64,000 nt of DNA from the NCBI RefSeq assembly GCF_963921235.1, contig NC_086108.1:76386001-76450000 (forward strand), written 5' to 3'. The translations under genes were made by a program, and so were the position numbers. Source of the stretch: Mobula hypostoma. Lineage: Eukaryota. The notes below the pieces were generated by a model. It was not told the origin of the DNA and ran no database searches. It saw nothing but the letters and a program-made list of their open reading frames with translations. This document shows positions 1-64,000 of this stretch, in pieces (within the stretch, counting starts at the first letter, position 1; each line of letters starts with the position of its first letter).

Positions 1-460
1 CTTATATTCCGTCTGGGTAGCCTCCAACCTGATGGCATGAACATTGACTTCTCTAACTTCCGCTAGGCCCCACCTCCCCCTCGCACCCCAGCTGTTACTC
101 CTTTTTATGCACACATTCTTTCTCTCACTCTCCTTTTTCTCCCTCTGTCCCTCTGAATATACCTCTTGCCCATCCTCTGGGTCAACCTCCCCCCCCCGTC
201 TTTCTCCCTAGGCCTCCTGTCCCATGATCCTCTCATATCCCCTTTTGCCTATCACCTGTCCAGCTCTCGGCTCTATCCCTCCCCCTCCTGTCTTCTCCTA
301 TCATTTTGCATCTCCCCCTCCCCCTCCAGCTTTCAAATCCCTTACTCACTCTTCCTTCAGTTAGTCCTGACGAAGGGTCTCGGCCTGAAACGTCGACTGC
401 ACCTCTTCCTATAGATGCTGCTTGGCCTGCTGCGTTCACCAGCAACTTTGATGTATGTTG
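1..460 (+). mobile_element. Penelope-like element 3' end (GIY-YIG C-terminus, pyrimidine-rich UTR, pseudo-LTR with hammerhead); runs off the window start
   Basis: 1-66 reads LIFRLGSLQPDGMNIDFSNFR*, the same C-terminus as the PLE ORFs at 17762-18157 and 42410-42676. Near-identical in reverse complement to 42019-42480. Confidence 0.9.
363..398 (+). ncRNA. Minimal type I hammerhead ribozyme motif in PLE terminal repeat, intact core
   Basis: AGTC-CTGACGA-AGG(gtctcgg)CCT-GAAAC-GTC-GACT: helix I AGUC/GACU, core CUGACGA, 3-bp helix II, GAAA, palindromic ACGU helix III, GUC cleavage triplet at 392-394. Confidence 0.85.
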
Positions 461-1449
461 ACTGTACTCTAGTTGTGTTTTCTCTTTTACGCTCGTATTT
501 GAAGCAAAGCATCTACATTCTTATGCTCAAAACTTTGGAATTAAAACTATTAAATCATTTTCTGATTGTTTGTTCTCCCTTAATGTTAACGTTCCCTGTG
601 TTGTGTAAAGACATAGAGATTTTGTTAATGCAAATGGTTATGGTTTTCAGAACTTTAAAAACATCCTTACTTCTTCTTGAATCTTACTAAAGAGCATAAT
701 TTTATTAATTGCATATTGCATCTGCCACCTTCTGCCCAAACACTTAATTATTCTGCATCCTTATGCACCACCTTCCTTACACCTTGCTCTTATCCTGCTT
801 TCCATCACCAGCATAGATATATAACATTCCATCACCACATCTATGTTATTAATATAAACTGTAAATACATTCCAAACTCCGATTTCATAGTAATCAGTTG
901 CACCCCAATACGATGATTGTTTATTCTGTTTCGCTGTCCATTAAGCAATCCTTAATCCATGCTATTAAATTATCCCCAATCTCATGAGTTCTACTCTTTT
1001 TAAGAAACGTGTGATAGTAAATCCCATGAGTCCACATCTCTGAAAATAAAGTGGAGAAAACTGTAGATATTTGTTAAGAGGATTTATATTGCACAACGGA
1101 TGGCTTGGGAGGGTATTGAGTGGACTCAGAAACTCAAAGTGGAAAAGTCTGTGGTGATAGCAAATAAATCAACACTAAAAAGTGAAATTATGGGGTGCAG
1201 TAGAAAAAAAATGTAAGTAGTACATACATAATGTTTGCAATTTAATACAAACTAGTGCAAAATAGTGGATTCAAGTAAGGCAAGTAGAAAACATGGATAT
1301 TGCATGAATCATCATCAAATAAATATCATAAAAACTAAAAAAAACCAAAAGTCACTCAATATTAAATACTGTAATCAATGCAGGACAATAAATATAAAGC
1401 AAAAGGATGTGAAACCACACTGGAAGTGCAATTGAATAAAAGAATAATC

Positions 1450-1548
1450 TGTTCAAAGGTCACCAATCTGAAATATTAACTCTGTTTTTCTCTCTCCACA
1501 GAAGCTATCTGGTCTGCTGAGTATTTACAGCATTTTCTGTTTTAATTC
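1450..1548 (+). mobile_element. Old, degenerate PLE terminal-repeat remnant
   Basis: Resembles the PLE tail pattern (...ctgaaatattaactctg...tctgctgagtatttacagcattttctgttt); hammerhead core eroded. Confidence 0.45.
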
Positions 1549-2399
1549 GAACATTATATGGTGCCTGGCCAGGCCATAGTTTTAATATGTCTGCAGTTCA
1601 ATTATCCAGATACAAAAGAACTACTGACATGCTAGATACAATGCAGAAAACAGCAATGAAGCTAATTTCAGGTGGCAGTTTGAGTGTTGAGAAACCCCAA
1701 GAAAAATGCAAAAAAAAAGAAATAGTTTTTAACATGGTCTTCTAAAGTCATAAAAGATCAGCAGCAGTATCAATAATAATTTAAAATGTATGAGTATAAC
1801 AACAGAAAGTAGGTTCAAATATTTGAAAAGCAATTTAAGAACTAATGTACAGAAATTATTCTTGATAAAACCTGTGAAGCAGGCTACAGAATAGAGCTAT
1901 ATGGTAATGTATATTATGTTACAGTAGTATAGATTATGTTATAAAACAAGTAATCCAGAATGATCAGGCAGCAATGCAAGCTTAAATTCCACCAGGGTTA
2001 TATGAATTTTTTTTTAACTTTAATTAAAACTGTTGCAAGTGATAACAAAGCTGTCATACTGTGATTTAAAAAAATCAACTATTTATTACGCTTCGTTACC
2101 AGAAAACACTGCTGTCCAATCATATATATTCCACTCTCATGCATCATCATAGCAGTTAACTCTTAACTCCCCATTAAAGAGCCTGAGCAAGGTACCCAGA
2201 TGGGCAGTACGGATAATAAACAACACTGCCCCCTTCCCTGAGAGTGAATGGAAGTTGCCAAACCATAAATAGTGAAATGGTTTGACAAAACAGCTGGATG
2301 CTACAATGGATTGTTTCCAATCATTACTCGGGAAAGTGAATTGCAAACGAGCATTCCTTTTCATAATAAATTTATGATCTAATGCTACTCATTAACTCT

Positions 2400-3195
2400 G
2401 AGTAAAACAACACTGGCAATTTAAAGAGCGATGGTCATGTCAATCAATAGTTAGGCTCTCCCTCGTTGGACCTGGTCATTCAGTGGCACTTTTGTAAAGT
2501 TGATTTTACTTCCCAAATTATCAACACATGCCTGACCGTTACCTTGTCTAACTGCACACCGAAATGGATTGTTTCATTTGTTGTTGAGTTAAAAAGGAAT
2601 TGAATACTGTGCGATTATCTGCAACCATCCTTACTCCTTAACTTAATTGAGTTCTGACAAAGAATAATCATCTTTCCTTGTGCAGATATGACTCAAACCA
2701 TTGGGATGTTTCCCCCTCAAAGACCATTGATGATTATGATGAGAGTTCTCTGATGCCATACTCAGTTAAATATTGTCATGAGTCATTCTCATCTCATTTC
2801 TGGAACACAGCACTTTGGTCTACGTTTGGATCAAGAATGTGACGAGGTCTGAAGAAGAGTGGTCTTTGCAAAAACACAAACTAAGGAGTTGGTGAGTAAG
2901 TGCCACTTGAGTGCACCATTGATGACACCTTCCAGCACATTGTTGATGACTGAAATTAGACTGATCAGGTAGTGATTTACTTCACTGAATTTGAAATGCC
3001 CTTTGAACGCAGGACATATCTGGATTATTTCCACGTTTGCTTGGTAGATACCAGTGATGTAATTGTACTGGAACAGCTTGACTAGAGATGCAGCTGGTTT
3101 GGGAGCACTGGTTTTCTGTATTATAGTTATGATAATATCCAGTCTGACACTTCGTCTGTTGGACATACTCGATGTTTATAAGATATTCACATGGA
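2400..3195 (-). mobile_element. Old CR1/L2-group LINE RT fragment, interrupted by the younger CR1 at 3202; continues at ~6088-6210
   Basis: ORF 2831-3166 contains NHYLISLISVINNVLEGVIN, a degenerate NYRPISLLS..SKVMEGVIN RT motif. Confidence 0.6.
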
Positions 3196-3201
3196 ATGAA
3201 T

Positions 3202-6081
3202 ATTGGATAAACAGAGAGTAAGAGGTGGAGAGATTCTTAAATGCATCTATTTTAATGCTAAGAGCATTGTAAGAAAGGTGGATGAGCTTAGAGCATGGAT
3301 TGATACCTGGAAATATGATGTTCTAGCTATTAGTGAAACATGGTTGCAGGAGGGGTGTGATTGTCAACTAAATATTCCAGGATTTCGGTGCTTCAGGTGT
3401 GATAGAATAGGAGGGGCAAGACGGGGAGGTGTTGCATTGCTTGTCAGAGAAAATATAACAGCGGTGCTCTGGCCGGATAGATTACTGGACTCGTCCAGGG
3501 AGGCTTTTGGGTGGAATTGAGGAATGGGAAAGGTGTAGTGACGCTTATAGGGGTGTATTATAGACCACCTAATGGGGACCGAGAACTGGAGGAGCAAATT
3601 TGTAAGGAGATAGCAGATATTTGTGGTAAGCACAAGGTTGTAATTGTGGGAGATTTTAACTTTCCACACAAAGACCGGGAAGCCCATTCTGTAAAAGGGC
3701 TGGATGGTTTGGAGTTGGTCAAATGTGTGTAAGATAGTTTTTTGCAGCAATACATAGAAGTACCAACTAGAGAAGGGGCAGTGTTGGATCTCCTGTTAGG
3801 GAATGAGATAGGGCAGGTGACGGAGGTATGTGTTGGGTAGCACTTCGGGTCCAGTGATCACAATGCTATTAGTTTCAATATAATTATGGAGAAGGATAGG
3901 ACTGGACCCAGGGCTGAGATTTATGATTGGAAAAAGGCTAACTTTGAGGAGATGCGAAAGGATTTAGAAGGAGTGGATTGGGACAATTTGTTTTATGGGA
4001 AGGATGTAATAGAGAAATGGAGGTCATTTAAAGGTGAAATTTTGAGGGTACAGGATCTTTATGTTCCTGTTAGGTTGAAAGGACAGGTTAAGAGTTTGAG
4101 AGAGCCATGGTTTTCAAGGGATAGAGGAAACTTGGTTCAGAAAAAGAGAGAGATCTACAATAAATATAGGCAGCATGGAGTTAATGAGGTGCTCGAGGAA
4201 TATAAAGAATGTAAAAAGAATCTTAAGAAAGAAATTAGAAAAGCTGAAAGAAGATACAAGGCTGCTTTAGCAAGTAAGGTGAAAATAAATCCAAAGGGTT
4301 TCTACAGTTATATTAATAGCAAAAGGATAGTGAGGGATAAAATTGGTCCCTTAGAGAATCAGAGTGGATGGCTATGTGCGGAGCCAAAAGTGATGGGGGA
4401 GATTTTGAACAATTTCTTTCCTTCAGTATTCACTAAGGAGAAGGACATCGAATTGTGTAAGGTAAAGGAAACAAGAAGGGTAGTTATGGAAAGTATGATG
4501 ATTAGAGAAGAGGAAGTACTGGCGCTTTTAAGGAATATAAAAGTGGATAAGTCTCCGGGTCCGGACAAGATATTCCCTAGGACCTTGAGGGAAGTTAGTG
4601 TGGAAATAGCAGGGGCTCTGACAGAAATATTTCAAATGTCATTAGAAACGGGGATGGTGCCAGAGGATTGGCATATTGCTCAAGTGGTCCCATTGTTTAA
4701 AAAGGGTTCTACAAGTAAACCTAGCAATTATCGGCCTGTGAGTGGTGTGTAAATTGATGGAAAGTATTCTTAGAGATGGTATATATAATTATCTGGATAG
4801 ACAGGGTCTGATTAGGAACAGTCAACATGGATTTGTGCATGGAAGGTCATGTTTGACAAATCTTATTGAATTTTTTGATGAGGTTACTAGGAAAGTTGAC
4901 GAGGGTAAAGCAGTGGATGTTGTCTATATGGACTTCAGTAAGGCTTTTGACAAGGTTCCACATGGAAGGTTAGTTAGGAAGGTTCAATCGTTAGGCATTA
5001 ATATTGAAGTAGTAAAATGGATTCAACAGTGGCTGGATGGGAGACGCCAGAGAGTAGTGGTGGATAACTGTGTGTCAGATTGGAGGACGGTGTGTAGCGG
5101 TGTGCCTCAGGGAACTGTACTGGGTCCAATGTTGTTTGTCATATATATTAATGATCTGGATGATGGGGTGGTAAATTGGATTAGTAAGTATGCAGATGAT
5201 ATTAAGGTAGGTGGCGTTGTGGATAATGAAATAGGTTTGCAAAGCTTGCAGAGAGATTTAGGCCAGTTAGAAGAGTGGGCTGAAAGATGGCAGATGGAGT
5301 TTAATGCTGAAAAATGTGAGGTGCTACATTTTGGTAGGACTAATCAAAATAGGACATACATGGTAAATGGTAGGGCACTGAAGAATGCTGTAGAACAGAG
5401 GGATCTGGGAATAATGGTGCATAGTTCCCTGAAGGTGGAATCTCATGTGGATAAGCTGGTGAAGAAAGCTTTTGGTATGCTGGCCTTTATAAATCAGAGC
5501 ATTGAGTATAGGAGTTGGGATGTAATGTTGAAATTGTATAGGGCATTGGTAAGGCCAAATTTGGAGTATTGTGTACAGTTCTGGTCACCGAATTATAGGA
5601 AAGATGTCAATAAAATTGAGAGAGTACAGAGGAGATTTACTAAAATGTTGCTGGGGTTTCATCTCCTAAGTTACAGAGAAAGGTTGAACAAGTTAGGTCT
5701 TTATTCTTTGGAGCGTAGAAGGTTGAGGGGGCACTTGATAGAAGTGTTTGAAATTATGAGGGGGATTGATAGAGTTGACGTGGATAGGCTTTTTCCATTG
5801 AGAATGGGTTGAGAGTTAAAGGGCAAAAGTTTAGGGGTAACATGAGGGGGAACTTCTTTACTCAAAGAGTGGTAGCTGTGTGGAACGAGCTTCCAGCAGA
5901 AGTGGTTGAGGCAGGTTCGATGTTGTCGTTTAAAGTTAAATTGGATAGATATATGGACAGGAAAGGAATGGAGGTTTATGGGCCGAGTGCAGGTCGGTGG
6001 GACCAGGTGAGAGTAAGAGTTCAGCACGGACTAGAAGGGCCAAGATGGCCAGTTTCCATGCTGTAATTGTTATATGGTTAT
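3202..6081 (+). mobile_element. CR1 LINE, 5'-truncated, near-complete but disrupted ORF2 (APE endonuclease + RT)
   Basis: CIYFNAKSI, ISETW, GDFN, SDH, KSPGPD, NYRPVS, DFSKAFDKV, GVPQG, KYADD and LVRPNLEYCVQFWSP spread over ORFs 3203-6066 with stops and frameshifts; short tandem tail; possible 6-bp TSD ATGAAT at 3196-3201 and 6082-6087. Confidence 0.95.
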
Positions 6082-6214
6082 ATGAATCAAATTGACTGAG
6101 AATTTCAAAAGGAAGTTGAAGTGAATTATCAGGTCAGCACTTCAGGATGAATACTTTGGCTTTTGATAAAGTATTTCCTTGCTAGACCCTCTGATTGTTG
6201 AGGAAGGGTCATTC

Positions 6215-7560
6215 ATATAGATTAACAGCAAGAATAGACCTTTTGGTCCCTTGGGTCTGCTCCACAAATGAAAAGATTATAGTTAAAATAATTCAAGCCT
6301 CAGCTTCACTTTCTCTTTTTCTCTAAGGTAACATTTCACCTCCTTTAAAATATCTGTCTAACTCGGACTTAAAAATATTTCAATATTCTATTTTCAACAC
6401 CCTTCAGGAAAGAGAATTCCAAAGGTCTACATTAATCATATGCTATTACTTTTAAATAATACCCATTTGAAAAAAGAAGAAAAAGAAGAATTGCATTGCC
6501 AAAACCAACTTCCAAAAAATGAAACCCATTTTTACCAACAGACACATTTCTATGACAACAAGGCTTAGGCTAATAAAATGTTACATCTGGTCAATCTTGC
6601 TGTATGCACCAGAACGCCAAAGAAACTTAGAAGCAACAGAAATGTGGTTTCTTAGAAGAATGTTGAAAATATCATATAGAGATAGGGTAACTAATGAGAC
6701 AATACTCCAACGTGCCCATACAAAAAGATCTTTAATGAGAACATTAAATGAGAGGAAACTTAAATTCCTGGGCCATGTCATCAGAAAGGAAGAAATAGAA
6801 TGCCTTACATTTCAAGGCCATATGCCTGGGAAACGCAGACGAGGAAGGCAAAGAAGAAAATATACGGACACTGTGAAAGAAATATCAGATCTAAGTGTGC
6901 GAGATATCATTAATGCTGCATGGAATCGTTCGATGTGGAGAGCCATGATCACCCAAGTGTGTAACGTGCAAGGCACATGAAGAAGAAGACCCATTTGTTC
7001 TAGATTTTCTCAAGAAAAAAATTGTTTCAATATTCATTCTCCTAATATCCTAAAAAATCTTATTTGCTTCAATCAAGTTTCTCACTCTTAAAAAATCTCC
7101 AATAGAAATGAGCCTTGTCTGTTCAACATTTTTTTCATAAGGCAACTAGACATCAGACTAATAAACCTCTAAATTGCTTCTATCATATTGACTTCCTGCC
7201 TTAAAAAATGAGATAATATTCCTGATGTGTTTCAACATCCCATAAAACTGAAGCCAAATATCTCTTTTTATATACTTAGTTCACCACCAATCCACCAATT
7301 AACTACATTAGTTTTCCCAAAAACTTGCTGTACCAGCATATTAGCCTTTAGTAAATCATCCACTAGGATGTACCGATGAGATCCCTATGCACCTGAGAGA
7401 TCTGCAATTTCTTGGTTTTTTAATAACATATTTTTGGTTCCATTTCTTTTCTATTTTCCTTGCCAAAATAGACATTTTCCCATTTTCCTCTATGATATTC
7501 TATCTGCCCGACCTTTGCTCACTCACTGAATCTGCATTCCCTTCTAGCCTCCTTATGCCT
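6215..7560 (-). mobile_element. Highly degenerate CR1 3' fragment hosting the RTE insertion
   Basis: Antisense CR1 3'-end pattern, colinear with the younger copies at 11645-12500 and 33950-34800. Confidence 0.55.
6470..6988 (+). mobile_element. RTE-clade LINE 3' fragment with (GAA)n tail
   Basis: ORF 6519-6980 (CYIWSILLY..E, EMWFLRRML, LKFLGHVIR, GKRRRGRQR) is a typical RTE C-terminus; tail tgaagaagaag; 9-bp TSD ACCCATTTG at 6461-6469 and 6989-6997. Confidence 0.9.
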
Positions 7561-7639
7561 GATTCATACCTAGCAACGTAAAACAATGCACTTGAACAAG
7601 AGATTCAAATGATGTACACTTGACAGTCAATGACATTAA

Positions 7640-7990
7640 TATTGCTTGGGCCCTGGCTGCTAGGTGTCACCATTGGTCAGAAGCTAAATTGGACCAGTCA
7701 TATGAAATTTATGTCTTTGAATAGTCAGAGGCTGATCATCCTGCGCTAACTGACACACACTCAGATTTTCCAAAGCCTTTCTACCACCTGCCAGTTGCAA
7801 GTCAGGAATGTGTTGGACTATTTTCTACTTTCTTAGGGGAGTACAATACTGACAATGCTTGAGATGTTCAAAACCATTCAAGACAAAGCACCTGCCATCA
7901 TCCTCTTCACCACTCAAATGCAATGCTACAATGCACGTCACAGAATATACTGTAGAGGCTGAATTGTGGCACACAAGCCACAGCAGGTAA
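7640..7990 (+). mobile_element. Old LINE RT C-terminal fragment (CR1/L2 group)
   Basis: Reads LGVTIGQKLNWTSH...QSLSTTCQLQVRNVLDY, a degenerate LGVTID.KL.W..H / ..YKAQVRSVMEY region. Confidence 0.55.
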
Positions 7991-9796
7991 ATGTCTCGAC
8001 TGGACTGGATTAAGTGCAAAAAACATCAAGATGGTACCAGGACAGATCTAAATTACCTGAGCATAGAGTGAACAGCAGGGGAGCCAAAAACTGAGGTTGA
8101 AGTAACAAACCAGATACTAAAATAGAAGCAATATCATTTTGCAAGAATTGATGGGGTTCCCAACAGACACAACTTGTTTTTTTTTTGGAAAGGAACATTA
8201 CTGTTCAACAAATGTGAGCAGGAAATATTTTAAAAAGCTGAGAAAGTTATATTCCTAACTTTCAGTCTTAGAACAAGAAGATCGATGTGATAGGAACTCA
8301 ATGGATTCGAAGAAGCTTTGGAAAGATGTAAGAATTACAGGGATTAAAAAGGAGCAGATAATGATACAACTGTAATAATTTGATTTAATTATAAATTTCA
8401 GATCAATATTCCAATAATAAGGCTGCTTTAAAATGATTTCTTACTGGTTTCCACAATGACATATTCAGTTTTTTTTTGTTTAACATAGCGATTGTGATTG
8501 ATGGCGATCACTTTCTGCACAAATGAGTTCTTAGTAGAAGTTTGTTTGTTCAAACTCTAATAAACCACCACAAATGCCTGTATATAATGGATGCATTTGA
8601 ATTAGAAACTGCCAGAGGGTGCCAGGAATAAGCTCCTAATACTTGGTACTGAGTCATGTTTAGCCTGAGGTATGATGAAAAAAATCTTTTTTTCAATCAT
8701 TGCGAAGACTTTTAAAGCCTTGCCAGTTAAAACCAGGCAAAGAATTAAAGAAAGAGAAAATTAAACCCTTTCAGGCCATATTACATGCTATGTTAACAAG
8801 AGTCATGGATATAACACAAACTGTAAATCTTTCTTGATCTTAAAAGTAAAACATCTGTACTTGTGAGCATTAGTGTATATTTTATAAACGCAGCAGAGAA
8901 TGAACTACACTAATTTAAACTGAACTTCACCTCTAAAATCAATTAAATGAAAGTTGCAAGAATATAAGAATTTTATTTGAGAACCTTTTAATTTGTGCTA
9001 GATGTTGGTGATCTGCAATCACCTTGGGTCAGGCACACGTTCAATTACAATAATGAGCCCATAACGTAAGACATGGAATGTGCAGCATCAGTGAAAAATA
9101 ATCAGATGGAATTTGCATGAGGAACAGAAGACAGAATTCAGTATTTAATTGGAATTCCAAAATGAAACTGGCAAGAGGTAAAGACTGCATGTTTATTGCC
9201 ATTTTGTGAAGGGGCAATTATATAAAGTTTGCTCATTCTTAAAAAATAATTTTACTAGACTACAGAGATTGTTAGTTGCAAACCCTGATAGTAAAAATGC
9301 TGCAGAGCAAGATTGTCAAAAAAATAAACCCTACAGAAACGATACCTCTAATTGATATGTGCTCTCCTTAAATATGAATGTAACTCTCTAAGGAGCTGCA
9401 CTAACAATCTAAGACAATCACACCTTTTAAATGTTGTGAAAGGAAAATTAGGCAAAGTAAATAACAGGCAGCTGATTCGCTCCTATTGCATCCCTGCTCT
9501 AGTTGAATTTTAACCCATTGTTTCTTACCAGAAAGTGGGAAAAGAGAAAAAACCAAGATCATGCAGAAGACACTCCTTTGATTCTACAGTTCTCAAAGCA
9601 TATTACTTTTTTTCCCTCACACTGCTACAATAATCAATTTTGAATATTATCAATAGTAATTTTTAGATCAACCTTAATTTTGCTAAAGTATTATAGCAAT
9701 AGGTGAACAAAAACAAATGGCTGAACTATAGTTTGTCAATTTGATTCAGACCAACTTCCTATATATCCAGACTGTGCTTAAAGTACAAATAATATA

Positions 9797-10288
9797 GCAT
9801 GCCCTCCATGATCCAGAGAGCTTATGTTGGCTGGAGTCAGGGCTCTATGCTTTGGCTCTTGGTAGGGTTACCCTTGCCAAACAGGTCAAAGGGTAGAGGC
9901 CAGATGAAGAGTAGTCCACTGGTCCTCCAGGTTCCAGGGTTCAGTTTAGGGTTAACAACCCTGACTGGTAAAACAAAATTGTTACAGAAACAGCAATGAA
10001 GAATCCTTCTACATCTGAGTGCGATGGTATTCCTGAGTCCCTACCCGGGACATGAAAGACTGACAGTAGTGAAAATCAAGAGGAAACTACTGACATGAGA
10101 AGGCCGGGAACTGGGGTTAAGGAGAAAGGAAAGGATCAGCCATGATCGAATGGCAGAGCAGAGCAGACTTGATAGGCCAAATGGCCTAACTCTGCTCCTA
10201 TGTCTTATGATGAAGGAAGCCCTGAACACCACCAGAGATGGAGGATCTTCATTGCTGCCCTAAACACCAGCAGCATAATGGGCAGTAA
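9797..10288 (+). mobile_element. Probable non-autonomous RTE-derived element (5' UTR joined to 3' end), with a ~110-bp CR1 tail inserted at ~10097-10208
   Basis: The 5' part resembles RTE leader sequence (gagagcttatgttggctgg...ggtagggttacccttgccaaacaggtc). The 3' part reads RWRIFIAALNTSSIMGS, like an RTE C-terminus. The internal piece matches the CR1 tail (ggatcagccatgatcgaatggc...ctgctcctatgtcttatg). Confidence 0.55.
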
Positions 10289-10717
10289 CACACATGCCCC
10301 ATGCCCGTATGGGGTTTCATCCACTTTATCCCACTATTATGCTGATTAATTTACTCACCAATTCCACTATGTAGTTTTCCAATGTGTTGCAAATTCAAAC
10401 CACTGATCATGAATGGCAGTCCATTCTTTGGATATTTTCCCATAGCAAAGCTGTATGCCTATAAAGGACAAAGGAAATGTGTAGAGTTAAGGAAAAGTAA
10501 AAAAAAACACCCATTAGTTCAGACATTATCGAGACAGAGAAATACCGATGAAACATCTCAAATCAATACCCTTCCAAGAATCAGAATCAGGTTTTATCAT
10601 CATTGTCGTGTATGACATGAAATTTGAATTTTTTTGCAGCAGTACAGTGCAGACATAAAATTACTACAAATTACAAAATAAATAAATAGTGGATAAAAAT
10701 GGAATAATGAAGCAGTG

Positions 10718-10868
10718 AATTCTGTAGAATTTAGTCCTGACGAAGGGTCTCGGCCCAAAACGTCAACTGTACCTCTTCCTAGAGATGCTGCCTGGCCTGC
10801 TGCGTTCACCAGCAACCTTGATGTGTGTTGCTTGAATTTCCAGCATCTGCAGAATTCCTCGTGTTTGT
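10718..10868 (+). mobile_element. Mini PLE insertion consisting almost only of the hammerhead-containing terminal repeat
   Basis: 10731-10867 matches the PLE end; 14-bp TSD ATAATGAAGCAGTG at 10704-10717 and 10869-10882. Confidence 0.85.
10733..10769 (+). ncRNA. Hammerhead ribozyme motif with core mutation (GAAA to AAAA), probably inactive
   Basis: AGTC-CTGACGA-AGGGTCTCGGCCC-AAAAC-GTC-AACTG; G12 is A at 10757, a CpG-type transition. Confidence 0.7.
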
Positions 10869-11643
10869 ATAATGAAGCAGTGTTTCTGGATTCATGGACT
10901 GTTTCAAAATCTGATGGCAGAGGGGAAGAAGCCCCTCTTCGGCTTTTTACTGAATCATTGAGTATGGGCCTTCAGACTCCTGCACCTCCTCCTCAATGGC
11001 AATCACAAGAATACAGCAGTGAAGGACCTTAATGGTTGGTCCAAGTTCAAAGTTCAAACTAAATTTATTATCAAAATACATATATTTAACATATACCTCC
11101 TTGAGATGAATGATCTTGCAGGCATTTACAGGAATAAAGAAATGCGATAGAATTTTATGAAAAACTTTCATAAACAGATGAAGACTGAAAAATTACCAAT
11201 ATGCAATAGAAAGCAAACTGTGCAAACAAAAATAATACTGAGAAGATGAGCTGAAGAGAATCCTCAGAAAATTGTAGAACCAGTTCAGAGTAGTGGTAAA
11301 TGAAGTTATCCACACCAATTCAGGAGCCTGATGGTTGTAGGTAATACTGTTCCTGAACTTGATGGTGGGAGACTTAAGACTTCTGTACCTCTTGCTTGAT
11401 GGTAGTAGTGAGAATAAGGCATGGCCTGGATGGTAGGGGTCTTTGATGATGGATGCAGCTTTTTTGTGACAGCGCTCCATGTAATCTATGATTGGAGGGC
11501 TCTGCTTGTGATGGACTGGGCCATCACTTTATGTAGGCTTTTCCATTCCTGAATATACATCATCTGATGGATGTTGTTTTCTTGAGGCACAGCCTCTCGA
11601 AGATGTCCTCGGCAGGCAATTAATTGATGAAACCAAAAGTTTT

Positions 11644-14600
11644 CACAAGATCACAAGACAAAGGAGCAGAAGTAGGCCATTCGGCCCATCGAGTCTGCTC
11701 TGCAGCTCCCCCATGAGCTAAACTATTCACCCATCTAGTTCCAATTTCCGGCTTTTTCCCCATATCCCTTGATACCCTGACGAATTAGATACCTGTCAAT
11801 CTCCTCCTTAAACACCCTCAATGATCGGGCCTCCACAGCTGTATGTGGCAACGAATTCCACAAATCCACGACCCTCTGGCTAAAAAAATTTCTCCTCATC
11901 TCTGTTTTAACTGGGTACCCTCTAATTCTAGGACTGTGGCCTCTTGTCCTGGACTCACCCACCAAGAGAAACAGCCTTTCCACATCTACTCTGTCCAACC
12001 CTTTCAACATTTGAAATGTTTCTATGAGATCCCCTCTCATTCTTCTATACTCTAATGAATACAATCCAAGAGCTGACAAACGCTCCTCATATGTTAGCCC
12101 CTGCATTCCAGGAATCATCCTCGTAAATTTTCTTTGAACTCTCTCCAACATCAGTACATCCTTTCTAAGATAGGGGGCCCAAAACTGCACACAGTGTTCC
12201 AAATGAGGTCTCACTAATGCCCCATAGAGCCTCATCAACACCTCCTTACTCTTATACACTATTCCTCTTGAAATGAATGCCAACATAGCATTCGCTTTCC
12301 TTACCACCAATCCAACTTGGTGGTTAACCTTTAGGGTATCCTGCACGAGGACCCCCAAGTCCCTTTGCACTTCCGATTTTTGAATTTTCTCCCCATCTAA
12401 ATAATAATCTGCCCTATTATTCCTTCTTCCGAAATGTACAACCGTACATTTGTCAACGTTGTAACTCATCTGCCATTTCTTTGCCCACTCTCCTAAACTG
12501 ACTCAAGTCTCTCTGCAACCTTTCCGTTTCTTCAACATTTCCTGCTCCTCCACCTATCTTGGTGTCATCCGCAAACTTAGCCACAAAACCATTTAATCCA
12601 TAATCCAAAGCATCGATATACATCGTAAAAAAAAGCGGCCCCAACACCAACCCCTGCGGAACACCACTAGTAACCGGCAACCAATCAGAATAAGATCCCT
12701 TTATTCCCACCCTTTGCTTTCTGCCTATCAGCCAATGCTCCAACCATTTCAATATCTTTCCTATAATTCCATGGGCTCTCATCTTATTAAGCAGCCTCAT
12801 ATGCGGCACCTTATTGAAGGCCTTTTGAAAATCCAAATACACAACATCCACAGCCTCTCCCTTGTCAATCTTATTCGAGATTACCTCAAAAAATTCCAAT
12901 AGGTTGGTGGGACAGGATCTTCCCTTCATGAAACCATGCTAGCTTCGGCCTATCTTGTCATGCACCTCGAGGTATTTCATAACCTCGTCCTTGAGGATTG
13001 ACTCCAATATCTTTCCAACTACCGATGTCAGACTAATAGGTCTGTAATTTTCTTTTTGCTGCCTCCTTCCTTTCTTAAATAACGGAACTACATTTGTGAC
13101 CTTCCAGTCGTCCGGAACCATGCCAGAGTCCATTGATTCCTGGAAGATCATTTCCAATGCTTCCACAATCTCCAAAGCCACCTCCTTCCGAACCCTTGGG
13201 TGCACCTCATCCGGACTGGGAGACTTATCTATTCTTAGTCCACTTAGTTTCCCAAGCACTTTCTCTCTAGTAATCTTGACTGTACCTAATTCTATTCCCT
13301 GATACCTCTGGCTATCAGGTATATGTCTCATGTCTTCCACTGTGAAGACTGATGCAAAATACTCATTCAGTTCCTCTGCCACCTCTTTGTTATCCATTAT
13401 AATTTCTCCAGCATCATTTTCAATCGGTCCCGTATCTACCCTTCTCACTCTTTTACTCTTTATATATTTAAAAAAACTCTTAGTATCCTTTCTTATGTTA
13501 ATCGCCAACTTCCTTTCATAATTCATCTTTTCTTTCCTAATGACTTTCTTAGTTTCCTTCGGTAAGTTTTTAAAAAGTCTTCCAGTCCTCATTTTTCCCA
13601 CTAATTTTTGTTTCCTTGTACGCCGTTTCTTTTGCTTTTATTTTTGCCTTAACCTCTCTCATTAGCTACATTTGTGCCATTTTTCCATTCATGATTTTCT
13701 TTTTTTCTTGGAATATATTTTTCCTGCATTTTCCTTATTTCATGAAGGAACTTCAGCCAATTCTGCTCTGCCATCCCTCCATTTAGCTTACTTTTCCAAT
13801 CGACTTGGGCCAGTTCCTCTCTCATACCACTGTAATTTCCCCTATTCCACTGAAATATCGATATACCTGATACCAGCTTCTCCTCTTCAGATTTGAAACT
13901 GAACTCAATCACATTATGATCACTACTTCCAAGGGGTTCCTTTACCTCCAGCTCCCCAATCGCCTCAGGTTTGGTACACAGCATCCAATCCAAAACAGCC
14001 AGTCCCCTGGTGGGCTTCTGGACAAGCTGCTTCAAAAAGCCATCCTGTAGGCATTCTACAAACTCCCTCTCCTGAGATCCATTACCTTCCTGACTTTCCC
14101 ACTCCACTTTCATATTAAAATCCCCCATAATTATCTTGACATTTTCCTTCTGACACGCTTTTTCTATTTCTAGCTGCAAATTGTAGTCCACATCCCGGCT
14201 GCTGTTTGGAGGCCTGTATATAACTTTTTACCTTTGCCATTTCTTAATTCTACCCATAAGGATTCTACCTCTTCTGATCCTATGTCCCTTCTTTCTATTG
14301 ATTTGATACCGTTACTTACCATCAGGGCCACGCCACCCCCTTTACCTACCTTCCTATCTTTCCTATACACTGTGTATCCTTGGATATTCAGCTCCCAATC
14401 ACATCCATCATTTAGCCATGACTCGGTGATGGCCACAATGTCATATCTTTTAACCTGCAGCTGTGCAGCAAGGTCATCCACTTTATTTCTAATGCTGCGT
14501 GCATTTAAGTACAGTACATTTAGATCAGTATCTGTTGCTGATTTTGCTATATTTCTATTTTGCAGCAAATTATCCTGTATATTCACCGGCCTGTCCTTCC
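11644..14600 (-). mobile_element. CR1 LINE, 5'-truncated, near-complete disrupted ORF2
   Basis: VLYLNARSIRNK, ITESW, GDFN, SSDHN, NYRPISLTS, DFQKAF, GVPQG, KFADD and LVRPHLEHCVQFW across ORFs 14586-11735; tail cacaagatcacaaga. Confidence 0.95.
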
Positions 14601-15719
14601 TTATAGTTCTGGTTATTCAACTGTTCTGGGAATGGGTGGAATGGGGAGAGCAGAGATAGGATGTGGGACCGAGTACAAGATTAATATATGATTAAAGCAA
14701 TAATAGATAAAAATTAACATATAATCAAGCAATATTATACCAAAGCTGTCGAAACCATATTTGATATGTTATTTAAGTCATTTTAGGTGCAGCAATTTCC
14801 TACAGGGATTAACATGTCATATTCACAACTGTGGGTAACACAAAGCTAGCTTTACAAGATTCTCCGCTGGGTAGTCATTTCTATCCTATTGGTTCTCTTT
14901 AGAAATATGGTTCAATGTTTGCCAATGCAAAATCTTGTTTGGTTTCATTCCTAAAAGTTGTAGTTGAGATTATATAGAAAAAAACAGGAGTTGGCCAATC
15001 ACCCCTTTAAGCCTGTTGTAGCATAGCTGACTTTTTATCTAAAAATCTGTAACATCCTCATATCCATATATTATTTTGTAGGCTTCTATGAGATCACCTC
15101 GCATTCCTCCAGAAGAGGATATGCCCGTCTAGTTAATCCCATCTCAAAGGACAAACTCACTATCCCAGGACTGAATTTCCAATCAACCTTCACAGCACTC
15201 GTACCAACACAAGCACGCTGGTGGCTCCACTTTCGTATGAATTTGAAGAAATCTGGTATGTCACCAAAGCCTTGCAAATTTCTATAAATGTATGGTGGAG
15301 AGCATTGGGACTGGTTGCATCACAGGTTCAAAGTCCAAAATAAATTTGTTATCAAATTTCATATATATTACCATATACCACCTTGAGATTCATTTTCTTA
15401 CAGGAATTTATAGGAAAAAAAATACAATACAAATTACAAAAACTATATATTAACAAAGACTGACAAACAACCAAGGCGCAAAAAATACAAAACTGTAAAA
15501 AATACTGAAAACATGAGTTGTAGAGTCATTGAAAGTGCGTCTGTAGGCCATAGTATCACTTTAGAGTAGCGGTGATCAAAATTATCCATGCCAGTTAAGA
15601 AGCCAGATAACTGGTCCTGAAACTGGTGGTGTAAGACCTAAGGATCTGTATCTCCTGCCCAATTACAGTAGTGAAAAGAGGGCATGGCCTAGATGGGGGC
15701 AAGCTTTGATGATGGATGC

Positions 15720-16537
15720 AAACACAAGGAAATCTGCAGATGCTGGAAATTCAAGCAACACACGCAAAATACTAGTGGAACGCAGCAGGCCAGACAGCAT
15801 CCATAGGAAGAAGCACAGTTGACGTTTCAGGCCGAGACCCTTCATCAGGACTAACTGAAAGAAGAGATAGTAAGAGTTTTGAAAGTGGAAGGGGGAGGGG
15901 GAGATCCAAAATGATAGGAGAAGACAGGAGGGGGAGGGATGAAGCTAAGAGCTGAACAGTTGATTGGCAAAAGGGATACAAGGCTGGAGAAGGGAGAGGA
16001 TCACGGGACAGGAGGCCTAGGGAGAAAGAAAAGCCGGGGGGGGGGAGCACCAGAGGAAGATGGAGAGCAGGCAAGGAGTTATTGTGAGAGGGACAGAGAG
16101 AGAGAAAAAAAGAAAAAAATAATAAACATACAAATAAATAAATAAATAAATAAATAAATAAGGGATGGGTTAAGAATGGGAGGAGGGGCATTAACGGAAG
16201 TTAGAGAAGTCAATGTTCATGCCATCAAGTTGGAGGCTACCCAGATGGAATATAAGGTGTTGTTCCTCCAACCTGAGTGTGACTTCATCTTGACAGTAGA
16301 GGAGGCCATGGATAGACATATCAGAATGGGAATGGGATGTGGAATTAAAATGTGTGGCCAGTGGGAGATCCTGCTTACTCTGGCGGACAGAGCGTAGGTG
16401 TTCAGCAAAGCGGTCTCCCAGTCTGCATCAGGTCTCACCAATATATAGAAGGCCGCACCGGGAGCATCGGACGCAGAATATCACACCAGCTGACTCACAG
16501 GTGAAGTGTTGCCTCACCTGAAAGGACTGTCTGGAGC
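15720..16537 (-). mobile_element. Penelope-like element 3' fragment (GIY-YIG region, UTR with (TTTA)n, pseudo-LTR)
   Basis: Colinear with the other PLE copies; 13-bp TSD TGATGATGGATGC at 15707-15719 and 16538-16550. Confidence 0.9.
15816..15857 (-). ncRNA. Hammerhead ribozyme motif, intact core
   Basis: Minus strand CAGTTAGTC-CTGATGA-AGG(gtctcgg)CCT-GAAAC-GTC-AACTG; one mismatch at the first helix I pair. Confidence 0.75.
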
Positions 16538-17479
16538 TGATGATGGATGCTGCTTTTTTAAAAAATGGTGGGGAAGGCTTTGCCTGTGATGGACTAGACT
16601 GGGTCCACCCTATTCTTCCGCAGCCTTTTCTGTTCCTGAGCCTTGGTATGGAGCTTGGTATAGAGGCTTCAATGTTTGGGAATACAAGAGCTATAGATTG
16701 TAAAATCTGGCAACTCCATCACAGGTACAATCCTCCCCACCATTGCAGTGCCTCAAGAAGGCAGCATCACATCACTCAGGACCCTCACCTTCCAGGCCAT
16801 GCCCTCTTCTCATTACTACCATCAGGGAGGAGGTACAGGAGCCAAAAGACCCACACAACAATGATTCAAAATCGGCTTCTTCCCCTTTCTGAATGGACAA
16901 TTTATATGATTACATTAATGTGTTGGGTGCAGAATAGATTCTTTTGAGATGTTGACACCCAGGAACTTGCTGAAACAGAAAGAATTTTTAAATGGAGACC
17001 TGAGCAGGTTATTTTCATATACTTGGCAGATTGCAGATATGGTAGTGTTAGAAGAGGTACATATTGAGAGCTGTGACAGAAGCACTAATCAAGTAAATTC
17101 TTCTTCTTCTTGTGTTATTTTATGGCCATTGGCAAACCAGCTTTTACTTTATACTTTATTGTCGCCAAACAATTGATACTAGAACGTACAATCATCACAG
17201 CGATATTTGATTCTGCGCTTCGCGCTCCCTGGAGTATAAATCGATAGTAAATATTAAAAGTTTTAATTATAAATCATAAATAGAAAATAGAAAAGGGAAA
17301 GTAAGGTATTCCAAAAAAACCGAGAGGCAGGTCCGGATATTTGGAGGGTACGGCCCAGATCCGGGTCAGGATCCGTTCAGCAGTCTTATCACGGTTAGAA
17401 AGAAGCTGTTCCCAAATCTGGCTGTACGAGTCTTCAAGCTCCTGAGCCTTCTCCCGGAGGGAAGAGGGACGAAAAGTGT

Positions 17480-19431
17480 CACTCACAACATGCTGGAGGA
17501 ACTCAGCAGGTCCGGCATCATCCGTGGAAACGATCAGTCAACGTTTCGGGCCAGAACCCTTCGTCAGGACTGAAGAGGGAAGGTGCAGAGGCCCTATAAA
17601 GTAGGTGGGGATTGGTGGGAAGGAGAAGGCTGGCAGGTTCCAGGTGAAAAACCAGTAAGGAGAAAGATAAAGGGGTGGGGGAGGGGAAGCAGGGAGGTGA
17701 TAGGCAAGAAAGGTGAAGAAGGAATAGGGGAAAACACAATGGGTAGTAGAAGGAGGCGGAATCATGAGGGAGGTGATAGGCAGCTGCGGGAGGGGGCAGA
17801 ATGAAATAGAGATAGGGAAAAGGGAGGGGGAGGGAACCACCAGAAGTTGAAGAATTCTATGTTCATACCAAGGGGCTGGAGACTACCTAGACGGTATATG
17901 AGGTGTTGCTCCTCCAACCTGAGTTTAGCCTCATCATGGCAGTAGAGGAGGCCATGTATGGACATATCCGAATGGGAATGGGAAGCAGAGTTGAAGTGGG
18001 TGGCTACTGAGAGATCCTGTCTGTTGTGGCAGACGGAGCGGAGGTACGGAGCAGAGGTGCTCAACGTAGTGGTCCCCCAATCTGCGTCGGGTTTCACAGA
18101 TGTAGAGGAGGCCGCGCTATGAGCACCGGATGCAATAGATGACCCCAAAAGACTCACAAGTGAAGTGTTGCTTCACCTGGAGGGACTGTTTGGGCCCTGA
18201 ATAGTGGCAAGAGAGGAGGGGTAGGGACAGTTGTAGCACTTAACGTTTACAGGAATAAGTGCTGGGTGGGAGATCCGTGGGGAGGGATGTGTGGATCAGG
18301 GAGTCGTGGAGGGACCAATCCCTGTGGAAAGCGGAGAGGGGTGGAGAGGGAAAGATGTGCTTAGTGGTGGGGTCCTGTTAAAGGTGGCAGAAGTTGCGGA
18401 GGATAATGTGCTGGATCCGGAGGCTGGTGGGGTGGTAGGTGAGGACAAGGGGAACTCTGTCCCTGTTGTGGTGGCGGGAGGATGGGGTGAGGGCCGAAGT
18501 GCGGGAAATGGAGGAAATGCGGGTGAGGGCATCATTGATGACGGCAGAAGGGAAACCACGATCCTTAAAGAAAGAGGACATTTGAGATGTCCTGGAACGG
18601 AAAGCCTCATCCTGGGAGCAGATGCGGCAGAGACGGAGGAACTGGGAATAGGGAATGGCATTTTTGCATGTGGCAGGGTGGGAAGAGGTATAGTCAAGGT
18701 AGTTATGAGAGTCAGTAGGCTTGTAGAAGATGTCAGTGGACAGTCTGTCTCCAGAGATGGAGACCGAGAGATCGAGAAAGGGGAGAGAAGTGTCCAAGAT
18801 AGACCAAGTGAATTTGAGGGCCGTGTGGAAGTTTGAAGTAAAGTCGATGAAATTGACAAGCTCAGCATGGGTGCAGGAAGCAGAACCAATGTAGTTGTCA
18901 ATGTACCAAAGGAAAAGTTGGGGAGCAGTACCAGAATAGGTTCAGAGCACAGACCGTTCCACATAACCAATGAAGAGGCAGGCATAGTTGGGGCCCATGC
19001 GAGTTCCCATAGCTACACCCTTAGTCTGAAGAAAGTGGGAAGAGCCAAAAGAGAAGTTATTAAGTGTGAGTACCAGTTCTGCCAACCGGAGGAGGGTAGT
19101 GGTGGTGGGGAACTGGTGAGGTCTATAGTCCAGAAAGTAGCGGAGGGTTTTGAGGCTTTCTTGATGGGGAATGGAGGTGTATAAGGATTGGACATCCATA
19201 GTGAAAATGAAGCGGTTGGGACTGGGGAACTGGAAGTTATTGAAGAGGTGGAGGGCATGGGATGTATCCCGGATGTAGGTGGGGAGGGACTGAACTATGG
19301 GTGACAAAATGGAGTCCAGGTAGGCAGATACAAGTTCGGTGGGACAGGAGCAGGCAGAAACTATGGGTCTACTGGGACAGTCAGGCTTGTGGATCTTGGG
19401 GAGGAGGTAAAACCGAGCGGTATAGTGTGTG
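17480..19431 (-). mobile_element. Penelope-like element (probably Neptune clade), 5'-truncated: RT + GIY-YIG endonuclease + pseudo-LTR
   Basis: FYLLPKIHK, RPIVS, FTMDVQSLYTSIP, GVAMGTRMGP, YID, LPFLD, YKPTDSHNYL, Cys-rich linker, VIYCIRC..GLLYI and HFNS..HS; 9-bp TSD GAAAAGTGT at 17471-17479 and 19432-19440. Confidence 0.93.
17535..17572 (-). ncRNA. Hammerhead ribozyme motif, intact core, 5-bp helix I
   Basis: Minus strand CAGTC-CTGACGA-A-GGG(ttctgg)CCC-GAAAC-GTT-GACTG; AACGUU palindrome; GUU triplet. Confidence 0.85.
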
Positions 19432-20470
19432 GAAAAGTGTGTTGGCTGGGTGGGTTGTGTCCTTGATAATCCTGGCAGCACTGCTCCAACAGCGTGCAGT
19501 GTAAAGTGAGTCCAAAGACAGAAAATTGGTTTGTGTGATGTGCTGGGCTGCGTTCACGATCTTCTGCAGCTTCTTCCGGTCTTGGACAGGATAACTTCCA
19601 TACCAGGTTGTGATGCACCCCAGAAGAATGCTTTCTACTGTGCATCTATAAAAATTAGTGAGGGATTTAGGAGACAAGCCAAATTTCTTCAGCTTTCTCA
19701 GGAAGTAAAGGCACTGGTGGGCCTTCTTGGCAGTGGACTCTGCTTGGTTAGACCAAGTCAGGTCATTTGTGATATTGACCCCCGAGGAACTTAAAGCTTT
19801 TGACCTGCTCCACTTGCGCACCACCGATGTAAATAGGGTCATGCGGTCCGCTACTCCTTCTGAAGTCAACAACCAATTCCTTCATCTTGTTGATGTTGAG
19901 GGATAGGTTATAGGTGCATTACCGCCACCTGCTAGACTGGAGTGTGGATCGTTGGATAAACAGGAGAAGGGAAAAGAATTGCATTCCCTATATTCAATAT
20001 GATAAACCTGAGTCTTTCAGATACTTCATGATATGGATCTGTATTTCTCTTGAATTCCCACTTAAAATGTCTTCTATACCCACATCAGTTTTTTTGTTTA
20101 TCTTAAATGTTCCTATCATCTTCACTCTTTCTTTTTGATACTTCTTACATTTTATCAATACATGTTCAACTGTTTCTGGTTGATTATAGTACTCACACAA
20201 CCCAGTTGGATGTTTCCCTATTTTGTGTAACATATAATTAAGATGAGTGTGTCCAGTTCTCAAACGACTGATGATCACTTCTGTCTTTCTACATCCACTT
20301 GACAATATCAAGTAAATTCCTTGGAATTCCATGCATTGTACTGAAGAATTAATTGGTCCAAAGAGCTAATTGGTGCTACTAATTATGGTGAGCATTCCTC
20401 TGTGGCTCATTCACAAGTAGTTCACACCTGGCTCGAGAAATACTCCAGAAATGGTAAACCTTGAAACCAG

Positions 20471-20522
20471 AACAACAGGAATTCTGCAGATGCTGGAAAT
20501 TCAAGCAAGCAACTTTGATGTA
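20471..20522. mobile_element. 52-bp PLE terminal fragment with internal inversion
   Basis: The reverse complement of the PLE terminus is followed by a forward piece gcaactttgatgta; 16-bp TSD TAAACCTTGAAACCAG at 20455-20470 and 20523-20538. Confidence 0.85.
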
Positions 20523-21872
20523 TAAACCTTGAAACCAGGTGTTTCTTGGTATAATTTCTTTGAGTATACCCTTTCCCATCTCCTTCCTCATTTAGCAGGA
20601 ACGCTTATCAAAGGATAAAGCATATTATTCAGTAATGGGGGTAAAATAAATGGGATTGAAATGAACTGCAAAGTACTAACAGCAATAGCTGCAAATTATG
20701 TCATAACTCTCAGATTTACAAACATCATCTGAACTTGAAAATGTATCAGGCTGTGATCAGAAAAGCCCACTTTCGAGTTCTTACTGATGACGATTTTTAT
20801 TTCATTTTCAGTGTGACGCTATCTATTATTCGTAGGCATCGTGAACCGAAATCCTGTTCTAGCGCTTAATACAGATTGCAGTGACATCAAGTTGTATTTC
20901 ATTGAATGTTACAAAGGAATCAACTACCTCGCAAATAATATAAACCTTTAAACAGGCCAAATTTCATACGATTCTTCAATTTGATAAGGTTCGACTTTGA
21001 CAGCAGCTGCACAGATACATCAAGGGTGTAATTTTCATCCTTTTAACTGAAATGAGTGCATTTAATTTTTTTAAGAGGCAAAACTGTTGCAGTCATCTGA
21101 TCACTTCAGGGCTAAAGTTCTGGCAAAGAATCATGGTTATAAGCAGTCAGATATGCATCTTGTCATTTTGCTCAATGGTCAGAGAACATGTTAGCTCCAG
21201 GCATCTCTGTGAATATGACTACTAGTACTCCAGTATAAATGTCAGCAACATGTCCTACTGCATTCGGAGCAGCAGGTAGCCACAGGGTTTGAGAATATAA
21301 ATCAAGACGGGTGGGGGGAGTGGGGTTGGGGGTGCATCAACATCTAGTTCTTTATTGTGCTAGGATTCAGAGAAAATGATGATGATTTTTAAAACATTCT
21401 AAATTCTTAATACTATACCTCAGCTTTTGTTTGATCTTACAGTTGTGGCATTCAGTAATTGATGCCTGTTAATACAGAGGGGACTGTAACTGATGGAGAT
21501 ATTTCTTTATGGGCAAGATTTTCTTAGACACCAATTGATTCCTGAAGTATTTAAATCAGTGCAGATTAGCTTTGTTTAATGGAGATAGCCTGATAAATGA
21601 GATGATTCTGTTTCCACCAGTGTATTCTGATTAACCACCTTCAAATGAATCAATCACATCATGGTCGTATAAAGCACATGTTTCAGAATTGCCATGCACA
21701 CTTTATTGTGATGTGGGAAAGATAACCTTTGGAAATGTAGGAAGAAAACCTGCATTGTTAGGAACTCTTTTCAGTTCCTGCTGCAACTAATGCACTACAG
21801 TAAGATAAATAGGCACTTTTGTTATTTATTTATACGTGTCATTAACCAAAATAATGGCTTGGATTTGGCAGT

Positions 21873-21894
21873 AGTAATGACAGCTGTCATTACT
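21873..21894. repeat. Perfect 22-bp palindrome containing TGACAGCTGTCA
   Basis: AGTAATGACAGCTGTCATTACT equals its own reverse complement. Confidence 0.9.
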
Positions 21895-23859
21895 TCAGGA
21901 AACTGCCTGCAACTTCAGAATTCCCATGCATGCATTGTTTAACACACAAATCTTGAGGAAGCTGATTGTGATTCAATTCTTCCCCATAGACGAGGTGATT
22001 TCAGCTTTCTTGCAAGTAAATAAATTGAAATAAATTTAAGCTAGTTAAGAACTAGATTTGCTGAAAAGGAACATTAAATCTTGTGTTTTGATCCATGAAA
22101 AGCATTGTTTGGCGAACTAACAGGCTCTAACAGCCTCATCTTGTAGACACATTCTAATACCCTCATACAAAAATTTAAAATATTTTGTTTTCATAAGCTC
22201 CTTAATTTCTTATATTTTAGTGATATTCCACCTCTGCAATCATATATATTTCTAACTTAGCATTCTGCAGAAAGTAAAAAGTTAACTAAAATAACTGAAA
22301 ACAATAAAATGTTCCATTTGCTTTCTGGGTTGCTACTTATTCATGAATTTGATTATCTACTGAACCAACTCAAAGCCATCACTGCTGCTGGATGCTTTGG
22401 ACCCTCCTAAATTGATACCTGATAGTAATAAGCATCAGAAAAGGATTGTTATTATCACAGCAATCATAATAAACACATGGATCAATTCCCACTTAAATGC
22501 AAATACAAAAATAGATATTTTTCAAATAAAAGTATTTTATGAGGAGCTTATTTCAGTTTTATTAATGTCCAATAATCTTCAGTTCTGGTGAAAGAAGCCT
22601 CAAAGTGTAGTAAAGTAACAATGTAAGTAATTGACAGGGTTGGAATTTCTCACGTTTACAAATTATAATCTAAAAATCACACCCAAAGACCTACTAGAGA
22701 ATGTTTTTTTCTTATTTCTTTTTAAAATCAATAGAACTATATATTCACTACATACTTTGCCATATCAAGGATGCATTTAGCTTTAAGAATTCAGATTTCA
22801 AGAGGCAGATATCGTGCACTGATTACAATGTAACCATAATTATTTGTTAATATATAATAGATATAACTGAAGTAACTTGAGTAAAAGAAAACACTGGTTG
22901 CAATAGATGACTTTAAGTGTTCAGATATTATTCTCAGCTCTAACTTATACACAGGAAGTGAAGGCCAGTCTATTTGCTTAACTGAAAAAATACCTCTGAC
23001 CTGAACAATTAGGGGTGTGTTCCCTTAAAAAATAATTCATTAATAAAGCAACACTAAAACACACCCATCAAGCTCTAGTTAAAGGTTCTGGTAATCTCCT
23101 GTCAAAAATTTAACAAAATTAATGAAATGAAACAAGAAGAATTATGTATTCCATTAATGGGCTGAGTAATAGGTATTGTGATTTTTTTTGATCCATCAAC
23201 ACTGACTAAAAAAAGCTTAAACAATAATCGGTGGCAGGGCTTCATTGCCAGCAAGACCAGAGCACAAAGTTACTAGTACAGAAAGGGCATTCCAAAATTC
23301 AGGCAGGAAGTCAGCCAGTCCTAAAGGCAAACATTCTGCTTCCGTGACTGAAGTAAATGATCCCATAACCTCTTACAATTGAGTTGAATGGAGGGAGCAA
23401 GGTTGGGGGGGAGGGGTTTCTGGTGATCATTGAAAGGGTATGGTGGGGCAGATGACAAAATGGCAGGGCAGGATGAATGTGTTGCTCAATAACCTGGAGC
23501 TAACATATTTGAAATGCACACTGCGCTAAACATCAGTGCCTGTGATCTAAACAGTCAACACCCCTTATACTTGCTGCACAAACTGAAATAAGACAGCAAT
23601 GCTGACCATCTACTCAGCTCCTCAGAAGTTGAGTGGTTTGATGTCGTCATTAATGAGTAAGACGGTTTTGAAAAAAAAACTCAATTTTCCTATTGCCCTG
23701 CTTTCCAGAATCAATGGAGCAGAAGCCATATTAAAATTATCCCACATAATCAATTGTCAAACACAGAACACTTTGCACACTTATTGATGTTCTTTAATCT
23801 CAAATCAATAAAATCACCTGAAAAATCTGGTAAATAAAAAAATGACGAAAGTTCTATAA

Positions 23860-24060
23860 GGGCAAAAGTATCTATGCTGTGACCATTTATATTTACATGT
23901 GTTAATTAAATCCAATTAAAAATCATTAAACCTTCGCAATGTAACAATTAAACCCTTTATGGCTTCATAACATTAAAGCCTACAGTTTATTGGGTAAAGT
24001 CTATTTTCAAATTAAAGTAATTTGCATGCAAATTAATTGTAATATGTTATTATCATGAGA
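23860..24060. promoter_or_regulatory. Candidate enhancer or conserved non-coding element (homeodomain and POU motif cluster)
   Basis: Dense TAAT/ATTA, TTTATGG and TTTATTGG sites plus the 18-bp palindrome TAATTTGCATGCAAATTA (24018-24035); conservation untested. Confidence 0.3.
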
Positions 24061-26159
24061 AAACAGAATGCTTTGACTGACAAAGATACAAGACAGGTTT
24101 TGAGCGTTATTAGCGGGAGGAGGCATATATATTTCTGAAAAGTTTTCTGAAATTACGATATCAAAAATTTTAAACAGAATTCAAAGAAGATGCTGGGCTA
24201 AAGGATGTGTAGCTTGTGTGATGGAAAGATGAGCAACATCTTAATTAGGCAGGTGTATTAGCAAGAACACACCAAATCTCCTATGAATGAGATTTCTCAC
24301 TATCCATCTACATAGTCTGAGAGTTGCACAAGCCATCACAATTCACAATCTGCTATTATGTACTCAAAATAAATCAGTATTTTTGTTCTAAGGAACAGCT
24401 GAGTATAATTCCAACACTGATGCTCAGAGATTTTTCACAGTCATCCCAACAACATCCACTTAAGACAGAAACTAAAAATATCCTACAAGCAATCTGTAAT
24501 AATTCATTTGCTTTTCACAGAACAAAATCATCCGAATATATTGTTCATTTGAAAAGAAAATGCTTCCACAAGTCATAGAGCTAGTAATTATTTTTATCCA
24601 TCTGGCTAAAGTCACAGAGAGCTGAACCATGTCAAAAGACAAATAGACATACTGTACATTACAAGAATACAGTACTCAAAATCTGTGGAGTAAATTAGAC
24701 TACAAAATATTACTTTCGATCAGCTGTAATGTAATTTGCATATGCCATTAAGAGCCCAGCACTTTCAAAGTGCTTAACAATTTGTGATAATTCTTAAATA
24801 ATGACTACAATTAAAATTGGAGAAAGTCTCCCCATAAATGCACCTACTCATGGCTTTTGATGTGCCTCAGGTGGTCAGAAGAGAACAATGTACAAGATTG
24901 TTCAAAACTTATTAAAAAGATCTGACAATAAATAGGTTGGACATGAAGGATAAACGACAGGGCTACAGTTTAATGAAAATAAACTGAGTGATGTCAGATG
25001 CTTAATAGGAAAAATGAGTTCTGCTGGAATTGTCTCACAGGCTGATTTTATTTCCAGTTATTTTCTCCTTTGCTTCTTTTCACAATTTGTTTTGGTAGTG
25101 TTGGTTGGACCTATTCTTCAAAAGCTCAGGATGTGCAATGTGTTTTTACTGTAAAATTTGATACTTCTATAAACCATTGTCCTCTATGTAGTATTGGAAG
25201 CACACAAGTGAATTTGTACACAGAAAGGTACCACAAACTGCTCATAACGTATTCAATTAATATGTTTTAATGATGTTGGTTAAGTTAAAAAAATGTTGAC
25301 TAGAACATTGGAAGAAGTTCTCTGTGACTCTTTATATACTCTATGGGACTTCAGTGACTTCTTGAGGTGATTAAAAAGAAGCACCAGTTTTAAGTGGATC
25401 AGATTAAACTCAGGGGGTCACACATAATTCATTTCTGAGGATCAGCAATGACCCAATTGTTCAGTATCTACTGATTCAGATTACAGCTGCTGTACAGCCA
25501 GCCAGAGGTTATGCAAAATCGTGCTGTTTATGTGCAGCCTAACCCTAATCCAGATAGAGATCTGATCTTTTCATACAGAGCTGGAAGGAATAGCAATATG
25601 CCATAAGGGAGCATCATAATGTTCTCAACAAACGGGGCATGCCGTTCATAAGCAGACAACTCTCCTTTAGAGTGGAGATTTGGGATTAAAGAACTCATCC
25701 CTGTACTGCAGGCGCTGTGACATACCAAACACTCCCTAACTACAAACTCATTCAATCTCTACTTAGTCTATCTTCTGAGAAGAATATTGCTCAGATCACA
25801 TAGAAAATTGACTCGAAGAACTCTGAAGACTGCAGTGAACAGATATCTTTAATTCAGAGTGGGAGCTGGCTCCATTCCAGGTCTGGAGGTTGAAATAATA
25901 TGGCTAGTCTGGGTGCCAACACTGTTGCATTCCTAGTCTCCTGAGATGTCATCTGGTATGCAGCATCAGAAAATTGATGTCCTCCCTTATGAAGAAACCA
26001 AGCCATTTCTTACCATATTCCCTTTAGAGGTGACATGCCCATACATAACCCACAGATACCCCTTCCAGATAGCTCCTTTCGCAGTCATGAACCTGGCACA
26101 TGTAGGACAAGAGCTTTTCCTAGGTCAAAGGCATAGGGTGCACCTTTCTGGAGGCTACA

Positions 26160-26615
26160 AAAGGAGGCACTGTGATAGAACAGGCTATGCCAACAGGCTT
26201 AATAAACTAATTAGAAAGGCTGGCTCTGTTATAGGAATTGAACTGAACAGGAGATTGTAAGAACAAAGGACCTTCCAGAAAATCCTGGCAATTCTGGCGA
26301 TGTTTCTCAACTCCTGCATGCCACCTTGGCTGAACAGTGGAGCACTTTCAGTAACAGACTAAGACAACTGTGCTGCTCCAAAGAGCGCTATATGAGGTCA
26401 TTCTTATCTTTGGCCAACAGGCTATATAATGAGTCAACCTATAGCCAGGGAAGTGATCTTGTAATCTTTGACTTGAAAATCTTGCACATCTTATTTTTAA
26501 GGTAACTTATTTTATTCTTTCTTACTTCTCTTCTAATATTTGTAAATTTGTGCACTTGTAATGCTACTGTGACGCTATAAGTTCCTTTGGGATCAATAAA
26601 GTCGCTATCTATCTA
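26160..26615 (+). mobile_element. Rex1/Babar LINE 3' fragment
   Basis: ANRLNKLIRKAGSVIG, STFSNRLRQLCCSKERYMRSF; tail gggatcaataaag...tatctatctat. Confidence 0.8.
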
Positions 26616-28669
26616 TACTGATAGGACTGCATGTCCCACACACAAAGTAATGAAGTCAGAAAGGCTGTTAAATTTCAGACCCAAATGTAATGATTTTCAA
26701 TTCTGTTATTATTTGATGTTTTGCTGCTATAAAAAATCTGAGCACATCATTACCTTTGAAATACATCCTCATTTAGGTCAAATCATATGCTTTATTGTGC
26801 TGAGGTAGGTGACACAGGTGCAGCTATTGTTTGCCACAAACCCATCCATGGCTCACCTTGAAAGGTTGCTGAAAAAAAGATCATCCTTGAGGCATCCATT
26901 AAATGAGTCAGCATCAAAGTACTGGAGAAAGCATCTGCTGTTAGCTTTAGCACAAAAGCTAGTCTTGAAAGTTGACCAAGCAACTCAGCAAGTTTTTAAC
27001 CTGCTCAGTTGTGTCTTCTGATGTCAACAGTGTCCATTAAATTATGATAAAGGCAAGAAAGTAGCATGATTCGCTCCTAAATGAAATGAGAAAGCTTCAG
27101 GTTTAAACTCCAATTTTCATCGGTAAGGAAGAAAATGAACATGGAGTGAACGACGTCAATAAGCATGCAAATATGAATTATACATACATGGAAGTGCTCT
27201 GTCCAATTTTGTTATGAGTGCAATTTGACCAGGAAATGACTGTTACCATGACACACTGGTTTAAACCAGTTTTGCATGATATGAGCATAAAAATGGGTGG
27301 CGATTGATCCAAATTTTAGGCAAATACTGCCTATCACAAAGTAGCCTTAAGATTAAGGGTGCAATTCTTGATATGATTTCTTGGGTCAGAAACTGTTCAC
27401 TAAAATCAACAGTCTCACAGAACACCCTCGTCAAGTCAATCAATCAACTTTCTCTTAATGTTGGGTGGTTCACTTTAACATACACAGCAATCTGCTACAA
27501 AAGCATCTAAGTTACATGTAAGCCATCATTATGAAGGAAATATTTCAGGGGATCCTTGGCCTGTTGCAAAAGTCATGGTTTAAATGTTGGATTTTTAAGA
27601 ACTCTCTGTGAAAATAATTCCAGCATTTGGGCACTAACTATGCATAAGACTGTGCACTTAGTGTTAAAGAGTTTAAGCAGAATTTTTAAAGCGCATCCAG
27701 CAATAGAATTCTCCCCCAAAGCTTTGGCAATCCACAGTTAACCTCTTATTACCATACTAACTGCAATCTTTAAACACTGGTGACCAATGATCACAATGTG
27801 CTGTGATGAGAAGATCATGAGAATTAGCTTATTGTTAAGTAATTCTAAAATTATGTGGAGATAAGCATAACATTATAAGAAGAACCATTCATACTTTTAT
27901 CCCATCTCAACAAATCATGTTGCTCACCTATGAAGAGATGGTCACCTTTTCTCTTTTACACCAATGGCTTATAAAGCTAATCTTCAAGGAGCAGAGGGCA
28001 AAGGAACTGGTGGTGCTAGCAAAGCAGCCAATCAGCCGTGATAATGGTTTGTAATGATAAACTACACAGGAATAATAATGGGGATTCAAAATGTAAACAG
28101 GCAGGGCTTATTCCACAGCATATGTGGGAAATGATTTCTTGTTCTCTAAAAATCCATTTGGTGAACGGAAAAGTGTGTAGCAAGGATTTACCTGGTCTCA
28201 GTTCAGGACTACTTCTGAACTGGCTGAATTCTAAAACTGAAGTTAGGAAAAATTATCTAATGGGATAAATATGGGACACTGGTTCTGTTTAGTAGTTGAA
28301 TATAGATTTAACTTAATAACAGATTGGATGTGCATTCACAAAACCATTACTGCACATAGCAGTTTCAGGAATAGATGTGAAAATTCTATTCCAGTATTTA
28401 ATTTAATACATAAAACAAACACTTTCTCATAATGAAGGATATTGGTTTATGTATAGTTGAGAATAGACCAATTTCGCAAATGTGGAAAATGTGAAAATAA
28501 ATCCTGTTGAGCAGTAATTCAGAATAAATAGTTTACACTCCACTTCCAATCCACATAAGGGAAGGTACTTCTGTGAAAAGATATTTCACAGATTTCAGAA
28601 ATAATAGGAAAGCATTGGGAAAATTTGAATATAAGAAATCTATGAAAAATAAATACTGAATTTTAAGTT

Positions 28670-30395
28670 TCTGAAGTTCAAAGTAATTATTTATTATCCA
28701 AGTACACATGTTTTCTTGTGGGCATACTCAATACATCAATAGAATAATAACCATAAGAGTCGATGAAAAACGGCCCAACTAGGGCATTCAACCAGAGTGC
28801 AGAAGACAACAAACTGTGCAAACACTAAAACGAGAAATAATTATGATAAATAAATAAGCAATAAATACAGTATTGAGAGCATGAGATGAAGAGTCCTTGG
28901 AAGTGAGACCATTGGCTATGGGAACATTTCAATGATAGGGCAAGTGAAGTTATCCCATTTGGTTCAAGAGCCTAACTGTTCCTGAACCTAGTGGGGTGAG
29001 TCCTGCGGCTCTTGCACCTTTTTCCTTACGGCAGCAGCAAGAAGAAAACATGGCTGGATAGCAAGGGCCCCTGATGATGGATGCTGCTTTCCTTCAACAA
29101 CGCTTCATATAAATGTGCTCAAAGGTTGGGAGGGCTTTACCCGTGATGGACTGGGCCGTATCCACTACATTTGTAAGATTTTCAATTCAAGGCCATTGGT
29201 GTTTCCGTATCAGGCAGTGATGCAGCCAGTCAACATACTCTCCACTATAGAAGTTTGTAGAAGTTTGTCAAAGTTTTAGATGTCATGCCAAATCTCCACA
29301 AACTCCTCAGAGGTGCTGCCATGCTTTCTTCATAATTGCACTTACATGTTGGACCCAGGACAGGTCCTATGAAATAATAACACCTAGGAATTTAATGTTG
29401 ATAACCCTTTCTACATCGGATCCTCCAATGAGGGCTGACTCATGAACCTCTGGTTTTCCTCCCTGATCTACAATCAGTTCCTTGGTCTTGCTGACATTGA
29501 GAAAGATGTTGTTATTATGACACCATTCAGCCAGGTTTTCAATCTCCTCCCTATATGCTGATTCTTTACCACCTTTGATTCGGCCTACGATAGTGGTGTC
29601 ATCTGCAAACTCGAATATGGCATTGGAGCTATGCTTAGCCACACAGTCATAAACGTAAAGCAAGTAGAGCAGGGGACTAACCACACAGCCCTGTGGTGTG
29701 CCTGCGCTGATGGAGATCGTAGAGGAGATGTTGTTGCCAATTCGAACTGACTGGAGTCTGCAACTGAGGAAATCCAGGATCCAATTGCACAAGGAGGTAT
29801 TTACGCCAAGATCTTGGAGCTTATTGATTAGTTTTGAGGGGATGATGATATTAAGTGCTGTAGTCAATAAAGACAATCCTGATGGATGCATCTTTGCTGT
29901 CCATATGTTTCAGGGTTGAGTGAAGAGCCAATAAAACAGCATCTGCTGTGGACCTGTTGTTCTGATTGCTCTGCCTGTGCAGTGGGCAGCAAAATGTAAC
30001 AGATCTAAGTTGCTTCTCAGGCAGGAGTTGCTATGTTTCATCACTAACCTCTCAAAACACTTCATCACTGTGCAAATAAGTGCTACTGGGCAATAGTCAT
30101 TGAGACAGGTCAACATGCTCTTCTTGAGCACTGGTATAATTGAAGCAGGTGGTTACCTCAGACTGTCGAAGTGAGAGATTAAAGATCTCAATGAATACAC
30201 CAGTCAGTTAATCAGCACAGGTCTTTAGTACTTGGCCAGGTACCCCATCTGGGCCGGATGTTTTTCATGGATTTACCCTCCTGAAGGCTGCTCGCAGATC
30301 GGCTTCAGAGACTGAAATCAAAGGATCATTGGGAGTGGGAGTTTGTGATGGTTCCTGCATGTATTGACGGTCAAGGCCAGCAGAGAAGGCATTTA
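28670..30395 (-). mobile_element. Rex1/Babar LINE, 5'-truncated RT region and 3' end
   Basis: LNDYCPVAL...[39 protein letters not shown] and LNVSKTKEL in ORFs 29910-30131 and 29367-29891. Confidence 0.92.
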
Positions 30396-33119
30396 GCAAT
30401 TAATTGCAATGGATGAACAGTCATATATATGTCACAAATGTTAACTTAGTACATAGATCTGTAGCACGTGGCCAAGTACCGAGACCCACATTCCCTGACC
30501 CATGCAAGAAGCTTGAATTCTGTGCATTCACTGCTTATTCAGCATTTGTAACTCACATTGAAATAAAATAAGGTATTACTAATGGCACTGAAAAACAAAA
30601 CAATACTTCACTGAAAATTTTGATGCATGTCAGTTCTGGCATGGAGACAGATGAACAAGAACAGAAAATCACAGCCTAATCTTGCTTTGTATTTAAAAAA
30701 GCAGTCTTAAAGTTAAAAAGAGGCTGAAACATATTTTGAACATGTGCTAACCACATGGTGACCTGTTCTAAAGCAGAACTAATTTATATTGGATATCTCT
30801 AGCATTTTTTTTATCAATACTATGAATACAAAATGAAAAAAGTCATACGCAATTGGCCTACAGGGATGCTTCAATCCTTCCTTTTCGCTAAGCAAAGGGA
30901 GAACCCTCCCCCATGCACACATGAATAGAGCAACCGTGCCTAAGAAATATATGAAAATAAGATAAATGGCATCACATTCTTCACCTCGCACAATATACAG
31001 CTGTACCGTGTCAAATATGCACTGTCACCCACCATGACATAAAGGCTGTCAGCTTGGCTTAAACACCTAAATTACTGCCTCTTGACTGCAGCTGGCTCTG
31101 TCTGTGCAATGGGCAGTAAGTGGTGGCAAGCAAAGCTGATGAAAAGTCACAGACTGAGATTGACGCTGACATTCTATGATCGTTAGCAACCAACATTCAA
31201 CTGTAGGATATGATAATAAAATCAGAATTGATTCAGGGTTCTCATATGTAAAGTTACCTTGAATGAGAGATATATTTTAGTTGCTTGAGTAGATGTAATC
31301 TTTTTTGAAAATTACTGAACTGTCATCAGCAAGAGAGGTAAATGCTGCATAAATACAAGTTAAATCAATAATTGATGATTTAGTATCAGTTATGATTTAC
31401 TCAAATACATATATGCTTATAAAAACAGAACACCAAAGAAAATTAAACTAAAAGTTTAAAAATGTTAATGTCTGATAGAGTCATATATAGAATACATGGA
31501 GAGAACCGTCAGGTTATAGCTTATAGATAAGAGCTCACCTGCCATCAGTAGTGAAGTCACAAACCAGTTAAGATCAGCACCACAAAAAGGAGGGAATGAA
31601 AATAAATTGAAATGAAATGCAACATTTTAAACAGGAACTAAACAAAGATATGAATGGAATAAGGATTTCAATGCTGTCACAGTAAAATGTTTAGTTCCTT
31701 TCAATTCTCCTTAGCGAAAAAAAATTAGACTGAATTGGTATTATATTATCACTTAAGTTATTCAAATATTACAATGGATCACTAGTGTGCATGTATGTGT
31801 TATTAAACAAATTAGCTATCTTAAAGTAACCACTATGAGTTTTGACATTTTTAATATTGATTACTTGGTTGCAGTAAAAATCAAGAGACCGAGGAGGAAA
31901 AAGATCAGCTGGTTGGCAAGGACATGCAGGACAAAATGAGGAATAAGATAGCATTCAAATGAAGAATGCATAGAGAGCAAGATTGCTGAACTTAATGAGA
32001 TATCTTTTTCCTGATAGATCAATAGAATTTTTTACATTGATGTATAGTACCGTAACTCTCAATACTGCACCTTCCACGTACCCCACTAAACCCCGAGGAG
32101 GAGGGGTTAACTTGCATGTAAAATCCTCATTGTGCAATGTATAGGAAAGCTAACAGTGCCATTAAATATTAGGTTGTTGCCTGGCACAAGGGCACATAAA
32201 TACAAATAGGACATCACAGTAGGCCACAGATCAATAGAGGGGTATAATGAGTAGGAAGTGATAAATAGAAACAAATTAGCAGTTGGAGGGTGAAGAATAA
32301 GGAGCCATTAAGCAAAATTAAATTTGAAATATTCAAAACATTAGGCAGAATAAACTTCGCATAGAGCTCTAAGGCAATGCGATTCACAAACAGGATTAAA
32401 ATTACAGACTTAAGTTTTATTTTCACAGACACTGGGAACGAGGGCTGAAGCGATCCAAAAGCATGCAAGGAAATCAGTGTGCCATAGTTGATCTTTTTTT
32501 AGTTAGTCACTGCAAAATTAAATAATCTCTTGATTCCTTCTCTCTCCTTCTACATGTAGGAAAAGAGCAAAGACCAGAAGGATGAGGAAAAAGACTGAAG
32601 GTAACTCTCCTCCAACTTCTAACTAACAGTTGCGGAGAAGTTGCTAATAGTGTAGACTTAGTAGCAAGAAAGCCTACTTCTCTGACTTTTGGTGACTTTA
32701 GGATGTTTTTTCTCATTTTTGCAGAATGTGGAATTGCTAGCAGGGCAGTTTTTAACTGTTCATCCCTTAATGCCTTTGAGAAGGCAGTGATGAAACAACT
32801 TCTTGAACTTCTGCTAAATTTCCGATACAACAATATTGCTGAGGAAGGATTTACAGGGTTCAAGTACAATGAAATTTGCAGAGATATATTTTCGTGTCAG
32901 GATAATGCTTAACATGAAATGCAATCTGAATGTGATAGTAATGTAATGCTACTGAACATCTACGATTAGGGAGAAGACTCCCTCTTGGTAGAGTTGGTCA
33001 TTATTCAGAACCTGTATTCTCCAGAAGTTACTTGATAACTAGCCTGGATCCGAATGTTGTCAGGCTTCAAGCTTACAGGTAAGGTCTATTTCATTTTCTG
33101 AAGCGTTGCAAACGCAATT

Positions 33120-33846
33120 GGCTTACTAGTAGAATATGATTGTTCTACTAAGCTACGTACAATTCGAACCTGTGATTTCCATTTTGGTGATGTGTTTTGG
33201 GGTCGATTGAGCAATCTGATGCTTTGCTATCTCTGAGGGAGTTCAGTGAGGTTTGGCATGGACTGTGCGGCCTCAAGCCTGGAAGCCTGGACCCAGGAGC
33301 GAGCCCATGAAGATGATAAATATGACAGTGGGGATTGGAGCTGTCTGTGTTTAACTATTCTTTTCTTTCCTTCTCACTGGTTGCTATCAGGAGAAAGTGC
33401 AGGAATCTTGGGATCCATTTTATCAGGATTGACTGGCAAGGCTGTGGACTAATTTTGGGGACTTTGAAGTTCATGTTGAAATTGTTCCTGGATTCTGGTT
33501 ACTATTTGTTTTTGCTGTATTTGAGCAGTTTGATTGAGGCCATCGATGTGGACAGGGGCGCTTCAGCGAAGAATGGCCTTGCAGCCTGCACTAGCTAGCA
33601 GAGTAGTGCTGAATTAAACTAAACTGAATACTACACGACTCCTAGTTTAATGTTTGATATTCTACATATTGTTCGTTTGCTTTCTGCCGTTTGTGCAATT
33701 TGTTCCTTTTTATGTGCATTAGGTGTTTGATGTTTTCTTGAGTGGGTTCCATGGTGTTTCTTTGTTCTGTGGCTGGCTGCAGGAGGGCAAATCTCAGAGT
33801 TAAATTTTGCATTCATGATAATAAATGCACTTTGATTTGATTTGAC
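33120..33846 (+). mobile_element. Probable non-autonomous element with a Rex1/Babar-type 3' tail
   Basis: Ends ...gataataaatgcactttgatttgatttga, the sense form of the tails at 11040, 28670 and 53450; 5' boundary uncertain. Confidence 0.45.
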
Positions 33847-33952
33847 TGAAGGAAGTTCACTGAGGAATCTGTAGAATACATTATTTGGGATTAAAAAATG
33901 TGATACAAGGAACTCTTGTTGTCTCAAGATAGAAGTGATTGCACTTCAACAC

Positions 33953-36900
33953 AATATAAGGCCGTAAGACCATAAGTTATAGGAGCAGAATTATGCCATT
34001 TAGCCCATTAAGTATTGTCCACCATTTCATCATGGCTGATCCAATTTTCCTCTCAGCCCTAATCTCCTTCCTTCTCCCAGTATCCCTTCAAGTCCTGACC
34101 AATCAAGAATCTATCAACCTCTGCCTTAAATATACTTACAGACTTGGTCTTCACAGCTGCCTGTGGCAATGAATTCCACAGATTCACCACTCTCTGGCTG
34201 AAGAAATTCTTCCTCACCTCCATTCTAAAAGGACAACTGTCCCGAAGCTGTGTCCTCTGGTCTTAGACTCTCCCACCATATGGAACATCCTCTCCACATC
34301 CACTCTATCAAGGCCTTTCACTATCCCATAGGTTTCAATGAGGTCAAACCGTCATTCTTCTGAATTCTAGTGAATAGAGGCCCAGAGTCATCAAACACTC
34401 TTCATATGACAAGCCATTCAAGTTCTGGAATGATTGTCATGAACCTCCTTTGAACCCTCTCCAGTTTCAGCATATCCTTTCTAAGATAAGGGGCCCAAAA
34501 CTGCCCACAATATTCCAAGTGAGGTCTCACTTGTGCATTATAAAGTCTCAACATTATATCCTTGCTTTTATATGTTAGTCCTCTTGAAATGAATGCTAAC
34601 ATGGCATTGCCTTCCTCCCCACAGACTCAACCCACCAACTAACCTTTGGGGAATCCTGTACGAGGACGCGCAAGAACCTTTGCACTTCAGTTTCTGTACT
34701 TTCTGTCCATTTAGGAAGTAGTCAACCCTTTTATTTCTTCTACTGAAGTACATGACCATACACTTCCCAACACTGTATTCCATCTGCCACTTCATTGCCC
34801 ATTCTTCTCATCTGTCTAGGTACTTCTGTAGCCTCTCTACTTCTTCACAACTACCTGCTCCTCCATCTCTTCATATTGTCTGCAAACCTTGCAACAAGGC
34901 CATCAATTCCATCATCCAAATCACTGACATATATATAAAAAAAGAATCAGACCACTATGGAACACCACTAGTCACTGACAGCCAACCAGGAAAGGATGCC
35001 TTTATTTCCTTTTTTTGCCTTCTGCAATCTGTTTTATCCATGCTAGAATCTTACTTGTAATACCATGGGCTCATAGCTTGTTAAGCAGCCTCATGTATGG
35101 CACCTTGTCACAGACCTTCTGAAAATCCAAGTACTTAACGTCAACCAATTCTCCTTTGCCTATCCTGCTTGGTATTCCTTCAAAGAATTCCAACAGATTT
35201 GTCAGGCAAGATTTTCCCTTGAAAACCATGCTGACTACGGCTCTTTTTTATCAGGTGCCTCCAAGTATCCTGAGACCTCATCCTTAATAATTGACTCTAA
35301 CATCTTCCCAACCACTGAGGTCAGACTAACTGGCCCATATTTTCCTTTCTTCTGCCTCTCTCCCTTCCTGAAGAGTGGAGTGGCATTTTCAATTTTCCCA
35401 TCTTTTGGAACTATTCCAGAAACTAGTGATTCTTGAGAGATTAATACTAATGCCTCCACAATCTTTCCAGCCATGTCTTTCAGAACCCTGTGGTGTACAC
35501 CATCTAGTCCAGAAGACTTAACTACTCTCAGATTCAAGAACCTGCTCTCTAGTTATGGTAACTTCACACATTCCATGTCCCCTGACACCTGGAACTTCCA
35601 CAATACTGCTAGTGTCTTCCACAGTGAAGATCGATGCAAAATATTGTTTGTCCGCCATTTCATTGTCTCTCATTACTACCTATGCAGCATTGTTTTCCAG
35701 CGGTCCGATATCCACTCTTGCCTCTTTTTTACACTTTATGTATTTGAAGAAACTTTTGGTATCCTCTTTAATATTACTCGGGTTACTTAATTTAATATTC
35801 CAGCTTTACATTCTAAATGACTTTTTTAGTTGCCTTCTGAAGGCCTTTTCAAAGCTTCCCAATCCTTTTAATTCCCACTAATTTTTGCTCTATTACATGC
35901 CTTCACTTTGGCATTTATGTTGGCTTTGGCTTCTCTTGTTAGCCATGGTTGTGTCATCTCGCTTTTAGAATACTTCTTCTTTGGAATGTTTATTTCCTGT
36001 GCCTTCTGAATTGCTTCCAGAAATTCCAGCCATTACTGCTCTGCCATCATCCCTGCCAGTCTTCTTTTCCAATCAATTTTGGCCAACTCCTCTCTCATGC
36101 CTCTGTAATTCTCTTTACTCCACTGTAATACTGCTACATCTGACTTTAGCTGCTCCTTCTCAAATTTCTAGGTGAATTTGATCATATTATGATCACTATG
36201 ATCTCGAATCAATGCTGGTTCATTACACCACACCCAATCCAGAATAGCTGATCCCCGAGTGGGCTCAACCACAAGCTGCTCTAAAAAAGCCATCTCATAG
36301 GTACTCTAGATTCCCCCTCCAGATCCCACACCAACCTGATTTTCCCAATCTACCTGCATATTGAAATCTCCCATGACTATTGTAACACTGCCCTTTTGGC
36401 AATCATTTTCTATCTTCTGTTGTAAATTGTAGACCACATCGTTACTACAGTTTGGGGTCTGTATACAACTCCCATCAGGATCTTTTACCCTTGCAGTTTG
36501 TTAGCTCTATCAACAATGATTCAACACTTTCCGACCCTATGTCACCTCTTTTTAATGACTTGACTTCATTTTTTACCAACAAGGCTGCTCCCTCTGCCTA
36601 GCTGTCTGTTCTTTCAATATAAAGTGTATCCTTGGACATTAAGCTCAGCTATAATCTTCTTTCAGCCATGGTTCAGTAATGCTTATAACATCATACATGC
36701 CAATCTGCAACTGTGCCACAAGTTCATCTATCTTATTCGATATACTGTGCACATTCAACTATAACACCTTCAGTCCAGTATTCATCCTTTTCGATTTTGT
36801 GTCTTTTATATTGCAATTCATCCTGTTGACTGCAATTTTGCCCTATCAATAGCCTCTCTTCACTACACATTGCCTCTGTTTGTAAACCAGCTACCTCATC

Positions 36901-37412
36901 TTCAACACTATCATCCGCCTTTCCTATGATACTTCTTGCATTGAAATATAAACAGCTCAGGACACTAATCACACCATGTTCAACCTTTTGAATACTAACT
37001 TTGTCCAAGGTCTTACCAACATCTGCCTCCACAACCTCTCCACTGTCTGTTCTGGTACTCTGGTTTCCATCTCCCTGCAACTCCAGTTCAAACTCCACTG
37101 TACAGCATTAACAAACATTCCTGCTAGGATATTAGTTCCCCTCAAGTTCAGGTACAAACTATCCCTTCTGTATAGGTCCCACCTTCCCTGAAAGAGAGCC
37201 CAATAATCTCAAAACCTTATGCCCTCTCTCTTACACCAATTCCTTAACTGCATATTAAACTGTATCATCTTCCTAGTTCTGGCCTCAGCAGCATATGGCA
37301 CAGGTAGCAGTCCTGAGATCACAACCCTAGAGGTCCTGCTCTTTAATGTAGCACCCAACTCCCTCTGCAGGAACTCATCACTCATCCTACCTATGTCATT
37401 GGTATGTACATG
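33953..37412 (-). mobile_element. CR1 LINE with partial ORF1 (SGNH esterase-like) and degenerate ORF2; apparently chimeric
   Basis: ORF1 motifs HVHTNDIG, RVVISGLLPVP and YLNLRGTNILA; ORF2 motifs GDFN, GPVSLTSVVGK and VRPHLEYCGQFW; tail taaggccgtaagaccataag. Confidence 0.92.
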
Positions 37413-37674
37413 ATATGCCTGTTGTTGAGGTATACCTTCTTCCTTTGTGTGAGGAGTGTCTGGAACTGGTGAAGAAGTTTTCCCCCCGACACCCATGGAT
37501 TGCTGGTTTATCAATATTTCTTGATGTCACTGATTGTGGCTGACTTGCTATATATTTCTAGCATTTTCTGTTTTTATGTCAAATTTCCTGCTTTGATCTT
37601 ACTGACAAAGTTGATCAAAAGATGCTCTGAATTAAAGTGCAATCATTTCACCTTGCCTCCGAAGTTCAGCTGTT

Positions 37675-37982
37675 AGGGTCATTCAGTGGTTCAACTTGAA
37701 GAGCCTTTGCCACACAGCCCCAGAGACCGGGTTCAATCCTGACCATTCTATTTGTGACCTCTTAGGTGCTCCAGACATACAGGTTAGCAAGTTAATTGTC
37801 CACTGTAAATTGCCCCTGGTTTATTGGTGAACGATGGAATCAGTGGAGAGATGATGAAAATATGTGGAGAAACAAAAAATAAATCCAATTAACACAGAAT
37901 TTAAGTAAAGTGGGTGGTTTAATTAATGGCACATATCTGTTGGGCCAAAGGAACCGTTATCCTGCCGTATCTCTTTATGACT
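37675..37982 (+). mobile_element. tRNA-derived SINE (HE1/V-SINE-like), degenerate, with CR1-like tail
   Basis: B-box GGGTTCAATCC near 37729-37739; gttaattgtccactgtaaattgccc core; tail gggccaaaggaaccgttatcctgccgtatctctttatgact. Confidence 0.7.
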
Positions 37983-40900
37983 ACTGAGTATATTTGGACT
38001 AGGATGAATTGAGGTGTGCAAAAAGTGGCCATAGCAAAATACAAAGTCAGCGTCAATGAATAATTGTTAAGTAAGTATTACTTGACATTGTTGATAATAC
38101 TATTTTGGTGTCAGTATGTATGGGCATATTTGTCAGTCTTTTCAAGTTTCCTAACTGCATTGCTTTCCCTGGTTAATTCCAGGAAATTTCAAAAATGCAT
38201 GGACCATAATTAATTTTAAAAAGCTGTAATAATATGCTCAATTAATAAATCCAAATGGACCACATTAGTATGCAAATGGATTTGCTCCTATGCTGCTTAA
38301 TATTCTGGAGTTAACTGTGGAAGTCATCTTCCCCAATTTAAACCCCAACCTGCTTTGAAAACAATGTAGTCCTCTACATCCAAAACTACCAAATTCAAAA
38401 AAAAATTTGCATGAATAAAATACTGGAAAAATTAATGTGAGAAGTAGATGCAATCGTACACAGTTTGTGTCAAATATCTTATTGAGCATTGAATTAACTT
38501 CGTACTTTGCAAATAGTTAATGAAAATGTTTCATCAGACTTTGTATGACATTTTGCTATTAACGTGCATTGGACCTGATCCACACATTGCACCCTAAGTA
38601 ACATTAAGGTAGATTTATCCACAAAACAAATTGCATTTGTCTGTCTTCATGGAATTGATCAAAACAAACTAAACCGTAAAGCATGTGTGGTCAGAATTGG
38701 TTAACTATCAGACATCAATATTATAGAGTTGTTGAATTTAACTCTTGACTTCTCAAAGCTGAGAAGGAACTGCCAAATCTAAATGGAATTTTAACTGGCA
38801 GTGAGCTTTGGATGTTAGGATGCCTGTCCTCCATCATCAATTCAAACCATCTAGACTAGAATCTAATTGAACACTTAAGGCATGAGAAGCCATTGAAGGA
38901 TCTTGATTTAACTTTAGATAATGAATACAAGAAGATGGAATACAAACTCTCTATCCAATCCTTGAGTACTTGAGCAGTCTTAGGAGGAAAAAAACTATGG
39001 AAGAAGTCACTGATTTTCATCAAAATACCAGATATATAATCAAACGTAGACAGCAGGATGACTGAATTCTTCATTTATACAACAGCAATAAAGCTGTATT
39101 TTAATGAAATAAAAATACTAAAATTTTTACTATTTTTATCTATCAGAGTAATCAATGTGGCTGCTGACATGCAACTTCCAAGAATTATTATAAAAATAGT
39201 CCAAACTTGCATTTCGAAAGGGTTTTTTATCTGCAGAGGGACTGCTTATTCATTCTTCAAAGCTCTGAACAAAAATCACTCAATTCTCAAGGTCAAATAC
39301 ATACTCATGCATATTCAAACATTTTAAGGAATTGATTTTTAAAATAAAATATTTCCCTTAGTTTTGGAGGAAGTGCCAGGAATATTGATCTGTTTGAGGT
39401 GAGGCCACTTATATTTAACTGAGAAACTGTGGTGCACTAACGCTGAAGGTTTGCAAATGAATGTGGACATATTGCAGACACACACAAATGCGTTTGACAA
39501 TCAAATACCTTCAGCACAATTGTCAGGACCCATTAAAAAAGCTATGCAATCACAAAGCTTGAAAGAGACTGGGTGCATTTAACATAGTGTTAACCCTTTC
39601 CCACTTCCACTCCAAGTGGCTCAAAGCAGTAATCACAAATCTCCACAAGATAATGGCATGTATTTTATAGGAGCCATATAGTTTCAACGTCATTATATTG
39701 CTTTCTCTGGCTACTCTGTCTAGAATTATCCGAGAGAAATCACTTCATTATAATTGCCATTAAATTTTAAGAAAGGGGTTTCATCAAATTTTAAACAAGG
39801 GTTAATAATGTAAAATGTTGTGGATACTGGAAACTCAAACATGACAAAAATGATGGACTTAGCAGTTCAATCAAAATCTGTAAGAAGAAAAGAGAGTTTC
39901 ATTACTAAGGGATTTTACTATATTTTTATAAGAATCTCAAGTAACCTGTTTGAGAAATTTGGTGAAAGCTTACTTAAGTGAGAAATGTATGTCACAGTAT
40001 TAGGCAGCTGATCAACATCGATGCACTATAAAGTAATGGATATATATTTAGTGCTCATACATTTAAACTTTTCATCTTTCCTATTAGGCTTGTACATCCT
40101 TGTAAAATATGGCTTCACAACAAAATAATAAAGGGACAAATGTCTCTTCATGGAGAAAAGTGGCTCTGCATCCAGTGCTGCTGGAATGGCAACTCATCAA
40201 ACTAATGAAGATTACTTAATTTGGTGGGCAGGGAATAAAACACTTTAACTCCATTTCAAGGGCTATTGTACTTGGGAGGGAAGCATCAATTTCTCTAAAA
40301 CATGACTGATCTGCAAAAAAAAAACAAATCTTTTTGGAAAGCAGCAAAATGATGCAACAGCATAAGAATAAATCAGTTAAAAAATAGAAAATTCAAAAGA
40401 TGGGTCAAGATAGAAAAAAATGTCTGCAGGAGCAGTGAGATCCTTTTAGCCTACAGAAGAAAGCTTGGTAGTGATATTCAAGATGGTAGAGCAATTTTTT
40501 TTTGGCACTTAGGGGCACTCTTACAATAAAGCTATTAACAAGGAAGCATGGTAGCAAAGGCCAATAGCCACTGGAGTTTGCCATGTCCATTGTCTATTGC
40601 AGCAAATAAGAGCATTATCTGGACTAAGGAACAGTGTCAGGATAGGTTGAACATTCTAAATATAACTTTTCTGTGGTGGCATCGGGCTCTAAGTTTATAT
40701 TATGGTGCATTATCAGCAGTACCAACCACAAATCCCCGACTCTGGATTGCATTCCAAACTGCTATGTTTGTAAAACTGCAAATTCAAACTTTGTTTTGGT
40801 GCAGCCGTCATATAGCTCCAATACAAAGTGACTAAAAGTCAAATGAAAGTCCAAAGTAGTGTAAGTATGCAAATATTGACCAAAAAGCATTAGGACTGTT

Positions 40901-40984
40901 ATGGTGAAAGTGTGTGGGAAGTATACTATTTATACCAGATTTATAGCTGACCTAAGGGTCCCTTCCATTAGTTTCACAATTTCT

Positions 40985-41305
40985 TTGATGCCCTACCATC
41001 AGACAGGAGACACCGTACCATTAGGACACAAACTGTTAGGACAGAAAACATCACCTTCCCCCAGGCTGTGAGACTACTTAACTTCCTGCCAACACCCAGG
41101 TCTCATTACTTATGAAGCATTATGCTGTTTATTTTTTAACTTGCGTTCGATATGTGTCTTATGCTAAATGTCAATCTTCTGGAATATATTTGATAACTTG
41201 TTAATCTACATGTACTGTATTGTGCACCTTGGTCCAAAGGAATGGTGTTTCATTTGGTGGTATACATGTAAAGGGCTGAATGACAATGAATTTGAATTTG
41301 AACTT
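40985..41305 (+). mobile_element. Rex1/Babar 3' fragment
   Basis: FFDALPSDRRHRTIRT..TFPQAVRLLN; tail tttgaatttgaactt. Confidence 0.65.
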
Positions 41306-42018
41306 AATCTTGTAAAAAAAATAAGGTTGAGCCACTTATATAAATTGTCAGACTAGGAAATGAATATCCATAAACTTTGTCTGAAACACAAATGAAATAA
41401 AATGTTGAGAATGAATTCTCCAAGCAAATTTCCTGCAACTTCAGAACTTTTGCTTCCCAGCTTTCTTATATGGGTTTCAGGGGGCATTCCTATCTGTATC
41501 CTATATTAATGCAGAGGAGAGCAAAGGTGCACCAAAAAAAAAACACTACTAACGTTCAGAACCTTTCACCAAACTATAAAGCAGGCCACAGCAAAAAGGC
41601 CTCTTCTTAGGCAGTCCCTTGGAATTGAAGAAGACTTTGCTGCAACTTTGTTTTTGTGGGTTCTTAAGTTATTCATGGGACTATTACGGGAAACAAAGAT
41701 TGTATCACAGCATTGGTGGAGATCCAGATTATGTCCCAGTTCTTTTTTATTACTTAGTATAGTGAATAAACAAGAAATTGATAAGTATAATAAATCCTCT
41801 TTCCAAAACGTTATGAGTGAATTAGTTCCTGGGTTCTTTGATTCAAGAATGTACTTACTTAACTATGTATGATGCAAATATTCTATTTCAAAATAAAACT
41901 TTGAGAGCATAAGCAATCTGAGGTTGCATTTCTATTTGCTTATGTTCCATGTTACCAGATACTATGATTAATAGAGAAATGTGCAAAGATGGGTGCTAAA
42001 ACAAACCTAATTTTCTCT

Positions 42019-43172
42019 CAACATACATCAAAGTTGCTGGTGAACACAGCAGGCCAAGCAGCATCTATAGGAAGAGGCGCAGTCGACGTTTCAGGCCGAG
42101 ACCCTTCGTCTGGACTAACTGAAGGAAGAGTGAGTAAGGGATTTGAAAGCTGGAGGGGGAGGGGGAGATGCAAAATGATAGGAGAAGACAGGAGGGGGAG
42201 GGATAGAGCCGAGAGCTGGACAGGTGATAGGCAAAAGGGTATACGAGAGGATCATGGGACAGGAGGTCTGGGAAGAAAGACAAGGGGGGGGTGACCCAGA
42301 GGATGGGCAAGAGGTATATTCAGAGGGACAGAGGGAGAAAAAGGAGAGTGAGAGAAAGAATGTGTGCATAAAAATGAGTAACAGATGGGGTACGAGGGGG
42401 AGGTGGGGCCTAGCGGAAGTTAGAGAAGTCGATGTTCATGCCATCAGGTTGGAGGCTGCCCAGACGGAATATAAGGTGTTGTTCCTCCAACCCGAGTGTG
42501 GCTTCATCTTTACAGTAGAGGAGGCCGTGGATAGACATGTCAGAATGGGAATGGGATGTGGAATTAAAATGTCTTGGCCACTGGGAGATCCTGCTTTCTC
42601 TGGCGGACAGAGCGTAGATGTTCAGCAAAGCAGTCTCCCAGTCTGCGTCGGGTCTCACCAATATATAAAAGGCCACATCGGGAGCACCGGACGCAGTATA
42701 TCACCCCAGTCGACTCACAGGTGAAGTGATGCCTCACCTGGAAGGACTGTTTGGGGCCCTGAATGGTGGTAAGGGAGGAAGTGTAAGGGCATGTGTAGCA
42801 CTTGTTCCGCTTACACGGATAAGTGCCAGGAGGGAGATCAGTGGGGAGGGATGGGGGGGACGAATGGACAAGGGAGTTGTGTAGGGAGCGATCCCTGTGG
42901 AATGCAGAGAGAGGGGGGGAGGGAAAGATGTGCTTAGTGGTGGGATCCCGTTGGAGGTGGCGGAAGTTACGGAGAATAATATGTTGGACCCGGAGGCTGG
43001 TAGGTAAGGACCAGGGGAACCCTATTCCTAGTGGGGTGGTGGGAGGATGGAGTGAGAGCAGATGTACGTGAAATGGGGGAGATGCGTTTAAGAGCAGAGT
43101 TGATAGTGGAGGAAGGGAAGCCCCTTTCTTTAAAAAATGAAGACATCTCCCTCGTCCTAGAATGAAAAGCCT
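42019..43172 (-). mobile_element. Penelope-like element 3' fragment, same subfamily as 1-460
   Basis: ORFs 42967-43206 (FFKERGFP..RVPLVLTY) and 42410-42676 (HFNSTSHSH..EEQHLIFRLGSLQPDGMNIDF). Confidence 0.92.
42080..42117 (-). ncRNA. Hammerhead ribozyme motif with core mutation (CUGA to CAGA)
   Basis: Minus strand AGTC-CAGACGA-AGG(gtctcgg)CCT-GAAAC-GTC-GACTG; substitution at 42111. Confidence 0.7.
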
Positions 43173-43464
43173 CTCTCACTTGACGTGGAATTGCTGGAGT
43201 TAACATGAAGAATTTCTTTTTATATTAATATATCTATTTAAGTGTGTTTAAATAAGTCTCCTTTGAAGCCAGATGTGTAATTAATCTGGAAATTAGATAG
43301 GGGTAAAAAAAAGTCTTACCTTATACCAACTGATGTATAAGTTACCTGGCCCCGCAAAACATCTTAGCACCTCCTTACCCGCATTAACTGTAATAATTAA
43401 TTAACTGCATTTGCTGTAATAATTTTTTACCACTGTTTTCAGTCATGGGTGTTCTAAAATTTCA

Positions 43465-44255
43465 TGTTCATGGTCATAGTCACAGTCATACTTTACTGAT
43501 CCCGGGGTGAATTGGTTTTTGTTACAGTTGCACCATAAATAATTAAATAGTAATAAAACCATAAATAGTTAAATAGTAATATGTAAATTATGCCAGGAAA
43601 TAAGTCCAGGACCAGCCTATTGGCTCAGGGTGTCTGACCCTCCAAGGGATGAGTTGTAAAGTTTGATGGCCACAGGCAGGAATGACTTCCTATGACGCTC
43701 TGTGTTGCATCTCGGAGGAATGAGTCTCTGGCTGAATGTACTCCTGTGCCCAACCAGTACATTATGTAGTGGATGGGAGACGTTGTCCAAGATGGCATGC
43801 AACTTGGACAGCATCCTCTTTTCACACACCACCGTCAGAGAGTCCAGTTCCATCCCCACAACATCACTGGCCTTACGAATGAGTTTGTTGATTCTGTTGG
43901 TGTCTGCTACCCTCAGCCTGCTGCCCCAGCACACAACAGCAAACATGATCGCACTGGCCACCACAGACTCGTAGAACATCCTCAGCATCGTCCGGCAGAT
44001 GTTAAAGGACCTCAGTCTCCTCAGGAAATAGACACGGCTCTGACCCTTCTTGTAGACAGCCTCAGTGTTCTTTGACCAGTCCAGTTTATTGTCAATTCGT
44101 ATCCCCAGGTATTTATAATCCTCCACCATGTCCACACTAACCCCCTGGATGGAAACAGTGGTCGCCGGTACCTTAGCTCTCCTCAGGTCTACCACCAGCT
44201 CCTTAGTCTTTTTAACATTAAGCTGCAGATAATTCTGCTCACACCATGTGACAAA
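43465..44255 (-). mobile_element. Rex1/Babar LINE 3' fragment with an uninterrupted C-terminal frame
   Basis: ORF 43617-44321: WC..N.LQLNVKKTKELVVD, YKYLG, YFLRRLRSF, FYESVVAS, HPLH and RKSFLPVAIKLYN. Confidence 0.92.
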
Positions 44256-44659
44256 AATTGCCTTAAATTGGATGTATATTGGGATATTCTCCCAGATTTT
44301 GATTTTGCAGGGAAATTTCACATTTGTTGCTTATGTTAATATTAGCTGTGAAAGTTGTGCCAAGAACCATACTTGATTGTTTAAATCATAAGCGTCATTA
44401 CTTATCAACCTGCCTGTTGTCGGGGAAAGTATAGTAATTAGTACATGGGGTCATGCATTGTGTTAATGTGGTAATAGGGAACCACAGACAAAGCCTAGAA
44501 GTGGAGACAAGGAATAGAACAAGGATGACGTTCAAGGTTCAGGAGTTTCATTAATTATGTTATAGTATGCACCCACTGTTGTAACAGTAAGTCAGATTTA
44601 CTCTTAGACCTATGGACAATTATTTTACTCTGTAATCAGGACCTAGACCTGTAATCAGA

Positions 44660-45122
44660 ATCCATGGGGTTACCGTATGAGGAACATCTGGTAGCTCTTG
44701 GGCTGTATTCCCTGGAGTTCAGGAGAATGAAGGGGGGATCTCATAGAAACATTCCTAATGTTAAAAGCCCTGAACAGATTAGATACGGCAAAGTTATTTC
44801 CCGTGGTAGGGGAGTCTAGGAAAAGAGGTCATGACTTCAGGATTGAAGAACGTCCATTTAGAACAGGGATGTTGAGAAATTACTTCAGTCAGAGGGTGGT
44901 AAATCTGTGGAATTTGTTGCCACGAGCGGCTGTGCAGGCCAAGTCATTGGGCCCATTTAAGGCAGAGATAGATAGGTTCTTAATTATCCAGGGCATCAAA
45001 GGGTATGGGGAGAAGACAGGGGAGTGGGGATGACTGGAAGAATTGGATCAGCCCATGACTGGATGGCAGAGCAGACTTGGGCCGAATGGCCTACTTCTGC
45101 TCCTATATCTTATGGTCTTATA
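44660..45122 (+). mobile_element. CR1 3' fragment
   Basis: LGLYSLEFRRM, RNYFSQRVVNLWN; tail tcttatggtcttat. Confidence 0.9.
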
Positions 45123-45184
45123 GTCCATTACTTAATTAAGTGTTCCTGTAGCTACCATTCTTTTATCAAATGTAGTTTTACTGG

Positions 45185-45807
45185 TGTAATGCCCTGGTTC
45201 ATTTTTTTTTTGTTACGCTGTTCTGTCTTTCATTTTGTGCTGTTTTGTGCGAGCTACTTGTTTTCCTCTTACGTTTGGGATACTGTTGAGATAAGAGATA
45301 GGAGAATTGTGTGCCATCCAATTAGGATGGTCGGATTAAGGGGACCTTTCTCTGGTGAGGGACACTAAGGTTGGGCTTGAGGCTTTCATTAGAGAGAGAT
45401 GAAAAAAGAAGACGCCGGAGAGAAGAGGTCATGGTATTCAACCCGCAGAGGAGCTGTGATTCGATGAAGCCCGGGGTGATCGAAGGAGGATCGAAGACAA
45501 GGAAACCGTGAGCTCCAACTTTTGCACATTAAACTGTTTCATTAAAAAGGGTCCTTTTCTTTTTTTTGTTGTTGTTTCTTTACTCACCCTTAGTCAAATT
45601 AAGAATTATAAAGCTAAATAAAACTTTTAATTGTATGTGTGTACTGTTTGTTATTTCATGGTACTCATTTGTAACAGGGTAACAAATCACACAGCATCCA
45701 CACAAACAGGTGGTTTTAGGGTGGCTCGCACCTCAATCTCACCCGTTTAGCCAGGCTGGAGATCGTCTTCCCTAGACTTACGCAGCTGATGAAACCGGAG
45801 TGTTTCA
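45185..45807 (+). repeat. 5' LTR (TG...CA)
   Basis: Starts TGTAATGCCC and ends TGTTTCA, 3 nt before the PBS; the first ~290 bp recur at 51748-52014. Confidence 0.88.
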
Positions 45808-45810
45808 GAG

Positions 45811-45828
45811 TGGGGGTTCATCCGGGAT
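45811..45828 (+). other. Primer-binding site, tRNA-Pro type
   Basis: TGGGGGTTCATCCGGGAT matches the canonical tRNA-Pro PBS TGGGGGCTCGTCCGGGAT at 16/18 positions. Confidence 0.85.
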
Positions 45829-45934
45829 CAGTTTCGTTGGATACTGTGTGATTGCCCTGAGCACTGATCCAGTGGGTTGTGTATTTAAGTCCGTGCTAAA
45901 CTATTGTCCGGTAAAGTGATTACGATACGTGATT

Positions 45935-47351
45935 ATGGATGCTGCAGGGGTGGAGCGGTGGTGCAAATCCATGAGGTTACTGGTAACGAATGCATGTGTG
46001 TCGAGTAGGGTAGACATTCGTATTCCTGATGAATTGTTAATTCAAACTTTAAGTACTGTTAAAGCCATAGGAACAGTTCTGATTGTGGAGCGGAAGTTTG
46101 ATATAATGGCGGGCAAAGATTTTGTTTTAGTCCAGACAACTGCTGACATTTGGCAGTGGAATTGCCTGGTACTACTGGGGCCCCAAGAGTGGGGAGGGGG
46201 GGTGCGTGGGATGCCCATGCTTTCCGGAAGGAGGAAGAGAGTGTAGGAGAGCAGGCCGAATCGCAAGCCAAGTCTCCCGTAGCTGGGGGTGGAGATTTCA
46301 AAGCCAGGTTGCTCTCGTTTCTGCGGAGCGAAGGGAAGGAGTGGTCTGATTTGCAATGTCTAATGAGTCCCCCAGTGAAGAGTGGGACTTCTGAGTTTGT
46401 ATCCACCCTGACCTCCCTTGCAAATAAATGACCCAGTGCCCAGGCAGAGGGTCCTAGTAATTGAAAACTGAGAATATTCTCTCGGGTGAAGTAAGGAGCA
46501 GACCTCTCAGTTGCTAAATGAGTGGCAGTACTCTAATGACGTAAAAAGACAGCATTGATTGAGAGTTTGAGAGGTCAGGCTGGTGACATAGTGAGAGCCG
46601 TAAAGACACAGAACCCCTTTGCTACCTCTGCAGCTTACATGCAAGCACCAGAAAAGGTGTTTGATGTGATGGGAAGCCCAGTGGAGCTCACGCTGGGGTT
46701 TCAGAACATGTGTCAGGAGAAGGGTGAGAAGCCTTCGGCCTACATTTTTCAGCTAGAGAGGCAGCTAAATTGCTTGTGGCGTAGAGCGACCATTCAGACA
46801 GCTGAGGTGGATCAGTTAAGAATGGACAAAATAGCGAAAGTTGCCCAGTCCCAGGACCTGAGCACTTGGGGTCTCCGACTGTCTTGTAAGACACACCCCC
46901 TCCCTCGTTTGTTGAGCTGATCAGGGAAGTACGAGAGGAGGAGACTGCATCGGATGCACGGGGTGGGGGGGGGGGCCTCCATCAGCAGGGTACGGTCCTC
47001 AGTAGCAGCCTCCTGCATTGAAGTGACCACGGATAGCCCACCCCAGGGAGTGGTAAAGGAGGTTGTGACAGAGTTGAGAACTGAGATGCCCCGATTGTTA
47101 TCAGCAGGTGTGGCTTTCCTGTACAATGGAACTGAATGGGAGCCAGCCTCCCTAAGGGGATGGACTATGCAGAGGGCTGCTAGTGGCCGGGGTCCCATCA
47201 GAAGGGGGGCGGTCGTTATTGTCTGTTATAACTATGATGAAGAGGGACACTTCAGGCGGGAGTGTGAATGACGGGAAACCCCTCGGAGAGTGAGCCCCTG
47301 GGTACCTAAACAGAGAGAGAGACATTGGGAAACTTAGAAGAGACCCAGTGA
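45935..47351 (+). pseudogene. Gypsy gag, PNMA/Ma-like, disrupted
   Basis: MDAAGVERWC..., LRIFS, LIESLRG.A, Q.KGEKPSAYIFQLE and the degenerate CCHC knuckle CYNYDEEGHFRREC. Confidence 0.75.
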
Positions 47352-47399
47352 GGGAACAGCCCAGCAATATATCAAGGGATATCCTAAAGCAAAAAACTC

Positions 47400-50300
47400 T
47401 ATTCCTGAAGACTTAGTGGGGCCAAGCTCCAATGTATGGCTACGTATAGAGAGTATTTATGCTAGAGCCATACTTGACACAGGGTCACAGGTCACTTTGC
47501 TGTATCATTCGTTTTACAACCAGTATTTGACACATTTACCATTGATGCCACTCAGTGCACTAGGGATCTGGGGTCTTAGTGCGGGTGATTATCCATATGA
47601 TGGTTATCTTGTCAGTGAGGCTGGAGTTTTCGAAAGCAGGTGTGGAAGTGGCTAAGGTCCTTGATACGTTATCACTGGTTTGTCCAGATCCCATTCAGAA
47701 GGGCAGAGTTTCAGTTCTTGTAGGGACAAATACTCCTATTGTGAGGAGGCCAATAGGAGCCTACAAGGAAAGAGCTGGGGAGAGCTTTCTGAAAATATTG
47801 TCCGTTCACCCAGTATTTCAAGCTGCTTTTGAGGAAGTGCATGGCCACACTGGGCCGGATAATGAGCTTAGACGAGGGACTGTGCGGTTCACCCAGTCAA
47901 AACTAATTGTGTTACAGCCTGGGGAAGTAGTGAGAGTGATGGGAAAACCCAAATTTCTCCGAATGCCTGAGGCCAAGGCCCTCTTGGTGGATGTTCCGGA
48001 AGACCACGAAGAGGAATCAGGCTTACCTGCTGGGGTATTGGTAAGGCCGGAACTGCAGAAGTCTTCGTTGTACAGGCCAACAGGATGGCAGTGATTGTCA
48101 GGAACACTATGAAGAGGAAGGTCACCTTCAAGCAGGGATGCCCCTGGAACACCTCTTCCTGGTGACGGTAATGTCCAGTGCCCCTGTGAGACAAGCCGGG
48201 CAGAAACTCACTTCGAGGAAGGGTGAGTTGACTGCTGAGTCATTCAACTTTGGGGACTCCCCAGTACCTGCGGGTTGGAAGAGGAGGTTGATAGAGAAGA
48301 TGTTGAAACTGGAAAGTGTCTTTTCTACTAATGAGTTTGATGTGGGTTGTTCCAAGAGCACTTGCCACACTATCCGGCTGACCGAGGACACCCCGTTCAG
48401 AGAAAGGTCGTGGCAACTGGGCCCTGCAGAGGTGTAAGATACTCGGCAGCATTTGTGGAGTCCAGAAGCCCTATGCGTCCCCAGTAGCAGTGGCCAGGAA
48501 GAAGAATGGGGAGGTATGGATGTGTGTGGACTATAGGATTCTGAACAGGCATACTGTCCCCAATCAGTATACGGTCCCAAGGATCCAGGACCGCATTGGC
48601 TTTCTGAGTGGTATGAAGAGGTTCAGTGTGCTGGATGTGAGGAGTGGATATTACCAGATCACCATGAGTGAGGCTGACAAAGAAAAGACGGCATTTATAT
48701 GTCTACTGGAATTCTTCCAGTTCGAAAGGATTCCCCAGGGCATATCGGAAGACCCTACAACTTTCCAGCATGCCATGGAGAAAACGGTGGGGGATATGAA
48801 TTTACTTGACGTATTGGTGTATCTGGATGACCTCAAAGTGTTTGGGTCCACCTTGCAGGAACCTGAAACGAGGCTACTGAAGGTGCAGGGACGCTTGAAA
48901 GCTGAAGGATTAAAACTTTCCCTGGATAAGTGCCAGTTCTGCAAGACGTCTGTCAGCTACGTTGGGCACATAGTCTTACAGATGGAGTAGCTACGGATCC
49001 GACTAAGATAGAGGTGGTGACCACATGGCCAAGGCCCCAGACTGGGAGCACTTTGCGCTCATTCTTTGGGTTCTGTGGGTACTACCAGGAGTTCGTGAAG
49101 GACTACACGAAAGTGATTCACCCTTTAAATCCGCTTCTGTACGGTTACCGTTCCTTGGGGAAGAAAGGGAGGAGGACAAAAGGAGAGGAGGGCAAAGATT
49201 TTCTTAGCCCTTCAGAGCCTTTTGGAGCAAGATGGGATGTGAAATGTGAAGAGGTCTTTCAGTCGCTGAAGGAACTGCTGATACAAGTGCCCGTGCTGGC
49301 TTCTACAGACCCACGATTGCCATATGTACTGCATACGGATGCCAACAGAGAGAGCTTAGGGGGTGTACTGTATCAGGATCAGGGCATAGGGTTGAGACCT
49401 GTTGTGTTTGTCAGCTGGAGTCTGTCACCCTCTGAGAAAAACTATCTCATGCACAAGTTGGAGCTCCTGGCATTGAAAATGGCTGTGGTGGCTAAGTTGA
49501 GTGATTACCTCTATGGTGTCAAATTTGAGGTAAGGATAGACAACAACCCATTAACATATATCCTGACCTCGGCAAAATTGGATGCCACAGGCCATCAATG
49601 GTTGGCAGCGTTGTCTGCCTATGATTTCAGCCTGAAGTACCATCCAGGAAGTAGAAACATTGATGTCGATGCTCTGTCCTGACATGCGCACCAAGGGCTT
49701 GACAGGGACGAAGAGTGGGAGGGTGTTCTCGCCTGGGGGAGTGAAAGCTTTGTGCCAGTCTTCCCATCACAGCGAAGGCAGGGGGAAGGCAAAGGTGAAT
49801 CGAGCGGTAAATCAATTGGGAGCTTCTGACGGTGCCATTCCATGAGCTTACTGTAACCTGTCAAACTAGTCGCCAGATTTGAGTCCTGGGGAAGTGGCAG
49901 CTGCTCAGCGAGATGACCAGGGCATTGGCACTATTTGGTCAGCGGTCGAAAAGGGAGACATGGCCCAAGAGGAGAAGTCGAAACGTGCTGTGGTGCCTCC
50001 ATTACTGAGAGAATGGCCCAGATTGGAGTTGAGGAACCAGATCCTATACTGGGTCACGTTGCCTCTGGACCGGCCTCGGCGTTCCCAGCTGATTCTGCCT
50101 GAGAAGTATCAGAGAATTGTGCTGAAGTCACTTCGTGATGATTCTGGCCATTTGGGGGTGGAAAAGACCTATGAGTTGCTCAGAGATCAGTTCTACTGGC
50201 CCTGAATGAAACAGGAGATCGAAGAGTACTGCAAGTCGTGCATTTGATGTATATGGAGGAAGACACTGCCTATGAGGGCCGCTCCACTGTCCCACTTGCA

Positions 50301-51180
50301 GAGTGCGGGCCCCCTTGACCTGGCGTGTATGGATTTCTCGTCAATAGAGCCAGATGCCAACAACATGGCGAATGCCTTGATCATTAAGGATCGCGTAAAC
50401 TTTCCCTACCAAGGATCAGAGGGCATCCATGGTGGCCAAAGTGATATGGGAGAAGTATTTCGTTTATTATGACCTCCCCATGCAGATACATAGTGATCAG
50501 GGACGGGATTTCGAGAGTAGGCTTATAAATGAGTTACTGGGCATGCTTGCAGTCAAGAAGCTGAGGACTACACCTTATCACCTGCAAGGTGATCCCCAGC
50601 CCAAGAGGTTTAATCGGACCTTGGAGATCAGCAAAAAGAACAAGTGAAGTCAACATATTGGACATCTGGTCCATTGCTACAACTGTAGACAAAATGAAGC
50701 CTCCGGGTACTTGCCATATTATCTGATTTTTGAGCGCGAGGCGAGGTTGCCCATCGACCTTTGTTTTGGTACTAGCAAGGAAGATCTACCACTGAAGACT
50801 TATCTGAAGTATGTGTCTGATATGGGAAGGGAGCTGAAAAAGGCTTGTGAATTAGCTGAGGTCACAGCTGTCAAGCAGAATCAAGGAAATAAGAGGAGGT
50901 ATGATCAAAAGGTTAGGTTCTCCCAACTCATGCCAGGAGACTGAGTCCTCATAAGGAATTTGGGGCTACCTGGGAAGCATAAAGCTGGCTGACCACTGGG
51001 CGGCTACGCCCTATGTAGTGGACAGTCAGATGCCAAATGTACCAATTATCTGGGTGAAACCAGAGGATGGGTATAGCCCTGTCAAGATTCTACAACGGAA
51101 CCACCTTCTGCCTCTGGGACAAGAAGTACCCAGAGCCCCACCTAGAGCCTACACCTAGTAAGAGGACTCTGCGGTGACAC
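47400..51180 (+). pseudogene. Gypsy pol (protease, RT, RNase H, integrase), disrupted
   Basis: AILDTGSQVT, MCVDYR.LN, LDVRSGYYQ, PQG, VYLDD, LHTDA, IDNNPL, GHLGVEKT..FYWP, IHSDQGRDFES and TTPYH.QGD. Confidence 0.92.
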
Positions 51181-51747
51181 GGAGAGACTGAAAGACAAAC
51201 AGCAGGGAAAGGGAGACCAGCCCCATCCTTGAATGTGATATCCACTCGGAGGATGAGGAAATGGGGGTGTGGTGTATACTGTCTTTTGCTAACTACCCAC
51301 TGACTGAGGGAGAGATTCCCAACCCTTCTCACATTGAGGCTGATGAAATCAGGGGGAACTATCTGTGGACAGGCTGCGTTTCAGCGGGACCATGAAGGGG
51401 ATGAAACGGAGCTCAGCCAAGTGGCAGAGGGATACGGAGCCGCAGGAGGGCACATGTGATAGACCAGGGGAGGCCTTGTCATATCAACCAAAAGTATCCC
51501 ATGGAATGTCTGAAACTGAAGAAGCAGGTAATGGGGTAAGGAGGTCTCAAAGAATCAGGAGACCCCCAGAAAGGCTGGCCTAAGCAGCACTGGGCGAAAA
51601 GAGTGCTACGGCTATCCCCCAGTGAGCTACATCACTACCCTTTACAAATGGATTGGAGGTTCTGACATCACGAAAGTCCTTTGAAAACATTGTTATTCAT
51701 GATGGGATGACAATTTATTTCAAAGTCATGAGGACATGACTATTTTG

Positions 51748-52014
51748 GTAATGCCCTAGTTCATATTTTTTATTGTCATACTGTTCTGTCTTTCATTTTG
51801 TGTTGTTCTGTGCGAGCTGCTTGTTTTCCTCTTATGTGTGGGTTACTGTTGAAGATAAGAGATAGGAGAATTATCTGCCATCCAATTAGAATGGTCAGAT
51901 CAAGAGGAGGTTTCTCTGGTGAGGGACACTAAGGTTGGGCTTGAGGCTTTTGTTAGAGAAAGGTGAAGAGAAACGAGGTCGTAGGATTCAACCAGGAGTG
52001 GGGCCGTGATTCAA
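51748..52014 (+). repeat. 3' LTR, partial
   Basis: gtaatgccctagttcat... aligns to the 5' LTR start and ends abruptly at a CR1 tail. Confidence 0.88.
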
Positions 52015-52242
52015 CACCATAGAACCATAGAACATTACAGCACAGAAAAAGGCCTTTTGGCCCTTCTTGGCTGTACCGAACCATTTTTCTGCCTAGTCCC
52101 ACTGACCTGCACCTGGACCATATTCCTCCATACACCTCCCATCCATGTACCTGTCCAAGTTTTTCTTAAATGTTAAAAGTGAGCTTGCATCTACCACTTC
52201 ATCTGGCAGCTTATTCCAGACTCCCACCACTCTCTGTGTGAA
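52015..52242 (-). mobile_element. CR1 3' fragment
   Basis: FTQRVVGVWNKLP..FKKNLDRYM; tail ccatagaaccatagaac. Confidence 0.88.
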
Positions 52243-52689
52243 AATTTGTGCAGGTCTTCTGCACAAATATAAACACGAGAGTCTCGGAGCAGTATCTATG
52301 CACAAAATTGCTGGCAAAAACTTCAACAGCTAGCCAAGCTTCATTTTCTATGTTTTACCCAAAGACTAACAAGTGGTTTTGATCGTTGTCTTGCTCCTTG
52401 GTGAACGTTTTTGACCATTAAAAAAAATCTAACAACGATTTAAGAAGTCAAGGGAAAATATAACTGGAGCAATTAAGATCGTTCAATAAACTCCAACTGT
52501 TAAAATATCCAAAACATTTAAATCAATTCTGTGTAAATTTCCTCCAGCATTCAAATCATTGGAGGGTTCCTGATGCAGACACAAGTTCTAAATATGCTAG
52601 AGCTGCTAGACTAAAGATACCAAAATTTAGACTGTCACCTTCAGCACTTCATCCAAATCATTATAGAAGGTCTGTAGCTCGTGCTGCAT

Positions 52690-53105
52690 CCAGGATTCTC
52701 AGGACTTTTTTTCATACTATATGATGGAACTGAATTTCTTCTCTGCCATCGGGCAGAAGATACAAAAGCCTGAGAACACTTACCAGGCTCAAAGACAGCT
52801 TGTACCCCACTGTTACCAGACTCTCAAGGACAGGCTCAAGGACAGCTCGTATCCCACTGTTATCAGACTCTGAAGCAGACATCTTCTAAGATGAGATAGA
52901 CTCTTGAGCTCACAATCTACCTCATTGTGATCATGCACTTTGTTTGCCTGCACTGCACTTTCTCTTTACCTTTTACACATGATTCTGCATCGTTATTGCT
53001 TCACTTGTTCTTGCTCAATGCACTGTGTAATGAATTGATCTGTATGAACAGTATGCAAGACAAACGTTTCACTGTATCTTAACATATGTGACAATAACAT
53101 ACCAA
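52690..53105 (+). mobile_element. Rex1/Babar 3' fragment with an internal ~46-bp tandem duplication (~52784-52875)
   Basis: PLPSGRRYKSL; the unit caggctcaa.gacagct.gta.cccactgtta.cagactct occurs twice. Confidence 0.75.
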
Positions 53106-53449
53106 TAATTGTGGAGAACTCATGAGGAAGGGAAGATTGATAATCTGCACAATACATTTGGCTGAATATGGTTACTAATGCTAGATTGTTGCCTTTGACA
53201 CTTCTGATGAAAGCTCCTGGAACCTGTCTCTCACCATTCACAGCAGGATGTAAAGTGAACTACAGGCAGCTTCACTTAGCTCTCCCCATTGTATACTGTT
53301 TCCATTGCTCGGAATGGATAGAGGCCCACACTGCAAGTTCACCAAGTTAGCAGCACATTTAGATACCCTGCTTGTGCTCACAGCATACCTTTCTACAATT
53401 TTTATTGAACGAGGATTAGTCCCAGGACTTGAGAGTGATGGTAGACTAT

Positions 53450-53710
53450 CAAAGTTCAAACTTCAAAGTAAATTTATTATCAAAATACATTTACGTCACC
53501 ATATACTACCCAGCGATTCATTTTCTCGCAGGCATTCACAGTAGATACAAAGGAACACAACAGAATCAATGAAAAACTGTGCACAACAAGGAGAGACAAA
53601 CAACCAATGTGTTACATCAGCAAACAGTGCAAATACAAAAAAGGAAAAAAAGCAAAATAATAATATTAAATAAATAAATAAATAATATTGAGAACTTGAG
53701 TTGTAAACCA
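53450..53710 (-). mobile_element. Rex1/Babar-type 3' tail
   Basis: caaagttcaaacttcaaagtaaatttattatcaaa..., the same tail family as 11040, 15325 and 28670. Confidence 0.7.
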
Positions 53711-53729
53711 TACATATACCACTTGGTAT

Positions 53730-54780
53730 ATGCAAGTCCTGAAGTTACAAACCATGATGGAACCCAATTCTGCTGCTGCTGCTGGCAAACACTGCCCAGA
53801 AGAACCTACTTTGAACAGCCAGTTCTGCGCAGGTCTACCCCATTTAGCGTGGCAGCAGTGCCGAACAATACTGAAGTAGATCCTCAGCGTAAAAGTTCAA
53901 ACTTCTCCAGACTGCAGGAATTGTGGTAGTTACCACTACTAATATTGTCATGAATAGATAAATTAGGCTCTCACCAAAGGCTACCAATTAATACTGGTAG
54001 TTATGTCCTTAAGGATTTACCAATTTAGGCAAAGCTGCCAAGCCACTGATGGGGCAATGAAATCTTTCAGCTAGTATATGTTGTGCTCTCACTCATGTCA
54101 GTGGTCTTACAAGATTTGTTCAGTATGGAGGTATGCTAAATTATTACTAAAGGGTAGATGGTAGGTAGTAATAAGCTCAAGAATTCCTTCACACAACAGA
54201 TTCTGCAGAATCTAGAAATTAACGGTAATAATACAAAATGTTGCAGGAACTTAGCAGGTTAGAGAGAAGCCTTCTTCCCCTTTCCTTTTCAGTCCTGATG
54301 AAGAGTCTCAGCCCGAAACGTTAGATGTTTATTCCTTTCCAATAATGCTGCCTGACCCGATGAGCTCCACCAGCATTGTGTATGTGTTACAAGGTTCCCT
54401 TGCTGACATTTGCCCTGATAGCATGAGACTTCATGTGGCATGAGGTTAATATTAAGAACTTCAAAATCTACTTCTTCCTGCTTGCTTACCACTCTACAGC
54501 TTCCTCTTAAGCATGTGTTCCCCTGACTGGAAAGAACATAGCTAGGGATTGTGATGGAGGAGGCTTGGATGGTGGTTGTAAGACGTGCAAGCATGACAAT
54601 GTCAGGCTGGTGCCTGGTAAATCTGGATGACAAGAACCTGAATTTTGACACTAATGCCCATATGCACATGAGATGGACTTCGCAAGAATTTGCAGTATTT
54701 TTTCTGTATCCATATGTCATGGTTGATGTCAAATAGTTCATCCAGTTTAATCCTCATTGCATTTTGACAGAGAATTGTTT
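53730..54780 (-). mobile_element. Old LINE APE-endonuclease fragment interrupted by a PLE remnant
   Basis: ORF 54289-54741 HQPDIVML...ITIPSYVLS...EVLNIN..PHEVS..Q resembles a CR1/L2-group endonuclease. Confidence 0.55.
54190..54390. mobile_element. PLE terminal-repeat remnant with inverted arrangement and a hammerhead motif at 54290-54326
   Basis: A reverse-oriented PLE end (54190-54260) is followed by forward CAGTC-CTGATGA-AGAGTCTCAGCCC-GAAAC-GTT; helices weakened. Confidence 0.7.
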
Positions 54781-55016
54781 TAAATATAAATACTTGGCTA
54801 TTTTAGAGGAAAGTGAAGAGTCAGCCACATTGTTTTGGTCCTGGATTTACGTAAAAAACTAAACTGGGACAGAAAACTGTTATCAACACCTTCAAAAACA
54901 AGAGCTCCAAAGACACATAATGTTCTAAGCAAAGAAAAACACCTCAACTTCATTGTAAATGGATAAGCCTTTAGTTTAAAAAATATAACCTCTAGCTTAA
55001 GATTCCCCCATAATTT

Positions 55017-56624
55017 GATTATGGAGCATGTTGATATTAAGGGAGAGGAGGTGTTGGAGTTGTTAAAATACATTAGGACAGATAAGTCCCCGGGGCCTGA
55101 CGGAATATTCCCCAGGCTGCTCCACAAGGCGAGAGAAGAGATTACTGAGCCTCTGGCTGGGATCTTTATGTCCTCGTTGTCCACGGGAATGGTACCGGAG
55201 GATTGGAGGGAGGCGAATGTTGTTCCCTTGTTCAAAAAAGGTAGTAGGGATAGTCTGGGTAATTATAGACCAGTGAGCCTTACGTCTGTGGTGGGAAAGC
55301 TGTTGGAAAAGATTCTTAGAGATAGGATCTATAGGCATTTAGAGAATCATGGTCTGATCAGGGACAGTCAGCATGGCTTTGTGAAGGGCAGATCCTGTCT
55401 AACAAGCCTGATAGAGTTCTTTGAGGAGGTGACCAGGCATATAGATGAGGGTAGTGCAGTGGATGTGATCTATATGGATTTTAGTAAGGCATTTGACAAG
55501 GTTCCACATGGTAGGCTTATTCAGAAAGTTAGAAGGCATGGGATCCAGGGAAGTTTGGCCAGGTGGATTCAGAATTGGCTTGCCTGCAGAAGGCAGAGAG
55601 TGGTAGTGGAGGGAGTACATTCAGATTGGAGGATTGTGACTAGTGGTGTCCCACAAGGATCTGTTCTGGGACCTCTACTTTTCGTGATTTTTATGAACGA
55701 CCTGGATGTGGGGGTAGAAGGGTGGGTTGGCAAGTTTGCAGACAACACAAAGGTTGGTGGTGTTGTAGATAGTGTAGAGGATTGTCAAAGATTGCAGAGA
55801 GACATTGATAGGATGCAGAAGTGGGCTGAGAAGTGCCAGATGGAGTTCAACCCGGAGAAGTGTGAGGTGGTACACTTTGGAAGGACAAACTCCAAGGCAG
55901 AGTACAAAGTAAATGGCAGGATACTTGGTAGTGTGGAGGAGCAGAGGGATCTCAGGGTACATGTCCACAGATCCCTGAAAGTTGCCTCACAGGTGGATAG
56001 GGTAGTTAAGAAAGCTTATGGGGTGTTAGCTTTCATAAGTTGAGGGATAGAGTTTAAGAGTCGCGATGTAATGATGCAGCTCTATAAAACTCTGGTTAGG
56101 CCACACTTGGAGTACTGTGTCTAGTTCTGGTCACCTCACTATAGGAAGGATGTGGAAGCATTGGAAAGGGTACAGAGGAGATTTACCAGGATGCTGCCTG
56201 GTTTAGAAAGTATGCATTATGATCAGAGATTAAGGGAGCTAGGGCTTTACTCTTTGGAGAGAAGGAGGATGAGACGAGACATGATAGAGGTGTACAAGAT
56301 AGTAAGAGGAATAGATAGAGTGGATAGCCAGCGCCTCTTCCCCAGGGCACCACTGCTCAATACAAGAGGACATGGCTTTAAGGTAAGGGGAGGGAAGTTC
56401 AAGGGGGATATTAGAGGAAGGTTTTTTACTCAGAGAGTGGTTGGTGCGTGGAATGCACTGCCTGAGTCAGTGGTGGAGGCAGATACACTAGTGAAGTTTA
56501 AGAGACTACTAGACAGGTATATGGAGGAATCTAAGGTGGGGGCTTATATGGGAGGCAGGGTTTGAGGGTTGGCACAACATTGTGGGCCGAAGGGCCTGTA
56601 CTGTGCTGTACTATTCTATGTTCT
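55017..56624 (+). mobile_element. CR1 LINE, 5'-truncated RT and 3' end, inserted into an older antisense CR1 remnant
   Basis: KSPGPDG, NYRPVSLTS, DFSKAFDKV, GVPQGS, KFADN; stops at 56041 and near 56122; tail ctattctatgttct; 7-bp TSD ATAATTT at 55010-55016 and 56625-56631. Confidence 0.95.
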
Positions 56625-57202
56625 ATAATTTCTACCTCAAGATCATATGTATTTGAATCAAGCCATCACTGATTTTTCTAAACTCCAGCAGATACAAGGC
56701 TATCCTGTCTACCCTTTCCTCATAAGGCAACCTATTCATCCCAGGTATCAGTCTGGTACCCTTCTCTGAACTGCTTGCAAAGCATTCACATCCTTTCCTT
56801 AAATATGTAATCCAACACCATACGTAGTATTCCAGATGCTAAGCAGAATCTCCGCTGTAACAAAGACAGAAAATGCTGCAAATACTCATCTGGTTAAATG
56901 ACATATCTGAAAAGAAAACAAGAATTGACATTTCTAGTTGAAATTTCAGCACTACTTCTTTTTGTTTTGATTTCCAGCATCTGTAGTTTTCCTCATTGTT
57001 GCATAACCTCAGTACTTTCAATCCACTTTGCAACAGACAATATTATTACCTTTTCCAATTACTTGTTATACATGCTTACAAATTCTTTGGAAATCATTTA
57101 CCAGCACACACAGATTACTCTGCGTCTGACTTGTGCAGTTGCTGTTCTGATAAAATAATTTTTCTCTCCTGCCAAATTTAAAAATTTTCCCACATTATTC
57201 CA

Positions 57203-57260
57203 AAGGACACACCCCACATTATACATAAGGACACACTCTACATTATACATAAGGACATAC
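57203..57260 (+). repeat. 24-bp tandem repeat, ~2.4 copies
   Basis: aaggacacac(cc/tc)(c/t)acattatacat repeated. Confidence 0.8.
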
Positions 57261-57973
57261 TTCCTTATGTCTTCTTCATGTCAACTCAACTGAAGTTTAT
57301 TGTCATTTAGCTACATAGATGTATGTAATGTATATAGAAATGAGACAATGTTTGCTTGAACCAGGGTGAAAAGCACGTAACACACATAACACATGATATC
57401 TTATGAAGGTATGGATAAGATCTACAGATGAATCACACATAAATAACAAACTAAAGTGCATTAATTAACTGCGTACTGATGCTGGCTTCTCGATTGGAGC
57501 TGAAACATCTGCAAACATTTTGCCAAGCATGGTGATTAACCAAACTTCCAAATAGCTAACCCGAGCTACCAATATTCCGCAATATTTCAAACATTAGTTG
57601 AAGAAACAGGCCTAGCATCATTGTGCCAGGACAAACAAATGCTGAAAATGTTTACTTACTCACTGCCCATTTCCCAAGAATTAGAATGTTTTTGGAATTC
57701 ATTAAGTCGCAAAAACAATTATCTCCGAACAGGAACAAAAAAAAAGGATGGAAAGGCTGATCTGCCTGACTGCAATTTCTTAAAGCTTATAATAAACAAG
57801 ATTCCATGATTGTATTGCTATCAAGCCATAAAGGATAGGAAATAGCACAGTTATTGGTAAAATAGGGCATACTCAAACTCAATCCTCAAAGCCATTATAA
57901 AAAAACTGCCAGAAGTGGCCATGTTCCATGGTTGTAGGTACTCTTTCATTCACTCATCAATTCAAAATAATGA

Positions 57974-58219
57974 GGGGTCGGCACAGTAGCATAGCCGTTA
58001 GCGTAACACTATTATAACACTAACGACCTGGGTTCAATTCCTACTGCTCTCTGTTAGTAATTTGTACATTCTCCCCATGACTGCGTGGGCTTCCTTTGGG
58101 TGTTCCAGTTTCCTTCCACATTCCAAAGACCTGTGGGTCAGTAGATTAATTGGTCACACGAGTGAAAATGGCGCGGGTTCATTGGGCTGGAAGGTGGCCA
58201 TACTGTGTCTCAAAAAAAA
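57974..58219 (+). mobile_element. tRNA-derived V-SINE (HE1-like)
   Basis: A-box-like tagcatagccgttagc, B-box GGGTTCAATTCC, V-domain-like tttgtacattctcccc.tgactgcgtggg..tcc...gggtg.tcc.gtttcc.tccacattccaaagac, A-rich end. Confidence 0.85.
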
Positions 58220-60330
58220 ACTATTGTTCAAAATAATACAATTCATCCACAATGGTAACAATCTTAACAGTTCAATTGTTTAAAAATAAAATCCAGAAAA
58301 TTACTTCATTTATTTTAGGAGAAACAATGCAAGTAAAACGATTGCTGGGCAACACTCTGAATTTCAACATTTGCTGTAGCAGACAGTCTTCAATACAGCA
58401 GTGGATAAGCTGTGTTTACTCAAGCACAGAAAAAAATATCTAACTCAACTGAAAGCCGATTGCAGTAACTAGTCAAGAATAACATCGCCCACTTTGCTGT
58501 CAAATCACAGAATTCATCCTGTAATAGATTCTTACTTAGGAACTCAATTTGATTCAAAAGAGATCCTATTTATCCCAATACATCAAATATTAAACACTTG
58601 TATTACGGAGAATGTCATCAGGGTTCGAAGCTTATATCTCACACAGGCTTCCACCAACAATAACCATCTTAATGTTATCTAAACAAGCCTCATATACCTT
58701 TTCCTCTTATCATTTAAAAAAAATTTGAACTGGTATTACTTTTATTCGAGGTCTTTTTCAATTTTATAAGAAAGGCTTAGTAAAGAAAACGGGAGAAAGG
58801 AAATACGCAAGGAAGCTCACATTTACCAATACCATTCAACAAGAGCAGCCTAGCTTGTCAAAGCAGACGTTCAAAATGAATAGGCATATCTATCCAGCTA
58901 CTGTTGGATTTCGTGTGATACAGTTTCATATTCTGAGATAAAGCCTGATAAGCAATTGCTATCCTGACACAAGTGGCTTGTAGTATTGTTCATATTCCAC
59001 ATCTGCAGAAAGATCCCAATAAAAGGATTTAATTTTAAATGTGACTTCCAACGGGTACTGTTCATTTCCCTTTTCATTTTCACCCAGCCTCTTTCGCCAT
59101 GGCTTTGGATTCTGCCCCATTAGTTTAGTGACTAGCCATCTGAAACATCTTGTGAATCTGGGAGCTTTTCCATTAGTGCCTTTAATATTCTGACACATAA
59201 CATCATGCGAGTCAGCTACTATTACATTCATACACTGAGCACATTCTGAAATTACACTGCAGCGTGTAAGATGGAAACATATAATCAGCTATCTCCATGC
59301 ACTGTGAGCTCAATCAAGAGCACAAGTAAAATGGTCTTATGGATCAGGTTTTCTTTAAACTTAAAAAAACTGTTTTTTTTTGCATCAGAGCAAACTCTGC
59401 ATTATTGTAAGTATCAACTGAGTTGCAGATACCTGCAGTATTCATCTTTTCCCAATACATTTGTATTTGTTTTGCAATATTGAACACCATAATAAAACAA
59501 AATATATTGTGATTAGGTGCTAAATAAAAGCAACTATTCAGTATTTAATATCCATCTGAAGAGATAAAGCCATTCATAGCTGCCAATTATATGCCATTTT
59601 TATAAAGTTGCCAGTACTTTAAAAGAATCAACCGGTATGCTATGCTGCTGGTGGCAGTAGGATCAGTGTCATTAACACAGCTTTGCTGTTCAAGGAGACA
59701 AAACAGTTCAGCTCCAAAGTCAGAAATTCATGAAGAGTACCAAGTCAAACTGAATAGTGTTGTAGCACCAAGCAGTACACATGAAATAGGCTGGTTGGAA
59801 AAATTAGGCTGTTCTCTTATAGGCCTTGCTTTGTCCAGCATTCTCCTCCAGCACAATCTAATTTCTCAAGTGCAGAGTTGTTAAATTTACCTGATACTGA
59901 TTGCTAAATTTTCCCATGAGGTATGTCACTTACGTAACTGCTTTGGGTGCTGAAAGGAGAAAAGGATGTCCATTTTAAGCAAGACAGAGAAAGATTTGGT
60001 GCAGAAGAGTGCACAGTTTTGGGGCTTGTGTTATAACATAGAGTGAGAGTAGTCTGCATTCAGTTCTAGCTGCCCCACTACAGGAAAGATGTAAAGTCTA
60101 TGCAAGTTTCTAGTGAGCTGCCTGGCAGGAAAAGCACTACAGAATGTTTTAAGATTATTACAAGTGATTCCTTTGGCTGAGCAACTGCAGCAAGGGGAGA
60201 AAGATGATTTAGAAAAGATTGATGAGCTACTAATAAATAAAATTAAGGCATCAATTGATGTATCCCTGCACAACAGCAGGGGTTGCACATGGAAATGCTA
60301 TCATGTTGTCAGGGTGTTTGGTGGGTGGTG

Positions 60331-61049
60331 CAGATATCCCACCCTGCAAAAACTCATTTCAGGGAGGTAGCACCATCAATTTGCAGGAGACTTCGGGGAG
60401 AGGTGGGGTGTCTTAGCAGCTGGCCAGCTAGTTTAAATAACGTTAGCTATGCTAATGAATGAATGACACCTGTTAAACTCACCTCAACATGTCTTTTACA
60501 GTCTTAACCCACCCTGGGCAATAGAAAAGTCACTGTTGCAAACAGTGCAGCGAACAACACTGTCATTATTTTTGACCCCTATTAGGCAGGGGTACACTTT
60601 AGCGTAGTCTGGGGTGACGTACATTTTATTTTTTTGGAACGCTGCCACTCTGACTTTTTTTGGAACTCTCTCGCTCTTGCTCTCGCTCTCTATCGCACGC
60701 GCTCTGTCATTCGCGGTCGTTCTCACTCGCGCTTGCTTTCTCACTCTTGCTCTCGCTGCTCGCGCTCGCTTTCTCACTCTTGCTCTCTCTCTTGCACTTG
60801 CTTTCTCACTCTCGGTTGCTCTCGCTCGCGCTCTCGCTTTCTCTCTTGTGGTCGCTCTCACTCGCGCTCGCTCTCTCGCGCTTGCTTTCTTGCTCTTGTG
60901 CTTGCTCTCTCGCTTTCTCTCGTGCGTTCCCTCACGCTTGCTCTCAAAAAATTCAATTTCCGGGACATTGTATATAATTTGCGGGCATCAGGAAGCCACT
61001 ATTAATATGCGGGAGACTCCCGGAACTTCCGGGAGAGGTGGGATGTCTG
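60331..61049 (-). mobile_element. Non-autonomous hAT-type DNA transposon retaining a BED-like zinc-finger exon
   Basis: 13-bp TIRs CAGATATCCCACC and GGTGGGATGTCTG (12/13 match); 6-bp TSD GTGGTG at 60325-60330 and 61050-61055; minus strand VRCTVCNSDFSIAQGG..DCKRHVE followed by GTGAGT. Confidence 0.8.
60667..60945 (+). repeat. Degenerate (CTCGCT)n/(CT)n low-complexity tract inside the DNA transposon
   Basis: Visible repetition of ctcgct/cttgct/ctct units. Confidence 0.9.
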
Positions 61050-61330
61050 GTGGTGGGAGTCAGTTCAGAAGAGCAATGTCTGGTCACAGATCAAAAATAA
61101 AAACTGTGGTTAAATATTGCTCCTAACTTAGTTGGCTGACAGACCAGCCAACAACTTGGAATGACATTCAGAAATTTTCAACTACCATCAATCAAATGCT
61201 TAAACTTTAAAGGATAAAAACACATCCTTAAAAACTCAGATTATGTAAATTACCCCAAAACTTAGCTTTGTTCCTCTCTATTCAAGAATAGGAAGGCATT
61301 TTTCTTGAACTATGCCTAACCTTTCACAAA

Positions 61331-61777
61331 GCTGAAGAAGGATCTCAGACCTGAACCAAACTGTTAGCTGGTTCCTATTCCACATATCCTGACCCACTGA
61401 GCAATTTCAGCATTTTCTGTTTTAATTTCAGATTTCTAGTGCCTTAGTTCAATGGTAAACTGAGTTTCATTTACTGATGAATTTACTGCCACAATTCTTT
61501 CAGGAACACCATCGATGAAGAAGTGATCCTCTGCTCTCAAGCAGGATTTCTATCTGTCCCTTTTACTCTGTTCACGTTTGAGCGTCTCTCTTTCCCTTCC
61601 TTTTCCCAGTTCTGATGAAGGTACCTACAGCTAAATCAGGAAATTCTGTGAAGGTTCTCAGCCCAAAATGTCAACTGTATATTCCTCTCCATAGATGCCG
61701 CCTGGCCTGCTGAGTTTCTCCACCATTTTGTGTGTGTGCTCTGGATTTCCAGAATATGCAGAATCTCTTGTGTGTCT
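61331..61777 (+). mobile_element. Two or three degenerate PLE terminal-repeat remnants with eroded hammerhead motifs
   Basis: CTGAAGAaggatctcagacctgaac (61332), cagttCTGATGAagg (61607), and gaaggttctcagcccaaaatgtcaactg followed by a PLE tail (61650-61777). Confidence 0.6.
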
Positions 61778-62894
61778 GGATGTTTGTAACTACTATGCTC
61801 AATTACAGATTTGCAGGAATAAGAAAATAATGTTAAGAAATATGAGCGAGATTAAGCTTAGGCTCAAGCTCAGATCTATACCTCCATTCAATGGGATCAC
61901 AACAGAGTGGATCTCTGGCCTCAAATCCATTTTCTTGCTCTAACTTGATGACATTTAAATTGGGAATATAAATAGTCGTACATGGACCTGCCAATATTAT
62001 GCACAAAATCAGACCAAGTTGCTTGGAAGGAGAATTCAATATGCAGTCAAAGTCAACTACCTGTAAAGATTAGAGCTTGGTAGCAAACCCCTCCAAACAA
62101 CACAATGTCCATATTTTAATAGTCTATGTTTTTCAGTAATTCGTGAACTCAAATACTTCAAGAAAAATACATTCAAGTACTACTTAAAATAGAAGAGCGG
62201 AAAGGTTAGCAAATATGCTACTGAACAGGTTGAACTGAGGTTCTGAACTAATAATTCAGAAATGTGAACTTAAATCCATGTATGACAGATACCAAATTAA
62301 AAATGATAGGATCGGTAAAAAGTGATCATGAATAACTAGATGGTTACAAAAAAATCCACTTGTATTGCTAATAACCTTTAAAGATGAAAATTGAGTGTTA
62401 TGCCACTGCACTCAGTGCCCCAAAGTCTGAACCTCAAGAAGTCTTGGAACTCTGCACTTGACTGTGTATGCACAGTAGTCCAACAATTCCTGGGGTGCAA
62501 ATGCTAGACAATGACCGATTCCTCTGGAATCAGAATCTACCAGCCAGCATGATTAGGCCCATGACATCAGTAACCTCATTGCTAGGAACAGTGAATAGAA
62601 CAAGGGGATTTGTTTCATTATTTGCTAAAGACATGTTTGTTCTTACTTACATTTACTTCTTTAAGTAATAAAAGACATTCATCCGGGTCTAGAGGTGTTC
62701 AGTTAATGGTGGTTCCTGAAATTAGATTTTTTTGATAACATGTACAACTGAAGGGCCACCTTTATGTCTCTAAAGTGTAAACTACTTCTATGCATCTGAC
62801 AGTGATGGCTGCACTTCACAAAAAAATTACTTGTTGCTGCGCATTAGGATGACCCAAGAACAAAGTATTAATTACTTCTTTTGATCTAAATAAA

Positions 62895-64000
62895 TATGAT
62901 GGGGATGATGGCAGAGCAGGAGTGGCTGAAGTTGCTGGAAATTGTTCACAAGGTGCAGGATAGGTATGATCCAGAGAAGAGGTTGTTCTCAATTGGCAGG
63001 GATAGGCAACCATGGTTGACAATGGAAGTTAAGGACTTCATAAAAGCCAAGGAAAGAGCGTATAATATAGAAAAAGTGAGTGGGAAGTTGGATGATTGGG
63101 AAGCTTTTAAAATCCAACAAAAGGCAATTAAAAAAGCTACAAGAAGGGAAAAGATAAAATATGAGGACAAACTAGCCAATAATATAAAGCAGGAAACTAA
63201 AAGTTTTTTCAGTTATATATGAGTAAAAGGGAGGTGAGGGTTGATATTGAACCACTGAAAAATGATGCTGGTGAGGTAGTAATGGGGAACAAAGAAATGG
63301 CAGATGAACTTAGTGAGTACTTTGCATCAGTCATCACTGTGGAAGCCACTAGCAGTGTGCCAAAGGTTCGTGGGTGTCAGGGAAGAGGAGTGAGTGCCAT
63401 TGCTCTTACAAAGCAAAAAGTGCTCGGCAAACTCAAAAGTTACCTGGACCAGGTGGACCACATCCCAGAGTCCTAAGAGAGGTTTGCTGAAGAGATAACG
63501 GATGCATTGGTCATAGTCGTTCAATAATCACTTGATACTAGCATGGTCCCAGAGGACTGGAAGATTGCAAATGTCACTCCACTCTTTAAGAAGGGAGAAA
63601 GGTGCAAAAATAAAGGAAATTATAGGCCAGGTAGCCTAACCTCAGTGGTTGGGAAAGTGATGGAGTCTATTAATAAGGATGAGTTTTCGGGGTACTTGAA
63701 GACTAATTAAAAAAAAAGTCAAAGTCAGCATGGTTTCTGTAAAGATAAACCATGCCAACAAATCTGGAGCAGTTCTTCAAGGAAGTAACGAGCCGGGTAG
63801 CCAAAGGAGAGGCAGTAGATGTCATTTACTTGGACTCTGAGAAGGTATTTGATAAGGTGCCACACATGAGGCTGCATAACAAGATAAAATCCTATGGTGT
63901 TTCAGGAAATATACTGGCATGGATAGAGGACTGGCTGACAAGCAGGAGAGAATAATGGGGGCCTTTTCTGGTTGGCAGCCAATGACAAGTAGTGTTCCTC
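62895..64000 (+). mobile_element. Degenerate CR1 ORF2 fragment, runs off the window end
   Basis: QPWLT.EVK, KSFFSYI, DWKIANVTPLFKKG, NYRP.SLTSVVGK and DVIYLD..KVFDKVPH. Confidence 0.9.

What the first reader, a model, noticed from the sequence alone, without database searches (positions are those of the whole stretch)
363..398. Family of minimal hammerhead ribozymes carried by Penelope terminal repeats
Seen in sequence: the PLE 3' ends carry the same short motif at a fixed position. It comprises helix I (AGUC/GACU), CUGANGA, a 3-bp helix II, GAAA, and an ACGU palindrome running into a GUH triplet. Copies are at 363 (+), 10733 (+), 15816 (-), 17535 (-), 42080 (-) and 54290 (+), with eroded ones near 61332-61680. 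Established knowledge: PLE pseudo-LTRs in many metazoans contain minimal type I hammerheads whose helix III is too short to fold as a monomer and which are thought to cleave as dimers through the palindrome. Inference: about six copies in 64 kb implies a very large genomic population of self-cleaving RNA motifs, some of which would lie in host pre-mRNAs. The class is known; I cannot tell whether this lineage's family is described.
Basis: partly seen in the sequence, partly recalled or inferred. Interest (0 to 1): 0.75.

Follow-up and report, generated by a model that had tools for sequence, protein, structure and literature searches.

The report
Penelope-element hammerheads in cartilaginous fish
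The motif is a real copy of the tiny hammerhead-ribozyme pattern already known from Penelope-like jumping genes, present with an intact core about 100,000 times in what is likely a shark or ray genome, where it likely cuts only the element's own RNA (as a pair, likely with the element's protein) while scattered copies such as this one are likely inert passengers.

Summary
Observation confirmed. Window 363-398 is a minimal type I hammerhead in the pseudo-LTR of a Penelope-like element (PLE) with a Neptune-type linker. Full-length pLTR-ORF-pLTR copies encode RT plus GIY-YIG. The genome holds 100,378 intact-core matches (control 70) and an estimated 0.68 million remnants. Distant relatives keep the core with different paired helices (17 of 80 loci).

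Corrections: only 1 of the 6 named copies is fully intact. Helix II fits better as a bulged A plus 4 bp.

The host pre-mRNA inference is unsupported. Copies decay at CpGs, and the core is no more conserved than a flanking block. 41 of 53 young copies run through the cut site. Intronic copies spanning the motif are 13 sense: 13 antisense; young copies are 1:6, p=0.125. A lizard PLE hammerhead cuts only with the element's protein (PMC11167929).

The class is known (PMC4209133), and the scan has noted it before (69 notes in at least 20 genomes, including this one). What this adds: the very high copy number and an amplified A6C core variant (4,066 copies). New member of a known kind.

The parts
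363..398 (+). Fully intact minimal type I hammerhead. Helix I 363-366/395-398, core CUGACGA 367-373, extra A 374, helix II 375-378/383-386, GAAA 387-390, ACGU palindrome 390-393, C17 at 394 (predicted cut after 394)
1..460 (+). 3' end of a young 5'-truncated PLE copy (ORF end, stop at 64-66, 3' UTR/pLTR, no tail). It continues 1.4 kb upstream of the window (L072:8588-10000, 98.6% identical to full-length L062)
10731..10870 (+). Solo 140-nt stub that starts at the 5' edge of the hammerhead and includes the tail; core broken (G12A), G1.1A
15716..16537 (-). 5'-truncated PLE copy with tail; hammerhead at 15817-15852 has an intact core and a G1.1A mismatch closing helix I
17490..19415 (-). Older-subfamily PLE copy with RT and GIY-YIG remnants; hammerhead at 17536-17571 has an intact core and a GUU triplet
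42018..43175 (-). Young 5'-truncated PLE copy (96% identical to 1-461); hammerhead at 42081-42116 has core U4A
54276..54401 (+). Old pLTR stub; core letters present, helices I and II mismatched
61607..61775 (+). Eroded pLTR stub with an insertion inside the hammerhead
61325..61420 (+). Heavily eroded pLTR-like remnant, visible in alignment but below the profile threshold
   Evidence: not found
20471..20508 (-). Isolated 38-nt tail piece of the same element

Best explanation
The motif is the minimal hammerhead carried in the terminal repeat of a very abundant Penelope-like retroelement; it likely cuts only the element's own multi-copy RNA, as a dimer through its ACGU palindrome and likely with help from the element's protein, while dispersed copies such as 363-398 are likely inert passengers copied from uncut RNA. 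Shown: the motif lies about 300 nt after the stop and about 165 nt before the start codon of a 1,016-aa RT/GIY-YIG ORF, so a full-length element has two copies about 3.5 kb apart on one strand. Copies end at two places, about 67 and 104 nt past the cut. Inferred: these two ends are reverse-transcription start sites. Reverse transcription runs back through an uncut (or re-ligated) hammerhead and usually stops early, often at the 5' edge of helix I, which is likely the RNA's 5' end. A lone copy is predicted to fold into an inactive rod (core GACG paired with CGUC) and then decays at its CpGs. Inferred role in the element: trimming tandem precursor RNA to unit length, possibly for circularisation.
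For: Layout pLTR-ORF-pLTR in at least 3 of 21 long-ORF loci (L051, L061, L062), and inverted 5' copies in at least 9 of 21. RVT_1 E=2.6e-5 and GIY-YIG E=2.7e-4, both below Pfam cut-offs. Best named relative: a bamboo-shark protein at 71% identity. Sense-strand minimal hammerheads in 17 of 80 loci of distant relatives (30-57% aa identity in the best segment), with different helix letters; 20 shuffles gave 0-1 hits. 3' ends are bimodal at +61..76 and +98..111, matching the optional 30-40 bp tail bounded by RT start sites in the anole element (PMC11167929). 5' starts of 53 young copies: 41 lie upstream of the cut, 18 at -46..-29, and only 3 within 5 nt of the cut. The monomer folds into a rod (ensemble frequency 0.51), and the ACGU duplex is worth only -1.7 kcal/mol. 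Decay is neutral and CpG-driven. Published: a single min-HHR showed no cleavage and dimers/trimers little (PMC4209133). The anole PLE hammerhead cuts only with the element's protein, is not needed for insertion in vitro, and no RNA-seq reads began or ended at its cut (PMC11167929).
Against: No cleavage could be tested here. There is no covariation within this genome: helix letters are the same in all 5 clusters apart from one G-C/G-U change, and the 8 window copies do no better than shuffles. A downstream block is as conserved as the core. A subfamily with an A6C core amplified anyway. Young intronic copies were 1 sense: 6 antisense and intact cores 0:4; neither is significant. Some 5' starts at -40 are inflated by fold-back arms, and a stricter re-count gave 10 of 29 at -37..-29. 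The protein-assisted step is carried over from a Poseidon-clade element, not shown for this clade.
Confidence: 0.75

Rival explanations
1. Intact dispersed copies are active in vivo (pairing with other copies, or switched on by the element's protein) and cut host pre-mRNAs, so selection removes sense-oriented young copies from introns.
For: About 60,000 copies with core plus helix I intact (24 in 1.4 Mb). Intact cores in introns 0 sense: 4 antisense (p=0.125) and young copies 1:6 (p=0.125). A first runs test on C1 gave p=0.013.
Against: All motif-spanning intronic copies are 13:13, and all copies 19:17. The runs signal vanished once fold-back partners were removed properly (p=0.23). The core decays like its flank. 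The monomer folds into a rod. Earlier scan notes report intact sense copies in several introns of this genome (not checked by me).
Confidence: 0.12
2. In this lineage the motif is a vestigial hammerhead, kept because it overlaps the element's promoter, transcript start or protein-binding RNA, and cleavage is no longer needed.
For: A6C core in 4,066 copies, three times the transition A6G (1,285) and five times A6T (793), with shared flanks, so likely an amplified subfamily. A6C strongly lowers Mg2+-driven cleavage in other hammerheads (PMC7151607, Results). The youngest subfamily has G10.1-U11.1 instead of G-C. The downstream block is equally conserved. Naiad PLEs thrive without canonical hammerheads (PMC8557442, passages).
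Against: All 5 clusters keep the full core, both helices and the palindrome while neighbouring spacers differ. Distant relatives keep the core with re-paired helices. A6C is only about 4% of cores and is a natural variant that stays active with Mn2+ (PMC7151607).
Confidence: 0.11
3. The resemblance to a hammerhead is chance within an ordinary repeat.
For: Rfam finds nothing. The loose core pattern is at chance level in the window. The folding z-score is only -0.37.
Against: The motif sits at a fixed position in the pLTR and matches the published consensus feature by feature. The same core with different paired helices occurs in 17 of 80 related loci, against 0-1 in shuffles.
Confidence: 0.02

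Closest known systems
Minimal hammerheads (min-HHR) in pLTRs of metazoan PLEs (Cervera & de la Pena 2014, PMC4209133; read: main text parts 1-2 of 4 and supplement file 2 parts 1-2 of 3)
   Same: Type I, core CUGANGA + extra nucleotide + G...C helix II + GAAA-C-G-U-H, no helix III, short helix I, located in pLTRs, mostly solo truncated copies, inverted neighbours. The Acropora Neptune motif in Fig. S3 has the same anatomy (4-bp helix II, GAAACGUC).
   Different: Copy number: about 100,000 intact cores here, against about 9,000 (Xenopus) and 4,000 (coelacanth) there. No cartilaginous fish among the 56 motifs of Fig. S3. Low sequence diversity here (one helix set in all clusters). G-U at 10.1-11.1 in the youngest subfamily, and an amplified A6C variant.
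PAc (Poseidon of Anolis carolinensis) protein-assisted hammerhead (Frangieh et al. 2024, PMC11167929; read: parts 1-2 of 4)
   Same: Vertebrate PLE with a pLTR hammerhead, two RT start sites that bound an optional 30-40 bp tail, and uncut RNA used as template.
   Different: Poseidon clade, with the ORF starting inside the hammerhead. Here the element has a Neptune/Nematis-type linker and the ATG lies about 135 nt past the cut. Protein dependence is untested here.
Dimer-cleaving PLE hammerheads (Lunse, Weinberg & Breaker, PMC5785218; not held; title and a summary seen in review PMC6765202 passages)
   Same: Shrunken stem III with a palindrome; cleavage as dimers.
   Different: I could not check whether shark or ray sequences are among its examples.
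Non-LTR retrozymes of animals (Li, Clavereau & Pollet 2026, 10.64898/2026.07.22.740005; read: parts 1-2 of 5 and passages; supplements not opened)
   Same: Type I hammerheads derived from PLE pLTRs; one chondrichthyan genome was sampled and had retrozymes.
   Different: Retrozymes are tandem non-coding arrays. These copies are dispersed truncated ends of an autonomous RT/EN element.

Membership tests
EN+ Penelope-like element | Single ORF with RT and C-terminal GIY-YIG | tested here: met
   1,016-aa ORF in L062; RVT_1 at 507-669 and GIY-YIG at 919-993, both below curated cut-offs; homologues carry PF00078 and PF01541
EN+ Penelope-like element | Pseudo-LTRs from partial tandems, inverted 5' copies, 5' truncation | tested here: met
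   At least 3 of 21 direct and at least 9 of 21 inverted among long-ORF loci; 41 of 50 adjacent pairs under 100 nt apart are divergent
EN+ Penelope-like element | Optional 30-40 bp tail | tested here: met
   3' ends cluster at +61..76 and +98..111
Neptune/Nematis clades | CX2-5CxxC linker between RT and EN | tested here: met
   C-X4-C-xx-C before the GIY-YIG motif in the L061-L065 translations; criterion from PMC8557442
Neptune clade specifically | RT phylogeny with named references | not tested
   No named Neptune or Nematis references were held; the label rests on the linker and on recalled distribution in vertebrates
min-HHR (Cervera 2014) | Core CUGANGA...GAAA and NUH, no helix III, palindromic 15.2-16.2 | tested here: met
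min-HHR (Cervera 2014) | Extra nucleotide between 9 and 10.1; G10.1-C11.1 pair; helix I of 3-5 bp | tested here: met
   Extra A in all 5 clusters; G-C in 4 clusters and G-U in the largest; helix I 4-5 bp
min-HHR (Cervera 2014) | Helices covary while the core stays fixed | tested here: met
   Across relatives: 17 of 80 loci, shuffles 0-1; pairing was part of the descriptor. Within this genome: no covariation
min-HHR (Cervera 2014) | Self-cleavage as a dimer or with protein | not testable with these tools
   Needs in vitro transcription or raw RNA-end data; only contigs were available
Rfam hammerhead families | Covariance-model match | tested here: not met
   No hammerhead match at E up to 10 in the window; likely because helix III is absent
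Non-LTR retrozyme | Head-to-tail non-coding repeats, each with a hammerhead | tested here: not met
   Copies are dispersed and attached to ORF sequence; only 5 of 50 close pairs are on the same strand

The most novel reading that the evidence does not exclude
The roughly 60,000-100,000 intact cores form a genome-wide set of conditional cut sites. They are silent alone but switched on in trans when the element's RT-endonuclease is expressed (for example in the germ line), cutting host pre-mRNAs and leaving young intact copies depleted on the sense strand of introns. The amplified A6C subfamily would then be a dampened or Mn2+-tuned version of the same switch.
Probability: 0.1. Interest if true: 0.65.

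Novelty: new member of a known kind. Interest (0 to 1): 0.24.

Why it matters
The class and its place in PLEs have been in print since 2014, so the finding is not surprising in kind. Its value is scale. One genome holds about ten times more intact cores than the richest genome in the founding paper, along with young full-length elements with open ORFs. That makes an open question testable with statistical power: whether PLE hammerheads matter in vivo, and whether dispersed copies cost the host anything. My searches of the held library found no description of this family in sharks or rays. The Lunse paper and the preprint's supplements could not be seen and may cover it.

Tried and rejected
Rfam scan of the window: no hammerhead. 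The loose core pattern in the window is at chance level.

RNA evidence: no RNA holder listed. The runs were only guessed to be RNA and are kept as contigs. Laying 4 of the 22 runs on L061 showed no pile of ends and no GT..AG joint among the 15 joints shown of 202. This is uninformative on expression, cleavage or splicing.

A 3' splice site at the pyrimidine tract plus AG before helix I (as in D. virilis Penelope) was considered. Truncated copies share no common upstream sequence, so it is unsupported.

Strand-run test on C1: p=0.013 at first, then p=0.23 after removing fold-back pairs with broken partners. Dropped.

Intron orientation sample: 30 exon-flank loci plus 9 deep-intron pieces, 183,570 bases, with gene strands inferred from EGF_CA and CUB exon hits.

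Covariation on the 8 window copies: no better than shuffles. Clustering left 100 of 194 rows in clusters of under 4, so old subfamilies are not resolved. Pfam missed the endonuclease in the broken window copies (1 of 5 frames hit RVT_1). Whether the window lies in a gene was not tested.

Full report
Observation. The 36 bases at 363-398 read AGUC CUGACGA A GGGU CUCG GCCU GAAA CGUC GACU, with C17 at 394. 17536-17571(-) keeps the core with a GUU triplet. 10733 has G12A, 42081-42116 has U4A, 15817-15852 has a mismatch closing helix I, and 54291 has broken helices. Helix II is better read as a bulged A plus four pairs (-6.0 against -4.6 kcal/mol). The loose core pattern is at chance level in the window, and Rfam finds no hammerhead.

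Scale. The genome (3.48 Gb) has 45,139 exact matches to a 34-place pattern, control 0. It has 100,378 matches to core-13 nt-GAAACGTY, control 70; the forward count was exactly 50,000, so a cap cannot be excluded. In 140 evenly spaced 10-kb pieces from 20 of the 200 contigs, a profile found 273 terminal-repeat remnants (0 in reversed sequence), 38 intact cores and 24 with helix I too. These extrapolate to about 0.68 million, 94,000 and 60,000. Matches to one young full-length copy cover 3.9% of the sample.

The carrier. The window copies lie behind broken RT and endonuclease frames. The copy at 1-460 continues 1.4 kb upstream at 98.6% identity to a full-length element. Of 21 long-ORF loci, at least 3 are pLTR-ORF-pLTR with two hammerheads about 3.5 kb apart, and at least 9 have an inverted copy at the 5' end. 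The 1,016-aa ORF matches RVT_1 and GIY-YIG, below the curated cut-offs, and has the C-X4-C-xx-C linker of the Neptune/Nematis clades. The best named relative is a bamboo-shark protein at 71% identity, so the host is likely a cartilaginous fish.

Is it a real hammerhead? Within this genome the helix letters do not covary, although all 5 clusters keep the core, both helices and the palindrome while adjacent spacers differ (94 of 194 rows clustered). Across distant relatives the answer is clear. 17 of 80 loci carry a sense-strand minimal hammerhead with the same core and different paired helices, against 0-1 hits in 20 shuffles; pairing was part of the descriptor. The anatomy matches the published consensus and the Acropora Neptune example (PMC4209133). 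None of that paper's 56 motifs is from a cartilaginous fish.

What dispersed copies do. Copies were ascertained by their downstream flank (239 hits, 233 aligned, 133 covering both parts). Of these, 17 of 45 young and 1 of 88 old copies are fully intact, and losses concentrate at CpGs (G8, G12, C15.2, G16.2, C17, G1.1). Non-CpG core positions decay like a downstream block: 1.5% vs 3.0%, p=0.13, and 8.1% vs 8.9%, p=0.58. 82 of 273 copies lie in divergent pairs under 100 nt apart, which would pair with each other in a host transcript. Two intact same-strand copies shared a 10-kb piece in 1 of 280 piece-strands. A lone copy is predicted to fold into a rod that pairs the core with the palindrome. 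In 183,570 intronic bases the copies were 19 sense: 17 antisense, and motif-spanning copies 13:13. Young copies were 1:6 and intact cores 0:4 (p=0.125 each), so a deficit of young sense copies is neither shown nor excluded. A strand-run signal (p=0.013) did not survive proper removal of fold-backs (p=0.23).

How copies were made. 3' ends fall in two groups about 37 nt apart. This matches the tail bounded by two RT start sites in the anole element (PMC11167929). Of 53 young copies, 41 begin upstream of the cut, 18 of them at -46..-29, and 3 within 5 nt of the cut. A stricter count gave 10 of 29 at -37..-29, and 16 contigs of one run have loose ends at the same edge (RNA or DNA unknown). The templates were therefore uncut or re-ligated. 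The stubs are likely run-off copies of an RNA that begins at the 5' edge of helix I, where the sequence resembles an initiator element (motif recalled, untested). Earlier scan notes suggested this test and reading.

Mechanism. Most likely (0.75) the hammerhead works in the element's own tandem RNA, as a dimer through a 4-bp ACGU helix (-1.7 kcal/mol) and likely with the element's protein, as shown for the anole element. The likely purpose is to trim or circularise the precursor. Dispersed copies are passengers. Cleavage, protein help and purpose are inferred, not shown. The rivals are active cutting of host RNA (0.12) and a vestigial fold kept for promoter or protein-binding reasons (0.11). 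The second gains some weight from an amplified A6C core variant: 4,066 copies against 1,285 A6G and 793 A6T, many with shared flanks. A6C shifts other hammerheads from Mg2+ to Mn2+ (PMC7151607, abstract and Results).

Verdict. New member of a known kind, interest 0.24. The class, location and dimer model are published (PMC4209133; passages of PMC6765202, PMC6155905 and PMC8557442). A 2026 preprint sampled one chondrichthyan, and the scan already holds 69 notes on the same thing. My paper searches found no description of this family in sharks or rays. The Lunse paper and the preprint's supplements were not seen and may bear on that.

Noticed in passing
genome-wide; examples L213-L224, L199, L202: Amplified subfamily with core variant A6C (CUGCNGA): 4,066 copies, more than A6G (1,285) or A6T (793); many share a T-rich upstream flank.
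   Followed up: partly
window 412-435 and all copies: A block 18-41 nt past the cut is as conserved across subfamilies as the hammerhead (121,069 exact pattern matches). It is partly complementary to the tail and is a candidate protein-binding or RT-positioning element. The monomer fold is not better than shuffles.
   Followed up: partly
window 340-366: Pyrimidine tract plus CAG/TAG directly before helix I, resembling both a 3' splice site and an initiator element (motifs recalled). 5' ends of copies pile up here.
   Followed up: partly
L064:2019-8320: Two long copies head to head, 99.9% identical over 3,068 bp with long open frames: a very recent inverted insertion.
   Followed up: no
window 46500-50200: Broken frames that look like gag, RT, RNase H and integrase of a Gypsy-type LTR retrotransposon; 45186-45462 and 51748-52012 are 82% alike and may be its LTRs (label recalled, not tested).
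   Followed up: no
window 3841-5809, 11647-14616, 33966-36781, 54967-56562, 62890-64000: Several CR1-like LINE remnants, 65-70% alike (label recalled, not tested).
   Followed up: no
window 60499-61000: CT-rich degenerate repeat inside a frame that looks like a DNA-transposon fragment (label recalled).
   Followed up: no
L311, L319, L320, L323, L329, L331, L341: Related elements whose hammerheads have a longer palindrome at helix III (2-nt insert) instead of the zero-length form.
   Followed up: no
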